A stretch of DNA of 64,000 bases from Candidatus Woesearchaeota archaeon (GTDB lineage Archaea; Nanobdellota; Nanobdellia; Woesearchaeales; JAGVYF01): contig JBAZLJ010000002.1 of assembly GCA_041650315.1 (NCBI GenBank), positions 65,599-129,598 on the forward strand. Reading direction: 5' to 3'. Below are positions 1-64,000 of the stretch, piece after piece. Every line of letters begins with the position of its first letter. Positions within the stretch are counted from its first letter, which is position 1. The notes below the pieces were generated by a model. That model ran no database searches. It saw only the letters and a list, made by a program, of their open reading frames with translations, and was not told where the DNA came from. The translations under genes and the position numbers were made by a program.

Positions 1-948
1 GAAATCAGTCCGCGTCAGCACGTTCTTCGTATGAGAGAATTCACACAAGCAGAAGGGCAATTGTTCATATTCCCTGATCAGAAGAATAGTTACGAACCTT
101 ATGAAAAAGTCAAGAAGACTAAACTTCCGCTATGGTCTTATAGTCTTTGGTCAACTAATAAACCGCTTGAAGAAATTAGTTTAGAAGAAGCTATGAAAAA
201 AGGTTATTTGAAGAATCAAGCTTATGCATGGTCTGTCTATATGGCTTACGAATTGTTCAGAAATATGGGTATACCTGCAGACAAAATCAGATTAAGGCAA
301 CACGATCCTGCTGAAAAAGCGTTCTATGCTGACGATGCATGGGATGTCGAAGTACAGCTTAATACATTCGGATGGTTTGAATGCTGCGGCGTCCATGACA
401 GGACAGATTATGATTTGAAACAGCATGAGAAGTTCTCTAAAGAGAAATTGCAGGCTCGCGATTTGAATAATAATGTACTTACTCCACATATATTGGAGAT
501 TGCTTTCGGTACAGATAGACCGACTTATGCTTTATTAGATATATTCTATGAATTCAAAGAGAAAGAGCAAGGTATGAGCAAGTTCTCAATACCTTACAGA
601 CTATCTCCTGTGAAAGCAGCTATATTCCCATTGATGAAGAAAGATGGAATGCCTGAGCTCGCAGAAGAGATATATGCTAAGTTGTCAAAATCATTTGTTT
701 GCAAGTATGACGAGTCCGGTTCAATTGGACGTAGATACTTACGTGAAGATGAATCAGGCACTGCATTCTGCTTGACTATCGATTATGATTCATTAAAGAA
801 TAAGGATGTCACTATACGTGACAGGGATTCTGCCAAGCAGGCTCGTGTCAAGATTAAAGATTTGACATCCACCATATCTGAATTACTTTCAGGAGATATG
901 AAATTCACAGATTTGAAACTTGTCGAGGTAAAGAAAGATGAAAACTGA
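1..948 (+). CDS. glyS: glycyl-tRNA synthetase, C-terminal part (gene starts upstream of window)
   Basis: Reading frame is open from nt 1. REFTQAEGQLF matches the class II GlyRS motif (REFTMAE in archaeal/eukaryotic GlyRS). C-terminal anticodon-binding domain pattern (GTAFCLTIDYD...TIRDRDS). Confidence 0.6.
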   Translation, partial: EISPRQHVLRMREFTQAEGQLFIFPDQKNSYEPYEKVKKTKLPLWSYSLWSTNKPLEEISLEEAMKKGYLKNQAYAWSVYMAYELFRNMGIPADKIRLRQHDPAEKAFYADDAWDVEVQLNTFGWFECCGVHDRTDYDLKQHEKFSKEKLQARDLNNNVLTPHILEIAFGTDRPTYALLDIFYEFKEKEQGMSKFSIPYRLSPVKAAIFPLMKKDGMPELAEEIYAKLSKSFVCKYDESGSIGRRYLREDESGTAFCLTIDYDSLKNKDVTIRDRDSAKQARVKIKDLTSTISELLSGDMKFTDLKLVEVKKDEN

Positions 949-2218
949 ACGTGTCTTCACTAAGAATGTCGGACAGCATATTGGCAAAAGCATCACTGTA
1001 ACTGGTTTCGCGCAAGAAGTACGCGACCTGAAGAATATCAAGTTCATCGTTCTTAGAGATGTCACTGGTTTTGTTCAGACAATTGCGTTAAAGAAAGTGA
1101 CTGAACCTGCATCATTTGAAGCTATTCCTAAGATTACTGCTGAAAGCGTAGTCTCTCTTACTGGAGATGTTGTCGCTAACAAAGAAGCGAAGCAAGGCTA
1201 TGAGATACAGATCAAAACTGTTGAAGTGCTGAACACTGCTGAGCCATTGCCGATGGACATATCTGATAAAACTAATACTTCTTTTGATACTCGCTTGGAT
1301 AATAGATTCTTGGATTTCCATAAACCTAAGATCCAGGCTATTTTCAAGATACAGAATGAAGTCACAAATGCTTTCCGCGAGCATTGGTATAACAAAGGGT
1401 ACTTGGAAATGCAACCGCCATGTGTTATATCAGCTGCATCCGAAGGAGGCACTGAACTTTTCGCTGTGCAATATTTCGAGAAGAAAGCTTATCTTGCTCA
1501 ATCTCCGCAATTGTACAAGCAGATGCTAGCATGTTCTATGGAAAAAACGTTCACAATCACACCAGTCTGGAGAGCTGAGAAGCATAACACCACTAGACAC
1601 ATCAACGAGATAAGGCAGATGGATATTGAAGTTGCTTTTGTTGATCAGATGGGCGTAATGAAACTGCATGAAGAATGCGTTATCCATATGGTCCAAAAAG
1701 TCAAAGAGAAATGTGCTGCTGAACTTGAATTGCTTGGCGTCAAATTACATGTTCCTAAAGGCGTTTATTTATCCTATGAAGAAGCTAAAGAAGCTGTTAA
1801 GGGTAAAGTTGGTGAAGATTTCTCACCTGAAGAAGAGAAGATGCTGTGCGACATGCATCCAGGCGATATCGTTTATACTCATTCATGGCCTGCTTCATTG
1901 AAGCCGTTCTATATCATGCCGAAAGATGCTAAAGCTGATTCTCAAGTGAGCGAAGGCTTTGACGCATTGTATGGCGGTCTTGAGATAACTTCCGGCGGGC
2001 AAAGGATACACTTACCTGAATTGCTCATTGAAAGGATTAAGCACAAAGGATTACATCCTGAGAATTTCAAATCTTATATTGACTCATTTAGATACGGCGC
2101 ACCGCCTCACAGCGGTTGGTCCATTGGTCTAGAGAGGTTTACACAAATCCTTTGCGGTTTGGATAACGTCAAAGAAGCGACCATGTTCCCAAGGGATAGG
2201 GACAGGCTAACGCCTTAG
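938..2218 (+). CDS. aspS: class IIb aspartyl(/asparaginyl)-tRNA synthetase, archaeal type
   Basis: N-terminal OB fold, QSPQLYKQ, motif 2 FRAE and motif 3 GLERF. 426 aa fits archaeal AspRS. Start overlaps the glyS stop. Confidence 0.65.
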   Translation: MKTERVFTKNVGQHIGKSITVTGFAQEVRDLKNIKFIVLRDVTGFVQTIALKKVTEPASFEAIPKITAESVVSLTGDVVANKEAKQGYEIQIKTVEVLNTAEPLPMDISDKTNTSFDTRLDNRFLDFHKPKIQAIFKIQNEVTNAFREHWYNKGYLEMQPPCVISAASEGGTELFAVQYFEKKAYLAQSPQLYKQMLACSMEKTFTITPVWRAEKHNTTRHINEIRQMDIEVAFVDQMGVMKLHEECVIHMVQKVKEKCAAELELLGVKLHVPKGVYLSYEEAKEAVKGKVGEDFSPEEEKMLCDMHPGDIVYTHSWPASLKPFYIMPKDAKADSQVSEGFDALYGGLEITSGGQRIHLPELLIERIKHKGLHPENFKSYIDSFRYGAPPHSGWSIGLERFTQILCGLDNVKEATMFPRDRDRLTP

Positions 2219-2265
2219 ATTTGACCGAAAGCCTTTTAAAAAGACTATTTGTCCATATTGATGTT

Positions 2266-2283
2266 CATATAATGGGGATGTAG
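2266..2283 (+). repeat. upstream duplicate of the tRNA-Phe promoter plus first 12-20 nt of the tRNA (catataatggggatgtag...caatc); second copy at 2388-2405
   Basis: 18-bp exact direct repeat, extending to about 24 bp with two mismatches, read directly from the sequence. Confidence 0.5.
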
Positions 2284-2395
2284 ACCAATCAACCGGTTAC
2301 GCTCGGTTGACGCGCAACTGCTATATTCGTCAGTACTGCTGACTCAATAGCAACCGATGAAAGCATGATTCCAGAAGCGTGCTTTGACATATAAT

Positions 2396-2469
2396 GGGGA
2401 TGTAGCTCAATCTGGGAGAGCACCACGCTGAAGCCGTGGTTGTCCAGGGTTCAAATCCCTGCATTCCCA
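2396..2469 (+). tRNA. tRNA-Phe (anticodon GAA)
   Basis: Hand-folded cloverleaf: acceptor GGGGATG/CATTCCC, D-stem GCTC/GAGC, anticodon stem CCACG/CGTGG with loop CTGAAGC, T-arm CAGGG-TTCAAAT-CCCTG, discriminator A, no encoded CCA. Confidence 0.75.
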
Positions 2470-2546
2470 TTCGATTTTTCTATTCTTATGATTACCGAGA
2501 ATCTAAGACAATAATAAATTTAAATAGAACTTTCCTTTCGTTAAAA

Positions 2547-4100
2547 ATGCATCTAGAAAATACTGACTTAGATATTATATTTGAAGACATTAATAATGGC
2601 AAATTAGATGTGTTCATTTCCGCATTACAAAAATATTTTGGAGTGGTAAAACCAAAAATAAAATTTAAAATCTTTGTTAAGAAATTACAAAATGATAAAC
2701 ATAAAGATTCTTTAGAGTATAACAAGACATGTAACGAAGTTATTTCGTTTGCTAAAGAAGTTTATACGAGATATAATACTCCCGCAAATCTTCAATTAAA
2801 AGAAATATTTGAAAAAATGAATTCTAATTTAATGGGTCGATTACACACATACCCCCCAGAATATAGATATGATTTGTTGTTAGAAAATATTCTCGATTGT
2901 CTAAATGGTAAAATCATAAATAAAAAAGATAAAGAAACATACGAAAAATTGTATGATCAATATTTTAAGCGATATAATGACTATAACTCTAAGAAAAAAG
3001 ACGCATTGTGGCATAAACTAGATGAAATAAATCATTATCTTGTAACATATACTTATCGAACAGATGGAATCAAAAACCAAAAAGATCAATTTTTACCTTA
3101 TTTGATACAATTTCATAAAGCGTATATGGAATTTAAAACAAGTTATGGGGAGGAGTTTAACGAAAAAAAGAATGAATTTTTAAATAGCCTAAAAAAAGAG
3201 GGGGGATTAAAGTCGCTCTTAAAAATTAATTCTATATATAATGATGAATTATGGTTATTAAACATAATATTATACTCTATATTTGCCATATTTTTAATTT
3301 TAATGGCAGTTTATTCAAGTAAACAAGATATAGGCCGAAGTTTAGAACTTTTAGGCATTACTTCTAAATTAAATTTAGATTATTACATGGGTAGTGCAAT
3401 AATTTGGATAACGATTATTTGTGTACTATTGTTTATTAAATACTGTATTACTAAATTAAAAGATTATGAATCTTTAAATTATATTAACAAACATTTTCTT
3501 AATCGGTTTCTAAATGGATATTTTTTATTATCAACAAGTCTAATCTTATTATTTGTCGCGATGGGATTAAATTTGTTAACATTTCAGTATGGTTCAAGCT
3601 TTCCTAAGCCATTGGATTTTAAAAATGCGGCTGGATACCCAAACTTTATTGAGGACAATATTGATGAAATAACTGGAGTATGTAACGGAAGAGATGATGA
3701 GAGATTTTTTATAAAGGATAAAGAAGCAATTTGTAATATAACTTTAAAAATTAAAAAGGAGAGTAATTTTAAATTTAATTATATGAATAAATGTATTTGG
3801 GATAACAAAAACAATATATGTAAACCCGCAAACGAATATAATTATTTAACTAATTATTATCTTGAAATCAATCCTACTGAAGAAGGTGAATTTGAATTTA
3901 AAGTAGAAATTTATGGGCAAAATAATTCTAATACTCTTATAAATCCGATTAATGCTAAATTTAAAGATAAAGTAAGAACTATTGAGGAAATCCAGAAATT
4001 GGAAAATGAAAAAATAACATTATTCTTTGCGATTATTTCTTTAGGAGTATTTTCTATTTTATCGGGTGTACAAAATATAAAGGAATTAACAAAAGAATGA
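2547..4100 (+). CDS. hypothetical Asn/Lys-rich membrane protein (about 4 TM helices); very AT-rich gene immediately downstream of tRNA-Phe
   Basis: Long ORF. The listed ORF start at 2436 lies inside the tRNA, so the first plausible ATG at 2547 is used. No recognisable catalytic motif. Confidence 0.4.
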   Translation: MHLENTDLDIIFEDINNGKLDVFISALQKYFGVVKPKIKFKIFVKKLQNDKHKDSLEYNKTCNEVISFAKEVYTRYNTPANLQLKEIFEKMNSNLMGRLHTYPPEYRYDLLLENILDCLNGKIINKKDKETYEKLYDQYFKRYNDYNSKKKDALWHKLDEINHYLVTYTYRTDGIKNQKDQFLPYLIQFHKAYMEFKTSYGEEFNEKKNEFLNSLKKEGGLKSLLKINSIYNDELWLLNIILYSIFAIFLILMAVYSSKQDIGRSLELLGITSKLNLDYYMGSAIIWITIICVLLFIKYCITKLKDYESLNYINKHFLNRFLNGYFLLSTSLILLFVAMGLNLLTFQYGSSFPKPLDFKNAAGYPNFIEDNIDEITGVCNGRDDERFFIKDKEAICNITLKIKKESNFKFNYMNKCIWDNKNNICKPANEYNYLTNYYLEINPTEEGEFEFKVEIYGQNNSNTLINPINAKFKDKVRTIEEIQKLENEKITLFFAIISLGVFSILSGVQNIKELTKE

Positions 4101-4114
4101 ATTAGCTTTTGTTT

Positions 4115-6352
4115 TTAAACAGCAATTCCGCTGAGTATAGAAGAAGCAATAAAGTTGAACACTAGAATGACAGTGAATGCTAGACCTACATACAATATAG
4201 TACCACGAATGAGATTCAAGCCGAGATTGTAACGTTCTGCCAATGGGTCTGCACCATTCTCTATGGAGTTGACAATGACAGTGAGTATGTATATGATCTG
4301 AACAACATACAATCCAACGATGATCTGGAAATAATAAGTCGGCATGCCTTCGCCAAGCATATTCGTCAAAGAACCTATCCCACCAAGACCTTCTGCGCCA
4401 CCTGAACCGCCTGCGCCTTTAGATACAGTATTCATCAATACAGTGAGCTTGCCCAGAATTGTGGTGACCATAGAAGTTATGCCTATGACTATGCCGGCAA
4501 TGACCGGCGCCATGAATTTAATCTGCGAATTCATTGAAGAAACTATTTCCGCCATCAGGTCTTTCAATCTTTCATCAACCTTGTGGATCTCTTTCAGATA
4601 TTCTGAAATATTTATCAAAGTCTGAGCTGCAATCTTAGGGCCTTTCTTTGTCGCCTGAGTAAGTACTTTCATGGATGATCTGATTATGCTCGAAGGGAAC
4701 TGGGCCAATGCGCCTCTCTTAGGATCGAATATCGCTTGCTCAACGCTCATACCCATCCTAGTAACATTGTCCGAAACTATTGACATGAATTTGCCTGAAA
4801 GAGTATCACGCATAGATTGAGCCACTTTACCGAAAGCTATCTCTGTAGGCAATCCGTCACCTAACCTGTTTCCTAGCTGGAACAATGCAGAAGCGAATTC
4901 TTTCTCGAGCGCTTTGCTCTTCTCTCTTATCTCAATGACATTCTGCGATCTGAATTTGTAATATAGACCAATTCCTATACCGAATGCAAGGACCATGCCC
5001 AGACTCAATATGCCTGCGCCAATACCATATGGCCCGAATGAAAGTCCTACTAATGGACCAGTTGTCGCTGAACTTACCCTGTATTCCAATAAGCAGAATG
5101 TTGAACCGCAAGGGCTTGTCGTATCTTCGCCCATGAAACCTATATCTGGGAAACCAAATAGATGGAATATCAATGGACTCAGACCAACCATAAACAGGCC
5201 AATGCCGATTATCATTGAAAGATATAATGGATTTATTGCTATTTCGATACTGCCTAACCTCAGCAGAATATTGGTGTATTTTTTGAGTTCCGGATTGGTC
5301 TCAGATATATCCATGTCTCCGTAACCAGTCGGTCTTGAAGCGAGTATTGATTTGCCGAGATAATAAACACCGACAGGAAGCGCGAAATTGTATAATGCCG
5401 CAATATACATAGCGAGAGTGGTAGGGCCGGTGGTGCCGGAAGTCATGAAGCTGACGATGAGCGGCAGGATGACAAGCCCGAGAATAGGTAGAATCACGCC
5501 GAGCATGTGGAGCATCGTGATAGGCGACTGGAGGCTATGCGCGAAATGAAGCATTTTTTCGTAAGTCCCTTCGAGGATAACTTCCAGTGATTTATCCAGA
5601 AGAGCTAATCTTCTCTGCTCAGTGGTCTCATACAACGAACCTTCGATAAGATGCATGCTCTCTATGAATTCCATGTTCCATTTGCGCCATGATTCGAGAT
5701 ATGCGTCAAGCGATTCTTTCAGTGAAGGGTATTTGCCAGTCTCGACATTCCATAGCATTCTCTTGAAATCCAATGACAACGGCTTGCTAAGATAATCTGA
5801 TGCGAATTTTATAGCACCTTCAAGATTCGAGGTATGCCTCATATAAGTAACGACATAGAAAACTGAAATTACCATTTGGTTGCTTGCCTTGATACGCCAA
5901 TCATTAGCTATATAGTTCGGAAGCTGAGTGAGTATGTACATTAATATCAGTCCGAACAAAATGAAGAATGCTGTGAAAAACAAACTAGGAGTTGGAAGGA
6001 AAAGTAATGTGAATAGGTAACCGAAAATCGAGCCCAGTAGCATCAGCGCAACTGGTCCGACTACTGCGAAACTCATCACGCCTGTAGGTGTTATGTTGAG
6101 ATGCGCAACCTCAATGCTGTCCTGTATCTTAGCGAGATCTTCTTTGCTAGGCGGAGCTATCCTAATAACTGTTTCTGAGAAGTTGCAAGCTTTCTCATAG
6201 AATGTAAGACTCTTTGGCATGAGCTCAGACTTAAACTGCAGATATTCTGTGGATTCCAGACCTTGATCAATCCCTGTACCTGGTCCAATCTCAGAGCTAA
6301 TCCTTTGCTGATATTTCCTCATCAGCTCCTTCATCTGCTCAGAGCTAGCCAT
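4115..6352 (-). CDS. FlaJ/TadC-like type IV pilus/archaellum platform membrane protein
   Basis: 745-aa polytopic membrane protein with a central soluble domain, in an operon with a FlaI-like ATPase. Confidence 0.5.
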   Translation of the reverse strand: MASSEQMKELMRKYQQRISSEIGPGTGIDQGLESTEYLQFKSELMPKSLTFYEKACNFSETVIRIAPPSKEDLAKIQDSIEVAHLNITPTGVMSFAVVGPVALMLLGSIFGYLFTLLFLPTPSLFFTAFFILFGLILMYILTQLPNYIANDWRIKASNQMVISVFYVVTYMRHTSNLEGAIKFASDYLSKPLSLDFKRMLWNVETGKYPSLKESLDAYLESWRKWNMEFIESMHLIEGSLYETTEQRRLALLDKSLEVILEGTYEKMLHFAHSLQSPITMLHMLGVILPILGLVILPLIVSFMTSGTTGPTTLAMYIAALYNFALPVGVYYLGKSILASRPTGYGDMDISETNPELKKYTNILLRLGSIEIAINPLYLSMIIGIGLFMVGLSPLIFHLFGFPDIGFMGEDTTSPCGSTFCLLEYRVSSATTGPLVGLSFGPYGIGAGILSLGMVLAFGIGIGLYYKFRSQNVIEIREKSKALEKEFASALFQLGNRLGDGLPTEIAFGKVAQSMRDTLSGKFMSIVSDNVTRMGMSVEQAIFDPKRGALAQFPSSIIRSSMKVLTQATKKGPKIAAQTLINISEYLKEIHKVDERLKDLMAEIVSSMNSQIKFMAPVIAGIVIGITSMVTTILGKLTVLMNTVSKGAGGSGGAEGLGGIGSLTNMLGEGMPTYYFQIIVGLYVVQIIYILTVIVNSIENGADPLAERYNLGLNLIRGTILYVGLAFTVILVFNFIASSILSGIAV

Positions 6353-6456
6353 CTATTTCCTCTTTTTTGCGTTTTATGTATTATAGATATATCTATCTAT
6401 ATAGAATATCATATATTTTATTTATATAAAGGTTTGGGTAAAGTTTGACTAGATGA

Positions 6457-6927
6457 TTATTTCAAGCGTTTGACGAAATCAGCTACTTTCTTGTGATAAT
6501 CTCCCTTCATATCCTTCGCATTCAATGTCAATGTCGCTAATGGTCTTCTGCCTATCAACTCAGCCATACCTTTGAAAGCTTTCTTATCTCCAGAACCGCC
6601 CATTGTACAAAAGAATGCAACATTCTTGAACGTACCTTTATTACCAATGATATATGTCCTTATCGCAGGGCTCATGCCTGCCCAGATTGGTGTTCCGATT
6701 ACTACAAGGCCATATTTCTGAGGCAGTTTTTTGTCTACCTTAATTGGTGTGAGTCTCTTGAGAACTGCGTCGCGTCCGCCTAGAATATAACCGATAATTC
6801 CTTTCCTGTTCCTTAAATCGTGAACTTCTTGGATATCTGCTTTCATATCTTTAGCAATAATCCCTGCGACCTTCTTAGTAATCCCTGTTCTAGAATAGTA
6901 TACAACTAAAGTCTTCATATTAATCAC
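6457..6927 (-). CDS. flavodoxin-like / NADPH-dependent FMN reductase-like protein
   Basis: MKTLVVYYSRTG N-terminus and a roughly 150-aa flavodoxin fold pattern. Confidence 0.55.
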   Translation of the reverse strand: MINMKTLVVYYSRTGITKKVAGIIAKDMKADIQEVHDLRNRKGIIGYILGGRDAVLKRLTPIKVDKKLPQKYGLVVIGTPIWAGMSPAIRTYIIGNKGTFKNVAFFCTMGGSGDKKAFKGMAELIGRRPLATLTLNAKDMKGDYHKKVADFVKRLK

Positions 6928-9212
6928 TTCTCCCCTCTTTTCTTCATTTCACGCTTGAGCCAGTCAAACCATTGGAAATAAATGCGTTCAGTATCAATTA
7001 TGCCTGTTTCTTCCTGGACCTCTGCCATGATATTGTGGAACATGTCGTTTGATTCTATAACGAAATGCGCTTCAAGCATCTTAGGATCCTTTAATTTCTC
7101 AGCGAATTCAACCAGAGTCTGCTTGATCTTCGCCCTTAGCATGATATTGTCCCAAACAGCGTCCCAATTCCCAGCCATGCCTTTGATATTGCCTGCGACT
7201 GCTTTCAGTATCTCGGAATCGCCATTGATCAAATCTTGAGTTGGTTGAAGTTGGTCAGTCTCGACATCGTATTTCATCAAATCGACGAAACCGCCTTCGA
7301 GCATAGGATCGTTTTCCCAATACTTCCTTACTTCTGTTATTTGCGTTACACGTCTGACACGTTTTGTGCCAGATGCAGTCTTGATCGGATTGCAGACAAC
7401 AATCAAATCAGTCGCTTTGAATGAAGTTTTTGGAACGCCAATGTCATTGACAACTCTGTCGAAAACGCCGTAAGGAGATTCTGCGTGGATCGTGCCTGCG
7501 ACAACATTAGCTGCAGCGCCGACCCTCATAGCTTCGTATAATGAAATCGCTTCCTGGCTCCTGACTTCGCCGATGAACAATGCGGAATCGCCAAGCCTTA
7601 ATGTAGACCTTATGCCGTCTGTCGCAGAGACTTCTGAACCGCCTTCTTTCGCCAACGCACCTGCGACTTTCATCTGCTGAAGGTTGTAGCCTTCGGCAAT
7701 CAATTGTTTGCCGGGCAATTCTAATGTATCTTCTATTGTGATTATCCTGTAACGTCGCATTATCTCTACTAACAATGAGCCAAGGAATGAAGTCTTACCT
7801 GATGACCTTGTTCCGCATACGAGCATTGTCCTTGTTCCGTCCACAAGGAAGCTCAATAACCCTGCAGCCAGCGGATTTATCATCTTCGCTTTCATGAAAA
7901 GCGGTAATGTCCATGGCTCGTCCCTATGACGCCTGAATGAGAAAGCCATTCCTGTAGGATCCAAAGGTCTTGTTATAACTGAAACCCTGGCTGAAGCGAC
8001 TGGAAGATTTATCTCGGTATCCAATATAGAATTTGCCTCATCCAATGGCCTTCCAGACATCATCCTGAGCTTAGTCGCCCATGACTCGGATTCTGTGGTT
8101 GTCGGATAGATGTTGGTATAGCAATCACCGAAGTCTTGATGCACAATAAAAATAGGGGTCTTGCCCATCGGGCTGTTGACTGAAATGTCTTGGACTTTAT
8201 CATCAGCCAGAAGCACTTCTATCAGACCGAAACCGACTGTGTATCTCACTAAGATTTCCACAATCTCAGTTATGTCTTGCTGACTAAAGCCGTAGTTTCT
8301 TGAGTTAGACAATTCTTCGACTAAATCTTTGCCTACTTTATGGAATACCTCACGCATACGTTCTGGATTGACGAATTCTTCTTTCGCCGGTTTATGCTCA
8401 GCCATGATGTTCCTGGCTAAGTCTAAGATCTCATACTTTTCTTCTGATAATTTGAATTCAGGCGGGAATATGTGATAAAGATTCTTGACAGAATCAGGGA
8501 ATTTGAAAATAGTTATCTCGTTTTCTCCGACTGCATATCCGTCAACTTCCTCACCATTAGGAGGATAGGCTGCCAGCAATTTCGTGTACATGAAATCAGG
8601 TTTTGTAGTCGCTGAAAATAGCTGTTTGTAGATGTTCCTGTCGCCAGGCACTGCGCCGGCAAGATACGGCTTGAGCGCTTGTATCAATTTTGTGGATTCT
8701 AATGCGTCAGCAATATAATCAACGAGCCTCAAGAATCTTGAAAGGAAGTCTTGCAGTTTAGGGTCAGGTATGGCTGAGATTTTTGAACGTTCTGATCTAG
8801 ACAATCTTCTCAGCTCTATATATGCACCAGCGGGATCAGACTTGAACATGCGGTAGAATACTTGTTCGAATTTCGCAAACGGCTGCGACAACGCTTTGCC
8901 TAGTATAGGGTCAGTGACCATCGTATGGAACAACTGGAGATAACGTTCCTTGACTATCTTCTTGTAAAGCTCTGCTACTTCTACCAATAATTGAGTCTGA
9001 GAATAATCGTATTCATAATCACGGTTCTGGACAAAAATAATCTTAGAAACCGAGCCGGTCTCGATGAGTCTATCAATGGCGCCTGACATGCAGTTAGGGT
9101 CATCTTCAAGCGAAGGAACGTTTATATTAGAACCATAATCTATCCTAAGTACTGATTCCTCACCCTCTTTCAACACTTCGTAACCTGGAGCTTTTTCCTC
9201 TTCGTCCGGCAT
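6924..9212 (-). CDS. FlaI/GspE-family secretion ATPase (type IV pilus/archaellum assembly ATPase) with long N-terminal extension
   Basis: Walker A GTRSSGKTS, Asp box TIEDTLEL, His box region. 762 aa. Confidence 0.65.
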   Translation of the reverse strand: MPDEEEKAPGYEVLKEGEESVLRIDYGSNINVPSLEDDPNCMSGAIDRLIETGSVSKIIFVQNRDYEYDYSQTQLLVEVAELYKKIVKERYLQLFHTMVTDPILGKALSQPFAKFEQVFYRMFKSDPAGAYIELRRLSRSERSKISAIPDPKLQDFLSRFLRLVDYIADALESTKLIQALKPYLAGAVPGDRNIYKQLFSATTKPDFMYTKLLAAYPPNGEEVDGYAVGENEITIFKFPDSVKNLYHIFPPEFKLSEEKYEILDLARNIMAEHKPAKEEFVNPERMREVFHKVGKDLVEELSNSRNYGFSQQDITEIVEILVRYTVGFGLIEVLLADDKVQDISVNSPMGKTPIFIVHQDFGDCYTNIYPTTTESESWATKLRMMSGRPLDEANSILDTEINLPVASARVSVITRPLDPTGMAFSFRRHRDEPWTLPLFMKAKMINPLAAGLLSFLVDGTRTMLVCGTRSSGKTSFLGSLLVEIMRRYRIITIEDTLELPGKQLIAEGYNLQQMKVAGALAKEGGSEVSATDGIRSTLRLGDSALFIGEVRSQEAISLYEAMRVGAAANVVAGTIHAESPYGVFDRVVNDIGVPKTSFKATDLIVVCNPIKTASGTKRVRRVTQITEVRKYWENDPMLEGGFVDLMKYDVETDQLQPTQDLINGDSEILKAVAGNIKGMAGNWDAVWDNIMLRAKIKQTLVEFAEKLKDPKMLEAHFVIESNDMFHNIMAEVQEETGIIDTERIYFQWFDWLKREMKKRGEK

Positions 9213-9296
9213 CTAACACCTACCTTAAAGCAAAAACTTAAATATTTAAGATATCAATATACATTATATCTATATATATAAAATTTTGGATGTCAC

Positions 9297-9827
9297 ATGG
9301 CGGATATACTGGATAACCTGAAGAAAGCTATGCAACCTGCGAATGCTAGCGCGAATAATGCTGTTCCTGAAACTCCTAAGGAAGAAGCGGCAAGCAAAGA
9401 ACAAATTTCTGAATTCATTGAAAAGCTGAACAATCTTACTCGTGCAATCAGAACAATTGAAGAAAGGTATAACAACCTCAGAAGAAAGTCTCAGTTGACA
9501 GACCATAATATACTTGTTCAGCATCAAAGGCTCAATAAGGAACTTAGGCTGAACGATTCTGATCTCATTGATATCAAGAGAGGATTGCAGAAGATAAACG
9601 ATAAACTGAATATGCTCGAGAAAGAGCTGGATGTCTGCGCGAAGAAGAATGAACTTGACGTACTTGCCAAATATATCGGATATTGGAGGCCGATGGAATT
9701 TGTCACGCGCGGAGAGGCTGAAAAGATAATAAACGCAGCAATTCTAGAGAAAGGGCCTAGAAAAGAAGAGCCTGAAAAGAAGCCTCTTGTAAATAGGTTG
9801 AATAACGGCGAAAGAAGCGTATACTAA
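9297..9827 (+). CDS. hypothetical coiled-coil protein
   Basis: ORF with heptad-like charged repeats; no motif recognised. Confidence 0.35.
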   Translation: MADILDNLKKAMQPANASANNAVPETPKEEAASKEQISEFIEKLNNLTRAIRTIEERYNNLRRKSQLTDHNILVQHQRLNKELRLNDSDLIDIKRGLQKINDKLNMLEKELDVCAKKNELDVLAKYIGYWRPMEFVTRGEAEKIINAAILEKGPRKEEPEKKPLVNRLNNGERSVY

Positions 9828-9842
9828 TTTGTCGCCGGTTTG

Positions 9843-9963
9843 TTTTGCCGTTAGTTCGCATGCGCTTCTGATAGGTGATTGCTGGCCTTCCCTTGTAAAG
9901 GGTCCAACATCCCTTGCCGCATAAGTCCATTGAACTACATGATGCTCACAAAGGACGGCAAAA
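9843..9963. ncRNA. candidate structured ncRNA / repeat element, family A copy 1 (strand undetermined)
   Basis: Conserved core (gcgcttct..gtgattg.tggccttcccttgtaaagggtccaaca.cccttgcc ... acatgat..ctcac.aag) shared with 18392-18511 and 57424-57549. Closed by a 9-bp terminal stem ttttgccgt/acggcaaaa that differs from, but is paired like, the stems of the other copies. Confidence 0.4.
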
Positions 9964-10030
9964 TAGTAATAACAAAACAAAAAGTTTATATACGTTTTAA
10001 AGTATAATAATCACAGAGGTATAGATAATA

Positions 10031-10588
10031 ATGGATGAAAACCTAGTCGATCTCATTCTACAGATGAAAAATAGTAGCTATACTAACGACCAAATCATAC
10101 AGCAGCTACAGAATCAAGGCTATAATAGTCAAGACATATATGATGCTATGACTACCGCTGATATGAGAACTGGTCAGCCTATCATGGAAGAAGGACAGAT
10201 GTTCCAAGGCACTCAAAGTTATGATATCGCACAAGCGCCTGTAGAAAATCTTCAGATGTCATCTGTCCGTGATGAGATTGAAGCGACAGCTGAATCCATA
10301 ATCGAAGAGAAGTGGGCAGAATTCGAAGATTCTGTCAAACGTATACTTGACTGGAAAGCTGAAGTAGAAACTAAAATAGAAAGCTTCACTAAAGAATTAG
10401 ATGATCTTAAACTTGACATATCAAACCTGCAGAAGGGCATATTCGGTAAAATGAACGAATATGATAAAAGCATAATGAATGTCGGCACTGATATAAAATC
10501 AATGGAAAAAGTATTCAAAGAAATATTGCCTGCATTCACAGAGAATGTGCAAGAGTTAGGAAGATTAACCGGCAAAACGAAGAAATAG
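10031..10588 (+). CDS. hypothetical acidic coiled-coil protein
   Basis: ORF only. Confidence 0.35.
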   Translation: MDENLVDLILQMKNSSYTNDQIIQQLQNQGYNSQDIYDAMTTADMRTGQPIMEEGQMFQGTQSYDIAQAPVENLQMSSVRDEIEATAESIIEEKWAEFEDSVKRILDWKAEVETKIESFTKELDDLKLDISNLQKGIFGKMNEYDKSIMNVGTDIKSMEKVFKEILPAFTENVQELGRLTGKTKK

Positions 10589-10637
10589 ATTTTTCTAAAT
10601 ATTTTTAATTTTAAACTAAAAAATAGAAATAATAATC

Positions 10638-11252
10638 TTATTTCTTAGGCAGTATAACATCGCCAGCAAGAAGCTTTATCGTGAATGCCGCGATTATCAG
10701 CACCAGAAGCATGCCGAGCACCTTTGGATGGAATATTGTCGCTGCGAAATTGACTTCTCCGCTTGCTGTAGCAACTCCATATTCATCAGTGTAATTTGCC
10801 GCTGTCGATGGTGTTATTATCGGCAGGACTGTGCCGGATGAACCGACATAGACTGAAGAGCCGCCGAAAAATACTTTACCGATAGCTCCTGCTAAGATAA
10901 TTATCGAAATGACAAGGATCCAATAGGTAAGGAAACGCGCATCATCAGATGTCTCGAATGCTCTTGTGATTGCTCCTTCAGATACTCCGAAGAATTTCAG
11001 GAATATCAAGAAAAACATTGCGAATATCAACATCATCGCGAACCATGGCGACATATATTGGATGACTGCTGTCGCTTGAGGTGAAAGCACAGTTAATAGC
11101 GCTACTACCAACGCGATTATTGAATGAAGACTCTGATTCTTGCCAAGCACTTCACGCCATTGCAATGCGCTGTATGTCACAGCCCAGACTAATATGAATG
11201 GAAAAAGTACCTGGACGTATTTCAGTATCCCGATATCTAGGAAGGTTGCCAT
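10638..11252 (-). CDS. small polytopic membrane protein, paralog 1 of 3
   Basis: Shares N-terminal (L/V)DxxGxxDVxLPFLLxFT and overall TM topology with the two upstream ORFs. Confidence 0.4.
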   Translation of the reverse strand: MATFLDIGILKYVQVLFPFILVWAVTYSALQWREVLGKNQSLHSIIALVVALLTVLSPQATAVIQYMSPWFAMMLIFAMFFLIFLKFFGVSEGAITRAFETSDDARFLTYWILVISIIILAGAIGKVFFGGSSVYVGSSGTVLPIITPSTAANYTDEYGVATASGEVNFAATIFHPKVLGMLLVLIIAAFTIKLLAGDVILPKK

Positions 11253-11258
11253 TTTTCT

Positions 11259-11864
11259 TTATTTCTTAGTCGTTGGTGGTTCCATCTTCTTGAAAAAATT
11301 GCTCATCAATTCTGGGAACCATTTATGGAATGGTTTATCATCCCCTTTATCTTCACTTGTGATGAACATAATCATTAGGACGAATATCGCTACCATGACA
11401 ATCAATGCCTGCGTATCCTGATTCAGCCAGTAGAACATTGACGTATTGAACCAGCCTGCTGATGAACCGAAGATGTATCCTACGATTAGTAGACATGTGA
11501 TCGCAAGCATTCCGCCATAGGCAGTATTTGCATATTCTGTGAATTGTATTCCGAAGATTGATAATAGTATGAGCATGCTAAACACAACTATCAATGCCAA
11601 TCCTATGTAGGGCATTGAATTATTGATTATATCAACAACATCTGCATTGAATCCATAATAGCTATAGTTTCCGCCTGTCACGTGCGGGAATATGACTGCC
11701 AATGAGATAGCTAAAGATAGAGTCATAGCAATAGATTTCTTGTTGAACATTGGTATGTTTCTTATTACAACATAAGAAACTGTGAATATTAAAAGGAAAG
11801 GAAGTACTACATCTTGAACACCGAGAGTGTCCAATGCCCTGATTGCGTTATCAAAAAAAGTCAT
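11259..11864 (-). CDS. small polytopic membrane protein, paralog 2 of 3
   Basis: MTFFDNAIRALDTLGVQDVVLPFLLIFT..., paralogous to its neighbours. Confidence 0.4.
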   Translation of the reverse strand: MTFFDNAIRALDTLGVQDVVLPFLLIFTVSYVVIRNIPMFNKKSIAMTLSLAISLAVIFPHVTGGNYSYYGFNADVVDIINNSMPYIGLALIVVFSMLILLSIFGIQFTEYANTAYGGMLAITCLLIVGYIFGSSAGWFNTSMFYWLNQDTQALIVMVAIFVLMIMFITSEDKGDDKPFHKWFPELMSNFFKKMEPPTTKK

Positions 11865-11874
11865 TTTGTATCAC

Positions 11875-12462
11875 CTATTCTTTCTTCGGAGCTTCCGGTG
11901 TTTTTGGAGTCGGCTCGTATGTTATCCCATACATGAATAATGCTATCATTCCTATCAATATGATGCTGCCCACCCATTCGCTGTCCCAATTATCTGACAT
12001 GTAATCATAGAACCAATCAAGCATTGACTGATCCCCATAAGGTATTGCATGGAAGAAAATCAACAGGACGCCTAGGATGGTGAATATCGTGAAAAAGTAC
12101 ATCGACCAAGATTTAGGATCGAATTTGAATTCTCCTGTGCCGTAAAATATGCCCAAGAGCATCAATGTGCTGACACCGACTAATGCTAGCACAACAACAT
12201 TGCCCATTGCTTCATTGATTAATGAAACTAACTGAGCAGATGCTATTACGAAAAATGCTATGACGAATGCTACTATTGAATTAAGGTTCTTCTTAGTGAA
12301 CTTTGTCTTGCCGTCAGATGCAGTATCTTCGCCTAAGACTCTGGTCTTTTCCAGTATGGCGAACATTATAGTGAAAACAAGCAAGAACGGAAGAATCACA
12401 TCATAAACTCCAATCTTATCTAAAAAGATTATGACGTTCCCTAGCACCGTCTCTTTTACCAT
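11875..12462 (-). CDS. small polytopic membrane protein, paralog 3 of 3
   Basis: LDKIGVYDVILPFLLVFT..., paralogous to its neighbours. Confidence 0.4.
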   Translation of the reverse strand: MVKETVLGNVIIFLDKIGVYDVILPFLLVFTIMFAILEKTRVLGEDTASDGKTKFTKKNLNSIVAFVIAFFVIASAQLVSLINEAMGNVVVLALVGVSTLMLLGIFYGTGEFKFDPKSWSMYFFTIFTILGVLLIFFHAIPYGDQSMLDWFYDYMSDNWDSEWVGSIILIGMIALFMYGITYEPTPKTPEAPKKE

Positions 12463-12568
12463 ATAGCTATTTTATAGGATATATTATTTATAAACCTTTG
12501 GTTTTTGATTTCTGAGTATATTATAACCCATATCGTAAGTATACTACATAGTTAATGTAGAATTTAGT

Positions 12569-12672
12569 CTGCAACGGATAAATTTTCTACTTTCCTTTGC
12601 TATGATAGCCATTCCCGGGACTGGTTCCTTGGCTATTCTCTTCTTTTGCTACAAAATTTATAGTTGTTGCAG
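12569..12672. repeat. family B inverted-repeat-bounded element (MITE-like or structured RNA), copy 1
   Basis: About 85% identical to 56727-56831. Terminal inverted repeat ctgcaac...gttgcag, extended by taaatttt/aaaattta. Central hairpin atagcca-ttcccgggactggttcc-tggctat. Confidence 0.4.
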
Positions 12673-12721
12673 ACCAATATGGTACAAACATTTATAAATT
12701 AACTTCTACGAACTATATATT

Positions 12722-13297
12722 ATGATAAATGAAAAAGATTTCAAAGAAATGAAGGACGAAATGCTCAAATTCGATTCTCATAGAGAATTGCTTATCAAAA
12801 AGTCAAGAGACGTACTTAAGCTGTCAAAGCAAGTCATATATGCAGTACATAGAGTTGATATGAAGGATGCTGAAAAACTCACTAAAGTTATGATTGCAGA
12901 ACTTGATGAACTCAATCAATATATCAAGAAGAACCCTAAGATGTACCACCAAGGGTCATACAAAGTGTCTGTCCAAGAGTATGTGGAAGCTATGCTATTC
13001 TATGGTTTTGTCAAAGAAAACAGGTTGATGACAAGGAAAGAGCTCAATGTTGATGCAGATTATTACTTACTTGGTCTGGCTGACTTGTCCGGCGAATTGG
13101 TGAGAAAAGCGATACTTGACGCTACCAACAAGAACTATGAAAGCCCTAAACAGATCAGGGAGATAGTGGCTCAGATATACCAATGGCTGCTTGAATTCGA
13201 TATCCGTGACGGCGAATTGCGCAAGAAGTTTGACGGAATCAAGTACGATCTCAAAAAGCTTGAAGATTTGTGCTTCCAGCTGAGTATGGTTCATTAA
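12722..13297 (+). CDS. translin-family protein
   Basis: All-alpha protein of about 190 aa with the YLLGLADLSGELVR motif characteristic of translin/TRAX. Confidence 0.55.
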   Translation: MINEKDFKEMKDEMLKFDSHRELLIKKSRDVLKLSKQVIYAVHRVDMKDAEKLTKVMIAELDELNQYIKKNPKMYHQGSYKVSVQEYVEAMLFYGFVKENRLMTRKELNVDADYYLLGLADLSGELVRKAILDATNKNYESPKQIREIVAQIYQWLLEFDIRDGELRKKFDGIKYDLKKLEDLCFQLSMVH

Positions 13298-13343
13298 GTT
13301 CAACTTTTATATATTAGTTAATTATTTCCACTATAGTTTCCAT

Positions 13344-13444
13344 AGGGTCGTGGTCTAGTGGCTACGCGCTTCCGTTCAGGAACGCGCCACAGATGACGTC
13401 GGTCTCACTCACCGAAGATCAGGGGTTCGAATCCCCTCGACCCT
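13344..13444 (+). tRNA. tRNA, probably intron-containing, isotype undetermined (possibly Val, anticodon CAC)
   Basis: Perfect 7-bp acceptor stem AGGGTCG/CGACCCT. T-arm AGGGG-TTCGAAT-CCCCT. Canonical-looking anticodon hairpin TCGGT-CTCACTC-ACCGA followed by a 5-nt variable loop. About 25-30 extra nt forming the hairpin GCGCTTCC-GTTCA-GGAACGCGC suggest a non-canonically placed intron. Confidence 0.5.
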
Positions 13445-13548
13445 ATTTTCTTTTATTTCTTCGTATGACTTTGCGTAGCAAATGTCATACTTGCGTTGTT
13501 TGGTCAAGCTTTTGCGTAGCGAAGCGGAGTCAAAAGGTTGGTTCCTGC

Positions 13549-13563
13549 ATCCCCTCGACCCTA
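13549..13563 (+). repeat. exact 15-bp duplicate of the 3' end of the upstream tRNA (atcccctcgacccta), an att-site-like remnant
   Basis: Identical to 13431-13445. The flanking ggttc is also shared. Confidence 0.5.
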
Positions 13564-13634
13564 CTTCTTATCATTCTTCTAAATTATATCTAAATAAGCA
13601 ATATTTAAATAGCCAGTTTTCCATAACTCTCATT

Positions 13635-14078
13635 ATGCTAATCACTACGCATATACTTGCCGGCTTAGTTGTCGGCAAATATCTCGGGCCAGAACATATG
13701 TTGCCAATATTGCTAGGATCAGTGCTAATTGATCTCGATCATATCTATGATATGGTCAAGCATGGATGGAAATATGGCATAAAGAAATCGTTCGAAATAT
13801 TGTTCATGCCATTCCCTGAAGAGAATGAACAACGTACTTTTTTCCATTCGATATTCGGTTGGATCCTGGTATCAACTATACTCTATCTAGTGGATCCAGT
13901 GTTCGGCAAATATTTCAGCATAGGCTATGCGGTGCATCTTTTATTGGATTCATTAGATACATCTGAATTGCAATTGTTCTATCCGCAGAAGTACAATGTG
14001 ACTGGGTTCATAGAATACAATTCATTGATGGAATATCTTTTCGGCATCGGATTGTTTATAATTTATTTCTTCTTTTAG
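13635..14078 (+). CDS. membrane-bound metal-dependent hydrolase-like protein (YdjM/DUF457-like)
   Basis: MLITTHILAGL... with His/Asp-rich TM segments. The upstream part of the listed ORF overlaps the tRNA region, so the ATG at 13635 is used. Confidence 0.4.
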   Translation: MLITTHILAGLVVGKYLGPEHMLPILLGSVLIDLDHIYDMVKHGWKYGIKKSFEILFMPFPEENEQRTFFHSIFGWILVSTILYLVDPVFGKYFSIGYAVHLLLDSLDTSELQLFYPQKYNVTGFIEYNSLMEYLFGIGLFIIYFFF

Positions 14079-15169
14079 ATATTCTTCCACTTTGCTACGA
14101 AATCTTTCTTGAACATAGAATAAGTGTCTTCCTTGATCGCTTCTCTGATTTTTTCTATGAATCTCTGCATGAAATAGATATTGTGATAACTTTTGAAGCG
14201 TTTGCCTGCAGGCTCTTGTATCTTAGTAAGATGATGAATGTACGCTTTTGAATAGCTCTTGCAGACATGACAATCGCAGCCTTCAACCATTGGCGAATTG
14301 TCGTTCTTGTATCTGCCTTGCGAAATATTGAGTATACCATCGAATGTGAATATCATATCATGCCTTGCATTCTTTGTTGGATAGACTGAATCGAAACAAT
14401 CTACGCCTAGCTCTATGCAATCTAATATGTCAACCGGATTGCCTACGCCCATTACGTATCTAGGTTTCTCTTTTGTTATGTATGGAATAGCTGATTCCAA
14501 TCCTAGATGCATCTGCTGTTTTGTTTCTCCGATTGCAAGACCGCCGATTGCTATTCCGTCGAATTCTAACGAACTTATGTATTCTGCGCTCTTCTTTCTC
14601 AGATCGGGTTCGAAACCGCCTTGACAGATGCCGAACAACAATTGTTTCTTATCAGTGTGATATTCTACGCATTCTTTTGCCCAACGATGAGTCTTGTTGA
14701 TTGATTCTAGAAATTCTTCTCTTGTGGCTTTCGGACCGGACATAGAATCGAGCATCATAGCGACATCGCAACCGATGTCCATCTGAATGTTCATTATCCT
14801 TTCAGGTGTAATGACATGCTTCTTGCCGTTGAACGGCGAAAGGAAGTGCAAGCCTTTGCTTGAATTGGTGAGATACATACTCCTTGATGCCTGGAATCCT
14901 CCGCAATCTGTGAAGATGCAGCCATCATAATTGATGAACTTGTGGATTCCGCCTGCGTTCTTGATAGTTTCAACGCCCGGCGCCATGGATAGCACTAAAG
15001 AATTGCAGATTATGTTTCTTGCGCCAATCTCTTTGTAATCATCAGTTGAAATGCATTTGCCTGAGCCCATTGTGGCGACTGGCATGAAGAAGGGAGTCTC
15101 AAACTTTCCTGAACGCGTTTTCAGCTCGCCTAGTCTGGCTTCTCCTGATTGATGTTTAATCTTGAACAT
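14075..15169 (-). CDS. tgt: archaeosine/queuine-type tRNA-guanine transglycosylase catalytic domain (no PUA domain)
   Basis: TIM-barrel TGT pattern and zinc site CDCHVCKSY...H. 364 aa. Confidence 0.7.
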   Translation of the reverse strand: MFKIKHQSGEARLGELKTRSGKFETPFFMPVATMGSGKCISTDDYKEIGARNIICNSLVLSMAPGVETIKNAGGIHKFINYDGCIFTDCGGFQASRSMYLTNSSKGLHFLSPFNGKKHVITPERIMNIQMDIGCDVAMMLDSMSGPKATREEFLESINKTHRWAKECVEYHTDKKQLLFGICQGGFEPDLRKKSAEYISSLEFDGIAIGGLAIGETKQQMHLGLESAIPYITKEKPRYVMGVGNPVDILDCIELGVDCFDSVYPTKNARHDMIFTFDGILNISQGRYKNDNSPMVEGCDCHVCKSYSKAYIHHLTKIQEPAGKRFKSYHNIYFMQRFIEKIREAIKEDTYSMFKKDFVAKWKNI

Positions 15170-15201
15170 ATATAATAGAATTATAGTGTCGGTTTTAAAT
15201 G

Positions 15202-15540
15202 TTATGCTTCTTCATGAACGTAATCTTTGCCGAAATTGTTCCGGTATAGAGAATTCATCTCCCTCTGCATCTTATACATCTTATACTTCTCGCAATATTT
15301 CGTAAGCCACCACATGCATTGGTCAGCCAATTCTTGATCCTTCTCATGACAATATTTAGTAAACCCTGCTATGAATTCACCTATCTCTTTTTCCAACTTA
15401 GAATCTTCCAAAATAGCATCAAGATCCAAAGGCTCCGCGAGCTTGAGATTATTCCTCACTGCAGCACGGACTCTATGATATTTCTTTTTCAGCGACTCTT
15501 CTTGGATATCTGATATCTTGATAGGTTTGCGCTCTACCAT
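15202..15540 (-). CDS. hypothetical protein
   Basis: ORF overlapping the mre11 start; no motif recognised. Confidence 0.3.
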   Translation of the reverse strand: MVERKPIKISDIQEESLKKKYHRVRAAVRNNLKLAEPLDLDAILEDSKLEKEIGEFIAGFTKYCHEKDQELADQCMWWLTKYCEKYKMYKMQREMNSLYRNNFGKDYVHEEA

Positions 15541-16742
15541 ATTACACCTGAAAGCTCCTGCTTAAGCTTTGATTCGAAGTCAAGAACCCTTTCTTCTTCG
15601 GCTTTCTCCATTGACAATGTTTTTAATAATGAATTGATCAAACCTTTCTCTTTGATTGTGTCCATATCGGGAATTTTTATCTTGCCGATGTGCTGGTCGA
15701 TGAGTTCATTCTCGATCGATTCGACGTTATCGACATTGACTTTTATCTCTTCGAATTCTGTTGTAGTTATTCCGGACGTGTTCTTCATCACGAAATATGC
15801 GGACTTTTCATACAATGTCTGGAAAATGCCGTTGAAATCAATATCCGAAATCCTACCGGATTCCAATTTGCCGTAGACTCTTAATGTGACTATTGTGTTG
15901 TTGAATTCTTTAGTACCAATCTTTGAAAGAATCATCTCATGCACTTGCTGCGGAGTCTTGTGCTGGCAATCTAGATCAAGACTAAATGTGTTGTATACTG
16001 ATACCGGAATCCATTCTACTTTATCGTTATCGATTATGTAGAATCCACCATTGCCGTACTTTTCCAGTTCGGCAAAATTAGCCGGGAATAGTGCGCCGGG
16101 ATAAGTGATCATGCCGTAATCAGGCTCTTGCTTCTGGAAGATGTAATGGACGTGCCCGCCGGCGTAGTAATTGAAGTTCTTGGGTAATAATGATAACGGC
16201 TGCGCTTCCATGTGCTCCATATCGTTCGGCTTGAATTCAGACAATGCTGTGTGGAACATGAATATCTTGTAACCAGGTTCTTGCTCTAGGTTTTCGTGCA
16301 TTAAATTTTCGTAATAAATCTTATCGAGCATGCCTTTCTTGCCTAGCAATCCTGTGATCTTCGCGCCGGTCTTCTTGTCGATCGTGAAATTCAGCTTTAG
16401 CTTGCCTTCTACGATTTCGCCTTTGACTACATTTGTTAGAAGTCCTGCATTCTCTAGAACGTCAAGCATTGTCTTGCCGGATGGCGAGAAGTCATGGCTG
16501 CCCGGGATGATGTAGACCGGAATGTTATTTTCGCTCAACGACTTCAGTTTGGTCACGACTTCCTTGAGAAGGTCAATGCTAGGCAATGATGTGTTGAACA
16601 GATCGCCTGCGATAAGAACGAAGTCTACCTTTCTCTCTATACACTGCTCTATCGCTTTGCTGAACACTTTCGTGCTTATGTCCTTCAGCTTGTCATCTCT
16701 CCAGGAACCGATGTGGCAGTCTGCGAGATGCGCGAATTTCAT
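15534..16742 (-). CDS. mre11: Mre11 DNA double-strand-break repair nuclease
   Basis: Calcineurin-like phosphoesterase motifs HLADCHIG, GDLFN, GSHD and GGHVH. Confidence 0.75.
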   Translation of the reverse strand: MKFAHLADCHIGSWRDDKLKDISTKVFSKAIEQCIERKVDFVLIAGDLFNTSLPSIDLLKEVVTKLKSLSENNIPVYIIPGSHDFSPSGKTMLDVLENAGLLTNVVKGEIVEGKLKLNFTIDKKTGAKITGLLGKKGMLDKIYYENLMHENLEQEPGYKIFMFHTALSEFKPNDMEHMEAQPLSLLPKNFNYYAGGHVHYIFQKQEPDYGMITYPGALFPANFAELEKYGNGGFYIIDNDKVEWIPVSVYNTFSLDLDCQHKTPQQVHEMILSKIGTKEFNNTIVTLRVYGKLESGRISDIDFNGIFQTLYEKSAYFVMKNTSGITTTEFEEIKVNVDNVESIENELIDQHIGKIKIPDMDTIKEKGLINSLLKTLSMEKAEEERVLDFESKLKQELSGVIW

Positions 16743-16797
16743 TGAGATTGTGATGCCTGATGGAATTATAAAGATATGTTTAGGAGAAAATATAGGT

Positions 16798-18321
16798 CTA
16801 TAGTTTAATTCCGCCGAAACTAAGATTGCTCTGCCCCTTTTTCTGCAAAATAGATTTGTCGAACAACGGAATCTTCACAGGAATTGCGAATTTCGAGAAG
16901 TTGGATGAGATGATGGCTTCGCCTTTATCTAAAGATGCAATCGTCCTGTTCGCCGCGCTCAAGTCCTGGCTTGCGCTGTCGATTATCGCCTGCCTCTCTG
17001 CAGCCATCTCTATGCCGAGGATTATCTTCGTGTTCATGTTCGCCAAAATCTGCCTTGGTATGAGCGAAGGAAGCTGAGTTATGGCTGTAAGACCAATGCG
17101 GAACTTACGTCCCTCTCTGGCGATTGTCGCGAATATGTTCGGGCCTTCTTCTAGAACTTCTTTACCAAGCACTCTCGGCGCTTCTTCTAGAACTATAGAA
17201 ATCACCGGCTTTTCACTTAACCTACCTTGCGACTTATATTTCTTATACCTGTTGAATATCTCTGAAGTGATGAGCGATCCAATCAATATCTCTACTGCGC
17301 CTGAGAATGAGGAAGTGTCTATCACCACTTTCTTCCCCGTCTCGAGCTCGCTGCAGATATCGCTGACTATCATCTCGCCAGCGTTCAGAGTAAATACACC
17401 ATTGCAGAATAATTGATTCTCAGCAAATTCCAGATCCAATACATTGAGCAATCTCCTCTTTATCACTGCCAATGTCGCCTCATAGAAATCCACTTCCAGA
17501 GGCTTGTCCAATATTATCGATTGAATCCAAGTATCGCCATATCTTTTGTAATATGAAGCCAATGCCTGTTTCTGCGCGTCTGAAAAAGTTATCGCGCCAT
17601 CGAAATGATGCGGTTTAAGAGTTCTTAGATTAATCTTCAATGTGCTGCATCCAACAGGCACTTCATTGTGAGTATAATATCTTACGTTCTCTTTCATCGG
17701 ATGGTCTTTCAGTCCGAACTTGGTCCTTCCGTAATATTCGTCATGCGGGTCGAGTACAAGGATTCCGCAGTAGTCCTTGTCGATTGTGTTCCATAATAGG
17801 TTCGACATCAAAACAGATTTGCCTCTGCCGGTCGTTCCTGCAATCATTATGTGATGACTGAACACTTGGTCGCCTGGAAGGTTTACGTCAACGTCAAGCA
17901 TCTTCGAGCCGGAACGGATCTTGCCGAAGCACATTGAATTATCCGGTTTCGATAGGAATGTGAGATCTTCTTTTGTGAGCTCTCTTGCTTCGGAGAAAAA
18001 TGCAGGCAATGTTTTGCACAAGACTGCGTTGTTGTTGCTGACTTGAAGAACTGGTTTGAGGATTGCTAATGTGTACGTTCTGAGTTCTGGATCCAATAAT
18101 TCTAGGTCTTCGTTTATGTCCTGCTCCAGTTTTATGCCGGACATCAGCTCGAGATTCTGCTGCGATATCTGGCTGCCGAACACTAAATCAATGACTTCGA
18201 GAATTATCTTCTGATTTGAATCTTCTGTGACAAGCAGTTCACCAATCTCGACCGGCTTGCCGGATTTCTGTCTCGCGACTATACGACCGAGCTCGCCTGA
18301 TATGATTAACGCTTTTGTCAT
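16798..18321 (-). CDS. herA: HerA-type hexameric DNA helicase/translocase
   Basis: Walker A GTTGRGKS and FtsK/HerA fold pattern. 507 aa. Lies immediately upstream of mre11. Confidence 0.7.
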
Positions 18322-18391
18322 CGGATGTTTGATTGGTCAATCTGTTTTTAAGCATTTATGCTGGTCTGATTTATAGTATCTAAAACTACGT

Positions 18392-18511
18392 TTAAGTTAG
18401 CATCAGGTTCGACTTGTACTTCTAATTGTATATAACTGACATTTCCCGTAGGGACAACCCCCTTGTCAGTTCTAAATATAGCATGATAAGTCTCACAAGT
18501 GATGCTAACTG
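18392..18511. ncRNA. family A structured element, copy 3 (divergent core)
   Basis: Same terminal stem as copy 2 (aagttagcatc/gatgctaact). Core has a shortened hairpin cccgtaggg and the conserved ccaac.cccttg and atgataa..ctcacaag blocks. Confidence 0.35.
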
Positions 18512-18554
18512 ACTAACAGCAATTTATTTAAATGAGCAACCCAAAAAGAACAAT

Positions 18555-18875
18555 ATGCACGAGCTTTTCGCAGTACAGAAGCTGATAGAAGAGGCAAAGA
18601 AACAGGGCGAAGTAGTCGAAATCAGGTTAGAGCTTGGCGAACTTGCGCCTGTGGAAGACCATGATTTGCTTAAAGTTTTTAAAAACTTGACCGAATGGAA
18701 AGTCAAGATTGTGCCGTTGAAAGCGAAAGTCAAATGCGAGTGCGGTTATGAAGGCGAGCCGAAAATAGTAGATAGGACTCACGATTCTGTAGTATATGTC
18801 TGCCCGAAATGTGGAAAGAAGCCAAAGATAGAAGAGGGCGACGAGATAATACTTTCTGAAGTTGTTGTCAAATGA
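18555..18875 (+). CDS. hypA: hydrogenase nickel-insertion protein HypA
   Basis: MHELF... N-terminus and two CxxC pairs (CECG...CPKCG). 106 aa. Confidence 0.7.
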   Translation: MHELFAVQKLIEEAKKQGEVVEIRLELGELAPVEDHDLLKVFKNLTEWKVKIVPLKAKVKCECGYEGEPKIVDRTHDSVVYVCPKCGKKPKIEEGDEIILSEVVVK

Positions 18876-19192
18876 TAACAGTGTATTGTTTCGGCAATGA
18901 ATACATTTCTAATGATAAGCTGGCTAAGGAAATAGCTGGCAAACTTTCTGTTCCGGATGTTGAATTCGTACTTTGCGATGGGATTGAAGACATATTTGAA
19001 GTCCAAGGAACAATCTACATAATGGATGTCGTCAAAAACTTGCGCGAAGTCACTATACTCCACGGAATGGAATACTTCAAAGTGAATCCTTCTGTGTCCT
19101 GCCATGATTTCGATCTAGGGTATTTCCTGAAGCTGTTCCAGAAGATGGGCAGGATAGGCGATGTTGTTGTTATCGGTCTTCCTATGCAATAA
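18872..19192 (+). CDS. [NiFe]-hydrogenase maturation endopeptidase (HycI/FrhD-like)
   Basis: Aligns by eye to HycI: VYCFGNEYISND / LCDG / IYIMDV / SCHDFDLGYFL / VVVIGLP. Lies next to hypA and the hydrogenase genes. Confidence 0.55.
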   Translation: MITVYCFGNEYISNDKLAKEIAGKLSVPDVEFVLCDGIEDIFEVQGTIYIMDVVKNLREVTILHGMEYFKVNPSVSCHDFDLGYFLKLFQKMGRIGDVVVIGLPMQ

Positions 19193-19265
19193 GTTCTGCG
19201 ATATATATTTTGAGACCTAAAGATAATTATATATAATATTATATTAAGGTCGCATACGTAAGAAA

Positions 19266-21200
19266 ATGCGACATATGTCACTAAGCTCGATAGTCAAAAA
19301 GCTACTTTTAACTTTTCCTCTGGTAATGTACCCTATGTTCACCGATTCTGCTGATGCTTTGAAAGACAAAAATTTACGTCCGTTGCCAAGGATAGAATGC
19401 GTGACTGAAAGCCCGAAAACCGAGCCCATAGAAAAGGATGAGGAATCGGGAATAGAATTGAGAGTATTGTACGGAACTGATAAAGGCAAAGGCCTCTATA
19501 GAATAACTGCAATCGCCCAGGATACGAAAGGAAAGAAAAAGGGCATCAAGAAAATAGAATTATATGAAAACGGAAAAAGAATACATACATCTAACACTAG
19601 ATTCCTTACTGCAGATATCAAACGCAAAAAGAATCCAGCCAAATATAATCTGGCTATAATAGATAGCGATGGAAATATGTATATCACGAAACCGGCGGAA
19701 ATTTTATCTGAAGTTTTGAAAGTACCGCCCATGTTATTATTAGCGTTCAAAAAAGACAAAAATCATCTTATCGATGGATACACACCTTCTTTTGGCGAAG
19801 CTGGATATTTCAAAAACTATGATAAGAATTCATTGAAGTTCAAGCTAGGAGAAACTGAAGTGATAATACCTGCGATGAAGGATGAAAAAGCCAAATGTCT
19901 GAAGTGTCATAATCCTCAGGCATTGCAGAATACGATTGGACAAAAACTCGCACTCTATGAGAATATGGTCCTGAGATTATGGGACACAAATCAAAAGTTA
20001 TCACTTAGGCAGATTATTTTGAATCCTGCTGATATATCAAAGATAACTGAGAAGGATATAAAGAACATAGAAGAAGCAATGGTTAAAGAAGGGCTTACCG
20101 AACGGCAGAAAGAGATGTACAAAAGAATGTTCAATGGGGGCGGTTCTGATGGTGTCTATTATACTGATAAGCATTTCATCGCGACCATGATTGGACCCAG
20201 ACTTGAATCAATACTTCTCCACGAATTCACGCACGCTCTACAGCGGCAAACACCTATAAAGCTTTCAAAGACCGGAGAAAAGCATTTGCCTAGCAACATG
20301 ACTTTATGCGAGCCGTTTGCATATTACATCTCTGCGCTCACTGAAGAGACAGCCCCACTTATATGGATCATTGATGAAATAAAAGCCACTGAAAATAGGC
20401 ATTCGGACCAGACTGAGTTCGTAAAAGAAATAGTGAGAACTTATTGCCATTATTTCGACAAAGATGATTTCGATCCGGAAGCGTTTGCGAAAGCAGTAGA
20501 CACAATGGAAGATAAGACTTTACCCATGATGCGAAAAACATTCCTGGAATACAACCAGAATGTGTTGGCCATGGATACATTAGCCATTGAAGCGCAAAGC
20601 CACGAATTCCCTTTAGAAGCCATTATCGCTGCAAATTTCAATCCTATAATAACAGATACTGATCCTAAAAAAGTTGAGGAAGGAGTTATAAAATGCAATG
20701 AGCTTTGGGACACCTATCGGCTCAAGACAGAACAAATGACTTTACCTATAGTCAGAGAGCAGAGTAATTCATATCTTGCTGGCGGAGATGGCATCAAAGA
20801 GAATCTGATGACCAATGTCAAATCCGCGCAGTATCTAATTAAAGAGAGTCTATTGGAAGCGGGGTACAGCAAGAGAGAAGTATTGCAGATATACCACACT
20901 TTCCTCAAGCAAAGATTTAGTGATGGAAATGGTAACTTCAATTATGAGCCTGATACGCAGAAGATGATGGTTGTGCTCGAATTAAGATTCCAGAGAGCAT
21001 GGACACATTATGTGTGCGAAAAAGCGAATAGCGAAGATGATGAAAGCGACGCTATCATGACTCCTGAGAGCAAGGCAAAAATGGAAGCATGGATGACAAC
21101 CTCTGAGAATTCCGAAGTCAAAGCGTTATACGCCGAGAAGAAAAGACTGGAATCTAAACTTTCTCCAAGTCCAGTTCAAGGAAATGCGTCGAGCAACTGA
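19266..21200 (+). CDS. secreted protein with HExxH zinc-metallopeptidase motif
   Basis: N-terminal signal-like segment; LLHEFTHALQRQ. Confidence 0.45.
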   Translation: MRHMSLSSIVKKLLLTFPLVMYPMFTDSADALKDKNLRPLPRIECVTESPKTEPIEKDEESGIELRVLYGTDKGKGLYRITAIAQDTKGKKKGIKKIELYENGKRIHTSNTRFLTADIKRKKNPAKYNLAIIDSDGNMYITKPAEILSEVLKVPPMLLLAFKKDKNHLIDGYTPSFGEAGYFKNYDKNSLKFKLGETEVIIPAMKDEKAKCLKCHNPQALQNTIGQKLALYENMVLRLWDTNQKLSLRQIILNPADISKITEKDIKNIEEAMVKEGLTERQKEMYKRMFNGGGSDGVYYTDKHFIATMIGPRLESILLHEFTHALQRQTPIKLSKTGEKHLPSNMTLCEPFAYYISALTEETAPLIWIIDEIKATENRHSDQTEFVKEIVRTYCHYFDKDDFDPEAFAKAVDTMEDKTLPMMRKTFLEYNQNVLAMDTLAIEAQSHEFPLEAIIAANFNPIITDTDPKKVEEGVIKCNELWDTYRLKTEQMTLPIVREQSNSYLAGGDGIKENLMTNVKSAQYLIKESLLEAGYSKREVLQIYHTFLKQRFSDGNGNFNYEPDTQKMMVVLELRFQRAWTHYVCEKANSEDDESDAIMTPESKAKMEAWMTTSENSEVKALYAEKKRLESKLSPSPVQGNASSN

Positions 21201-22428
21201 TGCAAGGATCGTACGCCCTGATAAGTTTTTCTAACTCTAATTTTATTTCATCTTTTGATTTATTGAGAATTGTCGGAAGATAGATTTTAATTGATTCTTG
21301 CAGGTTCAGAAGATTCTGCGATGTCGGAGTCGTGATGTTCGCATACGTGCATTTGCCGTCTTTATCGAACTTGTATTTGTGGAATAAGATTCCTCTTGGA
21401 GCTTCGGATGCGCCTACGCCGATGCTCGCTTTCGGCGTGATTAGTTTTGGTGATTCCTGCTTGAGCTTCATGTTTTCTAGGATTTCAATGCTTCTTCTGA
21501 CACCTTCGTGGACTTCAATCGCCTGCGCTATGTTGTTCATATAAGGCGAGAATTTGTGCTTGAGCAATTTATCCGCTAATTTGATCGAATAATTGGATAA
21601 TTGGTCTTTGTTATTGTATAATCTTGACAATGCGCCGACCATGTAGCTCTTTCCGTCCTTCATGACGAATTCTGCAGTCGAATCCTCTTGGAAGAATTCC
21701 TTAAAGTGTTGTTCATAATCTTTTGTCTGGAAGCATTTGTCTTCCTGGCAAGCCACTATGTCTGATGAATCGAAATATGCTCCGCCCCCTAACGCGACTA
21801 GAAGTTTCTGATGCTCAAAATGAGGATAGTTAAGTTCTGAGAATAATTCAACAGTCTCTTTCGCATCTTTCTGCACTGCTAATAGCTGCGTTAATAATGT
21901 ATCAACCGCTTTCTGGTCAGGAATTCTTGAGATCCCGCCAGGGATGACGGCGATAGGATGTATGTCACGTCCCCCGAGTACGTTTACCATCGCATTGCCT
22001 GCCCTCTTTATCCTTAACGCTTTTTCTATCTCAGGCTTGTATTTAGGAAGCATATCTAGCGCGCTGCTATGGCCCGTATAATCAGGCAGTGTGAGGAAAT
22101 ATAAATGCAGGACGTGACTCTGTATCAATCCGCCGATGTTGATGAGTTCCCTCAATAAGCTTGTTTGTGGACTAACCCTAACGCCGAACGCATTCTCAAT
22201 TGCTTTGACTGAAGTCAGTGTGTGCACAGGTGAGCATACGCCACAGATTCTTGAGGAGATATTTGGAAGATCGTTCCACAATTTATTTTTGAGAATTCCT
22301 TCAAAGTATCTCGAGCCTTCGAAAATATTTAATGAAGCTTCTTTCACTTCGCCTTTATCGATTCTGATATGCAGTTTAGCATGGCCTTCAATTTTCGTTA
22401 CGTGGTCCAGCTTGATAGTCCTTGTCAT
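21154..22428 (-). CDS. [NiFe] hydrogenase large subunit (cytoplasmic, group 3-like)
   Basis: N-terminal RICGVCSPVH and C-terminal DPCISCSTH nickel-binding motifs. Start placed at MTRTIKL, which abuts the small-subunit stop. Confidence 0.75.
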   Translation of the reverse strand: MTRTIKLDHVTKIEGHAKLHIRIDKGEVKEASLNIFEGSRYFEGILKNKLWNDLPNISSRICGVCSPVHTLTSVKAIENAFGVRVSPQTSLLRELINIGGLIQSHVLHLYFLTLPDYTGHSSALDMLPKYKPEIEKALRIKRAGNAMVNVLGGRDIHPIAVIPGGISRIPDQKAVDTLLTQLLAVQKDAKETVELFSELNYPHFEHQKLLVALGGGAYFDSSDIVACQEDKCFQTKDYEQHFKEFFQEDSTAEFVMKDGKSYMVGALSRLYNNKDQLSNYSIKLADKLLKHKFSPYMNNIAQAIEVHEGVRRSIEILENMKLKQESPKLITPKASIGVGASEAPRGILFHKYKFDKDGKCTYANITTPTSQNLLNLQESIKIYLPTILNKSKDEIKLELEKLIRAYDPCISCSTHFLELDLEKV

Positions 22429-23276
22429 TTCCTGCACACCTTCTTTTTCTTCCCGCATGATTCACATTTCTCGCTGATGTCGGCGAACTTATGCATCTTG
22501 TTGCAGATATCTTCATCTGTCAATCCCCATGATTTGAATAATTGAACTTCCGCAGGGAAATTCGCTGACGGCAATGGCCCTCTGCACATTATGCAAGGAA
22601 TATCATCCTTTGTGCAGATCGCATCGCACCCGCCGTGCGTGACTGCGCCTAAGCAAACTACTTTCTTTAGCAGATAACAATCTTTTCCTCTTTTAGGACA
22701 TTGGTCGCAAACACTGCCCTGGAACTCTTTTAGAACTTTCTTTTTTAGATAAGTGTTAAGGAAATCGACGAACTCTTTCTTTATTATCGGACATCCGCGC
22801 ATATGGTAATCGACTTTCACAATCTTGTCGATTGGCTGGACGTCGATGGAATCTTTCAGCATCTTCTGATTGTATACATAACGTTCTAGTTCTTTGTTCT
22901 CGACGTAATTGCGCATCGCGGGGATTCCGCCGTTGACTGCGCATGCGCCTAATGCGACAACAAACTTTGATTTTTTTCTTATTATTTTGAGTTTTCTTAT
23001 TTCGCGCTTTGTCGTGATTGCGCCTTCGATAAACGCGATATCGAACTTCGCATCCCTGTTCTTCTCTTTCAGAAGATGGAAGTATTGGACATCAAACTTC
23101 TTCAAGATGTCAAGTATCTTCTCTATGAACAATACTGTGAATTGGCAGCCTTGACAGCAGGTGAATGAGAAAAATCCTATTGATAGTTTTTTTTTACTAG
23201 GCATGCACTTTTCAAGGGATTTTGAATATATAAAGATTAGCAATAATCTGATAGATAATCTATTTTCTAGTAGCAT
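22425..23276 (-). CDS. [NiFe] hydrogenase small subunit
   Basis: Cys clusters (FTCCQGCQ, GCPIIKKE, CDQCP...C...C...GGCDAIC...CIMC); no Tat signal. Confidence 0.6.
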   Translation of the reverse strand: MLLENRLSIRLLLIFIYSKSLEKCMPSKKKLSIGFFSFTCCQGCQFTVLFIEKILDILKKFDVQYFHLLKEKNRDAKFDIAFIEGAITTKREIRKLKIIRKKSKFVVALGACAVNGGIPAMRNYVENKELERYVYNQKMLKDSIDVQPIDKIVKVDYHMRGCPIIKKEFVDFLNTYLKKKVLKEFQGSVCDQCPKRGKDCYLLKKVVCLGAVTHGGCDAICTKDDIPCIMCRGPLPSANFPAEVQLFKSWGLTDEDICNKMHKFADISEKCESCGKKKKVCRK

Positions 23277-23343
23277 TGGACTGCGGAACTACTGCTGTAG
23301 TTCTAGCCCATTGCTTATACAATTAATTATATATTTTCAACAA

Positions 23344-23377
23344 GCACTGGACATTCTCCCTAGTGCACTGGACATTC
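23344..23377. promoter_or_regulatory. two direct copies of gcactggacattc, 21 bp apart, in the divergent hydrogenase/RhuM intergenic region
   Basis: Seen directly in the sequence; candidate operator. Confidence 0.3.
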
Positions 23378-23423
23378 GTGAAACTTATAAACATAGAATT
23401 TGAAAAATGTTCCGGTGATCTGA

Positions 23424-24224
23424 ATGACTCCGGAAAAAGCATTAGTGGCTTTTCAAGATAGAAAGATAAGAAGAGCATGGCATAATGATGAATGGTATTA
23501 CTCAGTAGTTGATGTTGTTGAAGCTTTGACTGAAAGCCCCAGCCCTAGACAATATTGGGGCGTCCTTAAAGGAAGAGAAATTCAGTTGTTAACAATTTGT
23601 TTACAACTGAAATTATTATCTGCAGATGGTAAATATTATAATACGGATTGCGCCAATACTAAATCAATATTCAGGATAATCCAATCAATTCCATCTCCGA
23701 AAGCGGAACCTTTCAAACTATGGCTGGCGCAATTAGGGCAGGAAAGGATTGAAGAGATAAGGAATCCAGAACTCGCTATCGAAAGGGCGCGCAGATATTA
23801 CGAAATTAAAGGATACCCGTTGAACTGGATCCTAAAACGTCTACCATCTATCTCTATACGGAATGAACTTACAGATGAATGGAAAAGCAGAGGCATATCA
23901 AAAGATAAGGATTTCGCTATACTCACTGATGAGATATCTAAGACGATATTCGACGCTAGTGTAGATGAGCATAAAAGATTGAAGAGGATTGACAAAGGCA
24001 ATCTGCGCGACAATATGGTTGATTGGGAACTATTGTTAACAATATTAGGCGAGAAAGCCGCAGTTGATATAACTGTTGCAAAAAATTCCAAAGGATTCTC
24101 GGAATGCGAGAAATCAGCTTTGGAAGGCGCTGAAATCGCGAAGAACGCTCGCAAAGAATTGGAGAAGAAGATAGGTAAATCCACTATCTCAACTAAGAAA
24201 ATAATAGAGTGCAAAAATAAATAA
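23424..24224 (+). CDS. RhuM-family protein (ORF6N/Bro-N-like N-terminal domain)
   Basis: WHNDEWYYSVVDVVEALTES...PRQYW...LLTICLQLKLLSADGK pattern is typical of RhuM / virulence RhuM family proteins. Confidence 0.55.
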   Translation: MTPEKALVAFQDRKIRRAWHNDEWYYSVVDVVEALTESPSPRQYWGVLKGREIQLLTICLQLKLLSADGKYYNTDCANTKSIFRIIQSIPSPKAEPFKLWLAQLGQERIEEIRNPELAIERARRYYEIKGYPLNWILKRLPSISIRNELTDEWKSRGISKDKDFAILTDEISKTIFDASVDEHKRLKRIDKGNLRDNMVDWELLLTILGEKAAVDITVAKNSKGFSECEKSALEGAEIAKNARKELEKKIGKSTISTKKIIECKNK

Positions 24225-25331
24225 TTATACTCTGCAAGTCTTACACTTTTTTGAGACTCTCGCTTTCGCTACGTCCATTGCTGCTATCCTTGGCGGGACT
24301 TTTCTTTTCTTTGCTAATTCTAATACTTCTTTAGTGTTCTGCTTGACTTTCTGCTCAACTAATTTGAACATAGTCTTTGTCGAGCCGTTAATGAATTCAA
24401 CGTATGAACTTATTACGCCGCCTGCGTTTGCTACGAAGTCCGGAACTACTATAATTCCTTTCTTGTGCAGCTTGTATTCAGTGTCGTGCCCCATAGGGAT
24501 GTTTGATCCTTCGACTAATAATTTGTACTTTATCCTGTTAACATCTTTAGGTTTCACTAGATCAGGAATAGCTGCAGTGACTAGCATGTCTGCTTTGATA
24601 TCAAGAATCTTATCTGAAGGCATTACCTTTCCTTCTTTGTATTTTACAACTGAACCTTGCTTCTTTTTTACATCTGCGAGTTTCTTGAAATCAAGTCCGT
24701 TTTCATTGTAGATGAGTCCTTGCGAGTCTGATGTTGCTATTAATTTCGCGCCGGCATCGCACAGATGCTTTGCCGCGAACCAGCCGACATTGCCAAAGCC
24801 TTCGACTGCGAATGTTATGTCTTTTACATTTAATCCCAGGTGTTTAATTGCCACTAAAGCTGAATGGTACACACCGAAACCTGTACTGCCTAATTCGTGC
24901 GGGATTCCGCCGAGGTTCTTGGGCTTGCCTGTTACTACACATCTATTTTTTAGACGTTTAGAAATCCAGCCCATCTCTTCCTCTGCCATGTACATGTCAG
25001 GAGCTGCGACGTATTTATGTGGCGCAATATCTCTTAACGCATCTGCATAAGCTTCAACCAATTCTTTCTTTCTTTGCTTTGTGAGTTTCTTAGAATCTGC
25101 AATTATTCCTGACTTGGCTCCGCCGAACGGCAAACCTGCCAATGCACATTTCCAGGTCATCGCTCTTGCGAGCCTTGCGACTTCATCAACATCAACAGTT
25201 GGTGTCATCCTGATGCCGCCTTTACCAGGACCTAGCGCAGTATTATCAATGACAATGACTGCGTGCATATCTGCTTTAGGATTATAGACTTGAATGATCA
25301 TCTCTGGGCCGAAGCCGTCATAATCTATCAT
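24225..25331 (-). CDS. Glu/Leu/Phe/Val dehydrogenase family protein (short glutamate dehydrogenase-like)
   Basis: GPGKGGIRMTP and GGAKSGI motifs and a Rossmann GFGNVG. 368 aa. Confidence 0.65.
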   Translation of the reverse strand: MIDYDGFGPEMIIQVYNPKADMHAVIVIDNTALGPGKGGIRMTPTVDVDEVARLARAMTWKCALAGLPFGGAKSGIIADSKKLTKQRKKELVEAYADALRDIAPHKYVAAPDMYMAEEEMGWISKRLKNRCVVTGKPKNLGGIPHELGSTGFGVYHSALVAIKHLGLNVKDITFAVEGFGNVGWFAAKHLCDAGAKLIATSDSQGLIYNENGLDFKKLADVKKKQGSVVKYKEGKVMPSDKILDIKADMLVTAAIPDLVKPKDVNRIKYKLLVEGSNIPMGHDTEYKLHKKGIIVVPDFVANAGGVISSYVEFINGSTKTMFKLVEQKVKQNTKEVLELAKKRKVPPRIAAMDVAKARVSKKCKTCRV

Positions 25332-25440
25332 GATGGAACACCTCTATTTTGAATATAATGATACTGATAGAATATTTAGTATTTTCTTATATATAAAACA
25401 TTAAGTTTTTAAATCGTAATAGATACTGCAGTATATAATC

Positions 25441-26976
25441 ATGGAACTAGCCAAAGCTATGAAGGACGGCGAACTTGTGCCTGAAAATCAATGGAAGGCG
25501 CATATCGATAGTTTGCAATCCAATGGTCGCGGCAGCAAAGGCGCAGTTAGCAAAGCTTTAGTTTCTGCAGTTAGTAAAAGAATTCCTAAGAAGAAGTTCG
25601 CAATTATGTTTTCAGGCGGAGTGGATAGTTCACTGATTGCTTACTTATGCAAGAAAGCGAATGCTGATTTTGTTTGTTACGCTGTCGGCATTGAAAATTC
25701 CACTGATCTTGTGCAAGCAAAGACTGCTGCAGAAGAGATGGGATTGAAACTCGTTTCTAAAGAATATTCACTCGATGAAGCGGAAGTCATAATCAAAAAA
25801 GTAGTAAAGCTTGTCGGCACTGATCCTGTAGCAGTTGGAGTAGGCTGTGTTGTATACGCGTGCATGGAACTGGCTAAGAAAGACAAAATCAATACATTCT
25901 TCACCGGATTAGGCTCAGAAGAGATTTTCGCGGGATATGAAAGACATAAAGTCGATGATATCAATGCAGAATGCTGGAACGGATTGAAAGCAATGTATCA
26001 ACGTGATTTCCTTAGAGATTTCGCTATCGCTAAATCATTCGGCGCTAAAGTATTGACGCCTTTCTTAGATTCTGATCTAATCAAAGAAGCAATGCTCATA
26101 CCTGGCGCTCAAAAAATAAAAGGTGATGTGAAAAAATACATACTTCGCGAAATTGCTGAAGAACTCGGCTTGCCTAAAGAAATCGCCTGGCGCAAGAAGA
26201 TGGCGGCGCAGTACGGAAGCAAGTTCGACAGAGCAATATCAAGACTCGCGCATAGGATGAATATGAAATTCAAGAAAGAATATCTATGCTCTTTGGTGAA
26301 ATTAGGGGCATTATTCAGCTCAGGCAAAGATAGCACCTACGCTTTGTATCTAATGCAGAAGCAAGGCTATGATGTCAGATGCTTGATAACTATCAAAAGC
26401 AAGAATACTGCTTCGTTCATGTTTCATACTCCTAACATAGACATGACCAAGTATCAAGCAGAAGCTTTGGAATTGCCATTGATGACTTTTGAGACTAAAG
26501 GTGAGAAAGAAATTGAGTTAAAAGATCTCGAATCTGCTATCAAAAAAGCTAAAACAAAATATGACCTTGACGGCATCATAACAGGCGCATTATTCTCTGA
26601 ATATCAAGCTAGCAGAATTATCAAATTATGCGAAGGATTGGGATTGAAATGTTATTCACCATTGTGGCACATGGATCAGGAGACTGAAGTTCGCGAAATA
26701 ATCAAAGCGGGTTTCAAAATTGTGTTGACTGCAGTCGCTGCTGAAGGTTTGAACAAGAAGTGGCTCGGCAGAGTCCTAACAGAGAAAGATGTGGATGCTC
26801 TCGTCGCTGTTCACAGGAAAGTCGGCATCAATATAGCTGGCGAAGGCGGAGAGTTTGAGTCATTGGTCATTGACGGACCTAACTTCAAAAAAAGATTAGA
26901 GATACTTGATTCTGAGATTATTGAAGAGAACGAAAATACTGCTTTATTGCGAATAAAGAAAGCAAAATTGTGCTGA
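25441..26976 (+). CDS. fusion of two PP-loop ATP-pyrophosphatase domains (asparagine-synthetase-like N-domain plus Dph6/MJ0570-like C-domain)
   Basis: Two SGGxDS-type PP-loops: FAIMFSGGVDSS and ALFSSGKDST. Confidence 0.5.
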   Translation: MELAKAMKDGELVPENQWKAHIDSLQSNGRGSKGAVSKALVSAVSKRIPKKKFAIMFSGGVDSSLIAYLCKKANADFVCYAVGIENSTDLVQAKTAAEEMGLKLVSKEYSLDEAEVIIKKVVKLVGTDPVAVGVGCVVYACMELAKKDKINTFFTGLGSEEIFAGYERHKVDDINAECWNGLKAMYQRDFLRDFAIAKSFGAKVLTPFLDSDLIKEAMLIPGAQKIKGDVKKYILREIAEELGLPKEIAWRKKMAAQYGSKFDRAISRLAHRMNMKFKKEYLCSLVKLGALFSSGKDSTYALYLMQKQGYDVRCLITIKSKNTASFMFHTPNIDMTKYQAEALELPLMTFETKGEKEIELKDLESAIKKAKTKYDLDGIITGALFSEYQASRIIKLCEGLGLKCYSPLWHMDQETEVREIIKAGFKIVLTAVAAEGLNKKWLGRVLTEKDVDALVAVHRKVGINIAGEGGEFESLVIDGPNFKKRLEILDSEIIEENENTALLRIKKAKLC

Positions 26977-27057
26977 TTTATAGCATTCAAAATATATTAT
27001 TTCAAACCGCAAAGTATATAAACTTAGTCGTGCTAAATTAAAAGCTAGGAGAGCAAG

Positions 27058-27101
27058 TTTTTGGCGAAACTTGTTTCCTTTTGGCGATAAAAAGTTTGGC
27101 G
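27058..27101. promoter_or_regulatory. three direct ttggcg repeats upstream of ftsZ
   Basis: ttggcg at 27061, 27081 and 27096. Confidence 0.25.
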
Positions 27102-27215
27102 TTTGTATAATGACTGTTTCTAAGAAATCATAGTCTTAAATGTATTTAAGAATTGTGGTGGTAGGAAATACAATCACTATATTAGAAATAAACAAAACAG
27201 GGGGAATGGTAGAAA

Positions 27216-28283
27216 ATGATGGAATTTATGGTGGAAAATGCTATGAAAGGCAGCCAAGACCTAACAGCCTTGGTAGGACAAGCTAATATCAAAGTAATTG
27301 GTTGTGGCGGGGCAGGCAACAATGTAGTAAGTTGGCTGTATAAAAAAGGAATACGTGGCGCAGAAATTATAGCATGCAACACGGACAAACAACATTTGAC
27401 AATAAGTGAAGCTGACAAGAAATTCTTGATCGGTAAAGAATTGACAAGAGGTCTTGGATGCGGCGGTTTCCCAGAAAGGGGCGCAGAAGCAGCTAAAGAG
27501 AGCATGAGCGAAATAAAAGAAGCTCTAAAAGGCTCTGATATGGTATTCGTATGCGCAGGAATGGGCGGCGGTACAGGTACAGGTTCAGCACCAGTCGTAG
27601 CTCAAGTAGCTAAAGACACAGGCGCAATCGTAATCGGAACAGTAACAATGCCTTTCAAGATCGAAAGAGCTAGAGTAGACAAAGCTGAATTCGGTTTACA
27701 GCAATTGAGGCAAGTATCCGATACAGTAATCGTTATCGATAACAACAGGCTAGTGCAAATCGCTGGAAATCTTCCAGTACAGCAAGCATTCGCAGTAGCT
27801 AACGAGCTAGTTTCTACAATGATTAAAGGAATCGTAGAGACTATCGCAGTACCTTCATTGGTCAACTTGGATTATGCGGACGTTAAAGCAATCATGACTA
27901 ACGGCGGAGTAGCTGCTATCGGCGTCGGTTCATCCGATACCAATAACAGAGTAGAAGAAGCAGTCAAAGGCGCTTTGAGCAATCCTTTGCTTGACATCAG
28001 CTATGAAGGCGCGACAGGCGCTCTTATCCACGTATCCGGCGGAGCAGATATGACTCTTGAAGATATCAACAGAGTAGGTGAATTAGTCACTGAATCATTG
28101 GATGAAGACGCAAACGTTATCTGGGGAGCCAGAGTATGCGACGACCTTAAAGGAAGATTGATTGTAATGACAATCATCACAGGCGTCAAATCTCCATGGA
28201 TACTGGGCAAGCTTGATAAAAAGCATGCAGCAGTAGAAGCTCATCAGATGAGTAAAGAGCTCGGCATAGAAATCGTAAGGTAG
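27216..28283 (+). CDS. ftsZ: cell division GTPase FtsZ
   Basis: Tubulin signature GMGGGTGTG. 355 aa. Preceded by aggggg. Confidence 0.85.
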
Positions 28284-28287
28284 ATAC

Positions 28288-28305
28288 CTTACTTTTTTTC
28301 ATTTT
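28288..28305 (+). terminator. oligo-T stretch after ftsZ
   Basis: ttttttt run immediately after the stop codon, typical of archaeal termination. Confidence 0.3.
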
Positions 28306-28569
28306 AAGCTCGTACAGGCTCTTGCTCATATGAACTTCTCATGATACCCCCAACATATCTAAAATTCATGGGGCAAGGCCTTTTTTCTTCTCTTTTTATT
28401 GATTTTTAATTGACTAGAATTAAGTTAAATGTGATTCGAAAAAAAAGCTTATTCTATGATTATCTTATGTTCAGTCTGAGAAACATCTATCTCACAGCTT
28501 TTTGACTTCGCAAAAACCTGGGAAAACACTGAGACATGCGTTCGCTTCGCTCACTTAGTCTCAACAGAA

Positions 28570-28845
28570 TTATTCTATAATAATCTTATGCTCGTTCTGA
28601 GAAACATCTATCTCTTTCAAATCATTGACTACAATATCAGAACCCCTTGGTAGATATTTAACATCGTGATTCTTGAAAACTACGCTCATTACATTATGGA
28701 ATTCCAATGTCTTTGTAGGAACTTCTACAGTCTTATGCGCGTCATTAATCTTGAAGAGCTTAACCTCTACCATATACGGATATTCATCGTTCTCTGGAGA
28801 TTCTTTTCTCCTGCATACGATAATGCTCTTCGCTTTGTATTTCAT
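28570..28845 (-). CDS. hypothetical protein; its last 13 codons are duplicated at 28455-28497
   Basis: ORF. The sequence downstream encodes a second ...IDVSQTEHKIIIE* fragment. Confidence 0.3.
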   Translation of the reverse strand: MKYKAKSIIVCRRKESPENDEYPYMVEVKLFKINDAHKTVEVPTKTLEFHNVMSVVFKNHDVKYLPRGSDIVVNDLKEIDVSQNEHKIIIE

Positions 28846-28898
28846 AGGTGATACAGAAATTGCTGGATTTAAAAATGTTGCGGATTAAAAATTGTGAA

Positions 28899-28913
28899 AA
28901 GCCTCAGGGGAGA
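28899..28913. repeat. 15-bp direct repeat aagcctcaggggaga, identical to the 3' end of tRNA-Thr at 53368-53382; putative distal att site
   Basis: Exact 15-mer match. A chance match of a specific 15-mer in 64 kb is very unlikely. Confidence 0.55.
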
Positions 28914-29058
28914 ACCTGGTTTCAGGTGCACTTCCCACGGCTTTGTAGTATTCTTATGCCACTTTAGATAATGTGCTAGTATTTATTATTTTCTGTCTGC
29001 GATTAAATATTATTAGTATGTAATATACAGATATACTAATTGGAGAGTTATAATAAAA

Positions 29059-29595
29059 TTATTCAGAATCTAAGCTCTCAGATAATTCAAAATCGTCTCT
29101 TATCTCCCCATATAATGGAAAATCAAAATTGCAACATAGTGCAGGTTTGTTCTTTTTTTGACAAGAAACAAAGTTTTGACAAATACCCTCATTTGCCTTT
29201 TTAAGGACGTATCTTATTCCTTTTTTATGCTTAATTATCTCTTTTTTAATTTTACCCCTACATATTAATTGAGTCACATATCCCCTAATCAAATCACCAT
29301 GCGTTAAATCTGTAATATCTAATTTTTCTATGATTTTTCTTATATTAAATGAAACATCTGCTAATTTTTCATCAATTACATTACTTACTTTGATAAATCC
29401 GCTTTTTTGCTCATTAGCTATAAAATTCTTATTTTTTACATATGATTCGGCATTACTTCTTTTACAGTATCTTTGTTCAGTTTTCACGTATTTTGCGGCA
29501 GGCTCACTTCGTGCTTCAGCGAGGGTAGTTGTTGATTGAATAGTATGTGGGCTTTTTTCAATCATTTCTTCTTCTGTTCTCCAGACTTTAACCAT
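29059..29595 (-). CDS. hypothetical Cys-rich protein, first gene inside the element
   Basis: ORF; C-terminal CQNFVSCQ...CCNF. Confidence 0.35.
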   Translation of the reverse strand: MVKVWRTEEEMIEKSPHTIQSTTTLAEARSEPAAKYVKTEQRYCKRSNAESYVKNKNFIANEQKSGFIKVSNVIDEKLADVSFNIRKIIEKLDITDLTHGDLIRGYVTQLICRGKIKKEIIKHKKGIRYVLKKANEGICQNFVSCQKKNKPALCCNFDFPLYGEIRDDFELSESLDSE

Positions 29596-29747
29596 TTTTA
29601 GATTAAAATTATCGTTAATATTTAAGCATTATTGTGGTTAGGATGTTTATCTTGCCGTAGCTTTGCCGTAGTTTCTGTTAAACCGATTCAAATAGTTCCC
29701 GTCTCAGTTCTGGTGTATCCGTAAAAACGATTCAAGGAGGATACGCC

Positions 29748-29912
29748 ATGATATGCATAATCTGCAACAAGAAAATCGAAGGCAAGGAAGACATCTGCCA
29801 GGAATGCGATAAACTGATGGATCTCTTCTACAGGAAACATCCAGAAGACAAACCGATGGCATTACAGATGTTCCGGGACGCAAAGGAGGATGAAGATGAA
29901 GGCTGGTATTAA
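29748..29912 (+). CDS. small zinc-ribbon protein (54 aa; CxxC...CxxC)
   Basis: aggagg ribosome-binding site 8 nt upstream. MICIICNKKIEGKEDICQECDK... Confidence 0.35.
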   Translation: MICIICNKKIEGKEDICQECDKLMDLFYRKHPEDKPMALQMFRDAKEDEDEGWY

Positions 29913-30153
29913 ATATTATCTGGCGTGGTTTTGCATTTACCTGCCGATAGCCATGAGCTACAAATATCTGGTCAGGGATGAGATAACCACACTGCTCGGC
30001 ATCATCGTGATAGCATTGGCAGTAATACCAGTATTCCTTGCAGTCTTCAAAGACAGACCTAGACTGGACTTGAACTATTCAAGACCCGGCGAATTCAATG
30101 TGCCAGCTCCAGTCATGAGGACAGCGATAAAAGTAATGGGGTGGGACAAATGA
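29890..30153 (+). CDS. small two-TM membrane protein
   Basis: ORF in tight overlap with its neighbours. Confidence 0.4.
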   Translation: MKMKAGIKYYLAWFCIYLPIAMSYKYLVRDEITTLLGIIVIALAVIPVFLAVFKDRPRLDLNYSRPGEFNVPAPVMRTAIKVMGWDK

Positions 30154-30485
30154 ACCTGAAAATATTATGGGACACGTTACTGCTCATGATGGTTGTCGGC
30201 ACAGTATTCATGCCCGCCGTCTCCGCAGTGACTTTCACAGGACCGACCGCAAGCGACATCAGCACCTTCAACGACATACTCTCGCCATTGATGAAATTGT
30301 ACAACTTCGTGAAATACGCAGCCACAGTCTTAGCTGTGCTGTATCTCGTATTCGCAGGCATATCTTTCATCATGGCGAGCAATGACCCGAGACAGAGAGA
30401 ATTAACCAAATCAATGGCGAGCTACGTCTTGGTAGGATTGGTAGTAGTCTGGGCTGCGCCGATGATGGTGGAGTATCTGCTGTGA
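30141..30485 (+). CDS. VirB2/TrbC/TedC-like conjugative pilin candidate
   Basis: Signal peptide ending AVSA, then two hydrophobic helices separated by a short charged loop (SNDPRQRELTKS). About 90-aa mature length. Confidence 0.45.
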   Translation: MGQMNLKILWDTLLLMMVVGTVFMPAVSAVTFTGPTASDISTFNDILSPLMKLYNFVKYAATVLAVLYLVFAGISFIMASNDPRQRELTKSMASYVLVGLVVVWAAPMMVEYLL

Positions 30486-31390
30486 GAAAACTTATTTTTC
30501 TCTTATTTTTTGTACTACTCATCATACCATCAGCTTATGCTTCAAGCAACAGCGATTGGTGGGATGTCGTGGACGAGTTCTATGACATCGCAGACTACTT
30601 CATCGAGAAGATTGTCGAGTTCATGTTCGCTTTGATACAAGGTGCGACAAGACCATTCCTATCATTGATTGAAACATTGCTAAAATCCGAAGTATCTATC
30701 ACCCCTTTTCAGAGCCTATGGCGTTCATTGGCGTACGTCGTCAGTATGTTCTACGGCTTGCTTTTCCTTTACGCAGGATTGCAGTTCATCACCTCCGGCA
30801 ATGATCCAGCGAAACGGACAGATGCAAAGACGTGGCTCAAGAATACATTTGTGATGATTGTCCTAGTCCAAGCTTCGTACTATCTTTACCAACTGACAAT
30901 GCAGATATCATCAGCTCTGACAACAGCGATACTGAAAAAGTGCTGGGTAAGCTTTTTCACGATAACCTATGACGTTTTCACTAATCTCAGCATGGAGTAT
31001 ATGTTCATCACGTTGTATATCATAATCCTGCTAGTTACAATCCTATTGTTGGCAATCCGTTACATCTTCGCATCAATCGGCGTAGTCTTTGCCCCGATAG
31101 GAATCTTTCTCAGCTTCATCCCACCATTGCAGAGCTATGGCAAATTGATAATCAACAGCCTAGGAATAATGGCGTTCATCCCATTCGTCGATGCAATCAT
31201 CATCCTCGCATCATCGCAGTTATTATTCACGCCAGTCTTTTCAAGCATGCAGATTCTGGTCAAGATAGTGGCGTTTTTGATAATCGATTTCTCCACAATC
31301 ATGCTCTTCAGATTGGCAGTCACCAAATCCGCATTCGATTCAGTCACAGGCGGAGTCACAAAAGTGATCAAATACGCATCATTGCTCTAA
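30482..31390 (+). CDS. VirB6/TrbL/CedA-like polytopic membrane protein
   Basis: 302 aa with at least 6 TM helices, translationally coupled to the pilin-like gene and the VirB4-like gene. Confidence 0.45.
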   Translation: MRKLIFLLFFVLLIIPSAYASSNSDWWDVVDEFYDIADYFIEKIVEFMFALIQGATRPFLSLIETLLKSEVSITPFQSLWRSLAYVVSMFYGLLFLYAGLQFITSGNDPAKRTDAKTWLKNTFVMIVLVQASYYLYQLTMQISSALTTAILKKCWVSFFTITYDVFTNLSMEYMFITLYIIILLVTILLLAIRYIFASIGVVFAPIGIFLSFIPPLQSYGKLIINSLGIMAFIPFVDAIIILASSQLLFTPVFSSMQILVKIVAFLIIDFSTIMLFRLAVTKSAFDSVTGGVTKVIKYASLL

Positions 31391-31391
31391 T

Positions 31392-34300
31392 ATGTCCTAC
31401 GAAATCCCTGCGGAACTTGAATACAAAGAGATAATCATGTTCGGACTTACATTCATGCAGTTGCTCTACGCAATGGTTTTCCTAGTGCCTATTGCCATCA
31501 TCCTGAAATCCGGCATCGATTACACAATCCAGGCAGTCATCATCGCATTGCTCGTCGGAATCGCTCTCATGTTCATGTTCTTCAATCTCACAGAGAAGCT
31601 CAAGGAGATGTGGCAATACATGAAGCTGAAGACCAAGTACCAAAGATACCTAGAGACTGACCAGAAAGTCGCCGTCCTAAAGATAAAGCCGATTAATTTC
31701 ACGATAAAGACTGACGAGGAGAAGCAAGTCATCATCAAGACGTTCAGGAAATTCCTTAACTCGTTGAACTTTCCGATACAGATACTCATCAAGACAGAGC
31801 CGTTGCTATTGGACAATTATCTGAACCAACTGCATAAGAAATCCTTGAATAAGGAGCTGGTCGCTGGCATGAAGAAACATCTTAGCGAGACTCTGAGTGA
31901 TAAAGTCTTGAACAAGACGTTCTACATAATCATCCCAGAGAAAACCGGATTGGAGAAAAGGCAGTGCATCGAGAAGCTCAAAGACCTCAACCTCAAAGTC
32001 GATGAAGCCAAACTGCCTGCAGAGAAATATTACAAAATCGATATAACGTCGGCAGACTTCAAGATAAAGCAATACCATACGATAATAGCGGTCAGAGGCT
32101 ATCCGAGATTTGTCGAATCCGGATTCCTCGACAAAGTAGTAACTTCGCAGGGCTATTTCGATATAAGCATCCATATCGAGCCGGATTCGATTGAGCATAC
32201 CATGGTCACGCTCAATAAAGAGTTGCAGAAACAGAAAGCCGATCTCTATTCTGCCGAACTCAAAGGCGTAGTATCGCCATCTCTCGAAATCAAGTACAAA
32301 GACACAAAGAGCATCCTTGAGCAGTTGCATAAAGGCGAAGAAAAGCTGTTCAATGTTTCAGTCTATGTCGAATGCAGAGCATCGACCAGAGAAGAACTGA
32401 GAGACCTTGTGGCGAAAATCCAGTCCGAGCTTAATGCGTTAATGATGGATTCCAAGATTCCTACTTATCGGATGATTCAAGGCTTGAAATCAGTCTTGCC
32501 GTCAGGCATTGATGCGTTGAACATCAAGCGAAACATAACAAGCAACGCCCTTTCGGCATTCTTTCCTTTCACATCCCCATTCCTTGAAATAGATGATGAC
32601 GGCATCTGGCTCGGCTTGAATAAGAACAACATTCCGGTAATAAAAGATGTATTCAAGCAATTCAATCCCAATGGTTGTATCTTAGCATCATCCGGCTCAG
32701 GCAAATCATACACCGCTAAACTAATCATAAGCCGTTATATTTTGAACGGGACTAAAGTCATAGTCATAGACCCCCAATGCGAATATAAGCAACTCGTGAA
32801 GCATTTTAACGGGCAATGCGTTGAGATTAGCAGGACTTCTGAGACCGTGATTAATCCATTAGACCTAGTAGGACACGAATATCCAGACAAACGTCTGTCA
32901 TTGATGGGCTTGATTCCAGTCATGTTAGGCGAACTGACGGAATCGCAGAAATCATTGATGGACAAAGCCATAACCATGGCATACCAAAAGAAGGGCATCA
33001 GCATAGATGAAGCCACATGGAGCAATATGTGTCCCATGATGTCCGATGTGCTCGATGCCCTCAAAACAATGGAAAGAGGGGCAAATACCTTTGAGAAAGT
33101 CTCCATTAAGTCTCTGATGAACAGGGTAGAGATGTATGTCAATGGCGTATTCTGTTTCCTCAATAAGCAGACGAAGCTCGATTTCAACAACAATTTCGTA
33201 TGCTTCGATATATCCAAGATGCCTAAATTAGTGCAACCAGTGATGATGTATCTGATTCTGGACTATGTCTACATGAAGATGAAGGCGGACATAAACCGCA
33301 AACTGCTTGTCATCGATGAAGCATGGACGCTTCTAGGCAGAGCAGAGGATTCCAATTACATATTCGAGATAGTCAAGACTTGCAGGAAATTCAATATGGG
33401 GCTTCTCTTAATCAACCAAGAGGTTGAAGGATTATTGACCTCAAAAGCCGGAAAGTCTGTGCTTGCCAATACATCATACACATTCCTGATGAAACAGAAG
33501 CCTGCTGTCATCAAAGATATCCGAGACACGTTCAATCTCAGCCCTGCAGAAAAAGACTATCTCCTGACTGCTTCCATCGGCGAAGGGCTGTTGATAATCG
33601 GCGATGAGCATACTGAGCTTAAAGTGGTCGCATCTGCTGAAGAGCATAAGCTGATTACAACCAATGCGGATGAACTATTGAAGCTCGAAGCAAATGCTAT
33701 GAACCCTGCTTTCAGGAAGGACGTGGAGATCAAGCTGGACTTGTCCAGCGATGTCTACCGGAAAGCGGATTTGAGCGAGGATGATGTGAAGTATTTGGTT
33801 AGGAACGGATATGCTGAAGAGCAATGCAGAGCGATAGAGGCGAAAAGACAGGAAGCATATCTCGTGAAGAAAAAGAGATGCGAAAGTATGCCCCACGTTT
33901 TCTTAGTTTGGGAGATTGCGAATTATCTAAAAAAGTATACTTCTGAAATCAAAACTACATCAACATCTGTGGCAGATATTATTGTCCAAACGCCAAAGGG
34001 CGAATTCGCTATTGAGATTGAAACGGGCTATTTCTTGAAACACAACAAAGCAGAATTATTTGATAAAGTAAAGGCATTGAATGAAAAGTTCGGCTCAAAT
34101 TGGTGCTTTGTTGTGACTGACAATGATATAAGAAAACAATATAGGCGATTAGGGAGAACATATACACGGATGGATTTATCGAGATTAGTGCAAGAAATTC
34201 CCCTCTCACCCCCTCAAATTCTGGCGTTTAAAGCTTTATCCCCCTCAAACTCTGCGAATTCGCCCGCAGGACTTACCATTCATACAACCAACACGGAGGT

Positions 34301-34484
34301 ATCTAAAATGAACGACCAACAACCTAAGAACGATAAAAACGAACCGACTAAAGAATACAACGATCAACCGATTCTCGAAACGCGAATTAGCTTGAGCAAG
34401 GATGGGAAATATGTCATACACAAGACAATCATCACAGACATAAAACCGATTGCATATATGCAAAAAGTACTGGGCTCAGAATGA
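31392..34484 (+). CDS. VirB4/TrbE/CedB-like conjugation ATPase with N-terminal TM anchor and C-terminal extension
   Basis: Walker A ASSGSGKSYTAK and Walker B LLVIDEAWTLL. 1030 aa. Confidence 0.7.
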   Translation: MSYEIPAELEYKEIIMFGLTFMQLLYAMVFLVPIAIILKSGIDYTIQAVIIALLVGIALMFMFFNLTEKLKEMWQYMKLKTKYQRYLETDQKVAVLKIKPINFTIKTDEEKQVIIKTFRKFLNSLNFPIQILIKTEPLLLDNYLNQLHKKSLNKELVAGMKKHLSETLSDKVLNKTFYIIIPEKTGLEKRQCIEKLKDLNLKVDEAKLPAEKYYKIDITSADFKIKQYHTIIAVRGYPRFVESGFLDKVVTSQGYFDISIHIEPDSIEHTMVTLNKELQKQKADLYSAELKGVVSPSLEIKYKDTKSILEQLHKGEEKLFNVSVYVECRASTREELRDLVAKIQSELNALMMDSKIPTYRMIQGLKSVLPSGIDALNIKRNITSNALSAFFPFTSPFLEIDDDGIWLGLNKNNIPVIKDVFKQFNPNGCILASSGSGKSYTAKLIISRYILNGTKVIVIDPQCEYKQLVKHFNGQCVEISRTSETVINPLDLVGHEYPDKRLSLMGLIPVMLGELTESQKSLMDKAITMAYQKKGISIDEATWSNMCPMMSDVLDALKTMERGANTFEKVSIKSLMNRVEMYVNGVFCFLNKQTKLDFNNNFVCFDISKMPKLVQPVMMYLILDYVYMKMKADINRKLLVIDEAWTLLGRAEDSNYIFEIVKTCRKFNMGLLLINQEVEGLLTSKAGKSVLANTSYTFLMKQKPAVIKDIRDTFNLSPAEKDYLLTASIGEGLLIIGDEHTELKVVASAEEHKLITTNADELLKLEANAMNPAFRKDVEIKLDLSSDVYRKADLSEDDVKYLVRNGYAEEQCRAIEAKRQEAYLVKKKRCESMPHVFLVWEIANYLKKYTSEIKTTSTSVADIIVQTPKGEFAIEIETGYFLKHNKAELFDKVKALNEKFGSNWCFVVTDNDIRKQYRRLGRTYTRMDLSRLVQEIPLSPPQILAFKALSPSNSANSPAGLTIHTTNTEVSKMNDQQPKNDKNEPTKEYNDQPILETRISLSKDGKYVIHKTIITDIKPIAYMQKVLGSE

Positions 34485-34543
34485 GCCCACATTATTCTAT
34501 TTTAACATAAAGTATAAATACTCTGATTAAAATTAGGTTAACA

Positions 34544-35716
34544 TTGAAAAAAAGAATTCAAATTTCGGAAATAATGCCGATATTATCTAAAGCGATTAAT
34601 CAAAATAAATTAAGTCCTAATGTCCCTCATTATTATACCAGAATATTTACTTATTTTGATGAAATTGAAATTCCTGAAACATCATTTATGCAGACATTAA
34701 AATCCATATCATCCATCCTTAACGAAATAGATCAACACCACTTTAAAAGTCCAGAAGACTATTTTTTGTATATTATTAGTATTTGTGAACATATTACTTC
34801 AAAGATTTTTCAAAAAAGTATTAATCAAAAGGAGATATATGAAAAATATTCCACTCAATTTAATCAAATCGTAGATTTAATTAAAGAAATATATTCAAAA
34901 TTTGAAGATTCTTTTGCACAATCTCGAACAAATGAATATAATTCTTTCAAGGGGAATAATACTTCTTCCAAAATTGAATTAGAATTTGATTTAACTAGTG
35001 AACTGGACATTAAAAAAGCAATAATCAAAGAATTTGTTCTCCCCTACAAATATGAGATTAAAAAAGATAAAGTAATTAATAGGGGATATGTCCCGATAAT
35101 TTATCAAGGAAAAATAATTTATCAAAGTGAATCCAAATCATTTAGAGGGCACATAATTGAAAATGAAATCACCCCTATGGGATATCCCTTTTATGGAATA
35201 GACATAATTCATCCTAAAAATGAAAATGAGTTTATAGAATTTGTCAATGAATTAATTGCCATATTTAAACATAATATTGAACAGAGAAAGGGATATAAAC
35301 TATTATGGAATGGAACAAAAAGTAAGCCTGAAGAAGAAGTACAAATCTTTTTTGATAATCAAATTATAGAATTAGCCCAAAGAAGAGGCATTGAAGTCTC
35401 TCGAGAAAATGAAACGGGGCGCGGTCCAGTTGATTTTAAGTTTATTGAATCAGTAGAACATAAAGCACATCTTGAAATCAAAAAGGCGTCTAATCCTAAA
35501 TTAATAAAAGGGTTATCTAAACAATTAGTTACTTATTTAAAAGCGGATAAATTAGATATAGGTTTTTATCTAATAATTCAATTTTTTGACAATGAGGATA
35601 AAATTATCAATACGTTTAAACAACAAATTTCAAAATTAAGATTAGATAATAATATAAAGATATTTACTATATTTATTGATGCAAGAAGAAATAAAAAATC
35701 TGCATCAAAATTGTAA
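34544..35716 (+). CDS. hypothetical protein with candidate C-terminal PD-(D/E)xK nuclease motif
   Basis: Very AT-rich. ...ENETGRGPVDFKFIESVEHKAHLEIKKAS gives a D...ExK arrangement. Confidence 0.4.
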   Translation: MKKRIQISEIMPILSKAINQNKLSPNVPHYYTRIFTYFDEIEIPETSFMQTLKSISSILNEIDQHHFKSPEDYFLYIISICEHITSKIFQKSINQKEIYEKYSTQFNQIVDLIKEIYSKFEDSFAQSRTNEYNSFKGNNTSSKIELEFDLTSELDIKKAIIKEFVLPYKYEIKKDKVINRGYVPIIYQGKIIYQSESKSFRGHIIENEITPMGYPFYGIDIIHPKNENEFIEFVNELIAIFKHNIEQRKGYKLLWNGTKSKPEEEVQIFFDNQIIELAQRRGIEVSRENETGRGPVDFKFIESVEHKAHLEIKKASNPKLIKGLSKQLVTYLKADKLDIGFYLIIQFFDNEDKIINTFKQQISKLRLDNNIKIFTIFIDARRNKKSASKL

Positions 35717-35717
35717 A

Positions 35718-36707
35718 ATGGCTGAAAAAATAGTTAATCCCGAAACCAAAGAAATAATTATCAAGTGCAGTAGTGATTTAGAATTAAATAGCTATTCTAA
35801 TTTTTACGATGCATTTGGAGATTTAACTATTACTGAAATAGTTAATAATTTTAATATAGTTAGATATAGTTTATTTGAAAGATATTATTTGTCCGATAAA
35901 AGCTTTAAAGAAACAATTAAAGTGATGAAACAAAATATCCTAAAGCTTCAATCGCAATGGGATACTTTTACACCATTAAAACCTAGAATAATTGATATCG
36001 AAGATTTTAATGCGGGATTTAAATTTACTATTATTAAAAATATTAAAAAGAAAATTAAGGATAAATTAGATAATCTAGAGATATCAAGAAAAGGTACGGA
36101 TTTTGCATGTGTTGTTTATATCTATAAAAAAGAAAATAATAAAGTGGGGATTTTATTTTCGAATTATAATTATAGTAATTCTAAATTACTTGATTATCTC
36201 TCTAAAGAATTGGTTGAAAGGCTTATTTTCGAAAATCTTAGGCCTGAGAAATATAAATTAATTGAATTGGTAGATCGTTTAAATAAAGTAATTGGAATTA
36301 AATTTGACCCTGGGTACTTAGTCCCAAAAAAGATTAAAGATAAATTACAAGAACAAGATAAAATTAGATTAATCTCTAATTCTATAAAATTAGAGAAACA
36401 AGAAATTAGATTATTAGATTTAAAATCATTTGAAGAGTTTAATATTCTTATCTCTGATATTAAGAATAAAAAACGTGATATAGAGCAATTAGAGGGGTAT
36501 TTAGATTTAATTCGAATTAAAATTGAATCTTTGGATAAAGGCACTAAAACAGTAATTACGGTTTGGTCAAATAAATTAAATGTTGAAAGTAAAGGGGAAT
36601 TTGTTTATTTAATGGGTTTTTTAAAACAATTATTTTTAAAACAGAAATCAAATCATAAAAAAGAGATTATACAAAAAACAATTAAATCTAGTCTTATCGC
36701 TCATTAA
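35718..36707 (+). CDS. hypothetical Lys/Asn-rich protein, apparently co-operonic with the preceding gene
   Basis: ORF. Start placed at the ATG two nt after the upstream stop. Confidence 0.35.
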   Translation: MAEKIVNPETKEIIIKCSSDLELNSYSNFYDAFGDLTITEIVNNFNIVRYSLFERYYLSDKSFKETIKVMKQNILKLQSQWDTFTPLKPRIIDIEDFNAGFKFTIIKNIKKKIKDKLDNLEISRKGTDFACVVYIYKKENNKVGILFSNYNYSNSKLLDYLSKELVERLIFENLRPEKYKLIELVDRLNKVIGIKFDPGYLVPKKIKDKLQEQDKIRLISNSIKLEKQEIRLLDLKSFEEFNILISDIKNKKRDIEQLEGYLDLIRIKIESLDKGTKTVITVWSNKLNVESKGEFVYLMGFLKQLFLKQKSNHKKEIIQKTIKSSLIAH

Positions 36708-36932
36708 ATCAAGTTTTATAGTTTAAATTCATATTCCCCCATCTTTTTCTCTCTCTGCACCTTTTCCAAGCATATTTTCTCTTTTCGGCACGTTCTGAAG
36801 TTCATTGTGTTTTCCCTTCCGCATATCTTCACAAGGCATACGATTTGTGGCAAAAGGTCGCTTCTCGGCTAAAACATCATGACTTCCTCTCTGCAAGGCA
36901 CCTCTAGAAAAAATGCATGGAGGTGCATTAAA

Positions 36933-37034
36933 ATGATAGAAAAAGACCATTTTTGCGAATATGAAATAGCTGGAGAACTGATTCTCTGCGGAATATGCGG
37001 TGCAGAGCACCACATTAAGGGTGATGTCCAATGA
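36933..37034 (+). CDS. 33-aa zinc-finger-like peptide (C..C....C..C..HH), translationally coupled to ardA
   Basis: ggaggt ribosome-binding site. Its stop overlaps the ardA ATG (ATGA). Confidence 0.3.
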   Translation: MIEKDHFCEYEIAGELILCGICGAEHHIKGDVQ

Positions 37035-37534
37035 GGATTGCCATCACCGATTTGAAAGATTACAATGAAGCCATTCTCAGATTCGAATGGCTTAATCTCG
37101 AAAACTGCTCAACTGCAGATGAAATCGGATGTTTCATCAACAGATTCCTTGCAAAACGGAGCAGGGAAACCGGTGAACTCCATGAAGAATGGTTCGTAAC
37201 AGATTACGAAGAATTCGTTGATCTCGGTGAGTATCCTTCTATCGAAGAACTTGCCGAAGCAGCCAAACTTAGCAAACTGCATGGCTGGGAAGCGGTTTCA
37301 GCATATTACGGCTATAACCGCTCCTTTGACGGTTTTGATGATGCTTATTCTGGCATATATGAAAGCGAAGAGGATTTCGCCTATGATATAGCTCACGAAT
37401 GCTATAGCGAGAAAGAACTAGGCAAACTTGAGCTGTATATCGATTGGGGGAAGTACGCTAGAGATTTGTTTATTGGCGATTACTTTAGCGAAAAACTTGA
37501 ATCATTCAAAATTGCAGTATTTAGACGAATTTAG
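37031..37534 (+). CDS. ardA: ArdA-family anti-restriction protein
   Basis: 167-aa acidic protein. N-terminal IAITDLKDYNEAILRFEWL, central EWFVTDYEEFVDLGEYPSIEEL and C-terminal YIDWGKYARDLFIGDYF align to the ArdA proteins of conjugative transposons. Confidence 0.7.
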   Translation: MRIAITDLKDYNEAILRFEWLNLENCSTADEIGCFINRFLAKRSRETGELHEEWFVTDYEEFVDLGEYPSIEELAEAAKLSKLHGWEAVSAYYGYNRSFDGFDDAYSGIYESEEDFAYDIAHECYSEKELGKLELYIDWGKYARDLFIGDYFSEKLESFKIAVFRRI

Positions 37535-38007
37535 GGCAATGAATATCCTGCATCAAAATAAGCTTGCATATCTGCAGGAACTCTTTGTTTGATTCTTTTT
37601 GAATCTTGTAATTTACCAATTTTAAATCCGTATTCTATTAAATTCCACCAATATTTATTAGAATTAATTCTAGAAACGGGTCCCCAAGCAGTTGAATCTT
37701 CAGTTAGATCTTTCAAATATTCTGGAACTTTATCTGATTTTTTAAATGTGATTCGTAATTCAGGTCCGAATTTATCTACCGAATCTAATTTTCTATAATC
37801 ATCACTAGAAGCTACATCTTCGCCAGATTTAGATTTATATTTAACTTCAAAGGCATCTTCTGATTTTTGAGGTACTTCTGCCCATAATTGAGTTTTTCTT
37901 TTAGAATTTGCTAAATAACCTACTGATTCAAAAAAAGCCTCATCTTTTTTCTTCCAACCTACTGGTTTTTTTAAACTACCATCCGGATTAAATTCATATA
38001 AACCCAT
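37531..38007 (-). CDS. hypothetical protein, last gene of the methyltransferase/helicase operon
   Basis: ORF; no motif recognised. Confidence 0.35.
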   Translation of the reverse strand: MGLYEFNPDGSLKKPVGWKKKDEAFFESVGYLANSKRKTQLWAEVPQKSEDAFEVKYKSKSGEDVASSDDYRKLDSVDKFGPELRITFKKSDKVPEYLKDLTEDSTAWGPVSRINSNKYWWNLIEYGFKIGKLQDSKRIKQRVPADMQAYFDAGYSLP

Positions 38008-38015
38008 TATTTCAC

Positions 38016-38678
38016 CTATTTAGATAAATATTTAATAAATTCTTCAACTGAATGAACTTCATCATCATCAAAATCAAATGATACCATCTTCTCAATACCG
38101 CCCCTTATTTCGTATTCTTCAGCAATGTAAGTTTTTTTAAGATCTATTTTAATAAAATAAGTTTCTTTTTCTTTATCACAAGTATGGGCTACCCATATAT
38201 CCATTTCAGGATGTTTTTTCATATACTCTATTTTATCCGGTCTTAACCATAATTCCTTACCACAACCGATTTTGCCAGTAACTTCTAAATAAAGAGTCTT
38301 TTTGCCGAATTTCATAATTACATCTGGTCCACCTTTCTCGATTGGATGTTTAAGTATAATTTTAGTGGAATCTGTGCCAAATCCAATATCTTCAAAAGTA
38401 ACACCTTTAATTTTATCTTGAATTAGTGAAAATACTTGTTTTTTTCTTTCTTGTTCTTTTTCCCAAGAATCTTTATATTTTAATTTCCAAACATAATCAA
38501 TAACATCCGAAAGTTTTTTAGTATCTATAACTGAACCCATTTCTAGTTTAATTCCGCTCAAGCGTTCAATATCAGGGGTCCGAGTGATATATGTTGCCTT
38601 AAAGAATTTCCCATCTACATAGATACTAATTCTATCTTTATTGCCCGTCTGAATTCTTATATCAGTTATTTTGCTCAT
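38016..38678 (-). CDS. hypothetical protein (weak PD-ExK-like pattern GPDVIM...LYLEVTGK)
   Basis: ORF overlapping the methyltransferase stop by 17 nt. Confidence 0.35.
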   Translation of the reverse strand: MSKITDIRIQTGNKDRISIYVDGKFFKATYITRTPDIERLSGIKLEMGSVIDTKKLSDVIDYVWKLKYKDSWEKEQERKKQVFSLIQDKIKGVTFEDIGFGTDSTKIILKHPIEKGGPDVIMKFGKKTLYLEVTGKIGCGKELWLRPDKIEYMKKHPEMDIWVAHTCDKEKETYFIKIDLKKTYIAEEYEIRGGIEKMVSFDFDDDEVHSVEEFIKYLSK

Positions 38679-41610
38679 TATTCCAATTTTCTATAAGATT
38701 GATATCATTAGATTCTAGATTATATAATTTGTAAATCTGTGAATTTAATTTATTTTCGAGAACTAATTTTTCTGTAGATTCTTTAGATTTTATAGCCAAT
38801 ATTTCATCTACCAACTTGGAGAATTTCTTTTGATCATTCAAATCAAGTGCAGGGATAGGTATTTTCATTAAATAGATTCCATCTAAATGAATTGTAAGAT
38901 TTGCTGAATTTAATATATATCTATAAAAGAAATAACTAACTACTCTCGAATTTAATATTGCTAAGATATACCTAGGGTCAAATTTTAATTCATCAAAGGA
39001 AACAATCACGCACCCACCCGAAGGCACATTTTTATCAGTATTGATTATAACACCCCTTGGATAAAGAGTTCCAAATTGAGTTATAACTACTAATTGTTTA
39101 TGCTCTAAGTAAGGGTTAGTATTGGTCTTATCTTTTGCAGAATATGCATCATAATCAAGATAAAATCGTTTTATATTCTTACCTCCTAAATAATAATATT
39201 TACCATTAGGTGTAATTTCCTTATCTAAATCAATGCCTCTATCACCATCAAGAATATTTGCTTTAAATTTGCTTATCTTTGAATAAATATCATCATAATA
39301 AAGAATCCAATACCCTTTTTCAACAGCCTCATTTATCGGCAAGAAACAGGTTTTATCTTCTCTCATAGAGTAGCATTTTATTTGATAATTATTTTTAATG
39401 CATTTCTGATAAAATATGATTATCATTTCTAAAGTAACGCCTTGGAATTGACCATATGCATCAGTAATTTCACGCAAAACTGAATTAGATTGGATGAAAT
39501 TTCGGATATAGTAATATCCCTCAGACCTAGAGATTGAATGCGGTACAATCATTGAAAATTGCCCATTTTTAGCTAATAAAAAATAAGTTCTTTCTAGAAA
39601 CATGGTCGCTAGATTGAATTGATTCTTAAATCTAGATTTGGTATTATGTGTTATAGATAAAATCTTGTATATCTCCTTATATTTCTCATTTAAATCATAA
39701 CAGACATAAGGGGGATTTCCAATAACTACATCAAATCCACCATTCAGTATAATATGCCCAAAATCGATTCTCCAATGGAATACTTGAAGCTCTGAAAATT
39801 CTTTATCAGATATTGGGGGATTCTTTCGAATAGCTTTATACTTTGCAGTTTGTTCCTTATGCGCTTTGCCATAATCAATGCCCGCTAATTTAAAATTAAT
39901 ATATTCTAAAAATGAGGGGGTTACTGCATGATAAATCGATTTTCTAATTGTCTCGATAATACTCCTTAGGTTTTCTGCTTTCAAACCATGTGTTTTTCTA
40001 TAAATTTTATACAAAATATAATATGCCTCAATATAATCATTTAATTTATAGGTTTTCAACAATTCTCTTGCTTTTTTAAGATCAGTACCTTCGCTATTTT
40101 CAGAAAAAGCGATTAAACCAGTGAATATCCCATCAACCTTCTCGGTAAGTGGCGTATTCATTGGCATTTGAACTAATTTCTCATCGAGCCAACCTACCAA
40201 ACTATTTCCCACTTTAAGATTATATTCAATATTCGGCAATGCTTTTATTTCATGTTTATTATCTTCATAATCTGAGATTAACCATAGCCAGAGTCTTAAT
40301 TTAGAAATTTCAATTGCACCAGCTAAAAAATCAACGCCATATATATTTTCAGTGATTATATCTAATTTTAATTCATAGAAATTTTTCTTTTCTTTTAATT
40401 CATATAATAGTCTTCTTTTAAGTCCCAATAATACTTCAGATGCTTTAATTAAAAATGCCCCTGAGCCACAGGCGGGATCTATTACTTTGATTTCATCAAG
40501 TATTTTTAGAGCATCTTTCATATCTTTTTTATTTTTGGATTCTATTAATTCCTCAAAAGAATGGAATTTGCCTAGCTTATCAAATAGACATGGAAGTATA
40601 GTATTATTAGAGATATAATCAGTAATAGATTCAGGCGTATAATATACCCCCTTTTTCTTTCTTTCAGTTATCTTTTTGACCGCATTTTCAGCTTCTTTTT
40701 CAAAACCTTCACTTTCCCATTCAACAACGCTTCTTTCATAGACATGACCTAATATTTCTGGAGTTAATATTTTTTCTTCATTCTCCTCTATAGCTTTAAC
40801 ATCTTCAATTATCCAATGGTAACTATTCAAAAATTCAAATATTTCTCCCCATTGTTCAGAATCTAATTTTATATCCAAATCTTGTTCTAACACATCAGGT
40901 CTGAATAAACCACCATTCAAATAAGGCACAACTATCTGATAATCGCCTATTTCAAGTAGGTTCTTCTCTTGAGAATTAAATAGATGGAACAATTTTTTAA
41001 GATTCTGTAAAAAGTTACCCTTTTTTAATAATATCTTAGTAAATAAACTTTCACCAGAAATTTTACCCCCATCATTAAATTTTATAATTCCCTTGTGGCA
41101 TAAGAAATATATAAAGAAAAACCTATCAAATATTTTCTGAGCAATTAGATATTTATGTATTGGTTCAACATCATTTTTTATATTTTGAACAAGAAGATTT
41201 CTTTTAAGCTTAAAAGCTTCATAAAATAATCCCGAGATATCTTTTGATTGGAATAAATAGTCTAAATTAGTGATATTCTTTAGTTTATCTACTTTTGAAG
41301 GATTATTTTTTGTTCGTTCAGAATAAATGAAATGTTTTGTTTCGCCAAAGCTTCTAAAAAATATTAGTTTAGTATCTATGCAGATTATACAATAACTTAA
41401 ACCTCTATCCATTAAGAAATGATCTTTGATCTCTTTAATCTTTTCTTCATCGTATACTTCATATATGACTAAAAGCTTTCGCTTATCTATTCTAAAGAAG
41501 ATTCCTTCTTTGTATTCTTCATCAGAATATTCTTTTTCTTCATTAAACCCTTTTTCTTTTAAGAATTCTATTAATCTTTTCTTTCCACCCAATATCTCTT
41601 GAACTTCCAT
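38662..41610 (-). CDS. gamma-class N6-adenine DNA methyltransferase with N-terminal domain and C-terminal target-recognition domain (Eco57I/PglX/LlaGI-methyltransferase-like)
   Basis: Motif I VIDPACGSGAFL and motif IV GNPPY. 982 aa. Confidence 0.75.
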   Translation of the reverse strand: MEVQEILGGKKRLIEFLKEKGFNEEKEYSDEEYKEGIFFRIDKRKLLVIYEVYDEEKIKEIKDHFLMDRGLSYCIICIDTKLIFFRSFGETKHFIYSERTKNNPSKVDKLKNITNLDYLFQSKDISGLFYEAFKLKRNLLVQNIKNDVEPIHKYLIAQKIFDRFFFIYFLCHKGIIKFNDGGKISGESLFTKILLKKGNFLQNLKKLFHLFNSQEKNLLEIGDYQIVVPYLNGGLFRPDVLEQDLDIKLDSEQWGEIFEFLNSYHWIIEDVKAIEENEEKILTPEILGHVYERSVVEWESEGFEKEAENAVKKITERKKKGVYYTPESITDYISNNTILPCLFDKLGKFHSFEELIESKNKKDMKDALKILDEIKVIDPACGSGAFLIKASEVLLGLKRRLLYELKEKKNFYELKLDIITENIYGVDFLAGAIEISKLRLWLWLISDYEDNKHEIKALPNIEYNLKVGNSLVGWLDEKLVQMPMNTPLTEKVDGIFTGLIAFSENSEGTDLKKARELLKTYKLNDYIEAYYILYKIYRKTHGLKAENLRSIIETIRKSIYHAVTPSFLEYINFKLAGIDYGKAHKEQTAKYKAIRKNPPISDKEFSELQVFHWRIDFGHIILNGGFDVVIGNPPYVCYDLNEKYKEIYKILSITHNTKSRFKNQFNLATMFLERTYFLLAKNGQFSMIVPHSISRSEGYYYIRNFIQSNSVLREITDAYGQFQGVTLEMIIIFYQKCIKNNYQIKCYSMREDKTCFLPINEAVEKGYWILYYDDIYSKISKFKANILDGDRGIDLDKEITPNGKYYYLGGKNIKRFYLDYDAYSAKDKTNTNPYLEHKQLVVITQFGTLYPRGVIINTDKNVPSGGCVIVSFDELKFDPRYILAILNSRVVSYFFYRYILNSANLTIHLDGIYLMKIPIPALDLNDQKKFSKLVDEILAIKSKESTEKLVLENKLNSQIYKLYNLESNDINLIENWNNEQNN

Positions 41611-44600
41611 TTATTTCTCAATAAAGCTAATTGCAAATAATGATTCTTTGTTAGTATTTAACTTTTGCTGAACCCCTAATTTTGTGAAACTATCTTTAAG
41701 TTCATTAATCCATTGTTTAACTTTAGTATTGGTTATTTCTTCTTTTAATTCAACTTTTATTTTTTTAACCACTTTTTCAGTTGTACTCCCGCAATTATGT
41801 CTAGTCAATTCAAGAGTATCTTCTAATTTTGAAATTTCAGAATACAATTCAACAAGTTTTTCAGAAGTAATATAATCTAAAATATTATTTATTAATTTAT
41901 CAACATTATCATTGAAATAATGCATCCTTAGATGTTCTTTTCTTTTATTACTTAAATACTCTTCAAATGAATTAAGTTCGTGTTTAAAAATTCCTTCGAA
42001 ATCAATTCTTCTACTTAGTTCATCAGGATTTTGATTAGACAAAATTTCCTCGTTATATGAATCAGTATTCTTATAGACAATACTTAATCCCTTTTTACCT
42101 TCGAAACTAGTATAATTCTTACCTGAGGGGATATTGACTTTAGTTAGATCTTCCTTCTTAAGATTATACTTTTTAATTGCTTTTTGCAAAAATATTAAGA
42201 TGGGTTTTGAATAATCTAAAGCAATTTCTAAATCTTTAAAATTGCCTTCTCTTAAATTACCCCTTATTTTTTGAAGTACTTCTATGTACATCCTTTTGTC
42301 TTTAGCTCTTCTTTCCGATAAAAGCTCTTTTTCTGCTTCAAACCATATCCTATATTCAACTCCTACAAATCGAATTATATCCTTAATCCTTAATTCCATT
42401 GTTTCAACTAGTTTTAGTTCAATATCTAAATCATCATCCGGTCTAAAATTCAGAATCTCAATTTCTTTTGGAGCATCAAGTCTTGTTGCTCTACCTATTC
42501 TCTGTATTATTCTTACGGGATTATAGGGGATATCAAAATTTATTACTAAATCCGCACCGCTTATATTGAATCCTTCGGAGAGTGTATCTGTAGTTATTAA
42601 TATTCGAAGTTTATCTTTAGATTCATTAAATTTCTCGATGATTGTTTGTTTATTTTCAGTATTAGAATCAACAAATCTTATCTCATCGGGATGAATTGAA
42701 TTTTTAAAGTATTCTTTAATCGCTTTCAATGTATCTTTATATTCGGTAAATATCAGTATCTTTTTACTTTTATTAGAATTGAATACTTGACTTAATTGAT
42801 TTATTTTTTGGTCATTTTTGAATAATACTCCTGATTTTTCCTTTAAGAAGGGCTCTAATTTTTTTATTTGTTCATTTATCTTAGCTACATCAATTTTTAA
42901 TTCATTGAGTATTTTTAGATTACCAGATCCTTTACCTTCTTTGATTTTATCGATTACCTCTGAAAGCTTGTTTTTATAATCTAAATCAAAGTTGATATCT
43001 ATATCATTAAAATCCGAACCAAAATTAACATCAATCTCATCTTCATATTCTTCTTCCTCTAGATATTTAGTGTTTTGTTTCTCAATGGCAGTTAATATCA
43101 TAGTGCTTTTCTTGGATAATCTCTTAAGAGTAAGGTAGTAAGAACTGATATCACTTTCAAATCTTTTATATAATATCCATTTGAAAAACCCGCCTAAACG
43201 GACACCTTTTTCAGGGTCTAATATTCTTAAATGGGCGGCAGATAAGCTTGTGATAAAGTCTACAATCCCATTCACAATGTCTTTGTATCGTAAATCTAGC
43301 TCATATTTTATTTCTTCAATCTCGGGATCCTTTATTTTAGTAATATCAACATTTGAAAATGTCTTTAATTCGTCTATATAATCGGAAGAAGTTTTGATTG
43401 TCTCCCTCGTTGATTTGACAAACATCTCTCGTTCAATTTCTTCCTGTACCTTAGACAGATTCTCTTTTTCAGAATCAGTTAATTCTTCATATTCTTTATT
43501 TTTGAATAAGTTAATCAAATCACCAAGTTCTCTAACCAAAGTATCAAAGAGCAAGTTTTGCCCATGCCTATAGAATAATTTAACCAAATCCAAAAGATTA
43601 TCTAAGCTGGTATTAATTGGTGTTGCAGTTAAGAATAATATCTTAGAATTACCATTTTCATCGATTATCTTCTTTAGATTTCTAGTTCTATAAGCATCAG
43701 GATTCCTATAGTTATGAGCTTCATCGATTATAATTAACCCATAATTCTTTGCATATTTCTCAATTTTAAACATCTCGGGTCTTTTTTGCAAATCCCCCAT
43801 AGAAACCAGATTAACCTTATCATAAATCTCAAATTCTTTCAAATATCTAGGCCATTGGTCTTCATTATGGGCTAAACCCGCTGGAACTAGAATCATTACT
43901 TTTTTATCATTATTCAAGAAATATTTGGCTATTTGAGATGCAACATATGATTTCCCTAATCCTACTGATGAAGTTAAGAAACAACCCCTATACCCCTTAC
44001 TATTAAAATTATTTAACACCCTAATGAAATCTACATATTGGAATCGAAGTAATTTTGATTTTTTAAATTCCTCAAATAAATAATCAGCGTTTAGATACTT
44101 AATCAAAATCTTCAAAAATTCTTTCGGTTCAATATACATGAATGTATTTTCTAATTCTTCTTTAAACTTTGAATTTTCAATTGCCTCTACAATTGCATCA
44201 GCAACCTTCAGTTTTTCAAAATCTTCTGTTCCTTTCTTCCAAAGACTTTCAAACCATAATTCAACATCTTCTAAATCCTTAGGTTCAGTAATAATGGTGT
44301 TCAGCTCAGTATTTCCGATTAACCCACTAGGAGTCAAATTAGAAGAACCAATTACTCCCGCATTATACTTTTGAGATAAATTCGATGTGGAAATATCCTT
44401 TAAAAAAAGATATGCTTTACTATGCAATCTTTCAGGATTTTTTTCATCACCAAAATAAACCCTTACTTTAAGTGTCTTATATTCTTTGATTAATTGATAA
44501 AATAATTTTATCGCAGGTTTAGTTTGTTCATTTATTTGAAGTTCATTAAATTTCTCTTTGAAAGCTTTGATCAGCATATCTTTAGTAGGCTTTGTAGTTT

Positions 44601-44808
44601 CATAACCCATTAAAATCTTAATTTCTTTAAGATCTTTAAGAGAATTAATAATCTCAACTAAACCTTCAATATAGAAATAACCTACTGCACATTTGAAACC
44701 TTCTGAATCTTGAGCAATAGTTTTGAGAACTTCCTTCATATTAAGAGGATTTACTTGTTTATTATCAATTATTTTCCCATATCTTAATAGATTCTCAAAA
44801 TCAGTCAT
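41611..44808 (-). CDS. fusion of PLD-family (Nuc/BfiI-like) nuclease domain and SNF2/SF2 helicase
   Basis: N-terminal HKD-type motif LHSKAYLF...GSSNLT. Helicase motifs I GLGKS, II IIIDEAHN, III LTATP, VI QRIGRATR. 1065 aa. Confidence 0.7.
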   Translation of the reverse strand: MTDFENLLRYGKIIDNKQVNPLNMKEVLKTIAQDSEGFKCAVGYFYIEGLVEIINSLKDLKEIKILMGYETTKPTKDMLIKAFKEKFNELQINEQTKPAIKLFYQLIKEYKTLKVRVYFGDEKNPERLHSKAYLFLKDISTSNLSQKYNAGVIGSSNLTPSGLIGNTELNTIITEPKDLEDVELWFESLWKKGTEDFEKLKVADAIVEAIENSKFKEELENTFMYIEPKEFLKILIKYLNADYLFEEFKKSKLLRFQYVDFIRVLNNFNSKGYRGCFLTSSVGLGKSYVASQIAKYFLNNDKKVMILVPAGLAHNEDQWPRYLKEFEIYDKVNLVSMGDLQKRPEMFKIEKYAKNYGLIIIDEAHNYRNPDAYRTRNLKKIIDENGNSKILFLTATPINTSLDNLLDLVKLFYRHGQNLLFDTLVRELGDLINLFKNKEYEELTDSEKENLSKVQEEIEREMFVKSTRETIKTSSDYIDELKTFSNVDITKIKDPEIEEIKYELDLRYKDIVNGIVDFITSLSAAHLRILDPEKGVRLGGFFKWILYKRFESDISSYYLTLKRLSKKSTMILTAIEKQNTKYLEEEEYEDEIDVNFGSDFNDIDINFDLDYKNKLSEVIDKIKEGKGSGNLKILNELKIDVAKINEQIKKLEPFLKEKSGVLFKNDQKINQLSQVFNSNKSKKILIFTEYKDTLKAIKEYFKNSIHPDEIRFVDSNTENKQTIIEKFNESKDKLRILITTDTLSEGFNISGADLVINFDIPYNPVRIIQRIGRATRLDAPKEIEILNFRPDDDLDIELKLVETMELRIKDIIRFVGVEYRIWFEAEKELLSERRAKDKRMYIEVLQKIRGNLREGNFKDLEIALDYSKPILIFLQKAIKKYNLKKEDLTKVNIPSGKNYTSFEGKKGLSIVYKNTDSYNEEILSNQNPDELSRRIDFEGIFKHELNSFEEYLSNKRKEHLRMHYFNDNVDKLINNILDYITSEKLVELYSEISKLEDTLELTRHNCGSTTEKVVKKIKVELKEEITNTKVKQWINELKDSFTKLGVQQKLNTNKESLFAISFIEK

Positions 44809-44885
44809 TTTTAGTCATCAAAATATTATTTATGGTTTACTCTTATATAGCCTCAAAGATTTTTTGAATATATAAACCTTTATTT

Positions 44886-45314
44886 TTAAAACTCATCCTT
44901 TAATCTTTTAATCAGTTCCGCCCAATCCTTATACTCCACAACCTCATCCGCAGCAGCCTTCAGGAATGCGGATTCTTTGCCTGATTCGCACATAGCGACA
45001 ACACGAAGCCCTAATGCCTTGGCATAGCCCATCTCGAAATAGACACCATTGGCTTTCTCAGTGATATCCGCTAAAATCATATCGCAATCTTTAAGTCCCG
45101 CAGTAGCTCCTTCAATCACTTCAGGAAGCGAAGTCTGGACTGCGCCCCACTTCTGCACATCCCTAAAGAAGATGAATGTAGAGTGTCCAGCAGATTCTAA
45201 AGCATCGCTAAGCTCAGTCAATTTCTTCTTCAATATTGTAGTATCCGCATCCTTAAACTTGTACGCTATGTAGATTTTCATTCTTTTGACCTCCATAAAA
45301 TCGTTTATATGCAT
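44886..45314 (-). CDS. nucleoside 2-deoxyribosyltransferase-like (SLOG-fold) protein
   Basis: MKIYIAYKF... and GVYFEMGYAKALGLRVV resemble the NDT active-site region (catalytic Glu in F-E-x-G-Y-A). Confidence 0.45.
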   Translation of the reverse strand: MHINDFMEVKRMKIYIAYKFKDADTTILKKKLTELSDALESAGHSTFIFFRDVQKWGAVQTSLPEVIEGATAGLKDCDMILADITEKANGVYFEMGYAKALGLRVVAMCESGKESAFLKAAADEVVEYKDWAELIKRLKDEF

Positions 45315-46578
45315 TCTGCACTAATCTGACCAATTCAGGCAATTCTATATCAGATAAGCTTGCTTTATTGCTCAATTGGTATTTGATGAACCTATACAAC
45401 TCTTTCTCAGTCTCTGGTATAGTATCGTGTATATGTGAATATCTGTCTAACTCCTTATATCCCTTGGCATTAAGCTCATTGTATAAAGGTGTGCCTGGGA
45501 AAGCTCTGATGACTGAAAAGCAGACTATGTCTGGCTTGATCTCTTCAGCGAACTGCAATGTCTCCTCGATTTCCTGCAAAGTCTCTGTAGGCATACCGAA
45601 CATGAAATAAGCCTTTGTCCTGATTCCATACTTCCTGCAAACTGCGATAGCCTTGCGAGAATCTTCAAGAGTAATGCCCTTATTCATCAATTTCAAAACC
45701 CTAGAACTTCCTGACTCCAAACCGAAAGAAATCTTGTAACAGCCATTTTTAGCCATCAAATCAATTGTATTTTCATTGAACCTAGCGATAACATCTGCCC
45801 TAGACAGAATCCTCCATTTCACAACCAATTTGCGCCTATTCAACTCATGGATGAATGTAAGCACTCTTTCTTCAGTATGCGCAAAATTGTTATCTATGAA
45901 ATGGAAGTCATGAATCCCGCTAGAGACAATATGCTCAATCTCATCGACAATATTCTTGATACTGCGTTCCCGCACAACAGAGCCGGTCGGTTTGGAAGCT
46001 GAACAAAATACGCAGTTATATGGGCAACCACGTGAGCCCAGAATGACCGCAGAATATTTTTCATTAACAAATAAACTTCTATCAATGAAAGGTAAAGAAT
46101 CCAATTCCATAATCAAATGCCTATCAGGGTTATGCACTATCCCAGAATCCGAAAGATAGCTTACGCCATCGACATCTCTGCCATGTGCGATAAGTTCTTT
46201 CAAAGTATCTTCGCCTTCGCCACGGACAAGAGCATACGCATTGGTTTCACGCAATACTTTTTCAGGGAATAAAGTGGCATGAATCCCACCAACAATGATT
46301 TTGATATCATCAAGTTCAGCAATAATTCCTTTAATCAGTTCGTAAGTCGGACTGAGTATAGTGAAACAAGCATAATCAGGCTTGAACGATTTAACTGAAG
46401 AAACAATCTCCGCTGGAGACAAGCCTAAAGCTTCGCCATCAATTAATTTGATAGTATGCCCCGCATTCTGTAATATAGTCGCCATGTACCCTAGACCGAT
46501 TGGCGGCACTGTGTCGTATTCTTTTTTCTTATCTAACGCATAGTCTCTCAATGGAGAGCTCACAAAGACAATTCTCAT
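45253..46578 (-). CDS. B12-binding-domain radical SAM enzyme
   Basis: N-terminal cobalamin-binding-like Rossmann domain plus CPYNCVFC (Cx3Cx2C). Confidence 0.7.
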   Translation of the reverse strand: MRIVFVSSPLRDYALDKKKEYDTVPPIGLGYMATILQNAGHTIKLIDGEALGLSPAEIVSSVKSFKPDYACFTILSPTYELIKGIIAELDDIKIIVGGIHATLFPEKVLRETNAYALVRGEGEDTLKELIAHGRDVDGVSYLSDSGIVHNPDRHLIMELDSLPFIDRSLFVNEKYSAVILGSRGCPYNCVFCSASKPTGSVVRERSIKNIVDEIEHIVSSGIHDFHFIDNNFAHTEERVLTFIHELNRRKLVVKWRILSRADVIARFNENTIDLMAKNGCYKISFGLESGSSRVLKLMNKGITLEDSRKAIAVCRKYGIRTKAYFMFGMPTETLQEIEETLQFAEEIKPDIVCFSVIRAFPGTPLYNELNAKGYKELDRYSHIHDTIPETEKELYRFIKYQLSNKASLSDIELPELVRLVQNAYKRFYGGQKNENLHSVQV

Positions 46579-46580
46579 TT

Positions 46581-47720
46581 CTAGACCCCCATATTCTTTA
46601 AGTCTATCACGATATTGTCTACCAACCTCTTTGGTTTTCTATCACCCGCTATCAGTTTTTGATTTCTTAGATAATTCAGATAAGTGGAGACTGTGCTTAG
46701 ATTCAAGCCAGTCTTCTGTGCGATATTCAAGCTAGTATTCTCGCCATCGCAATTCTGTAGAATTTTGAGCTTCAAGGTGTTCAATGGCTTGATGTGCTGC
46801 TCAAACCTCTCTGCGCCCCCTATGAACATAGTTTTAGTCTTATCCTTGACATTCTCTTCCTGCACGTATTTGTTGATTACAGCGAAATAACGCATGAAAT
46901 TGTCAGTTATGACTGGGAACAAATTAGTCGAGTTTACTTTATCCAATAATTGATCTTTGGTAAATATTTCTTCGTTATAAGAAAATTTGTCGTTCAGAGC
47001 AGTATCAAGCACATCAAGCAAATGCTCGATTTCCAGCTTCGATGGTTTCTTCTCGCTATAATGCCCTTCGATAATCTTCAAGATATGCGTTCTAGACATT
47101 TCCATTGATGGAATCAAGCCAGTAGTCGGATGGATTATTACGGGGATCTTGGTAACATAGATGACTTTTGGCGGAGTGAATTTCACATAGCTTTGCTCTA
47201 GGACTTCTGAGATTATATTATAGAATACTTTGAATCTTTCAGATGTCAGATAATGCGTAGGCGGAGCACTGCATAATTCAGGGAATAGTTCAGGCATAGC
47301 CATAGCAATGAGATAATCTGCGATGATGTAACTCAGTTTTGAGATAGAAATCTTGTCAAATGGAATATAATCCAGTTCAAAGCCTTTCTTGAGATCCCCA
47401 ATAGTTATTCGGGACAATATTTTCTGGAATACCGCCGAATATTCAGAATTCCTGAATAGCCTGTCCCACGCCTCAGAGAAAGTAAATGTGTTATAGTCCA
47501 TCTTGAGATGAGACATCAATTTCTTCAGAACATCTACATTCTCATCCAGCTTCTGCGGTTTATTCTTTACTCCATGGAAAAGCTCGTTTTCATATACATA
47601 ATTGTCCCAGACGCAAAGATAGACCTTATTGGCTCTAGCTTCATTCTTCAAATAATAGACATGATTCAGATTAGTGTAAGCTTTGGTTACTGGACTGATG
47701 TTAGTATAGACGATGTTCAT
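46581..47720 (-). CDS. hypothetical protein with C-terminal winged-helix DNA-binding domain
   Basis: C-terminal LSTVSTYLNYLRNQKLI helix-turn-helix. N-terminal 300 aa unknown. Confidence 0.4.
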   Translation of the reverse strand: MNIVYTNISPVTKAYTNLNHVYYLKNEARANKVYLCVWDNYVYENELFHGVKNKPQKLDENVDVLKKLMSHLKMDYNTFTFSEAWDRLFRNSEYSAVFQKILSRITIGDLKKGFELDYIPFDKISISKLSYIIADYLIAMAMPELFPELCSAPPTHYLTSERFKVFYNIISEVLEQSYVKFTPPKVIYVTKIPVIIHPTTGLIPSMEMSRTHILKIIEGHYSEKKPSKLEIEHLLDVLDTALNDKFSYNEEIFTKDQLLDKVNSTNLFPVITDNFMRYFAVINKYVQEENVKDKTKTMFIGGAERFEQHIKPLNTLKLKILQNCDGENTSLNIAQKTGLNLSTVSTYLNYLRNQKLIAGDRKPKRLVDNIVIDLKNMGV

Positions 47721-48340
47721 TTCAGCAAGTCCTCCAGATGCTCCGGCTGAACGTGCTTTGTATCCATGCCCGCCAAAGCAGCACCAGATAAATCTCTATC
47801 AAAATCATGCGAAACATAGACAGACTTCTCGGGCTTTACATTAGCTCTTCTTAATGCTTCAAGATAGATTGCTGGATGCGGTTTCCTGTATCCTACTTCG
47901 TAGGACATCGTGATAGTCTGGAATAAATCCTGGAGGTTATATTGTTTTAACTTCGGCATTATAGAATCGTGCGGGCAATCTGAAATTATATGCAAAGGAT
48001 ATTTTCCTGCAAGAGCTCTTAATACTTGTTCAGTTTGCGGAAATATCTCGTAATCATGGTCATTCAAGCGATAGATATCAGTCAATGCGTCTGTCAGCTT
48101 ATCATCTAAGCCATACGCTTGCTTCACTATTCTTGGCAAAGGCCATTCTATGCTATGCTTTCTATCTTTCACATAAAGCTTGATTGCTTGCGTCCATTGA
48201 TCTCGTAGTTGCTCGTTAGTATAGCTTAAACCTTCTTGTCGTAAATATTGCTGAGCCATAGCATGAGCTCTATCAGAAGTCTGTTGATTGAATGTTATAT
48301 CGAATAGCAATCCCCCAAAATCGAAAAACCAATCTGCCAT
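47717..48340 (-). CDS. HAD-superfamily hydrolase (phosphatase-like)
   Basis: Motif I FDFGGLLFD, a Lys motif (KPHP) and motif IV YVSHDFDRD. Confidence 0.55.
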   Translation of the reverse strand: MADWFFDFGGLLFDITFNQQTSDRAHAMAQQYLRQEGLSYTNEQLRDQWTQAIKLYVKDRKHSIEWPLPRIVKQAYGLDDKLTDALTDIYRLNDHDYEIFPQTEQVLRALAGKYPLHIISDCPHDSIMPKLKQYNLQDLFQTITMSYEVGYRKPHPAIYLEALRRANVKPEKSVYVSHDFDRDLSGAALAGMDTKHVQPEHLEDLLK

Positions 48341-48458
48341 TATACTGCCTGAAATTCCGTGAGGGTTTATAAAGATTTTGATGAATTCGTGAACAATGCT
48401 TTAATATAATCGTGAAGTAGTTTTGATAACGTGAGGTGGTAGCCGAAGAGGTTAACAT

Positions 48459-48494
48459 TATTTATAAATGCACTGACCCACCGGGGTCCGTGCA
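48459..48494. promoter_or_regulatory. perfect 10-bp inverted repeat ataaatgcac-N16-gtgcatttat with a GC-rich centre, upstream of the HAD/radical-SAM operon
   Basis: Seen directly; candidate operator or hairpin. Confidence 0.35.
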
Positions 48495-48525
48495 TTTATA
48501 TAGAATTATAGTAAAGGTTATCACT

Positions 48526-48732
48526 ATGTTAGATTATACCGGATTGGGTTGGAAAGTAAAATTAAGACAGAAACGAGCGAGTTATTTCTGTACATTGGCT
48601 AAAGAGATTATTGTGGGCAATACCCTGAAGCAAGGCGATGAGCTTTACTATTATCTTGTGAATGTTGAGGGAAGGAAGGGGGTACTGGTGTACTTGGATG
48701 GGAAAGAGAGAATCAATCTTAATAGTAAATAA
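48526..48732 (+). CDS. small AbrB/MazE-like (swapped-hairpin) protein candidate
   Basis: LAKEIIVGNTLKQGDELYYYLVNVEGRKGVLVYL resembles the AbrB/SpoVT pattern. Confidence 0.3.
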   Translation: MLDYTGLGWKVKLRQKRASYFCTLAKEIIVGNTLKQGDELYYYLVNVEGRKGVLVYLDGKERINLNSK

Positions 48733-48783
48733 CCATTCTTCAGAAAACAAATATTTATTAATGTAGAGTTTATCATATTTCGT

Positions 48784-49653
48784 ATGGGTTTATTGAATCG
48801 TCTTTTTGGGTCAACAGAATCTATTGCGAAAGAAATCGAAGCAGATGATGCAGTTATTAAAAAGCAATGGGATGATTATCTTAAAACAATACCCAAAAAG
48901 AAAATTATCATAGGAAAACTTAATCCTGACGCTAAACTAAATTCTAATCTTAAAGAATTAGCCTCATTATTGGCATTAGAATTGACAGATATTCGCAGTG
49001 AAGAAAAGGAAGAATCGGAACTGATAGCGGATTTGGAATCGTTAGAGCAATCTAAGAAAATAAAACGCGTAGACAAATTAGAGCAGACTTTATGCTATAT
49101 GGAGACTAGGCACGAATATATCCACAAATTGTTGGAGCAACTCGATTCTATACTGAAATCCGAAATGAATTTAGTGATAGTATTGCAGAAAGGCTCTAAG
49201 GATATAGAAAAACTGATCTCTTCATTGAAATCTCAATTAAGCCTCGAATTGAATATTCTGGATAAGATTGAGAAAAGATCTACTTTCCATGAAATGTTCT
49301 CTGCGCTTGTCAAAGGCGAGCATATAATCAAATTCATGGATTCACGAGAAAAACGTATGCTCAGCAAGATGCAGAAAGGATTAGGCAAGATATATGGCGG
49401 TGAAATCGATAAGGGAGTGACATTTGAATGGGCGATGGGCGTTTTTGAATCGGTTGAAGATTCGGTACGTGAAGCGATAGCTAACGGCCTATTAGAAATG
49501 CATCCTGATGTAGATTTCGAATTCGTAAATACTTCTCAATTTCTCGTATTGGTTAAAGGTAAAATCCAGAGCCTAAGAAAAAGACCAGTTTCAGACCAGA
49601 TGATAACTGTCTTTGTTCATCTATTTAGGGAATGGTACAACGAAAGAGAATGA
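48784..49653 (+). CDS. hypothetical protein
   Basis: ORF. Confidence 0.35.
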   Translation: MGLLNRLFGSTESIAKEIEADDAVIKKQWDDYLKTIPKKKIIIGKLNPDAKLNSNLKELASLLALELTDIRSEEKEESELIADLESLEQSKKIKRVDKLEQTLCYMETRHEYIHKLLEQLDSILKSEMNLVIVLQKGSKDIEKLISSLKSQLSLELNILDKIEKRSTFHEMFSALVKGEHIIKFMDSREKRMLSKMQKGLGKIYGGEIDKGVTFEWAMGVFESVEDSVREAIANGLLEMHPDVDFEFVNTSQFLVLVKGKIQSLRKRPVSDQMITVFVHLFREWYNERE

Positions 49654-49766
49654 TTAAAATCCCTTTCTATGTTTAAGTTAAGCGTCTATTTCTAAAATAT
49701 ATAGCAGAAATTGCCCTAATATCAATTGATTACTCTTCGGATTGGATATTAGATAGTGTTTGTTAT

Positions 49767-50342
49767 TTAGATTAAGGGGAACATATTGCTATTTGCAGTC
49801 AAACTATTGATGATGCCCAATAATTGCCCGATATAGACTATGATTCCAATCAAGCATACGTAAAGAACTACACCTAAGAATGATCTTAGATAAGAAATCT
49901 TATACTTTTTAGAAAAACCATATACATATACAAGGATAGTCAATATAGCAATAACATATCCCGGGAAAATCAAACTTGGAATTATCAATACTATCATTGA
50001 ATAAGCCAATGCCTGCATTGCACTAAGGTAATTGTCTTTCTTAGCGATTAATCTCATTATAAGATTGATTATGAACGCCTCAATCTCTAGCATGACTCCA
50101 ACCACGATTTTAGCCAATAAGACTATCACCAAAATGGCGATTAAGTCTAAATAGGATGGATTGATTAACAAACCATAAATTCCGTTCAATAAAAGACTAG
50201 CACGAAATACTAAAGTAAGCATATCAATCAATTGCTCAGAAGAGCCCCTATCTTTCTCAAATACGACTAATGGAGATTTAAGGAATTTTACTATCCTGAG
50301 AAAAGATTCTTTTTCAGTGCCGAAACCAATCCATGACTGCAT
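49767..50342 (-). CDS. hypothetical membrane protein
   Basis: ORF with 4-5 TM helices. Confidence 0.35.
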   Translation of the reverse strand: MQSWIGFGTEKESFLRIVKFLKSPLVVFEKDRGSSEQLIDMLTLVFRASLLLNGIYGLLINPSYLDLIAILVIVLLAKIVVGVMLEIEAFIINLIMRLIAKKDNYLSAMQALAYSMIVLIIPSLIFPGYVIAILTILVYVYGFSKKYKISYLRSFLGVVLYVCLIGIIVYIGQLLGIINSLTANSNMFPLI

Positions 50343-50439
50343 AGTTACTTTTAAGGTTTTTAAGCTATTTAAATATTACTAAAATCAGTTTTATTCCCAT
50401 TTGGGTTTAATACTCCGTAGCTTGCTGTGGCAGGGAGTT

Positions 50440-51354
50440 TCATTTTTTAGTTATAATGTTCAGACAAATAGTTTTCATATTGTATGCTTCGCTTTTTATC
50501 TCATTGCAAAGATCTGCGTTTCTGGTCTCGATTGCATACCATTGGATGCACAAATCCTGCTGAGTCTCCAGTGCTTCCATATAGCATGAAATATCGCACG
50601 TGACTTTCCGGCATTCTGTCCAGTCTTTAGTCACTTTGGCTTTGCAGAATCCTTTTGATTTAGGCATACCTGTATTGTCGCATACCAAAGCATCTTTTGC
50701 AATAATAGCATACTCCGTGAAGCATTCATCCGAATTAGTGGCATTGAATAGTTTGAACACTAAATCGCAAACATCACTGTTTTTCAGTTCAATGCCTACA
50801 CTTGCCACGCATCTGGCGAGCTTGCCATCACGAGACCAGCCATCTACGTCAACAATTGGTTCAACCATTAAAGCGTTACACTTATCAGTGATTTTCTTCT
50901 CGAACTCCGCTTGCCTTGCCCAAAGGTTGAATACTGATAGATTCGTTTTAGCGACAATTATTCCATTGCCGTCTTTAATTGTCAGAAGCTCAATGATATA
51001 TTCGCTTGGTCTAAGATTATGATAATATCTATTCGGTTCTATCCAATCTTTATCTTTTGCGATGAATGTTACATAAACTGGCATTGCTATATTTCCATTC
51101 TCGTCAATAATCCTGAATCCATATTCTGTTCCTTCAGGAAGCCCTTTCTGCTGAAAGAAAAACCCTTGGTCCATATCAATGGAAGTCGCTATATTTCTAT
51201 CATTGTCTAGAATGAATACTTTGACATAGGGGGATATATTTTCTGAAACGTTCAGTTCTAGTCCGGGTGGAGTCGCACGAGGGAGGAATCCGTTAAGGAA
51301 GAATATGGTGATTATTGCGAGAATGATTAATAGGAAAATATATCTCAGTTTCAT
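50440..51354 (-). CDS. secreted Cys-rich protein (possible surface/adhesion protein of the element)
   Basis: Signal-like N-terminus MKLRYIFLLIILAIITIFFL (start moved to this Met); many Cys in the C-terminal half. Confidence 0.35.
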   Translation of the reverse strand: MKLRYIFLLIILAIITIFFLNGFLPRATPPGLELNVSENISPYVKVFILDNDRNIATSIDMDQGFFFQQKGLPEGTEYGFRIIDENGNIAMPVYVTFIAKDKDWIEPNRYYHNLRPSEYIIELLTIKDGNGIIVAKTNLSVFNLWARQAEFEKKITDKCNALMVEPIVDVDGWSRDGKLARCVASVGIELKNSDVCDLVFKLFNATNSDECFTEYAIIAKDALVCDNTGMPKSKGFCKAKVTKDWTECRKVTCDISCYMEALETQQDLCIQWYAIETRNADLCNEIKSEAYNMKTICLNIITKK

Positions 51355-51471
51355 ATATGAAACGTGGATAATCGTCTTTAAAAAAGCTTGTTTTTTACAT
51401 TCATGCACCCCCATAAAGCCCCCCACAAAGCCCCGTCCTATGTTTAAGTCAAGCGTCTATTTCTATAATTC

Positions 51472-51654
51472 ATGAAGAAGCGTTATGAACTGCGACTGAC
51501 CGAATCACAGGATATTCAGTTAAGGCAGAGAGCAGAAGCATTAGGATTTTCTAAGAAAATCGATTATGTCCGTTTTATGGCATTCCTAGAACCATCTTTC
51601 ATAGAAAAGATTGACCAGATCCATAAGAAGCTGTGTGGTGAAGATGCTAGATAA
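51472..51654 (+). CDS. ribbon-helix-helix (CopG/Arc-like) protein 1
   Basis: KKRYELRLTESQDIQLRQRAEALGFSKKIDYVRFMAF. Confidence 0.4.
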   Translation: MKKRYELRLTESQDIQLRQRAEALGFSKKIDYVRFMAFLEPSFIEKIDQIHKKLCGEDAR

Positions 51655-51802
51655 GGTTCGGCTTAGGACAAGATCAAGGAGCATCAGCATTTCGCTAGAC
51701 CTTTTAGATAAAATAAGATTTGTCTGTAAAGGCAATATGTCAGTTTCAGCATTCATAAGGATGGCAATAAAGAAAGAACTGCTAAGAAGAGGGATTGCAT
51801 GA
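51611..51802 (+). CDS. ribbon-helix-helix (CopG-like) protein 2
   Basis: SISISLDLLDKI...SAFIRMAIKKEL. Confidence 0.5.
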   Translation: MTRSIRSCVVKMLDKVRLRTRSRSISISLDLLDKIRFVCKGNMSVSAFIRMAIKKELLRRGIA

Positions 51803-51984
51803 GGCGACATTATTTTTTTAAGCTGAGGATGACTCTATCTGAAAAAGAAGAATTATGCGAAATAGCTAAAGACAATGGATTTGATACAGTTAGTTCTTAT
51901 TTAAGATGGGCAATTATGAATAATCTTCCTAAAGATATCCAAGAGATAAAAAATATTCTGCAAAAAAGAGAAGAAAAAAACTAA
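51799..51984 (+). CDS. ribbon-helix-helix (CopG-like) protein 3
   Basis: MTLSEKEELCEIAKDNGFDTVSSYLRWAI. Confidence 0.45.
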   Translation: MRRHYFFKLRMTLSEKEELCEIAKDNGFDTVSSYLRWAIMNNLPKDIQEIKNILQKREEKN

Positions 51985-53228
51985 CCGATAACCTTAGCGG
52001 TAGTTGTATTCATTTCCTGCATCTTCTGCGCAAGAAGCTGGATAATCTCTGGATGATGGCTAATCCTATCCAATAAGTCATCAGTTTCGTTCAGCCTTTT
52101 GCTATCTTCATTATACTTTGCCTGTATTGCCATGGCTTCGTGAATATCCAATATACCCGCACATCTGCAACAATACTTGCTTTCATAGCTGTTTATTGTC
52201 TCGCAACGTGGACAGGTCTTAGACCTTAGATGCACCTCTTCAGTTTTCTTATCCATGCTTTTGATGCCATTCATTACTAAAATAGCACTCTCTACCTCTT
52301 TCCCAGACATATGCACATAAGTCGAAGGCATCTCTGAACCCTGCGCCCAACCAAAGTATTGGTTCATCTGGAATTCAGTAAGATGATTGGCAAGATAAGT
52401 GGCACGACTATGCCTGAACATATGCGGATTGCATCTTTTAGTGATTCCAGATTTAGCGCAGTGCACACGCAATAGCTTATTTATCGCCCTATAGCTGATT
52501 GGAACAGATTTCTGGCGATTGCTCATGGTGACCCATAATGATTCAGTCCTATCATCTCTCTGAGGATGTATGTTCAGCCAAGTCATAAGATATTGAGTAG
52601 ATGAAACTAATCTTAATTTACGAGCACCAGTCTTGCCTTGAACGGTTATCAATATGCCATATTTATCTATTTCGACATTATTGATCTGCAATGAACAAAG
52701 TTCGCCTACCCTGCATCCAGATTCCCATAGCATAGACACGAATGCCTTATCTCTTGGAGAATTTATTGATTTGAGCAATTTCTCAATATCTTTTTCGTTC
52801 AGAAGTTCTCCGGATGAGGGCAGTTTCTTATCGCATAGCCTAAGTTTCGCCTTAATCCATTTTACTTCAGGCGGGAATTCATCACCACTATTCTTCAACC
52901 ATTTGAAGAATCTCTTGATTGCCATCTTATATGATTTCTTGGACCAAATTCCGTAATTTGGGTCCATCTGAATTTGGCTGACAATTGGTGCAATATCTTC
53001 CTTAGTTACTATATCAAAGTCCTTATTTAGCCACAATGCCCAAAATCTAAGGGTATCTGTATATTTAGCCACCCTAGACAAAGAAATTCCTTCTGCCACC
53101 AAACTATCCACAAATCTTCGGATTATCTCCTGATTGTGTGCACTCACGCTCGAATCCTTTAATCTCCTTAATGCCCATTGTGCTTGCCTTGCGTAGTTAT
53201 GGATATCTGTTTTCATGTTAGTCTCCAT
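51981..53228 (-). CDS. int: tyrosine recombinase / integrase (XerC/D-like, intact)
   Basis: C-terminal catalytic region with R...HMFRHSRATYL...Y. Lies adjacent to the tRNA att site. Confidence 0.8.
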   Translation of the reverse strand: METNMKTDIHNYARQAQWALRRLKDSSVSAHNQEIIRRFVDSLVAEGISLSRVAKYTDTLRFWALWLNKDFDIVTKEDIAPIVSQIQMDPNYGIWSKKSYKMAIKRFFKWLKNSGDEFPPEVKWIKAKLRLCDKKLPSSGELLNEKDIEKLLKSINSPRDKAFVSMLWESGCRVGELCSLQINNVEIDKYGILITVQGKTGARKLRLVSSTQYLMTWLNIHPQRDDRTESLWVTMSNRQKSVPISYRAINKLLRVHCAKSGITKRCNPHMFRHSRATYLANHLTEFQMNQYFGWAQGSEMPSTYVHMSGKEVESAILVMNGIKSMDKKTEEVHLRSKTCPRCETINSYESKYCCRCAGILDIHEAMAIQAKYNEDSKRLNETDDLLDRISHHPEIIQLLAQKMQEMNTTTAKVIG

Positions 53229-53368
53229 AAGAATAAGCTACGTTAAATACTTGAGGACCACATTGTGGCCACAACCCGTGGGTTGCACTTCAAGTAAGAA
53301 GCCTCTAGAGAGATTCCTGCTTCAAATACATCTCCCCAGAAAAGCGGGGAAATGAACTTCAAGTAAGA

Positions 53369-53441
53369 AGCCTCAGGGGAGATTTGCACTCCCGACCTCG
53401 GCCTTACCAAGGCCGCGCAATAGCTGCTATGCTACAGAGGC
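53369..53441 (-). tRNA. tRNA-Thr (anticodon GGU)
   Basis: Minus strand. Acceptor GCCTCTG/CTGAGGC with one T-T mismatch, anticodon stem CGGCC/GGCCG with loop TTGGTAA, T-arm GGGAG-TGCAAAT-CTCCC, discriminator T. Weak 3-bp D-stem, so moderate confidence. Confidence 0.55.
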
Positions 53442-53447
53442 GTATAT

Positions 53448-53475
53448 GTGGGGAAAGGGATTCGAACCCTTGAAC
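53448..53475 (-). other. tRNA 3'-half-like fragment (T-arm AAGGG-TTCGAAT-CCCTT plus acceptor 3' strand TCCCCAC) without a detectable 5' half
   Basis: No complementary GTGGGGA acceptor 5' strand within 150 nt upstream on the minus strand, or upstream of the adjacent homing endonuclease gene. Confidence 0.35.
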
Positions 53476-53579
53476 ACACTAAGTGACAGGATATCTCATG
53501 CCGAAACATAAGTGTCTTTCATGTATTACGTTCTTAAGTCCTGCGCATTTGACCAGGCTTTGCTCTAAAGAATGCCAAA

Positions 53580-54191
53580 CTAAAGTTGCTTAGCATTTAT
53601 CCCCACATTACCCGGTCTTTTGGAAATGGGTTCAACTGTATTTAAAAACCTTTCTTTTTCCGAATTAGGTATACGCAGGGCATATAGAGGTTTACGATTA
53701 GGCTTTAATTGAGGCTTAATCATATAGGCGCTGAATCCTACTTGATTAAGTAAGCTTAATACGCCGGATAAACCTTCAATATTTGTCGAAAAAAATCTTA
53801 TAGACTTACTGGCTGTACCATCACCATCAAAATATCCTCTAACAAATGCCTTTTTTATTGAATCATCAGATGATAAAATCTTGGAAGGGACTCTCCAAAT
53901 TAGATTGCCTAATTCGGTATTGTTGATTACTTCTCTAATTATATCACGCTTACAAATATTTATTTTTCCAAAACGAGTGACTTTTGTAGGATAACTAAAT
54001 TCTTTCAAAAGCAGATCTTGATAATGCGACAATAATGTTTTGTCTTTATTATAAAATTCTATCCGTTCAGATTTCATATGCTTACGAAATCTTTTTCTTC
54101 CACGAAATGTTTCCCAATAATCACTATACTGAATAATATGACACCCTTCTGCACATAATAGACCAATTATTTCAGCAAGTTCGGGACTCAT
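53580..54191 (-). CDS. LAGLIDADG homing endonuclease, free-standing
   Basis: Two LAGLIDADG motifs: LAEIIGLLCAEG and FVRGYFDGDGTAS. 203 aa. Confidence 0.7.
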   Translation of the reverse strand: MSPELAEIIGLLCAEGCHIIQYSDYWETFRGRKRFRKHMKSERIEFYNKDKTLLSHYQDLLLKEFSYPTKVTRFGKINICKRDIIREVINNTELGNLIWRVPSKILSSDDSIKKAFVRGYFDGDGTASKSIRFFSTNIEGLSGVLSLLNQVGFSAYMIKPQLKPNRKPLYALRIPNSEKERFLNTVEPISKRPGNVGINAKQL

Positions 54192-54312
54192 GGTCGCTAT
54201 TCTAAAAATAGATGATATATAAATTTAATCCAGAACTTATACAAATTTAAAGGACAGGAATAAGTCCAAAAAATCCCAAAATATTATAAAGTCCCTAGAA
54301 AAAATACTCACC

Positions 54313-55644
54313 ATGAGCCATATAACTTCAAAATCGTATATTCAACTTAGAAATAGGCTTGATAAATCGCCACAAGGCGCTCCGAAGTCAGACACTCTAT
54401 TCAAAATACTTGAACATCTATTCACTGAACGCGAGGCGCAGTTAGTATCAGTTTTACCCATTGCGTCATTTACTCTTGAAAAAGCCTCAAAAATCTGGAA
54501 ACTTTCTGAACCAGATTCTGAAAAAGCGCTTAATGGTCTTGCAGACAAAGGAATAATCGTTGACTTGACCAATAACGACAGGAAGGCGTACGTTCTTGCT
54601 CCGCCAATGGCTGGTTTTTTTGAATTCTCGATCATGAAAATGCACGGCAAGTTTGATAAGAAACTCTTGTCAGAGCTTTATCATCAATACATCAATACAG
54701 AAGACGAATTCGGTCAACGTGTCTTTGGATTAAATCCGCCAATAGGTCGGACTTTTGTGCACGAAGACAAGATCCCTCACAAAGACCGAGATATAGTATT
54801 AGATTACGAAAGAGCAACTAAAGTTATTGAGAACTCAACATTCTGTAGCGTAGGCACTTGCTATTGTAGACATAAGATGGAGCATCTAGGCAAAGCATGT
54901 AATCATTCCATGGAAGTCTGCCTCGCATTCAACGAAACCGGCAAAAGTCTTGCAGATCACAAGATTGCGCGAGCGATAACAAAAGAAGAAGCTATGCAGA
55001 TACTAAAGAAGTGCAGAGACGAGGGGCTTGTACAAGTCGGCTCTAATCTGCAGGATGGAGTGTCCTGGATATGCAACTGCTGCGGCTGCTGTTGCGAAGC
55101 GCTTCTGGCCTATAAAAAACTCGGATATAATCCTAGGATAGAGACTAATTGGCTTGCAAAGAATGAAACATCAAAATGCACAAGCTGCGGAATATGCGTA
55201 AAGAAATGTCCGGTCAATGCAATCTCAGTCATTAAAGAAGGTGTTGAAGATCCTAAATCATACGCGAAGATAGATCCTGAACGATGCATCGGATGCGGAG
55301 TCTGCACCAGGTTCTGTCCGGGTAAATGTTTGACTTTAGAAAGACGTAAAGAAACTGTCTTCGTCCCAAAAGATACTTTCGAGAGGTTTGTGCTTGGCGC
55401 GATTGATTCTGGCACTCTCCAGAACCTGCTCTTTGACAATTATCATCTCTGGCAATACGGCATATTAAGAAAAGTGTTTGAGATAATATTCAAGCTTCCT
55501 CCTGCGAAATGGATTCTTGCGAATAAGCAAATGCAGTCGCGGTTCTTAACTAGCGTCGGCAATTATTATTATCTTAAAGACCCAGCTCTGTTCAATAACA
55601 AGAAACCTGATTATTCTCACACAGAATTAAATAAAAAATTCTAG
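54313..55644 (+). CDS. Fe-S protein with 2x[4Fe-4S] ferredoxin domain plus additional Cys cluster (CNCCGCCC)
   Basis: CTSCGICVKKCP and CIGCGVCTRFCP ferredoxin motifs. Confidence 0.5.
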   Translation: MSHITSKSYIQLRNRLDKSPQGAPKSDTLFKILEHLFTEREAQLVSVLPIASFTLEKASKIWKLSEPDSEKALNGLADKGIIVDLTNNDRKAYVLAPPMAGFFEFSIMKMHGKFDKKLLSELYHQYINTEDEFGQRVFGLNPPIGRTFVHEDKIPHKDRDIVLDYERATKVIENSTFCSVGTCYCRHKMEHLGKACNHSMEVCLAFNETGKSLADHKIARAITKEEAMQILKKCRDEGLVQVGSNLQDGVSWICNCCGCCCEALLAYKKLGYNPRIETNWLAKNETSKCTSCGICVKKCPVNAISVIKEGVEDPKSYAKIDPERCIGCGVCTRFCPGKCLTLERRKETVFVPKDTFERFVLGAIDSGTLQNLLFDNYHLWQYGILRKVFEIIFKLPPAKWILANKQMQSRFLTSVGNYYYLKDPALFNNKKPDYSHTELNKKF

Positions 55645-56141
55645 AATTTATACAGGTTCAAGAACGCTTTCACAGAATCCTTGACATACATAGTATGCTC
55701 TTTCAATTCGGATATTTCTTTCGAGATATAGATTGGATAGAGATACTTGTTTATGACATGACCAATGAATACCAGATCCGGACGCGATTTCCATTTGCCG
55801 GCGAGATCTGTTTTCAACTTTGATTTGAATTCTATCTCAATATCGCCTTCATTGTATTTAATCTTGCGATCGCCTTTAGTGACGACTGTGTCTTTCATCT
55901 CTTTGATTTTTAGCTCGACTTCAATCACATATTTGATGTAAGACGATTGTCTTTTGCCGTATTCCATCTTGAGCTCGATGTTCTTGCCCTTGGCAGTCAC
56001 TTTCTCGGTATTGGATTTCTCTTCTTTATCGTAATTCTTTTTGGTGAGAATCTCGTTTATCTCAGTCAGAAGATCTTTTGCCTTGAACAGACCGCTATAG
56101 GAAACTGTGACGCCTTCCACAACAACATATTCTTCGCCCAT
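55641..56141 (-). CDS. hypothetical protein, tandem paralog A
   Basis: Shares KGK..E..W.G.K.TEY.KYEIEV pattern with the adjacent ORF. Confidence 0.4.
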   Translation of the reverse strand: MGEEYVVVEGVTVSYSGLFKAKDLLTEINEILTKKNYDKEEKSNTEKVTAKGKNIELKMEYGKRQSSYIKYVIEVELKIKEMKDTVVTKGDRKIKYNEGDIEIEFKSKLKTDLAGKWKSRPDLVFIGHVINKYLYPIYISKEISELKEHTMYVKDSVKAFLNLYKF

Positions 56142-56142
56142 C

Positions 56143-56679
56143 TTACATATGCTCCATGCCTATAGTCTCTCTCACATCATCATAAAAGCCATAGACTAGC
56201 TTATACAGAGGTGAGTAGACTTTAAAAATTATATCTTTATTTATGATATATTTGTGATACAAGTCTTGCATATAATGAACAAATTTCTTATTAGGAATAT
56301 CTGAAATAGATTTGACTGGCGCCGGCGTGGATCCCCAGCTCTTTGCATAATCAAGCACATAGGCGCCTTTTATGACCATCTGAATCCTGCCCTTATTCAT
56401 CTTTATTGTCTGTCCGTCTTTGACTACTTCAGTCTCGCCGAATTCCCAGATGAATAACGCGACTTCTATCTCGTATTTGTAATATTCAGTGATCTTCTTG
56501 TCGCCGAACCATTCGAACTCAAGCTCTTTGCCTTTATGCACGTACTTCTTCTCCTGCATATCGTATCCGTGAGCCTTATACCATTTAGTGATTGACTTGT
56601 AAAGCTTATCAAAATCAAAGACGCCAGTATACCTTATGATAGGCGGCTGGTCTGTGAGCTCGTTCCTTACTTCTACCAT
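56143..56679 (-). CDS. hypothetical protein, tandem paralog B
   Basis: See paralog A. Confidence 0.4.
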   Translation of the reverse strand: MVEVRNELTDQPPIIRYTGVFDFDKLYKSITKWYKAHGYDMQEKKYVHKGKELEFEWFGDKKITEYYKYEIEVALFIWEFGETEVVKDGQTIKMNKGRIQMVIKGAYVLDYAKSWGSTPAPVKSISDIPNKKFVHYMQDLYHKYIINKDIIFKVYSPLYKLVYGFYDDVRETIGMEHM

Positions 56680-56726
56680 AGAGGAAATCTAAAGAAACTT
56701 CTTATATAAACTTTACTATTGAGCAT

Positions 56727-56831
56727 TGCAACAGGTAAATTTTCTACGTTCCAATGCTAAGATAGCCATTCCCGGGGACTGGGCACCTTGGCTATTTTCT
56801 TCTTTAGCTATAAAATTTACAATAGTTGCAA
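56727..56831. repeat. family B inverted-repeat-bounded element, copy 2
   Basis: About 85% identical to 12569-12672 with the same terminal inverted repeat and central hairpin. Confidence 0.4.
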
Positions 56832-57362
56832 TTATATCGTTATATCCGTAATCTTGCCGCAAGTTGGGCAGACAGTCTTATCCTTGCCTTTCTCTGACAG
56901 GAATACTGGCTTATTCGCCGCTTCACGTATCGAGAATATGTCAACCACCAATTCGCATAATTGTGGTTGAACTCTGAGGATATCCTTCAAAGTAACATAA
57001 CCTATGACGTGTTTTCTGGCTATGACTGGAAGGTGCTTTATATTGAAATCACTCATGAGCTGGATTGCATCTGACAATTCTATCTCTGGACTTACTGTGA
57101 ATATCTGCTTGACCATCACTTCTGAGATCGGAATTTTATTAGCGTTTAGGTTATTGGCGAACACTTTCCTCACTATGTCCTGTTCTGTGACAATCCCATC
57201 AAGCTTTTTCCTAGAGCCTATCACTAATGAACCTATGTTCTCATTGGCCATTATCCTTGCGCAATCTGCGATAGAAGTTTCTTTGGGCACTATGACTGGT
57301 TTCTTAGTCATAGCATCGAATACCCTCAAACCTGATTTCATGTCATACATAGAGCTCCCCAT
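56832..57362 (-). CDS. CBS-domain pair protein with C-terminal CxxC zinc-ribbon
   Basis: Two CBS repeats; C-terminal CPTCGK. Confidence 0.55.
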   Translation of the reverse strand: MGSSMYDMKSGLRVFDAMTKKPVIVPKETSIADCARIMANENIGSLVIGSRKKLDGIVTEQDIVRKVFANNLNANKIPISEVMVKQIFTVSPEIELSDAIQLMSDFNIKHLPVIARKHVIGYVTLKDILRVQPQLCELVVDIFSIREAANKPVFLSEKGKDKTVCPTCGKITDITI

Positions 57363-57423
57363 ATAGCATATAAGCTAAGCTTGTATTAAATTGTAATTAT
57401 CAAGGGTACTGCACTTGTGACAA

Positions 57424-57549
57424 CTAAGTTAGCATCAGTTCGGATGCGCTTCTTATCAGTGATTGTTGGCCTTCCCTTGTAAAGGGTCCAACAACCCTTG
57501 CCACAGATGATACTATAACATGATAATCCTCACTAAGAATGCTAACTTA
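57424..57549. ncRNA. family A structured element, copy 2
   Basis: Conserved core plus terminal stem ctaagttagcat/atgctaacttaa. Confidence 0.4.
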
Positions 57550-57550
57550 A

Positions 57551-58585
57551 TTAGAAAATGATATTGAAAATGTACGACAGAATCAGGACTTGAGGAACGC
57601 TCACTATTGGCATCCACATTGCAGTTTTCTTGCCGATGGTTGACCAGATCAAGCCAATCTCTGTATAGTCTGTCACTACTCCAGCCATCAGGAAAGTGAA
57701 TACGTTGCCGAAAGCGCCGGTCTGGCGGTATAGTTCGAATGCGATTGGTGAAGAGCCTTCTGAGCAGACTTCGATGATTGTGGCAATAAGTAGGGTTGCT
57801 AATAGGCCTAGTATTGATGGACCAAAGTAGTCCATGAAAATATGAGTCGGAACGTATGCTCTGATGAATGCGGCTATAGTCATGCCAATCATTATCCACC
57901 AGAGAATCATCCTAGTCAATGACCAAGAGCCTTTAGCTATGCCTTTTGCTATTGCTTTAGGCGAATAATCAATCTTTAACGGAGTTTTTCTTGCTTTGAT
58001 CTCTTTTTGGTACTTGTGCTGGTCAAGCATTCCTTTTCGGTCTAATACTTGAAGTATGAGTCCGGTTGTTGTTGCAATGAAAATCGCTGAAATTACGAAA
58101 ACTAGTGCTTTCCAGCCGAAGAAGCTGAATAAGAGCAAAGTTATCGGTAGATTAGCCCAAGGGCTTGCTAATAGGAATGCTATGACTGCTGGAATGGATG
58201 CGCCTTTCTTGTATAATTCCACTGATAATGCCAATATTCCATGACTGCAAGCACTTAACAAGAAACCGAGCATGACTGATATGAATATTGTTTTCTTCTT
58301 TGTTCCGCCTATAAGCTTCATCACGAATTCGTCCGGTACGAGATAATCAATGACTCCCCCGAGGAATAATCCTAACGCTACAGCCCACCAGATGAGCAGG
58401 AAATATTCGATCAACGCTGCTGCGAACGGATTTAGATATGATGTGAATGAACCTATTGCGAATAATGTCAAAGTAACGACACTCACCCAGAATAAGTTCT
58501 CTCTGTAAAAAGGAGTGCCTGGTTTGCAATGTTCGCAAGTCAGAGATTCTTTAGGTTCATGTTCTGGATGATGGACGTGAGACAT
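57551..58585 (-). CDS. permease-like polytopic membrane protein (DUF318/ArsP-like) with N-terminal His/Cys-rich segment
   Basis: 344 aa, 8-10 TM helices, N-terminal HVHHPEHEP...CEHCKPG. Confidence 0.4.
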   Translation of the reverse strand: MSHVHHPEHEPKESLTCEHCKPGTPFYRENLFWVSVVTLTLFAIGSFTSYLNPFAAALIEYFLLIWWAVALGLFLGGVIDYLVPDEFVMKLIGGTKKKTIFISVMLGFLLSACSHGILALSVELYKKGASIPAVIAFLLASPWANLPITLLLFSFFGWKALVFVISAIFIATTTGLILQVLDRKGMLDQHKYQKEIKARKTPLKIDYSPKAIAKGIAKGSWSLTRMILWWIMIGMTIAAFIRAYVPTHIFMDYFGPSILGLLATLLIATIIEVCSEGSSPIAFELYRQTGAFGNVFTFLMAGVVTDYTEIGLIWSTIGKKTAMWMPIVSVPQVLILSYIFNIIF

Positions 58586-58717
58586 ACAGCATTCTTTGGA
58601 AACTGAATTATTTAAAGTTGTTGTTTTACCAATTAACCAACGTAAAACCGAAACGTAACATATATAAATGATAAAATATCTATATTCCTATAAGAAAAAA
58701 GAGGGTGTATCTGTAGC

Positions 58718-59176
58718 ATGATAGAAACGATTACCAGTTTGTTTACTAGTTTATGGTTTTATTCAGCGATACTTCTAGTTGTAATCGTAATATTGGTTGT
58801 GTACAAACTCAAACTATTCAGTAATATGTTCTATAAAGATCATGAGACAGATATCGCTGAAAAGGCATCTGCATTGATCCAAAAAGAAAAGGAATTGAAG
58901 CTTAAAGAGAAAGAAGTCCATAGACAGATTGAATTGCTTTACAAGGATTCCATTGTTGTCGATAACCTGCGTGAGATGATGGACAAGAAGCATTCTACCT
59001 ACAAAGAGTATGAACAGAAAGTAAAAGGGCATCATAAAGAGCTGAAAGATGTCAAAGAAGTATTGTCTACTGTTGACGAACTGCTTGAGAAGCTGCCTGA
59101 AAAGGATATAGAGAAATTCGTGAAATCATCAAAATTCAAGATATATAAGAAAGCTATAGAGAAATATGTGAAATGA
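58718..59176 (+). CDS. membrane-anchored coiled-coil protein
   Basis: N-terminal TM followed by a Lys/Glu-rich coiled coil. Confidence 0.35.
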   Translation: MIETITSLFTSLWFYSAILLVVIVILVVYKLKLFSNMFYKDHETDIAEKASALIQKEKELKLKEKEVHRQIELLYKDSIVVDNLREMMDKKHSTYKEYEQKVKGHHKELKDVKEVLSTVDELLEKLPEKDIEKFVKSSKFKIYKKAIEKYVK

Positions 59177-59177
59177 G

Positions 59178-59567
59178 ATGGCTGCTAAAACCAAATTAAA
59201 AAAATCGCGTAAAGTCCCTTCTAAGAAAGCTAGCAAACCATTATCGAATCATGTATACACCACAAAGATCGACGAGATACTCAGCCTAATACAGAAAGAG
59301 GGGAAGATTTCCCTCGAAGATCTTGCTATTGAGACTGACCTTTCTCTTGAGGAAGTCGAAAACTGGCTCAAGATACTGCAAGGCAAGAATCTTGTCGGCA
59401 TTGAATACCCAGTTATGGGAAAGCCTTACGTTTATGTCATCGGAAAGACGAAACATGAAGAAGTTGACCCGAGCGAAATTGAAACTACTAAGACACGGAA
59501 CATGATAGTGTTTGGAGCTATTGTGTTTGTGCTGATGATGGTAGCTTATTACTTATTTTTCATGTGA
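59178..59567 (+). CDS. hypothetical protein with winged-helix-like segment and C-terminal TM
   Basis: ORF translationally coupled to the downstream ATPase. Confidence 0.35.
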   Translation: MAAKTKLKKSRKVPSKKASKPLSNHVYTTKIDEILSLIQKEGKISLEDLAIETDLSLEEVENWLKILQGKNLVGIEYPVMGKPYVYVIGKTKHEEVDPSEIETTKTRNMIVFGAIVFVLMMVAYYLFFM

Positions 59568-61120
59568 AAATGAAACTAAAAGAATACGAAACTTGCGGAC
59601 AGAAAAAATTGCTTGATTCCTATACTTTAGTGTCTGATAATGTGCCTGTAACTGTCAATATATGGGACTGCAGTGAAGAGAGCATCCCTGTATATGAAAT
59701 AAAGTTCCCTGCAATCGGCGCTGGAACCTCAGCGTTCTTGGACGCTTTACGTGATGAAGTAGCACGAGATATCTCTGTGAAGAACGAGATATTGACTGAC
59801 CCTAAAGTCGCTGCGCGCACTAAATCCGAATACCATCACAAGATTAGGCATATGATAAAAGATAGATTGCCTGGAACTCCGGAAGATCATATCAATCTTT
59901 TCGCAGGAATGACTCTGCATAAGATGTACGGACTTGGCGATATGGAAATAGTCCTTTCTGATAATTTCCTAGAAGAAGTCGCTGTGAATAGCGCGAAGCA
60001 GCCTGTCTCTGTGTACCACAAGAAGCATGGCTGGTGTAAGACAATGCTCTTTGTCGAGAATGAGGAAGAAATCTATAATATCTCTTCATTGATTGGACGT
60101 AATGTCGGCAAAGATATCACTAATCTTAATCCTATGATGGATGCACATCTCCTTTCAGGCGACAGGGTCGCTTCCACGCTATTTCCGATCAGTACTGGCG
60201 GGAACACTATCACAATTAGACGTTTTGCTAGAGTGCCTTGGACTGTGACTCACTTTATCAGTCCGGAATACAAAACTATGTCTGTCGATGTCGCCGCACT
60301 CCTTTGGATGGCTATGCATTACGAACTTAATGTTGTCGTTGCCGGAGGAACTGCTTCTGGTAAAACTTCTGTTTTGAATACCCTCGCTTCATTCATTCCA
60401 CCAACTCAAAGGATTATTTCAGTTGAAGATACTCGCGAGATTAATTTGCCGAAACCATTGCATTGGAACTGGGTTCCTTTGGCAAGCAGGACCCCTAACT
60501 TAGAAGGACAAGGTTCTGTGTCAATGCTTGATTTGATTCAAGCATCTTTACGTATGAGGCCTGACAGAATAGTTGTCGGCGAGATCCGGAAACCTGACCA
60601 GGCAGAAGCTTTATTCGAAGCTATGCACACAGGACACTCTATTTACGCTACTATGCATGCAGATACAGCCCAACAAGTTCAAAGAAGACTGACCGAACCG
60701 CCAATGAATGTACCAGTGGCGGAAGTCTCTTCTTTGCATCTGATATTAGTCCAGTATCGTGATAGACGAACGGGGCGCAGAAGGACTATGGAATTGACTG
60801 AACTGCTTCCGACCTCAGGAGAAACTTCTAAACTTGAGTTGAATCCTCTCTACAGATGGAGACCGAGAGTAGATAAATTCGAAGAAGTCAATAAACCAAC
60901 ACGTCTTTTTGACGAATTGAACCTGCATACAGGCATGACAGTCAAAGAGATTGAAGAGGATCTTGAAGGGAAGAAATCAGTCTTGAACTGGATGATCAAA
61001 AATAAATTGTTCGATATAGATCAAGTTGGAGATGTGTTCAGGATATACTACAAAGAGCCTTCACTACTTCTTAATGCTGTGAAAGAAGGCTGGACTTATG
61101 ATAGATTGGTCGGCAAATGA
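59564..61120 (+). CDS. type II/IV secretion-family ATPase (FlaI/TadA-like) of a second pilus locus
   Basis: Walker A GGTASGKTS, Asp box SVEDTREI and a His box. Confidence 0.7.
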   Translation: MKMKLKEYETCGQKKLLDSYTLVSDNVPVTVNIWDCSEESIPVYEIKFPAIGAGTSAFLDALRDEVARDISVKNEILTDPKVAARTKSEYHHKIRHMIKDRLPGTPEDHINLFAGMTLHKMYGLGDMEIVLSDNFLEEVAVNSAKQPVSVYHKKHGWCKTMLFVENEEEIYNISSLIGRNVGKDITNLNPMMDAHLLSGDRVASTLFPISTGGNTITIRRFARVPWTVTHFISPEYKTMSVDVAALLWMAMHYELNVVVAGGTASGKTSVLNTLASFIPPTQRIISVEDTREINLPKPLHWNWVPLASRTPNLEGQGSVSMLDLIQASLRMRPDRIVVGEIRKPDQAEALFEAMHTGHSIYATMHADTAQQVQRRLTEPPMNVPVAEVSSLHLILVQYRDRRTGRRRTMELTELLPTSGETSKLELNPLYRWRPRVDKFEEVNKPTRLFDELNLHTGMTVKEIEEDLEGKKSVLNWMIKNKLFDIDQVGDVFRIYYKEPSLLLNAVKEGWTYDRLVGK

Positions 61121-62013
61121 AAGACATAAGATTGCCATTCCAGATCTTTGGAATACGGACAACGAATAAGTTGGATTCTGCTTTTTCAGGTATTTTCCAA
61201 CGCGTTGAGAAGTTTGTTCCTGGATTGAAATATGATCTAGTAAAAAGCGATCTTGAGGTTTCACCAACTGAATATGTCGGATTCTGCTTTTTTAATTCGT
61301 TTTTTATGTTCGCTATCGCTTTTGTTTTCTTATTTCCGCTTAGCTTTCTTGTAGCTGGACGTCCTTTGCTTATCTCTTTGGAGATTGGGCTTGGTTCTGC
61401 TTTGTTGATATTTTTTATGATGTTCTATATCTTACTGCGTTATCCTTCAGTCACTGCCGGTAAAATAAGCGAACAGATCGACAAGAATCTTGTGTATGGT
61501 CTGAAGGATTTGCTTCTACAACTTAGTTCAGGAATTCCGTTGTATAACGCTATATCCAACGTAGCTGACGCTAAATACGGACAGATTTCCTATGAGTTCT
61601 CTAAAGTCAGCAAGAATATCAAAACAGGAATGCCTGTTGTTATCGCCTTAGAGAAGATGGCAGTAGAGACTAAATCAAAATTCTTGAAAAGGACTGTGTG
61701 GCAGATGGTCAACTCGATTAAAGCTGGATCTTCTGTTAAAGGCGCTTTACAGTCGGTTATACTAGAATTGATGAATGAGCAACGCAATAGCATAATGAAT
61801 TACGCCAAGGAATTGAATCTATGGACTTTGATTTACATGCTTTTTGCTGTGGCTATACCTTCAATTGGCGGTACGCTGCTGATAGTATTGTCTAGCTTCG
61901 CTGGCGCGGGAATAAGCAAAAGTTCTTTTGTATTGTTTTTATCTCTCGGATTCATTGTACAGATCGGATTGATTGAATTCATAAAATCACGGAGACCGGT
62001 GATCAACATATGA
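61117..62013 (+). CDS. TadB/FlaJ-like platform protein (N-terminal half-type)
   Basis: Polytopic membrane protein coupled to the ATPase. Confidence 0.5.
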   Translation: MKDIRLPFQIFGIRTTNKLDSAFSGIFQRVEKFVPGLKYDLVKSDLEVSPTEYVGFCFFNSFFMFAIAFVFLFPLSFLVAGRPLLISLEIGLGSALLIFFMMFYILLRYPSVTAGKISEQIDKNLVYGLKDLLLQLSSGIPLYNAISNVADAKYGQISYEFSKVSKNIKTGMPVVIALEKMAVETKSKFLKRTVWQMVNSIKAGSSVKGALQSVILELMNEQRNSIMNYAKELNLWTLIYMLFAVAIPSIGGTLLIVLSSFAGAGISKSSFVLFLSLGFIVQIGLIEFIKSRRPVINI

Positions 62014-62978
62014 ATATCTATAAGTTTGTTGCAAACCTGTATCCTAAGAAAGCGCAGATCTATTTGGGCAAATTGCTGAAATCTGCAGGAGATAATTCTC
62101 CGCTTGAATATTGGCTTGGCTCTTATACGTTATTTTCATTTTTAGTTGGTTTCGCTATATTCATATCGTCTTGGACGATTTATGGATATCTCGACTTATA
62201 TTACCTTTTAGTGGGTATTGCTGTATCTCTACTTATCATGTTCTTTGTGCTGATTGTGATATTCTTGAAATTCGAGGATAGGATTGCGCGTATCGATGAA
62301 GTGATTCCGGATATGCTGATGCTTGTCGCATCTAATCTGACTTCGGGACTTACGCCTTACCAAGCATTGAATGTGAGCGCGCGTCCTGAGTTTGGTCCGC
62401 TTTCTGAAGAGATTAAAGTGGTTGTGAAGAAAAGTCACGGGACTGAATCTTTTACGGACTTGCTTCTTCGTATGACTGATAATATTAAATCAGAATCACT
62501 TGATAGGGTAATTAAAATGTTCTCTTCTGCTATGCGTGCCGGCGGGAAACTTGCGCAATTGCTTGAGGATATCGCCGCAGATATGTCTGCGACCAAAGTA
62601 TTGAAGGATGAGCTTGTGACTACTACTAAAACTTATACGACTTTCATTTTGTTTACGATTATTATTGGAAGTCCTTTACTTTTGGGAATATCCATACATT
62701 TCATCAATCTTGTCGCGGATCTGCAGACGAGCACCACTAACAACCCAGGTTATGGGCTGGATTTCCTCGCAGGCGGATTGACTATAACGCCGGAGTATCT
62801 GACTATGGTGTCCATCATCATGCTGATAATCACATCGTTCTTGACAGCTTCATTGCTCGGAGTGATTAAAGAAGGAAACGAGATATACGGACTGCGTTAT
62901 GCTCCACTTTTGTTAGCGGGGACTTTGACGACTTTCTTCATTGTCAGGTATGTGATCAGTGTGTTCTTCGCAGTTTAA
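62010..62978 (+). CDS. TadC/FlaJ-like platform protein
   Basis: Polytopic membrane protein with a T2SS-F-like cytoplasmic domain. Confidence 0.5.
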   Translation: MNIYKFVANLYPKKAQIYLGKLLKSAGDNSPLEYWLGSYTLFSFLVGFAIFISSWTIYGYLDLYYLLVGIAVSLLIMFFVLIVIFLKFEDRIARIDEVIPDMLMLVASNLTSGLTPYQALNVSARPEFGPLSEEIKVVVKKSHGTESFTDLLLRMTDNIKSESLDRVIKMFSSAMRAGGKLAQLLEDIAADMSATKVLKDELVTTTKTYTTFILFTIIIGSPLLLGISIHFINLVADLQTSTTNNPGYGLDFLAGGLTITPEYLTMVSIIMLIITSFLTASLLGVIKEGNEIYGLRYAPLLLAGTLTTFFIVRYVISVFFAV

Positions 62979-62988
62979 AAATAAAAAA

Positions 62989-63351
62989 TTATGCAGCCAT
63001 CTCATTATTTGAGAACATATTTATCGAGAATCTATTGGCTATATGTGGAAATTTTTTCTTGTTCCTCTCAATTATTTTGACTAACCCTATGCCTTCAAGA
63101 TACTTTATGTTCCTGAATACCACTTCATAAGGCTTATTCAATTCTTTAGCCAATTGATATATATTCTTGACATTATTCTTATATACCTTCTGAAGCAATT
63201 TTATTCTTTCAGGACTGAACACTTTGTTGAAAATCTCGGGAGTCATGATTATGTCGGATTCAGGCTTAGTCAATCTGCCTTTCTTCATCTTTTCATTAAT
63301 CTCTTCATTGTACTTCTTAATAGATTCCACAATTTTTATCTCGTGCACCAT
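62989..63351 (-). CDS. winged-helix transcriptional regulator-like protein
   Basis: IYQLAKELNKPYEVVFRNIKYLEGIGLV helix-turn-helix. Confidence 0.4.
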   Translation of the reverse strand: MVHEIKIVESIKKYNEEINEKMKKGRLTKPESDIIMTPEIFNKVFSPERIKLLQKVYKNNVKNIYQLAKELNKPYEVVFRNIKYLEGIGLVKIIERNKKKFPHIANRFSINMFSNNEMAA

Positions 63352-63361
63352 TTTATTACCT

Positions 63362-63691
63362 CTATTCGAATTCTATAATCCTCTTGAATCTCTCTTTCAA
63401 TAGGCGTTTGCTTACCTCTTTGATGACTTTCTCAGCATCATGGAAAGAGACATCTATTCTCTTGACTTTCCTTACCTTGTATACATGTATATGACAGCCA
63501 TATTGCGATTCGTGAGGATAATTATCAATCCGGCATAGCTCGATCCATTCTGAACCATTGAAATAAAGCATCTGCAATGCCCATTTGAACATCTCAGGAA
63601 ATTCCTTAGGGACTTCCATCTTGCTTAGATTCTTCACTAATCTGACATCAACATCGTACATCTCTTCGAAGCCGTCAAATATCAATTTCAT
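63362..63691 (-). CDS. hypothetical protein, co-operonic with the wHTH gene
   Basis: ORF. Confidence 0.3.
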   Translation of the reverse strand: MKLIFDGFEEMYDVDVRLVKNLSKMEVPKEFPEMFKWALQMLYFNGSEWIELCRIDNYPHESQYGCHIHVYKVRKVKRIDVSFHDAEKVIKEVSKRLLKERFKRIIEFE

Positions 63692-63793
63692 GGCGTTCTA
63701 CTATATGACTTACCAAGTCATATATATAAACTTTTCTATCATCTATTGCCTTTATAATAACATTTATAAATCTATATTGAGTACTCAACACCT

Positions 63794-64000
63794 ATGGAAG
63801 ACATGCGCAAGATAGCAGACTCACTGCATCCTTTAGAGAGGAAAGTATTGCCTCTTATTAAGAAACATGACAGGCTTTCTTCGCTAATTACTGCATCTGG
63901 ACTTGCTGATGCGGCTGTTATGAGAGCTTTGCAATGGTTGGCGAACAAATCTTTAGTTGTATCTAAAGAAGATTTCTTGAAGCGCGTTGAATTGGATAAG
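63794..64000 (+). CDS. pheS: phenylalanyl-tRNA synthetase alpha subunit, N-terminal part (runs off window end)
   Basis: N-terminal winged-helix region ...LHPLERKVLPLIKKH...AAVMRALQWLANKSLV typical of archaeal PheRS alpha. Confidence 0.45.
   Translation, partial: MEDMRKIADSLHPLERKVLPLIKKHDRLSSLITASGLADAAVMRALQWLANKSLVVSKEDFLKRVELDK

Follow-up and report, generated by a model that had tools for sequence, protein, structure and literature searches.

The locus described here is best read as a defence cassette of restriction-modification type that rides as low-GC cargo on an integrated mobile element and works as an ATP-dependent system with a core pair of genes and accessory genes; we hold this explanation, taken as a whole, with moderate confidence. 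It lies in a 64,000-nucleotide stretch (the window) of the chromosome of Candidatus Woesearchaeota, a DPANN archaeon. The first gene of the core pair encodes a 1065-aa fusion of a PLD (HKD) domain and an SNF2 helicase, predicted to be the restriction and translocase subunit, and the second a 982-aa gamma-class N6-adenine DNA methyltransferase of the MmeI/Eco57I family with a target-recognition domain. Only these two large genes make up the conserved unit, and two small genes, p220 and p158, are add-ons. The two-gene arrangement is widespread and already known, from Lactococcus plasmids (2018) and from programmed-inversion loci (2023). What the sequence-only reading of this DNA had observed was confirmed, and its interpretation was partly supported.

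Gene organization and genomic context

The four genes were found exactly where the sequence-only reading had placed them on the minus strand, as ORFs of 1065 aa (41611-44808), 982 aa (38662-41610), 220 aa (p220, 38016-38678) and 158 aa (p158, 37531-38007). Their translational coupling was borne out at each junction: the ATG of the 982-aa gene (41610) comes directly after the stop codon that ends the 1065-aa gene (41611-41613), the 982-aa and 220-aa genes overlap by 17 nt, and the 158-aa gene starts 8 nt past the stop of the 220-aa gene, with GGTGA lying 5 nt upstream of its ATG. The 77-nt spacer read from the sequence upstream of the PLD-SNF2 gene (44809-44885, minus strand) contains two archaeal TATA-like boxes, TTTATATA at 44869-44876 and TATATAAG at 44842-44849, and is a putative operon promoter. 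A sigma-70 scan of the locus gave the shuffle expectation, the sigma-70 model being uninformative for an archaeon.

All four genes sit in an element of ~24.5 kb integrated at tRNA-Thr, and their GC content is 0.28-0.31, compared to 0.41-0.43 in the flanking genes on both sides. An ArdA antirestriction gene (37031-37534, plus strand; Pfam ArdA 7.9e-27; GC 0.41) is convergent with the 158-aa gene, which it overlaps by 4 nt; it is context and lies outside the cassette. The earlier description of AT-rich cargo of an integrative element beside ardA was accurate.

The two large proteins

In the 1065-aa protein, Pfam recognizes PLDc_2 (residues 55-190), ResIII/SNF2 (263-412) and Helicase_C (667-777), and the full-length PADLOC model C3a139, 'HKD+Snf2', matches residues 23-981 (1.5e-42). 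The protein has 854 homologues at E<1e-10, many of them with PF09565. Its PLD nuclease domain (44239-44646, minus strand; aa 55-190; PLDc_2 1.1e-09) contains H129, K131, GSxN at 154-157 and E168, and also matches RE_NgoFVII weakly in Pfam; HxK occurs once in the whole protein, which together with the Pfam domains agrees with the proposed fusion of a single-HKD PLD domain to an SNF2 helicase. The SNF2-type ATPase core (42364-44043, minus strand; aa 256-815; Pfam ResIII, SNF2-rel_dom and Helicase_C) consists of two RecA lobes and an insert of ~235 aa. All motifs quoted for this protein (LHSKAYLF, GSSNLT, GLGKS, DEAH, LTATP and QRIGRATR) were present and none was degenerate, since H129, K131, G154-S155-x-N157 and E168 of the PLD domain and G283-K286, D362-E363-x-H365, T394-A-T-P397 and Q769-R770-x-G772-R773 of the SNF2 core were invariant in 17/17 homologues of 26-83% identity. 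The C-terminal region (41614-42363, minus strand; aa 816-1065) had no Pfam match and was the least conserved part, with 12-18% identity to distant homologues compared to 37-38% in the RecA lobes.

The 982-aa protein matched Eco57I (1.1e-26), MmeI_Mtase, N6_Mtase and TaqI_C (807-919) in Pfam, and REase_MTase_IIG (3e-44) and DrmMI (4e-32) in PADLOC. The GVYYTPE, DPACGSGAF (motif I) and NPPY (motif IV) columns of its catalytic core (39691-40710, minus strand; aa 301-640) were invariant in the methyltransferase alignment, and DPACGSGAFL, as quoted earlier, was confirmed. The N-terminal domain (41221-41610, minus strand; aa 1-130) occupies the position of the Type IIG/IIL nuclease and is 56-79% identical among orthologues; it reads D42-x8-E51-V-Y53 and thus has no catalytic Lys. 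In an alignment of low identity (~15-35%), this Lys was absent from 9/9 PLD-SNF2-linked methyltransferases, six of which read E-x-[Y/F/S/N] while three also lacked the E, and the methyltransferase of locus L016, which has no PLD-SNF2 partner, read D...ELK. From these residues the nuclease-like domain is predicted to be catalytically dead.

The target-recognition half (38665-39690, minus strand; aa 641-982) includes the TaqI_C domain. Compared to the orthologue at L033, residues 1-640 are 79-92% identical (79.5% in the catalytic core) and residues 641-982 only 18-21%; the recognition half has thus been swapped between close relatives. Its best tblastn matches were at L016 and L018, the two other Eco57I-type methyltransferases linked to p220.

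Profile searches also bear on whether the pair works without cleavage at a distance, in the manner of BREX or DISARM, or whether the PLD-SNF2 protein depends on modification, as a Type IV enzyme like SauUSI does, and is just a neighbour of the methyltransferase. Against solved structures in the PDB, the methyltransferase profile found CamA, BrxX/PglX (e-26), BseCI and MmeI, and the helicase family profile found RapA best (1.5e-26) and SNF2 remodelers next, which places the helicase near RapA/BrxHII-like SNF2 proteins; partial PADLOC matches to DrmD, BrxHII and DrmMI, and the PLD and SF2 layout that SauUSI also has, point the same way. However, we regard these possibilities as improbable. DrmA, DrmB, PglZ, BrxC and DUF499 were not found in the window ORFs scanned, in line with the earlier statement that DISARM and BREX partners are missing, and the NCBIfam scores were far under the cut-offs (DrmD 109 vs 610, PglX 61 vs 500). 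In addition, the catalytic residues of the PLD domain are invariant, Pfam showed no DUF3427-type reader domain in the PLD-SNF2 protein, and the fact that the two genes lie directly side by side or overlap in archaeal loci speaks for a joint function.

Conservation of the pair and of the small genes

The methyltransferase gene directly follows the PLD-SNF2 gene in 8/8 informative loci (L001-L005, L007, L033/34 and L035-38), found in DPANN and Asgard genomes and in a single bacterial MAG. On plasmids, 4/4 distant loci had a large methyltransferase gene of this family within three genes of the helicase. Neither p220 nor p158 was present at any of 12 informative loci with the pair; p158 was not found at p220 loci nor p220 at p158 loci, and the two co-occur only in the window. 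The four genes had been taken as one cassette, and this co-occurrence check contradicts that view. Although their tight coupling and common low GC would fit one system of four obligate components, such a system is very unlikely because of these distributions. The accessory genes at other pair loci are quite different (Cas4-like, GmrSD-HNH, DUF2779 and SMODS+SLATT), and thus the core pair needs no accessory gene. The small genes may be unrelated hitch-hikers; elsewhere, members of their families almost always adjoin DNA methyltransferases.

The small ORFs had been described as lacking recognizable domains, and in Pfam, PADLOC and PHROG they had no match. We found that p220 has a RecX_N-like domain (aa 1-90; NCBIfam gives one RecX match, far below cut-off) and an Hjc-like PD-(D/E)xK nuclease domain (aa ~112-220) with D119, E132-V-T134 and R146-P-D-K149, and that p158 has a LAGLIDADG-like fold without the conserved catalytic acid. 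In 12/12 members of the p220 family, Thr or Ser stands where the nuclease motif canonically has Lys, so the nuclease activity of p220 is uncertain. Members of the p158 family lie directly 3' of DNA methyltransferases in 5 independent contexts, and some are fused to HNH nucleases; p158 is probably a DNA-binding protein.

Among metagenomic p220 homologues, 16/20 upstream neighbours were DNA methyltransferases (7 MT-A70, 6 Eco57I-type and 3 N6_N4), and the same linkage was seen in 7/7 earlier contexts. It is possible, although we accept it only tentatively, that two systems share one methyltransferase, which would serve the PLD-SNF2 protein on the one hand and, on the other, form with p220 a separate Type II-like enzyme, with p158 as a DNA-binding partner; p220 would then have been acquired through recombination, along with the half of the methyltransferase that recognizes the target. 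Homologues of p220 are found in two-gene modules whose other member is an MT-A70 methyltransferase or, at L016, an Eco57I-type methyltransferase that lacks a PLD-SNF2 partner, and the 17-nt overlap and a ...NEQN tail are common to the window and L016. The window recognition half resembles those of L016 and L018 and not those of its own orthologues, and p158 relatives occur in methyltransferase operons alongside other small proteins. However, p220 proteins that share 34-40% identity are found with three methyltransferase classes, presumably of different specificity, which would be unexpected if p220 were a Type II endonuclease with sequence specificity. The lack of the canonical Lys and the tight coupling and single composition of the four genes also speak against such an arrangement.

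The same linkage could be explained if p220 were a latent guard nuclease like PrrC, held inactive by the co-translated methyltransferase and freed as an abortive-infection effector once an anti-restriction protein of a phage or plasmid disables that methyltransferase. PrrC sits inside a Type Ic operon. Comparably, p220 homologues are found inside Type III restriction-modification operons, between Mod and Res at L041 and L055 and just upstream of Mod, after DUF4391, at L011; the methyltransferases to which p220 is translationally coupled are many and unrelated, and its Hjc-like fold suggests structure-specific over sequence-specific cutting. The likeness to PrrC is, however, an analogy, and we consider this role unlikely.

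Proposed mechanism

In the mechanism that we prefer, the 982-aa methyltransferase would read its target through the exchangeable C-terminal recognition half and mark host DNA with m6A. In enzymes of the MmeI family and of Type ISP, the target sites are asymmetric and one strand is methylated. Because its N-terminal domain has no catalytic lysine, the methyltransferase would not cut in the manner of Type IIG/IIL enzymes, and the 1065-aa protein would do the cutting in trans. The RapA-like SNF2 motor would be recruited into a complex at unmethylated sites and then translocate on double-stranded DNA. Single-HKD nucleases such as Nuc, BfiI and SauUSI work as dimers. The active site of the PLD domain would likewise be complete only in a dimer, so that cleavage would require two copies in one place, be it in a permanent dimer or through the meeting of two converging complexes. 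In this genome p220 and p158 are translationally coupled to the methyltransferase; most likely they would constitute a second, methyltransferase-dependent nuclease module.

Comparison with known systems

The cassette falls outside DISARM, BREX, the Hma/BREX-related systems and Type ISP when judged by the parts that define each of them. The likeness to Type ISP enzymes (LlaGI, LlaBIII) claimed earlier stands for the functional parts, which are a nuclease, an SF2 translocase, a gamma-class m6A methyltransferase and a recognition domain, and the logic of a one-strand mark, an asymmetric site and ATP-driven translocation is likely the same. In the window, however, these parts are on two polypeptides, with a PLD nuclease in place of the Mrr-like PD-(D/E)xK nuclease, as had been proposed, and with a RapA/SNF2-like motor. 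In sequence the likeness failed: the matches listed from the searches of solved structures were RapA/SNF2 and CamA/BrxX/MmeI and did not include LlaGI or LlaBIII. Class 1 DISARM also has an SNF2 helicase (DrmD) beside a IIG-like adenine methyltransferase (DrmMI) and a PLD nuclease (DrmC), but the window has no core DrmA or DrmB (DUF1998) and its PLD domain is fused to the helicase instead of being a protein of its own. With Type IIL/IIG enzymes (MmeI, Eco57I, BpuSI) the methyltransferase shares a helical spacer (NGGLF), the gamma-class core and a C-terminal recognition domain; it differs in the PD-(D/E)xK motif without lysine and in the ATP-dependent partner conserved alongside. A PLD nuclease with an SF2 ATPase is also found in SauUSI (Type IV), which lacks a methyltransferase but has a reader of modified DNA, and in the ATP-dependent Type II enzymes CglI/NgoAVII, in which the two are on separate proteins and are accompanied by a B3-like DNA-binding domain and a C5 methyltransferase.

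The Type-2 BREX-related (Hma-like) systems (Rakesh & Krishnan 2026, PMC12839542) share with the cassette a RapA-like Swi2/Snf2 helicase that carries an HKD nuclease at its N-terminus and acts with an N6-adenine methyltransferase, and variable auxiliary nucleases adjoin the core. They differ in their defining DUF499 AAA+ ATPase and DUF3780 protein, which are absent from the window and the related loci examined, and the PADLOC HmaA model matches the region of the helicase C-lobe only.

The arrangement had not been recognized earlier as a named system, but the pair of PLD-SNF2 and 'Type IIG-like' methyltransferase is present as orf33/orf34 of the Lactococcus plasmid pLd8 (van Mastrigt et al. 2018, PMC6098607) and at programmed-inversion loci (Milman et al. 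2023, PMC9881135), Aravind and colleagues (PMC3417536) drew attention to HKD-SWI2/SNF2 fusions in restriction-modification systems, and PADLOC holds the 'HKD+Snf2' model. We found no experimental study of any member of the pair in the literature searched. The bacterial pairs have the same adjacent genes, a PLD and SNF2 helicase and an Eco57I-family methyltransferase with TaqI_C and no recognizable nuclease, and the pair of Lactococcus pJM1F matches both large window proteins. However, their identity to the window proteins is only 26-28%, and the window has p220 and p158 in addition. Specificity in the bacterial versions is varied by invertible TaqI_C half-genes and an invertase, whereas in the archaeal clade the recognition half is replaced as a whole.

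Results

The four minus-strand open reading frames (ORFs) predicted by the sequence-only reading were found exactly where it had placed them, tightly packed, and every motif it had quoted is present in their products. They encode the PLD-SNF2 protein (1065 aa; 41611-44808), the methyltransferase (982 aa; 38662-41610), p220 (220 aa; 38016-38678) and p158 (158 aa; 37531-38007). The PLD-SNF2 stop codon directly abuts the ATG of the methyltransferase gene, which in turn overlaps the p220 gene by 17 nt; the p158 gene starts 8 nt past the p220 stop, with a GGTGA just upstream of its start. The G+C content is 0.28-0.31 in all four genes, compared to 0.41-0.43 in the genes on either side. A promoter and terminator scan of the window gave no signal above that of shuffled sequences, and its model was bacterial and thus wrong for an archaeon.

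In the PLD-SNF2 protein, Pfam identified PLDc_2 (residues 55-190), ResIII/SNF2-related (263-412) and Helicase_C (667-777) domains. The PLD residues H129, K131, GSxN 154-157 and E168, as well as the helicase Walker A, DExH, TATP and QRxGR motifs, were invariant in 17 homologues with 26-83% identity, and the possibility that either set of motifs was degenerate can be set aside. Because HxK occurs once in the whole protein, the nuclease is of the single-HKD (Nuc/BfiI) type. When the family profile was compared with solved structures, RapA was the top match, followed by SNF2 remodelers; a relationship to RapA has also been reported for the BrxHII and Hma helicases by Rakesh and Krishnan (PMC12839542). 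The top PADLOC model was C3a139 'HKD+Snf2', matched over the full length at 1.5e-42, whose source family was originally catalogued among the neighbours of Type III CRISPR (PMC6546367). PADLOC matches to DrmD, BrxHII, HmaA, DpdE and ZorD covered the helicase lobes only, and matches of these types were far under the NCBIfam cut-offs.

The 982-aa protein (METHYLTRANSFERASE) has the NGGLF spacer, GxxYTP, DPAxGSGAF and NPPY as in the MmeI/Eco57I/PglX clade, and contains Eco57I, MmeI_Mtase, N6_Mtase and TaqI_C (807-919) domains according to Pfam. Its family profile matched the solved structures of CamA, BrxX/PglX, BseCI and MmeI, and no Type ISP enzyme was among these matches. The N-terminal domain, where MmeI-type enzymes have a D...ExK nuclease, reads D42-x8-E51-V-Y53 and has no MmeI_N match in Pfam. 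In a low-identity alignment, the lysine was absent from all nine methyltransferases linked to a PLD-SNF2 gene, and the same-family enzyme of locus L016, which has no PLD-SNF2 partner, reads ELK at this site. The nuclease function of this domain has therefore been inferred to be lost, which fits what was written earlier of the Lactococcus homologue: 'no restriction domain was found', and the PLD-SNF2 protein was considered the probable site of the cutting activity (PMC6098607).

We found 854 homologues of the PLD-SNF2 protein at E<1e-10, mostly in DPANN, Asgard and other archaea, and 517 records of plasmid relatives with lower identity; they are carried by archaeal chromosomes, by plasmids of haloarchaea, methanogens and cyanobacteria, and by dairy Lactococcus plasmids. 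The methyltransferase gene directly follows the PLD-SNF2 gene in 8/8 related loci with enough sequence (L001-L005, L007, L033/34 and L035-38), and all four distant annotated plasmids (Methanothermococcus, Lactococcus, Haloquadratum and Microcystis) have a large same-family methyltransferase gene no more than three genes away. The p220 and p158 genes were both absent from all 8 close and 4 distant loci. The conserved core is thus the gene pair, and conservation does not extend to the cassette of four. The central idea of the sequence-only reading stands; its four-gene unit does not, and neither does its view that the arrangement had gone unnoticed. The pair has been described on the Lactococcus plasmid pLd8 (PMC6098607) and at programmed-inversion loci (PMC9881135), and HKD-SWI2/SNF2 fusions within restriction-modification (R-M) systems were remarked on earlier still (PMC3417536). 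Our literature search found no experimental study of the pair.

The accessory genes beside the core vary by locus and include a Cas4-like nuclease, GmrSD-HNH, DUF2779, an invertible TaqI_C half-gene with its invertase, and SMODS with SLATT. In other archaeal loci, genes coupled to the core (L003, 4595-5251; L035, 5744-6991; L033, 5482-6966 and 12986-13714, in the coordinates of each locus) comprise a Cas4-like PDDEXK_1 nuclease gene overlapping the PLD-SNF2 start, a gene for a GmrSD_N+HNH protein ending 10 nt upstream of the PLD-SNF2 gene, a DUF2779/Cas4-like protein, and a 242-aa protein whose gene overlaps the methyltransferase stop. On Lactococcus cremoris pJM1F (L023, 1737-10230), the region downstream of the methyltransferase gene holds a TaqI_C half-gene in inverted orientation together with a gene for an Mpi-family invertase, an arrangement that is a shufflon and would switch specificity. 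On Microcystis aeruginosa NIES-2481 p1 (L025, 1916-13000), the methyltransferase and PLD-SNF2 genes are separated by inserted genes for a SMODS nucleotidyltransferase and SLATT, and a MotA/ExbB-family gene follows, so that several defence modules are interleaved. In a Woesearchaeota metagenome-assembled genome (L001, 3170-6396), two ORFs (3170-4108 and 4201-6396) together make up the orthologous methyltransferase, which points to a frameshift or pseudogene, or else to an error in assembly.

The two small proteins had no Pfam match, and searches of the viral structure library and PHROGs with both returned nothing. Pfam, PADLOC and PHROGs do not see their families, and neither, in essence, does NCBIfam. 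The p220 protein combines a RecX_N domain with an Hjc-like fold, and a DNA methyltransferase gene was directly beside it in the first seven contexts (7/7), usually upstream and overlapping. In a wider sample, the upstream neighbour of a p220 homologue was a methyltransferase in 16 of 20 cases (7 MT-A70, 6 Eco57I-type and 3 N6_N4). Several Type III R-M operons also contain a homologue: it is placed between Mod and Res in L041 (2108-7820) and L055 (2066-7779), and directly upstream of Mod in L011 (1997-11728), where the genes run SNF2 helicase, DUF4391, p220 homologue, Mod and Res. Small ORFs that follow the methyltransferase gene in other pair loci (242 aa in L033 and 173 aa in L002), as well as a 226-aa ORF preceding a p158 relative in L029, were considered as p220 homologues and rejected, with hhalign probabilities below 1%.

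The methyltransferase itself is a mosaic. Residues 1-640 are 79-92% identical to the closest orthologue (81% to that of L033/L034), and identity falls to 18-21% over residues 641-982, a drop that indicates recognition-domain swapping, typical of specificity change in R-M systems. The recognition half (window 38662-39690) was most similar to those of L016 (2636-3541) and L018 (872-1687), the two other Eco57I-type enzymes linked to p220, and no likeness could be detected between it and the corresponding halves of the methyltransferase's own closest orthologues. The window and L016 also share the 17-nt overlap between the methyltransferase and p220 genes and an ...NEQN tail. The linkage of p220 to methyltransferases, the likeness to L016 and L018 and this shared junction suggest a joint arrival of the recognition half and p220, as one piece.

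The p158 protein has a LAGLIDADG-like fold. Its LAGLIDADG helix reads VGYLANSKR (family consensus LGYLAxxxR), and the catalytic Asp/Glu that ends a LAGLIDADG helix has no conserved counterpart; in this, p158 is like WhiA, which is non-catalytic. A word-index search had made p158 appear an orphan, which was overturned by an exhaustive homologue search. Members of the family lie directly after DNA methyltransferase genes in five independent contexts, often after a methyltransferase pair, and in three of the five an ORF with a LAGLIDADG-like motif comes next, about 315 aa long when complete and truncated by the contig end in L032. Among the loci compared, p220 and p158 occur together only in this window.

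Around the p158 relatives we observed a recurrent operon (L026, 1026-4777; L070, 3514-7927; L032, 1406-4126; L069, 1062-4017), in which one or two DNA methyltransferases of the D12, N6_N4 or Eco57I/TaqI_C type are followed by a p158-like protein. The next ORF carries the LAGLIDADG-like motif in L026, L070 and L032 (…AYLFGLITGRGT…), and a further protein of about 170 aa follows it in L026 and L070. The operon looks like a putative Type IIS-like R-M architecture that has not been described before, and our guess, made from motifs, is that its last gene may encode the nuclease. A similar guess that the 226-aa (L029) and 165-aa (L026) neighbours are PD-(D/E)xK nucleases was confirmed by no match in PDB or Pfam, and the idea that the upstream fragment in L029 is a methyltransferase C-terminus was unsupported.

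The cassette lies in an element of about 24.5 kb (28899-53382) in the chromosome of a DPANN archaeon, a woesearchaeote, at a tRNA-Thr gene. The PLD-SNF2, p220 and p158 proteins are each 100% identical to a recorded protein on a 1.0 Mb contig, and NCBI assigns all three to a Candidatus Woesearchaeota metagenome-assembled genome. A tyrosine integrase gene (51981-53228) is beside tRNA-Thr(GGT) (53369-53441), and the 15-nt direct repeat AAGCCTCAGGGGAGA, found at 28899-28913 and 53368-53382, equals the last 14 nt of the tRNA-Thr gene plus one flanking base. Genes for a VirB4/TraG-like ATPase (31392-34484), a T4SS-pilin-like protein (30482-31390) and ArdA lie between the repeats. For these reasons the earlier placement of the cassette in an integrative element next to ardA was right. 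Between the VirB4-like gene and ArdA (34544-36707, plus strand) there are two overlapping, very AT-rich ORFs of 390 and 343 aa (G+C content 0.24-0.26) with no match in Pfam, PADLOC or NCBIfam; the 390-aa product matched phrog_30194, a family annotated as of unknown function, at 1.2e-20.

Directly upstream of the PLD-SNF2 gene on the same strand is a separate four-gene cassette (44886-48340, minus strand; G+C content about 0.40). Its products are a 142-aa protein resembling nucleoside 2-deoxyribosyltransferase, a B12-binding radical SAM enzyme of 441 aa (PADLOC candidate PDC-M51A, 9e-20), a protein of 379 aa that has a winged helix at its C-terminus, and a HAD phosphatase. This cassette was rejected as a component of the system because its G+C content differs and related PLD-SNF2 loci lack it; it may be a defence candidate in its own right, one that modifies nucleotides.

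Discussion

The locus is an archaeal member, borne on an integrative and conjugative element (ICE), of the PLD-SNF2 plus IIG-like methyltransferase pair, accompanied by two accessory proteins from methyltransferase-associated families. The pair is common and has been remarked on twice, and it is so far without a name, a measured specificity or a mechanism. The present instance is an R-M cassette carried with ArdA on an ICE-like element, and the occurrence of ArdA on a conjugative-type element of a DPANN archaeon may be interesting in its own right.

We propose a mechanism that is mostly inferred, in which interaction, activity and phenotype are all predicted. MmeI-family enzymes methylate one adenine of an asymmetric site, and the methyltransferase would likewise read such a site through its exchangeable recognition half and methylate one adenine. 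At unmethylated sites it would recruit or license the PLD-SNF2 protein, whose SNF2 motor would use ATP to translocate along duplex DNA. Because a single-HKD domain gives half an active site, cutting would need two PLD copies, supplied by a standing dimer or by two complexes after convergence, as in BfiI, SauUSI and, functionally, the Type ISP enzymes. The p220 protein, possibly with p158, would contribute a second, methyltransferase-linked nuclease activity.

The small families are recurrent companions of DNA methyltransferases that defence-system annotation currently misses. This is a genuine annotation gap, and the side result may be more useful than the core pair. It seems rather unlikely to us that they are two undescribed families of methyltransferase-coupled effectors in the following sense: p220, co-translated with m6A methyltransferases as unlike one another as MT-A70, Eco57I-type and Type III Mod enzymes, would be a latent structure-specific nuclease rather than a conventional restriction enzyme, a guard or back-up that is triggered once the methyltransferase complex is disabled or stalls, with p158 as its DNA-binding partner. 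If this were true, p220 would give the cassette a second, anti-anti-restriction layer.

The likeness to a split Type ISP enzyme put forward in the sequence-only reading holds for the predicted function and fails for membership. Type ISP enzymes, which cleave once translocation from head-to-head sites has converged, have all activities in one polypeptide and an N-terminal Mrr-like PD-(D/E)xK nuclease, whereas the locus has two ORFs and a PLD/HKD domain; its motor is RapA-like, and a sequence link to LlaGI/LlaBIII was undetected. In the PDB phmmer and profile searches, the matches listed (for the helicase, the best 60 of each search) include RapA/SNF2 remodelers and CamA/BrxX/MmeI, and LlaGI/LlaBIII are absent among them. 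The locus would thus work like a split Type ISP enzyme, yet it is not a member.

Membership in DISARM, BREX and the Hma/BREX-related systems was rejected, since defining partners are absent and scores are below thresholds. The DrmA helicase and DrmB (DUF1998) domains of the DISARM class 1 core were not found in the flanking genes or large window ORFs, DrmD scored 109 bits against an NCBIfam cut-off of 610, and PADLOC matches to DrmD/DrmMI were partial only. The BREX PglZ phosphatase and BrxC ATPase were not found in the window ORFs scanned, and BREX-1 PglX scored 61 bits against a cut-off of 500; the methyltransferase profile matches structures of BrxX at e-26. The earlier statement that such partners are missing is therefore upheld among the window ORFs and the related-locus neighbours scanned. 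Type-2 BREX-related/Hma systems share with the locus an N-terminal HKD nuclease on a RapA-like Swi2/Snf2 helicase and an N6-methyltransferase. The DUF499 AAA+ ATPase was absent from the window ORFs and the neighbours scanned in six related loci (L002, L003, L005, L033, L035 and L039), and no standalone DUF3780 protein was found, the small proteins having Hjc-like and LAGLIDADG-like folds and no Pfam match. The 801-aa and 145-aa proteins of pMETOK01 had no Pfam support as DUF499/DUF3780 equivalents.

In Type IIG/IIL enzymes of the MmeI family, one chain joins an active N-terminal PD-(D/E)xK nuclease to the methyltransferase and its recognition domain. The corresponding motif of the locus lacks the lysine, as it does in all partnered orthologues, and the domain may be inactive as a nuclease. 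The locus agrees best with the two-gene arrangement, as yet unnamed, of pLd8 (PMC6098607) and the inversion loci (PMC9881135): one protein joins an N-terminal single-HKD PLD domain to an SNF2 ATPase, and the adjacent gene encodes a large m6A methyltransferase of the gamma class, which has a recognition domain and has probably lost its own nuclease. The pair will not surprise a specialist, yet it seems to be the smallest of the SNF2-plus-methyltransferase systems, a group to which Type ISP, DISARM, BREX type 3 and Hma also belong, and hence it offers a tractable, minimal two-protein model of SNF2-coupled restriction and of how motors couple methylation sensing to cutting.

What the first reader, a model, noticed from the sequence alone, without database searches (positions are those of the whole stretch)
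44886..48340. Cluster of HAD phosphatase, wHTH protein, B12-binding radical SAM enzyme and NDT-like protein inside the element: candidate nucleoside/nucleotide modification pathway
Four tightly packed minus-strand genes, with 4-nt and about 30-nt overlaps. They encode a HAD hydrolase (DFGG...KPHP...SHDFD), a 379-aa protein with a C-terminal winged helix, a cobalamin-domain radical SAM enzyme (CPYNCVFC) and a small protein resembling nucleoside 2-deoxyribosyltransferase (SLOG fold, FEMGYAKALG). The combination suggests synthesis or exchange of a modified base or nucleoside: a B12-radical-SAM methylation or rearrangement, a base swap by the NDT-like enzyme, and dephosphorylation by the HAD. On a mobile element this could hypermodify element DNA to evade restriction, or act as a nucleotide-sensing conflict system. 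A perfect palindrome (48459-48494) sits in its promoter region.
Basis: inference. Interest (0 to 1): 0.65.

Follow-up and report, generated by a model that had tools for sequence, protein, structure and literature searches.

The report
Conserved nucleotide-modifying operon on archaeal conjugative elements
The four genes are real and form a conserved, undescribed operon carried by small conjugative elements of DPANN archaea, and its "winged-helix protein" is a tyrosyl-tRNA-synthetase-like protein that has lost its ATP motifs; what the operon makes is still unknown.

Summary
The four minus-strand genes exist as described. They encode an atypical HAD-fold hydrolase, a 379-aa protein, a B12-domain radical SAM enzyme and a MilB/DNPH1/NDT-fold protein with its catalytic Glu. 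New here: the 379-aa protein is a TyrRS/TrpRS-fold pseudo-synthetase (HIGH degenerate, KMSKS loop deleted) fused to an ArsR-like winged helix. Its family has about 135 representatives among 1.84 billion; all named members are archaeal.

The cassette keeps the same gene order in about 17 distinct loci from Woese-, Pace- and Nanoarchaeota and Methanococcoides. It usually lies within 10 kb of a closely related VirB4 or an integrase. Here it sits in a 24.5-kb element integrated in tRNA-Thr.

Different restriction-modification systems follow it in different loci, so they look like cargo in a hot spot, not partners. A tandem TTCAC-box operator upstream is conserved; the reported palindrome is imperfect and not conserved. 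Some loci add a methyltransferase, an S51 peptidase, a DHH phosphoesterase or a second radical SAM enzyme.

Best guess, at low confidence: a self-regulated pathway that turns a nucleotide into a modified base or nucleoside used in conflict. DNA hypermodification, nucleotide salvage and peptide modification remain open. No known system matches.

The parts
47717..48340 (-). HAD-fold hydrolase, 207 aa, first gene of the operon. Motif I is atypical (D-F-G-G-L, no Asp+2). Motifs II (S), III (RKPH) and IV (SHDxxD/E) are kept.
   Evidence: Pfam HAD_2 E 5.6e-18. NCBIfam TIGR02253 E 1.2e-25 and YjjG-type nucleotidase E 2.8e-16, both below their cut-offs. The 22-sequence alignment shows [FL]D[YF]G[GE]L in nearly all sequences, and none has Asp at +2.
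46581..47720 (-). 379-aa pseudo-TyrRS/TrpRS (class Ic aaRS fold, residues about 1-300; HIGH degenerate, KMSKS loop deleted) fused to a C-terminal ArsR/Csa3-like winged helix (about 315-375). Proposed ligand-sensing regulator of the operon.
   Evidence: AF2 pLDDT 89.4. The top 50 Foldseek PDB hits are all TrpRS/TyrRS-fold entries (one is an engineered protein on that fold), E 5.5e-8 to 3e-6, about 310 aligned columns, TM 0.34-0.58. The family profile hits human TyrRS at E about 0.09 as the only non-HTH match. wHTH E 1.1e-5. The family has only 135 representatives among 1.84e9.
45253..46578 (-). Cobalamin-domain (class B type) radical SAM enzyme, 441 aa, with a CPYNCVFC cluster motif.
   Evidence: Pfam B12-binding E 1.6e-21 and Radical_SAM E 6.3e-26. 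It is below the cut-off of every NCBIfam equivalog (BchE, HpnJ, QCMT, PhpK, BzaD and others). Best PDB match is 9CCB, which is QCMT, at E 1.5e-25; OxsB scores E 5.9e-13.
44886..45278 (-). NDT/DNPH1/MilB-fold protein, 130 aa (the ORF is open back to 45314). The catalytic Glu lies in GVYFEMG.
   Evidence: PF05014 E 3.9e-8, above the cut-off. DNPH1/Rcl and MilB/BcmB are the best PDB sequence hits, with the Glu aligned. AF2 pLDDT 92.5. Foldseek gives MilB TM 0.82, rmsd 2.5-2.8 A. The Glu is invariant in the 16 intact homologues (the 17th row is N-masked).
48387..48416 (-). Tandem TTCAC(R)A boxes spaced 23 nt apart and overlapping TATA-like sequence, 47-76 nt upstream of the HAD start. Proposed operator/promoter of the operon.
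   Evidence: Single match in the window against 0.02 expected. The same pattern lies upstream of the operon in L002, L006, L008 and L018. Both boxes are conserved in a 17-locus alignment although the proteins are only 40-50% identical.
48457..48506 (.). Imperfect palindrome (23-nt arms, 87% complementary, 4-nt loop) with two facing TATA-like boxes (TTTATAAA / TTTATATA), lying between the operon and the divergent small gene.
   Evidence: Homologous loci have no comparable palindrome.
48526..48732 (+). Divergent small ORF, 68 aa from ATG 48526 (98 aa from GTG 48436). It occupies the position held in most other loci by a conserved 85-100-aa protein ('S85'). Possibly a regulator; it looks AbrB/SpoVT-like by eye only.
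   Evidence: ORF. No Pfam or PHROG hit. A homologue is found only in L018. S85 is present in about 20 other loci but not in the window.
28899..53382 (.). The carrying element: a roughly 24.5-kb integrative conjugative element bounded by a 15-nt direct repeat (28899-28913 and 53368-82, the latter overlapping the 3' end of tRNA-Thr). It holds the integrase (51981-53228), a VirB4/TraG-like ATPase (31392-34484), a T4SS pilin-like gene (30482-31390), ArdA (37031-37534) and the PLD-SNF2 plus type IIG-like methylase cargo (38662-44808).

Best explanation
The four genes are one operon. It is a conserved accessory module of a family of small integrative conjugative elements of DPANN archaea, also found in Methanococcoides.

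I propose a self-regulated pathway that converts a nucleotide into a free modified base or nucleoside:
1. The cobalamin-type radical SAM enzyme does the chemically hard step on a nucleoside monophosphate, either a C-methylation or a rearrangement (inferred).
2. The MilB/DNPH1-like enzyme cleaves or exchanges the N-glycosidic bond through its conserved Glu (inferred from fold and residue).
3. The HAD-fold enzyme handles the phosphate (inferred; its active site is atypical).
4. The 379-aa protein is a TyrRS-fold protein that has lost both ATP-binding signatures and gained a winged helix. It binds a pathway ligand and represses the operon at the tandem TTCAC boxes, in the way BirA and NadR combine an enzyme-like domain with an HTH (inferred).

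The setting is a mobile element, next to a cargo hot spot filled with restriction-modification systems, with tailoring enzymes added in some loci. That makes the product most likely a conflict molecule (antimetabolite, antiviral or anti-defence) rather than a housekeeping metabolite.

Shown: the gene content, the folds, the conserved residues, the conserved order, the link to the element and the conserved operator-like DNA. Inferred: the substrate, the product, each enzyme's reaction and the regulatory role.
For: - Order: HAD, 379-aa, rSAM, NDT-like is kept in about 17 distinct loci across four archaeal lineages, with start/stop overlaps.
- NDT-like protein: its best structural relatives are MilB and BcmB, the CMP/hmCMP N-glycosidases of the mildiomycin and bacimethrin pathways, together with DNPH1. 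The Glu is invariant.
- rSAM: it has the full class B architecture and is distantly related to OxsB, the one B12-rSAM known to act on deoxynucleotides together with a phosphohydrolase.
- Sister locus L041: a distant relative of the 379-aa protein again sits beside a B12-rSAM, a different phosphohydrolase (CYTH) and the same small S85 protein, next to a type III R-M system and Shedu. In L039 the sister protein overlaps an HD hydrolase.
- Tailoring genes lie inside the operon in some loci: a SAM methyltransferase plus Peptidase_S51 (L009), a DHH/DHHA1 phosphoesterase plus a different PF05014 protein (L018), and a second B12-rSAM (L008). This is typical of small-molecule pathways.
- The 379-aa protein lacks HIGH and KMSKS but keeps the fold and carries a wHTH. 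It is the only DNA-binding domain present in every locus, and a tandem-box element is conserved upstream of the operon.
- The cassette is missing near one related VirB4 plus integrase (L033), which fits an accessory rather than essential transfer function.
Against: - No substrate or product is known. The rSAM merges into the generic B12-rSAM cloud at 30-37% identity, so its chemistry cannot be assigned.
- Its closest solved relative, QCMT, methylates a protein, not a nucleotide.
- The HAD lacks the Asp+2 general acid, so simple dephosphorylation is uncertain.
- The aaRS-fold assignment rests on an AF2 model and Foldseek with moderate TM scores of 0.34-0.58. Sequence support is not significant (E about 0.09; hhalign probability 0.3).
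- Binding of the wHTH to the TTCAC boxes is untested. A second candidate regulator (S85, or the 68-aa ORF here) is also present.
- The cassette is present in nearly every locus recovered, but those loci were found through the 379-aa protein, so this says nothing about how common it is. The independent VirB4-based sample has n = 1.
- Sister-family members in ribosomal-protein operons hint at a more general cellular role.
Confidence: 0.35

Rival explanations
1. Hypermodification of element DNA (or of tRNA). The rSAM and the NDT-fold enzyme would install or swap in a modified base, the wHTH-aaRS-like protein would target the machinery to nucleic acid, and the modification would protect the transferred element from recipient restriction.
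For: The module is on a conjugative element that also carries ArdA. It sits next to R-M systems in most loci. The 379-aa protein keeps the whole aaRS fold, including the helical domain that binds tRNA in real synthetases, plus a DNA-binding wHTH.
Against: No hallmark of known DNA hypermodification systems is present in the cassette: no DpdA/TGT, no hmdU kinase, no aGPT-Pplase and no glycosyltransferase. The element encodes no polymerase to incorporate modified dNTPs. All characterised NDT-fold enzymes act on free nucleosides or nucleotides. A HAD nucleotidase would drain rather than feed a dNTP pool. The flanking R-M systems vary in type and bring their own methylases.
Confidence: 0.15
2. A nucleotide-salvage or dNTP-supply module. 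DPANN hosts lack de novo nucleotide synthesis, so the element would carry NDT-type deoxyribosyl transfer, a nucleotidase and a radical enzyme to rebalance or supply precursors for its own replication, as many phages do.
For: The host is a Woesearchaeota genome of about 1 Mb. NDT is a classical salvage enzyme; that rests on my knowledge of Lactobacillus NDT. The HAD resembles YjjG-type nucleotidases. Sister-family members lie next to HD hydrolases in housekeeping operons.
Against: Salvage does not need a B12-radical SAM enzyme or a pseudo-aaRS regulator. The NDT-like protein is structurally nearest to base-releasing glycosidases rather than transferases. The tailoring genes (methyltransferase, S51 peptidase) do not fit salvage. 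Methanococcoides, which has full biosynthesis, carries the cassette too.
Confidence: 0.12
3. Amino-acid, peptide or protein chemistry. The rSAM would C-methylate a protein, peptide or amino acid, as QCMT, TsrM and RiPP methylases do. The TyrRS-like protein would bind an aromatic amino acid or an aminoacyl-tRNA, as cyclodipeptide synthases do. The NDT-like and HAD enzymes would be accessory, for example clearing 5'-deoxyadenosine or building an aminoacyl-nucleoside.
For: The best solved relative of the rSAM is QCMT, and NCBIfam also hits RiPP methylases (ApyD E 1.6e-34) and TsrM. The TyrRS/TrpRS fold without HIGH or KMSKS recalls cyclodipeptide synthases (my knowledge). A Peptidase_S51 is inserted in L009. 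A small conserved protein, S85, accompanies the cassette.
Against: S85 is absent from the window and from L018, so it cannot be an obligatory substrate. The rSAM similarity is generic across class B enzymes. The NDT-like enzyme and the nucleotide-type phosphohydrolases (HAD, CYTH, HD, DHH) recur, which points to nucleotides.
Confidence: 0.1

Closest known systems
Oxetanocin A genes OxsB (B12-dependent radical SAM) and OxsA (HD phosphohydrolase) on Bacillus megaterium plasmid pOXT1
   Same: A cobalamin-domain radical SAM enzyme is paired with a phosphohydrolase on a mobile replicon. OxsB is a detectable full-length relative (E 5.9e-13). Sister loci pair the system with HD or CYTH hydrolases.
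   Different: The similarity to OxsB is weaker than to QCMT or AprD4. The hydrolase here is HAD-fold, not HD. OxsAB has no NDT-fold enzyme and no aaRS-like regulator. That OxsAB acts on dAMP/dADP/dATP is from my knowledge, not tested here.
MilA/MilB (mildiomycin) and BcmA/BcmB (bacimethrin): modification at the nucleotide level followed by N-glycosidase release of the modified base
   Same: The NDT-like protein models best onto MilB (TM 0.82), and also onto BcmB and DNPH1, with the nucleophilic Glu conserved. The logic of 'modify the NMP, then free the base' fits the gene set.
   Different: The modifying enzyme there is ThyA-like, not a radical SAM enzyme. Sequence identity is only about 20%. 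The N-terminal phosphate-binding loop differs (AYKF instead of a Gly/Ser-rich loop). Those pathways are bacterial.
BirA and NadR: an enzyme-like domain fused to a (w)HTH, acting as a ligand-dependent repressor
   Same: A synthetase/nucleotidyltransferase-type fold is fused to a DNA-binding domain and encoded beside the pathway it could control. A conserved repeat element lies upstream of the operon.
   Different: The order is reversed (HTH at the C-terminus) and the fold is different (class Ic aaRS). The catalytic signatures are lost. DNA binding is untested. The BirA/NadR properties are from my knowledge.
TyrRS/TrpRS (class Ic aminoacyl-tRNA synthetases) and their motif-less relatives, the cyclodipeptide synthases
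   Same: The fold covers the Rossmann domain and the helical domain. The D of the 'ADLHA' strand aligns with invariant D39.
   Different: No Pfam tRNA-synt_1b hit. HIGH is replaced (first His becomes Asn) and the KMSKS loop is about 8 residues shorter. An extra wHTH is present. No canonical synthetase is retrieved by an exhaustive profile search.

Membership tests
HAD-superfamily phosphatase | Motif I DxDx(T/V), with the Asp+2 general acid/base | tested here: not met
   The window has D-F-G-G-L. All 22 family members read D-[YF]-[GE]-[GE]-[LV] at motif I.
HAD-superfamily phosphatase | HAD fold with nucleophile Asp, motif II Ser/Thr, motif III Lys and motif IV acidic pair | tested here: met
   Pfam HAD_2 66.1 bits against a cut-off of 23.8. 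The D, the S in (I/V)S(N/D), RKP and SH(D/E)xx(D/E) are essentially conserved (one row differs at two motifs).
Cobalamin-dependent (class B) radical SAM enzyme | N-terminal B12-binding Rossmann domain plus CxxxCxxC radical SAM core | tested here: met
   PF02310 76.8 bits and PF04055 92 bits. CPYNCVFC is in the translation.
Cobalamin-dependent (class B) radical SAM enzyme | Membership of a functionally defined subfamily (BchE, HpnJ, QCMT, PhpK, BzaD, TsrM, AprD4 and others) | tested here: not met
   All 25 NCBIfam models listed (of 37 hits) are far below their cut-offs. The best is BchE at 171.9 bits against 481.
Cobalamin-dependent (class B) radical SAM enzyme | Actual cobalamin binding and methyl transfer | not testable with these tools
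   Needs reconstitution and assay.
Nucleoside 2-deoxyribosyltransferase / DNPH1 / MilB superfamily | PF05014 match and fold | tested here: met
   33.9 bits against a cut-off of 28.8. AF2 pLDDT 92.5. Foldseek gives MilB TM 0.82, and NDT and DNPH1 TM 0.62-0.76.
Nucleoside 2-deoxyribosyltransferase / DNPH1 / MilB superfamily | Catalytic nucleophile Glu | tested here: met
   GVYFEMG aligns with GVGYELG of Rcl/DNPH1. The Glu is invariant in the 16 intact homologues in both subfamilies.
Nucleoside 2-deoxyribosyltransferase / DNPH1 / MilB superfamily | Transferase versus hydrolase activity, and nucleoside versus nucleotide substrate | tested here: inconclusive
   The nearest structures are NMP glycosidases, but the N-terminal loop (AYKF) and the -6 position (Ala/Gly) match neither NDT nor DNPH1 (my reading).
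Class Ic aminoacyl-tRNA synthetase (TyrRS/TrpRS) | Rossmann catalytic fold plus helical anticodon-binding domain | tested here: met
   Foldseek probability 1.0, E 5.5e-8, about 310 aligned columns, TM 0.34-0.58.
Class Ic aminoacyl-tRNA synthetase (TyrRS/TrpRS) | HIGH and KMSKS signature motifs | tested here: not met
   The HIGH position reads TPN / YTNxNH. The KMSKS loop is about 8 residues shorter, and 'EMS' aligns with the 'DDS' that follows KMSKS. These alignments are not statistically significant on their own.
Class Ic aminoacyl-tRNA synthetase (TyrRS/TrpRS) | Sequence-level family membership | tested here: not met
   No Pfam or NCBIfam synthetase hit. hhalign against MjTyrRS gives probability 0.3. 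Human TyrRS scores only E about 0.09.
Known anti-phage defence systems (PADLOC-DB 2.0) | A match of the cassette proteins to system-specific models | tested here: not met
   There is only a generic rSAM hit to candidate PDC-M51A (68.8 bits), wHTH-only hits to Csa3/CasR and a weak TIR-effector hit (14.2 bits) for the NDT-like protein. The HAD has no hit.
Known DNA hypermodification systems (Dpd 7-deazaguanine; 5-hmdU-derived thymidine hypermodification) | DpdA/TGT transglycosylase, or hmdU kinase plus aGPT-Pplase type transferase | tested here: not met
   None found among the four proteins or their neighbours by Pfam, NCBIfam or PADLOC. Only the downstream SNF2 helicase resembles DpdE or DrmD, and weakly.
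Integrative conjugative element (the carrier) | Tyrosine integrase next to a tRNA, flanking direct repeats, and VirB4-type ATPase plus pilin | tested here: met
   The transfer function itself is not testable here.

The most novel reading that the evidence does not exclude
The cassette may be a new kind of mobile-element weapon or signal. In this reading an ICE-encoded cobalamin/radical-SAM pathway makes a C-alkylated or rearranged nucleobase or nucleoside that acts between DPANN symbionts, their hosts and rival elements. The molecule would be sensed by a previously unrecognised class of one-component regulators built from a disabled tyrosyl-tRNA synthetase fused to a winged helix. A variant of the same reading is that the NDT-fold enzyme installs the product into nucleic acid, which would be a new base-exchange route.
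Probability: 0.2. Interest if true: 0.85.

Novelty: new variant of a known kind. Interest (0 to 1): 0.62.

Why it matters
Conjugative elements of archaea, and of DPANN archaea in particular, are barely characterised. This analysis defines a conserved module that such elements carry across Woese-, Pace- and Nanoarchaeota and into a methanogen.

The module contains a protein family with no annotation, a TyrRS-fold protein without ATP motifs fused to a winged helix. That would be a new example of a synthetase recycled as a regulator or ligand binder.

If the operon makes a modified nucleoside or base, it would extend B12-radical-SAM nucleotide chemistry, currently known essentially from OxsB, to archaea and to mobile-element conflict. 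It could also yield a new antimetabolite.

If instead it modifies DNA or tRNA, it would be a new hypermodification route.

Either way, it gives a defined four-gene target, with a candidate operator, for expression and LC-MS work.

Tried and rejected
- Known defence system: PADLOC gives only generic hits for the four genes. Rejected.
- Phage module: PHROGs gives weak or generic hits. There is no relative of the 379-aa protein in IMG/VR, INPHARED phages or PLSDB plasmids.
- Functional coupling with the downstream PLD-SNF2 plus methylase genes: rejected. Other loci carry MutH plus a C5 methylase, type I, type III, or Eco47II plus a C5 methylase. L014 has nothing between the cassette and VirB4. 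GC content also differs, 0.35-0.39 against 0.27-0.30.
- The reported palindrome as the conserved operator: rejected. Tandem TTCAC boxes were found instead.
- Riboswitch or other known RNA in the leader: nothing in Rfam.
- The 379-aa protein as a true synthetase or a resistant synthetase copy: rejected, because the signature motifs are lost.
- A housekeeping cofactor pathway such as BzaD-type B12 lower-ligand synthesis: considered because of a BzaD hit. The score is far below the cut-off and the context is always a mobile element.
- A ThyA link, by analogy with MilA/BcmA: one ThyA lies 4.6 kb away on the opposite strand in L026 only. Not a component.
- Sequence-level proof of the aaRS relationship failed.
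- A VirB4-seeded metagenome census gave only one informative locus.
- Literature searches found no description of this gene set.

Full report
**Observation**

The likely real start of the last ORF is Met13 at 45278, as in the NCBI and Logan gene calls.

- The first junction is a 4-nt overlap.
- The second junction is a 2-nt gap.
- The third junction is a 26-62-nt overlap, depending on the start used.

Pfam confirms HAD_2 (E 5.6e-18), B12-binding plus Radical_SAM (E 1.6e-21 and 6.3e-26, with CPYNCVFC) and Nuc_deoxyrib_tr (E 3.9e-8, above the gathering score). It gives only sub-threshold winged-helix hits at the C-terminus of the 379-aa protein.

The 'perfect palindrome' is imperfect. Its arms are 48457-48479 and 48484-48506, 87% complementary.

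**Where it sits**

The window comes from a 1.007-Mb contig of a Candidatus Woesearchaeota MAG. The four proteins are deposited there only as 'HAD family hydrolase', 'hypothetical protein', 'radical SAM protein' and 'nucleoside 2-deoxyribosyltransferase'.

- A tyrosine integrase (51981-53228) abuts tRNA-Thr (53369-53441).
- A 15-nt direct repeat, AAGCCTCAGGGGAGA, overlaps the tRNA 3' end at 53368 and recurs at 28899.
- Between the repeats lie a T4SS pilin-like gene, a VirB4/TraG-like ATPase, ArdA, a PLD-SNF2 helicase, an Eco57I/MmeI-like methylase and the cassette.

So the cassette is part of a roughly 24.5-kb integrative conjugative element.

**The 379-aa protein**

A word-indexed search of 5.8 billion proteins found 79 relatives. 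Every named one is archaeal (Woese-, Pace- and Nanoarchaeota, Methanococcoides), and most are unannotated (a few are called 'transcriptional regulator').

From the alignment I suspected a class I synthetase pattern. An AlphaFold2 model built on 34 homologues has pLDDT 89.4. Foldseek against the PDB returns only tryptophanyl/tyrosyl-tRNA-synthetase-fold entries among the top 50 (one is an engineered protein on that fold), with E 5.5e-8 to 3e-6, about 310 aligned columns and TM 0.34-0.58.

Sequence methods do not reach significance:
- The family profile against the PDB hits only wHTH proteins.
- hhalign against MjTyrRS gives probability 0.3.
- A broader 64-sequence profile raises the ArsR-type wHTH to E 1.1e-5. 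Its only non-HTH matches are human TyrRS at E about 0.09.

The corresponding alignments are not significant but are colinear:
- Invariant D39 falls on the Asp of the 'ADLHA' strand.
- The first His of HIGH falls on an Asn.
- The conserved 'EMS + helix' falls on the 'DDSPEEI' element that follows KMSKS. That leaves a KMSKS loop about 8 residues shorter.

I therefore call the protein a pseudo-TyrRS fused to a winged helix. It is unlikely to adenylate an amino acid.

An exhaustive HMM scan of 1.84 billion representatives found only 135 proteins at E <= 1e-3 and no canonical synthetase. About half of them form a sister family of 390-480 aa with the same architecture.

**The other three proteins**

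- **HAD.** The nucleophile Asp, the motif II Ser, the motif III Lys and the motif IV acids are essentially kept throughout the family. Motif I reads D-[YF]-[GE]-[GE]-[LV] in all 22 family members, so the Asp+2 general acid of HAD phosphatases is absent. It is a HAD-fold enzyme, but not a safe 'phosphatase'.
- **rSAM.** It has the class B architecture but stays far below the cut-off of every functional subfamily in NCBIfam. Its best solved relatives are 9CCB (E 1.5e-25), AprD4, TsrM and OxsB. 9CCB is QCMT, the methyl-coenzyme M reductase glutamine C-methyltransferase (PMC12931638; NCBIfam TIGR04014). Beyond the cassette orthologues (43-89% identity) its homologues merge into the generic B12-rSAM cloud at 30-37%. 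Its chemistry cannot be read from homology.
- **NDT-like protein.** It aligns its GVYFEMG with the catalytic GVGYELG of Rcl/DNPH1. The Glu is invariant in the 16 intact homologues across two subfamilies. The model (pLDDT 92.5) superposes best on MilB (TM 0.82, rmsd 2.5-2.8 A), then on NDTs, DNPH1 and BcmB. Its nearest relatives are thus nucleotide N-glycosidases that free a base. The family has only about 51 clusters.

**Conservation**

Neighbourhood look-ups and a scan of 185,579 species genomes, analysed with my own ORF and phmmer script, show the order HAD, 379-aa, rSAM, NDT-like in about 17 distinct loci. The loci come from Woese-, Pace- and Nanoarchaeota, unclassified archaea and Methanococcoides sp. 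SA1.

A VirB4 closely related to the window's (E down to 1e-298) and/or a related integrase lies within 10 kb in most loci with enough flank.

What follows the NDT-like gene differs every time:
- PLD-SNF2 plus a type IIG-like methylase (the window).
- MutH-like plus a C5 methylase (L002).
- A type I system (L003, L015).
- DUF2779 plus an N6/N4 methylase plus ResIII (L006).
- Eco47II plus a C5 methylase (L012).
- Nothing before VirB4 (L014).

Together with the GC step (0.35-0.39 in the cassette, 0.27-0.30 in the R-M genes), this makes the R-M systems cargo of a hot spot rather than partners.

One related VirB4 plus integrase locus (L033) has no cassette within 10 kb. The module is therefore probably accessory, though n = 1.

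**Extra components and variants**

A small protein of 85-100 aa with no Pfam match ('S85') lies divergently upstream of the HAD gene, or just after the NDT-like gene, in about 20 loci. The window lacks it. A 68-aa ORF (48526-48732) sits in its place, and only L018 has a homologue.

Some loci insert tailoring-type genes in the operon, mostly between the rSAM and NDT-like genes:
- L009: a class I SAM methyltransferase plus Peptidase_S51.
- L018: a DHH/DHHA1 phosphoesterase plus a different PF05014 protein.
- L008: a second B12-rSAM and three unknown genes in front of the HAD gene, behind the same promoter boxes.

Sister-family contexts:
- L041: the sister protein sits divergently beside a B12-rSAM, a CYTH phosphohydrolase and an S85 homologue (E 4.8e-23), followed by a type III R-M system and Shedu SduA.
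- L039/L040: it overlaps an HD hydrolase inside the L11...L1-L10-L12 ribosomal cluster.
- L042, L023 and L024: it is chromosomal, without the partners.

The recurring core is thus the pseudo-aaRS-wHTH plus a B12-rSAM plus some phosphohydrolase plus S85.

**Cis-elements**

Aligning the 140 nt upstream of the HAD gene from 17 loci shows two conserved boxes, ACTTCAC(A/G)ATTATATA and GTTCACAAAT..ATCAAAA, spaced 23 nt apart. The encoded proteins are only 40-50% identical.

In the window the pattern TTCAYRA-N16-TTCAYRA occurs once (48387-48416, minus strand) against 0.02 expected. It recurs at the equivalent position in other loci.

Homologous loci have no comparable palindrome. Rfam finds nothing in the leader.

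**Interpretation**

The best-supported reading is a self-regulated operon that derivatises a nucleotide:
1. The radical SAM enzyme modifies a nucleotide.
2. A MilB/DNPH1-type enzyme cleaves or exchanges the glycosidic bond.
3. A HAD-fold enzyme handles the phosphate.
4. The pseudo-TyrRS-wHTH senses a ligand and controls the promoter.

The precedents for the logic are OxsB/OxsA (a B12-rSAM plus a phosphohydrolase acting on deoxyadenosine phosphates, plasmid-borne), MilA/MilB and BcmA/BcmB (modify the NMP, then free the base), and BirA/NadR (an enzyme-like domain plus an HTH). These rest on my knowledge of those systems. None is a homologous system.

I give this 0.35. Every enzymatic step and the regulatory role are inferred. 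Only gene content, folds, residues, synteny, the link to the element and the conserved DNA boxes are shown.

The rivals are DNA or tRNA hypermodification (0.15), nucleotide salvage for a host without de novo synthesis (0.12) and peptide, protein or aminoacyl chemistry (0.10). The rest is 'something else'.

**Comparison and novelty**

No PADLOC, Pfam, NCBIfam or PHROG model describes the set. Literature searches returned nothing on it. Relatives of the 379-aa protein are absent from the viral, phage and plasmid collections searched.

The components are known folds. The combination, the pseudo-synthetase-wHTH family and the setting on archaeal conjugative elements are new.

I rate it a new variant of a known kind (nucleotide-derivatising gene clusters on mobile DNA), with a real chance (about 0.2) that it is something without precedent.

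Noticed in passing
window 28899-28913 and 53368-53382: A 15-nt direct repeat, AAGCCTCAGGGGAGA, overlaps the 3' end of tRNA-Thr and recurs 24.5 kb away. It delimits a small integrative conjugative element in a Woesearchaeota genome.
   Followed up: partly
window 37531-44808 (minus strand): A very low-GC block (0.27-0.30) holds a PLD(HKD)-SNF2 helicase (best PADLOC model 'HKD+Snf2 C3a139', E 1.5e-42; weaker DrmD, BrxH and DpdE hits), an Eco57I/MmeI-type methylase with a TaqI_C domain, and two unknown ORFs of 220 and 158 aa. It looks like a two-to-four-gene defence or R-M cargo unit, possibly DISARM-like.
   Followed up: no
window 37031-37534 (+): An ArdA antirestriction protein (Pfam E 7.9e-27) is present on an archaeal (DPANN) conjugative element.
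   Followed up: no
L002 (Methanococcoides sp. SA1) versus the window and L011, L012, L014: The VirB4 of this element family is very similar (phmmer E about 1e-290) between DPANN archaea and a Methanosarcinales genome, and both carry the cassette. This suggests one element family crossing phylum boundaries between symbionts and potential hosts, or alternatively a binning artefact.
   Followed up: partly
L006 6937-7203, L008 23-280, L041 4543-4851 and about 20 other loci: 'S85' is a conserved protein of 85-100 aa with no Pfam match (motif ...SY.ES.QAW...LK.E...FPQLKEKRS.F.Y...). It accompanies both the main cassette and the CYTH variant. It is absent from the window.
   Followed up: partly
L041 1-8245: A variant cassette: a sister pseudo-aaRS-wHTH lies divergent from a B12-rSAM, a CYTH domain protein and S85, directly followed by a type III R-M system and a Shedu SduA gene.
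   Followed up: partly
L039 7001-8895 and L040 4097-5991: A sister-family pseudo-aaRS-wHTH gene overlaps an HD-domain hydrolase gene and is inserted between ribosomal protein L11 and the L1-L10-L12 genes. This is a housekeeping context that the conflict model does not explain.
   Followed up: no
L002, L003, L006, L009-L013, L017, L020, L025: about 40 nt before the HAD start: A conserved leader, CC..AAGGGAAAAAGAGTTCTTGATAA, lies just upstream of the start codon in 11 loci. It is absent from the window. It could be a ribosome-binding region or a regulatory RNA or protein site.
   Followed up: no
L023 3995-5188 and L024 1843-3216: A conserved protein of 397-457 aa with no Pfam match lies directly upstream of a solitary paralogue of the 379-aa protein, in chromosomal-looking contigs binned as Methanosarcinales.
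   Followed up: no
window 28890-28898 (minus strand): A single TTCACAATT box abuts the left att repeat. Single boxes are not enriched in the window (7 found, 5 expected), so this may be chance.
   Followed up: partly
window 6924-9212 and 59564-61120: Two FlaI/VirB11-type secretion ATPase genes lie outside the element, one of them an unusually long 762 aa. A low-GC stretch (0.295) lies at 2001-4000, next to tRNA-Phe.
   Followed up: no
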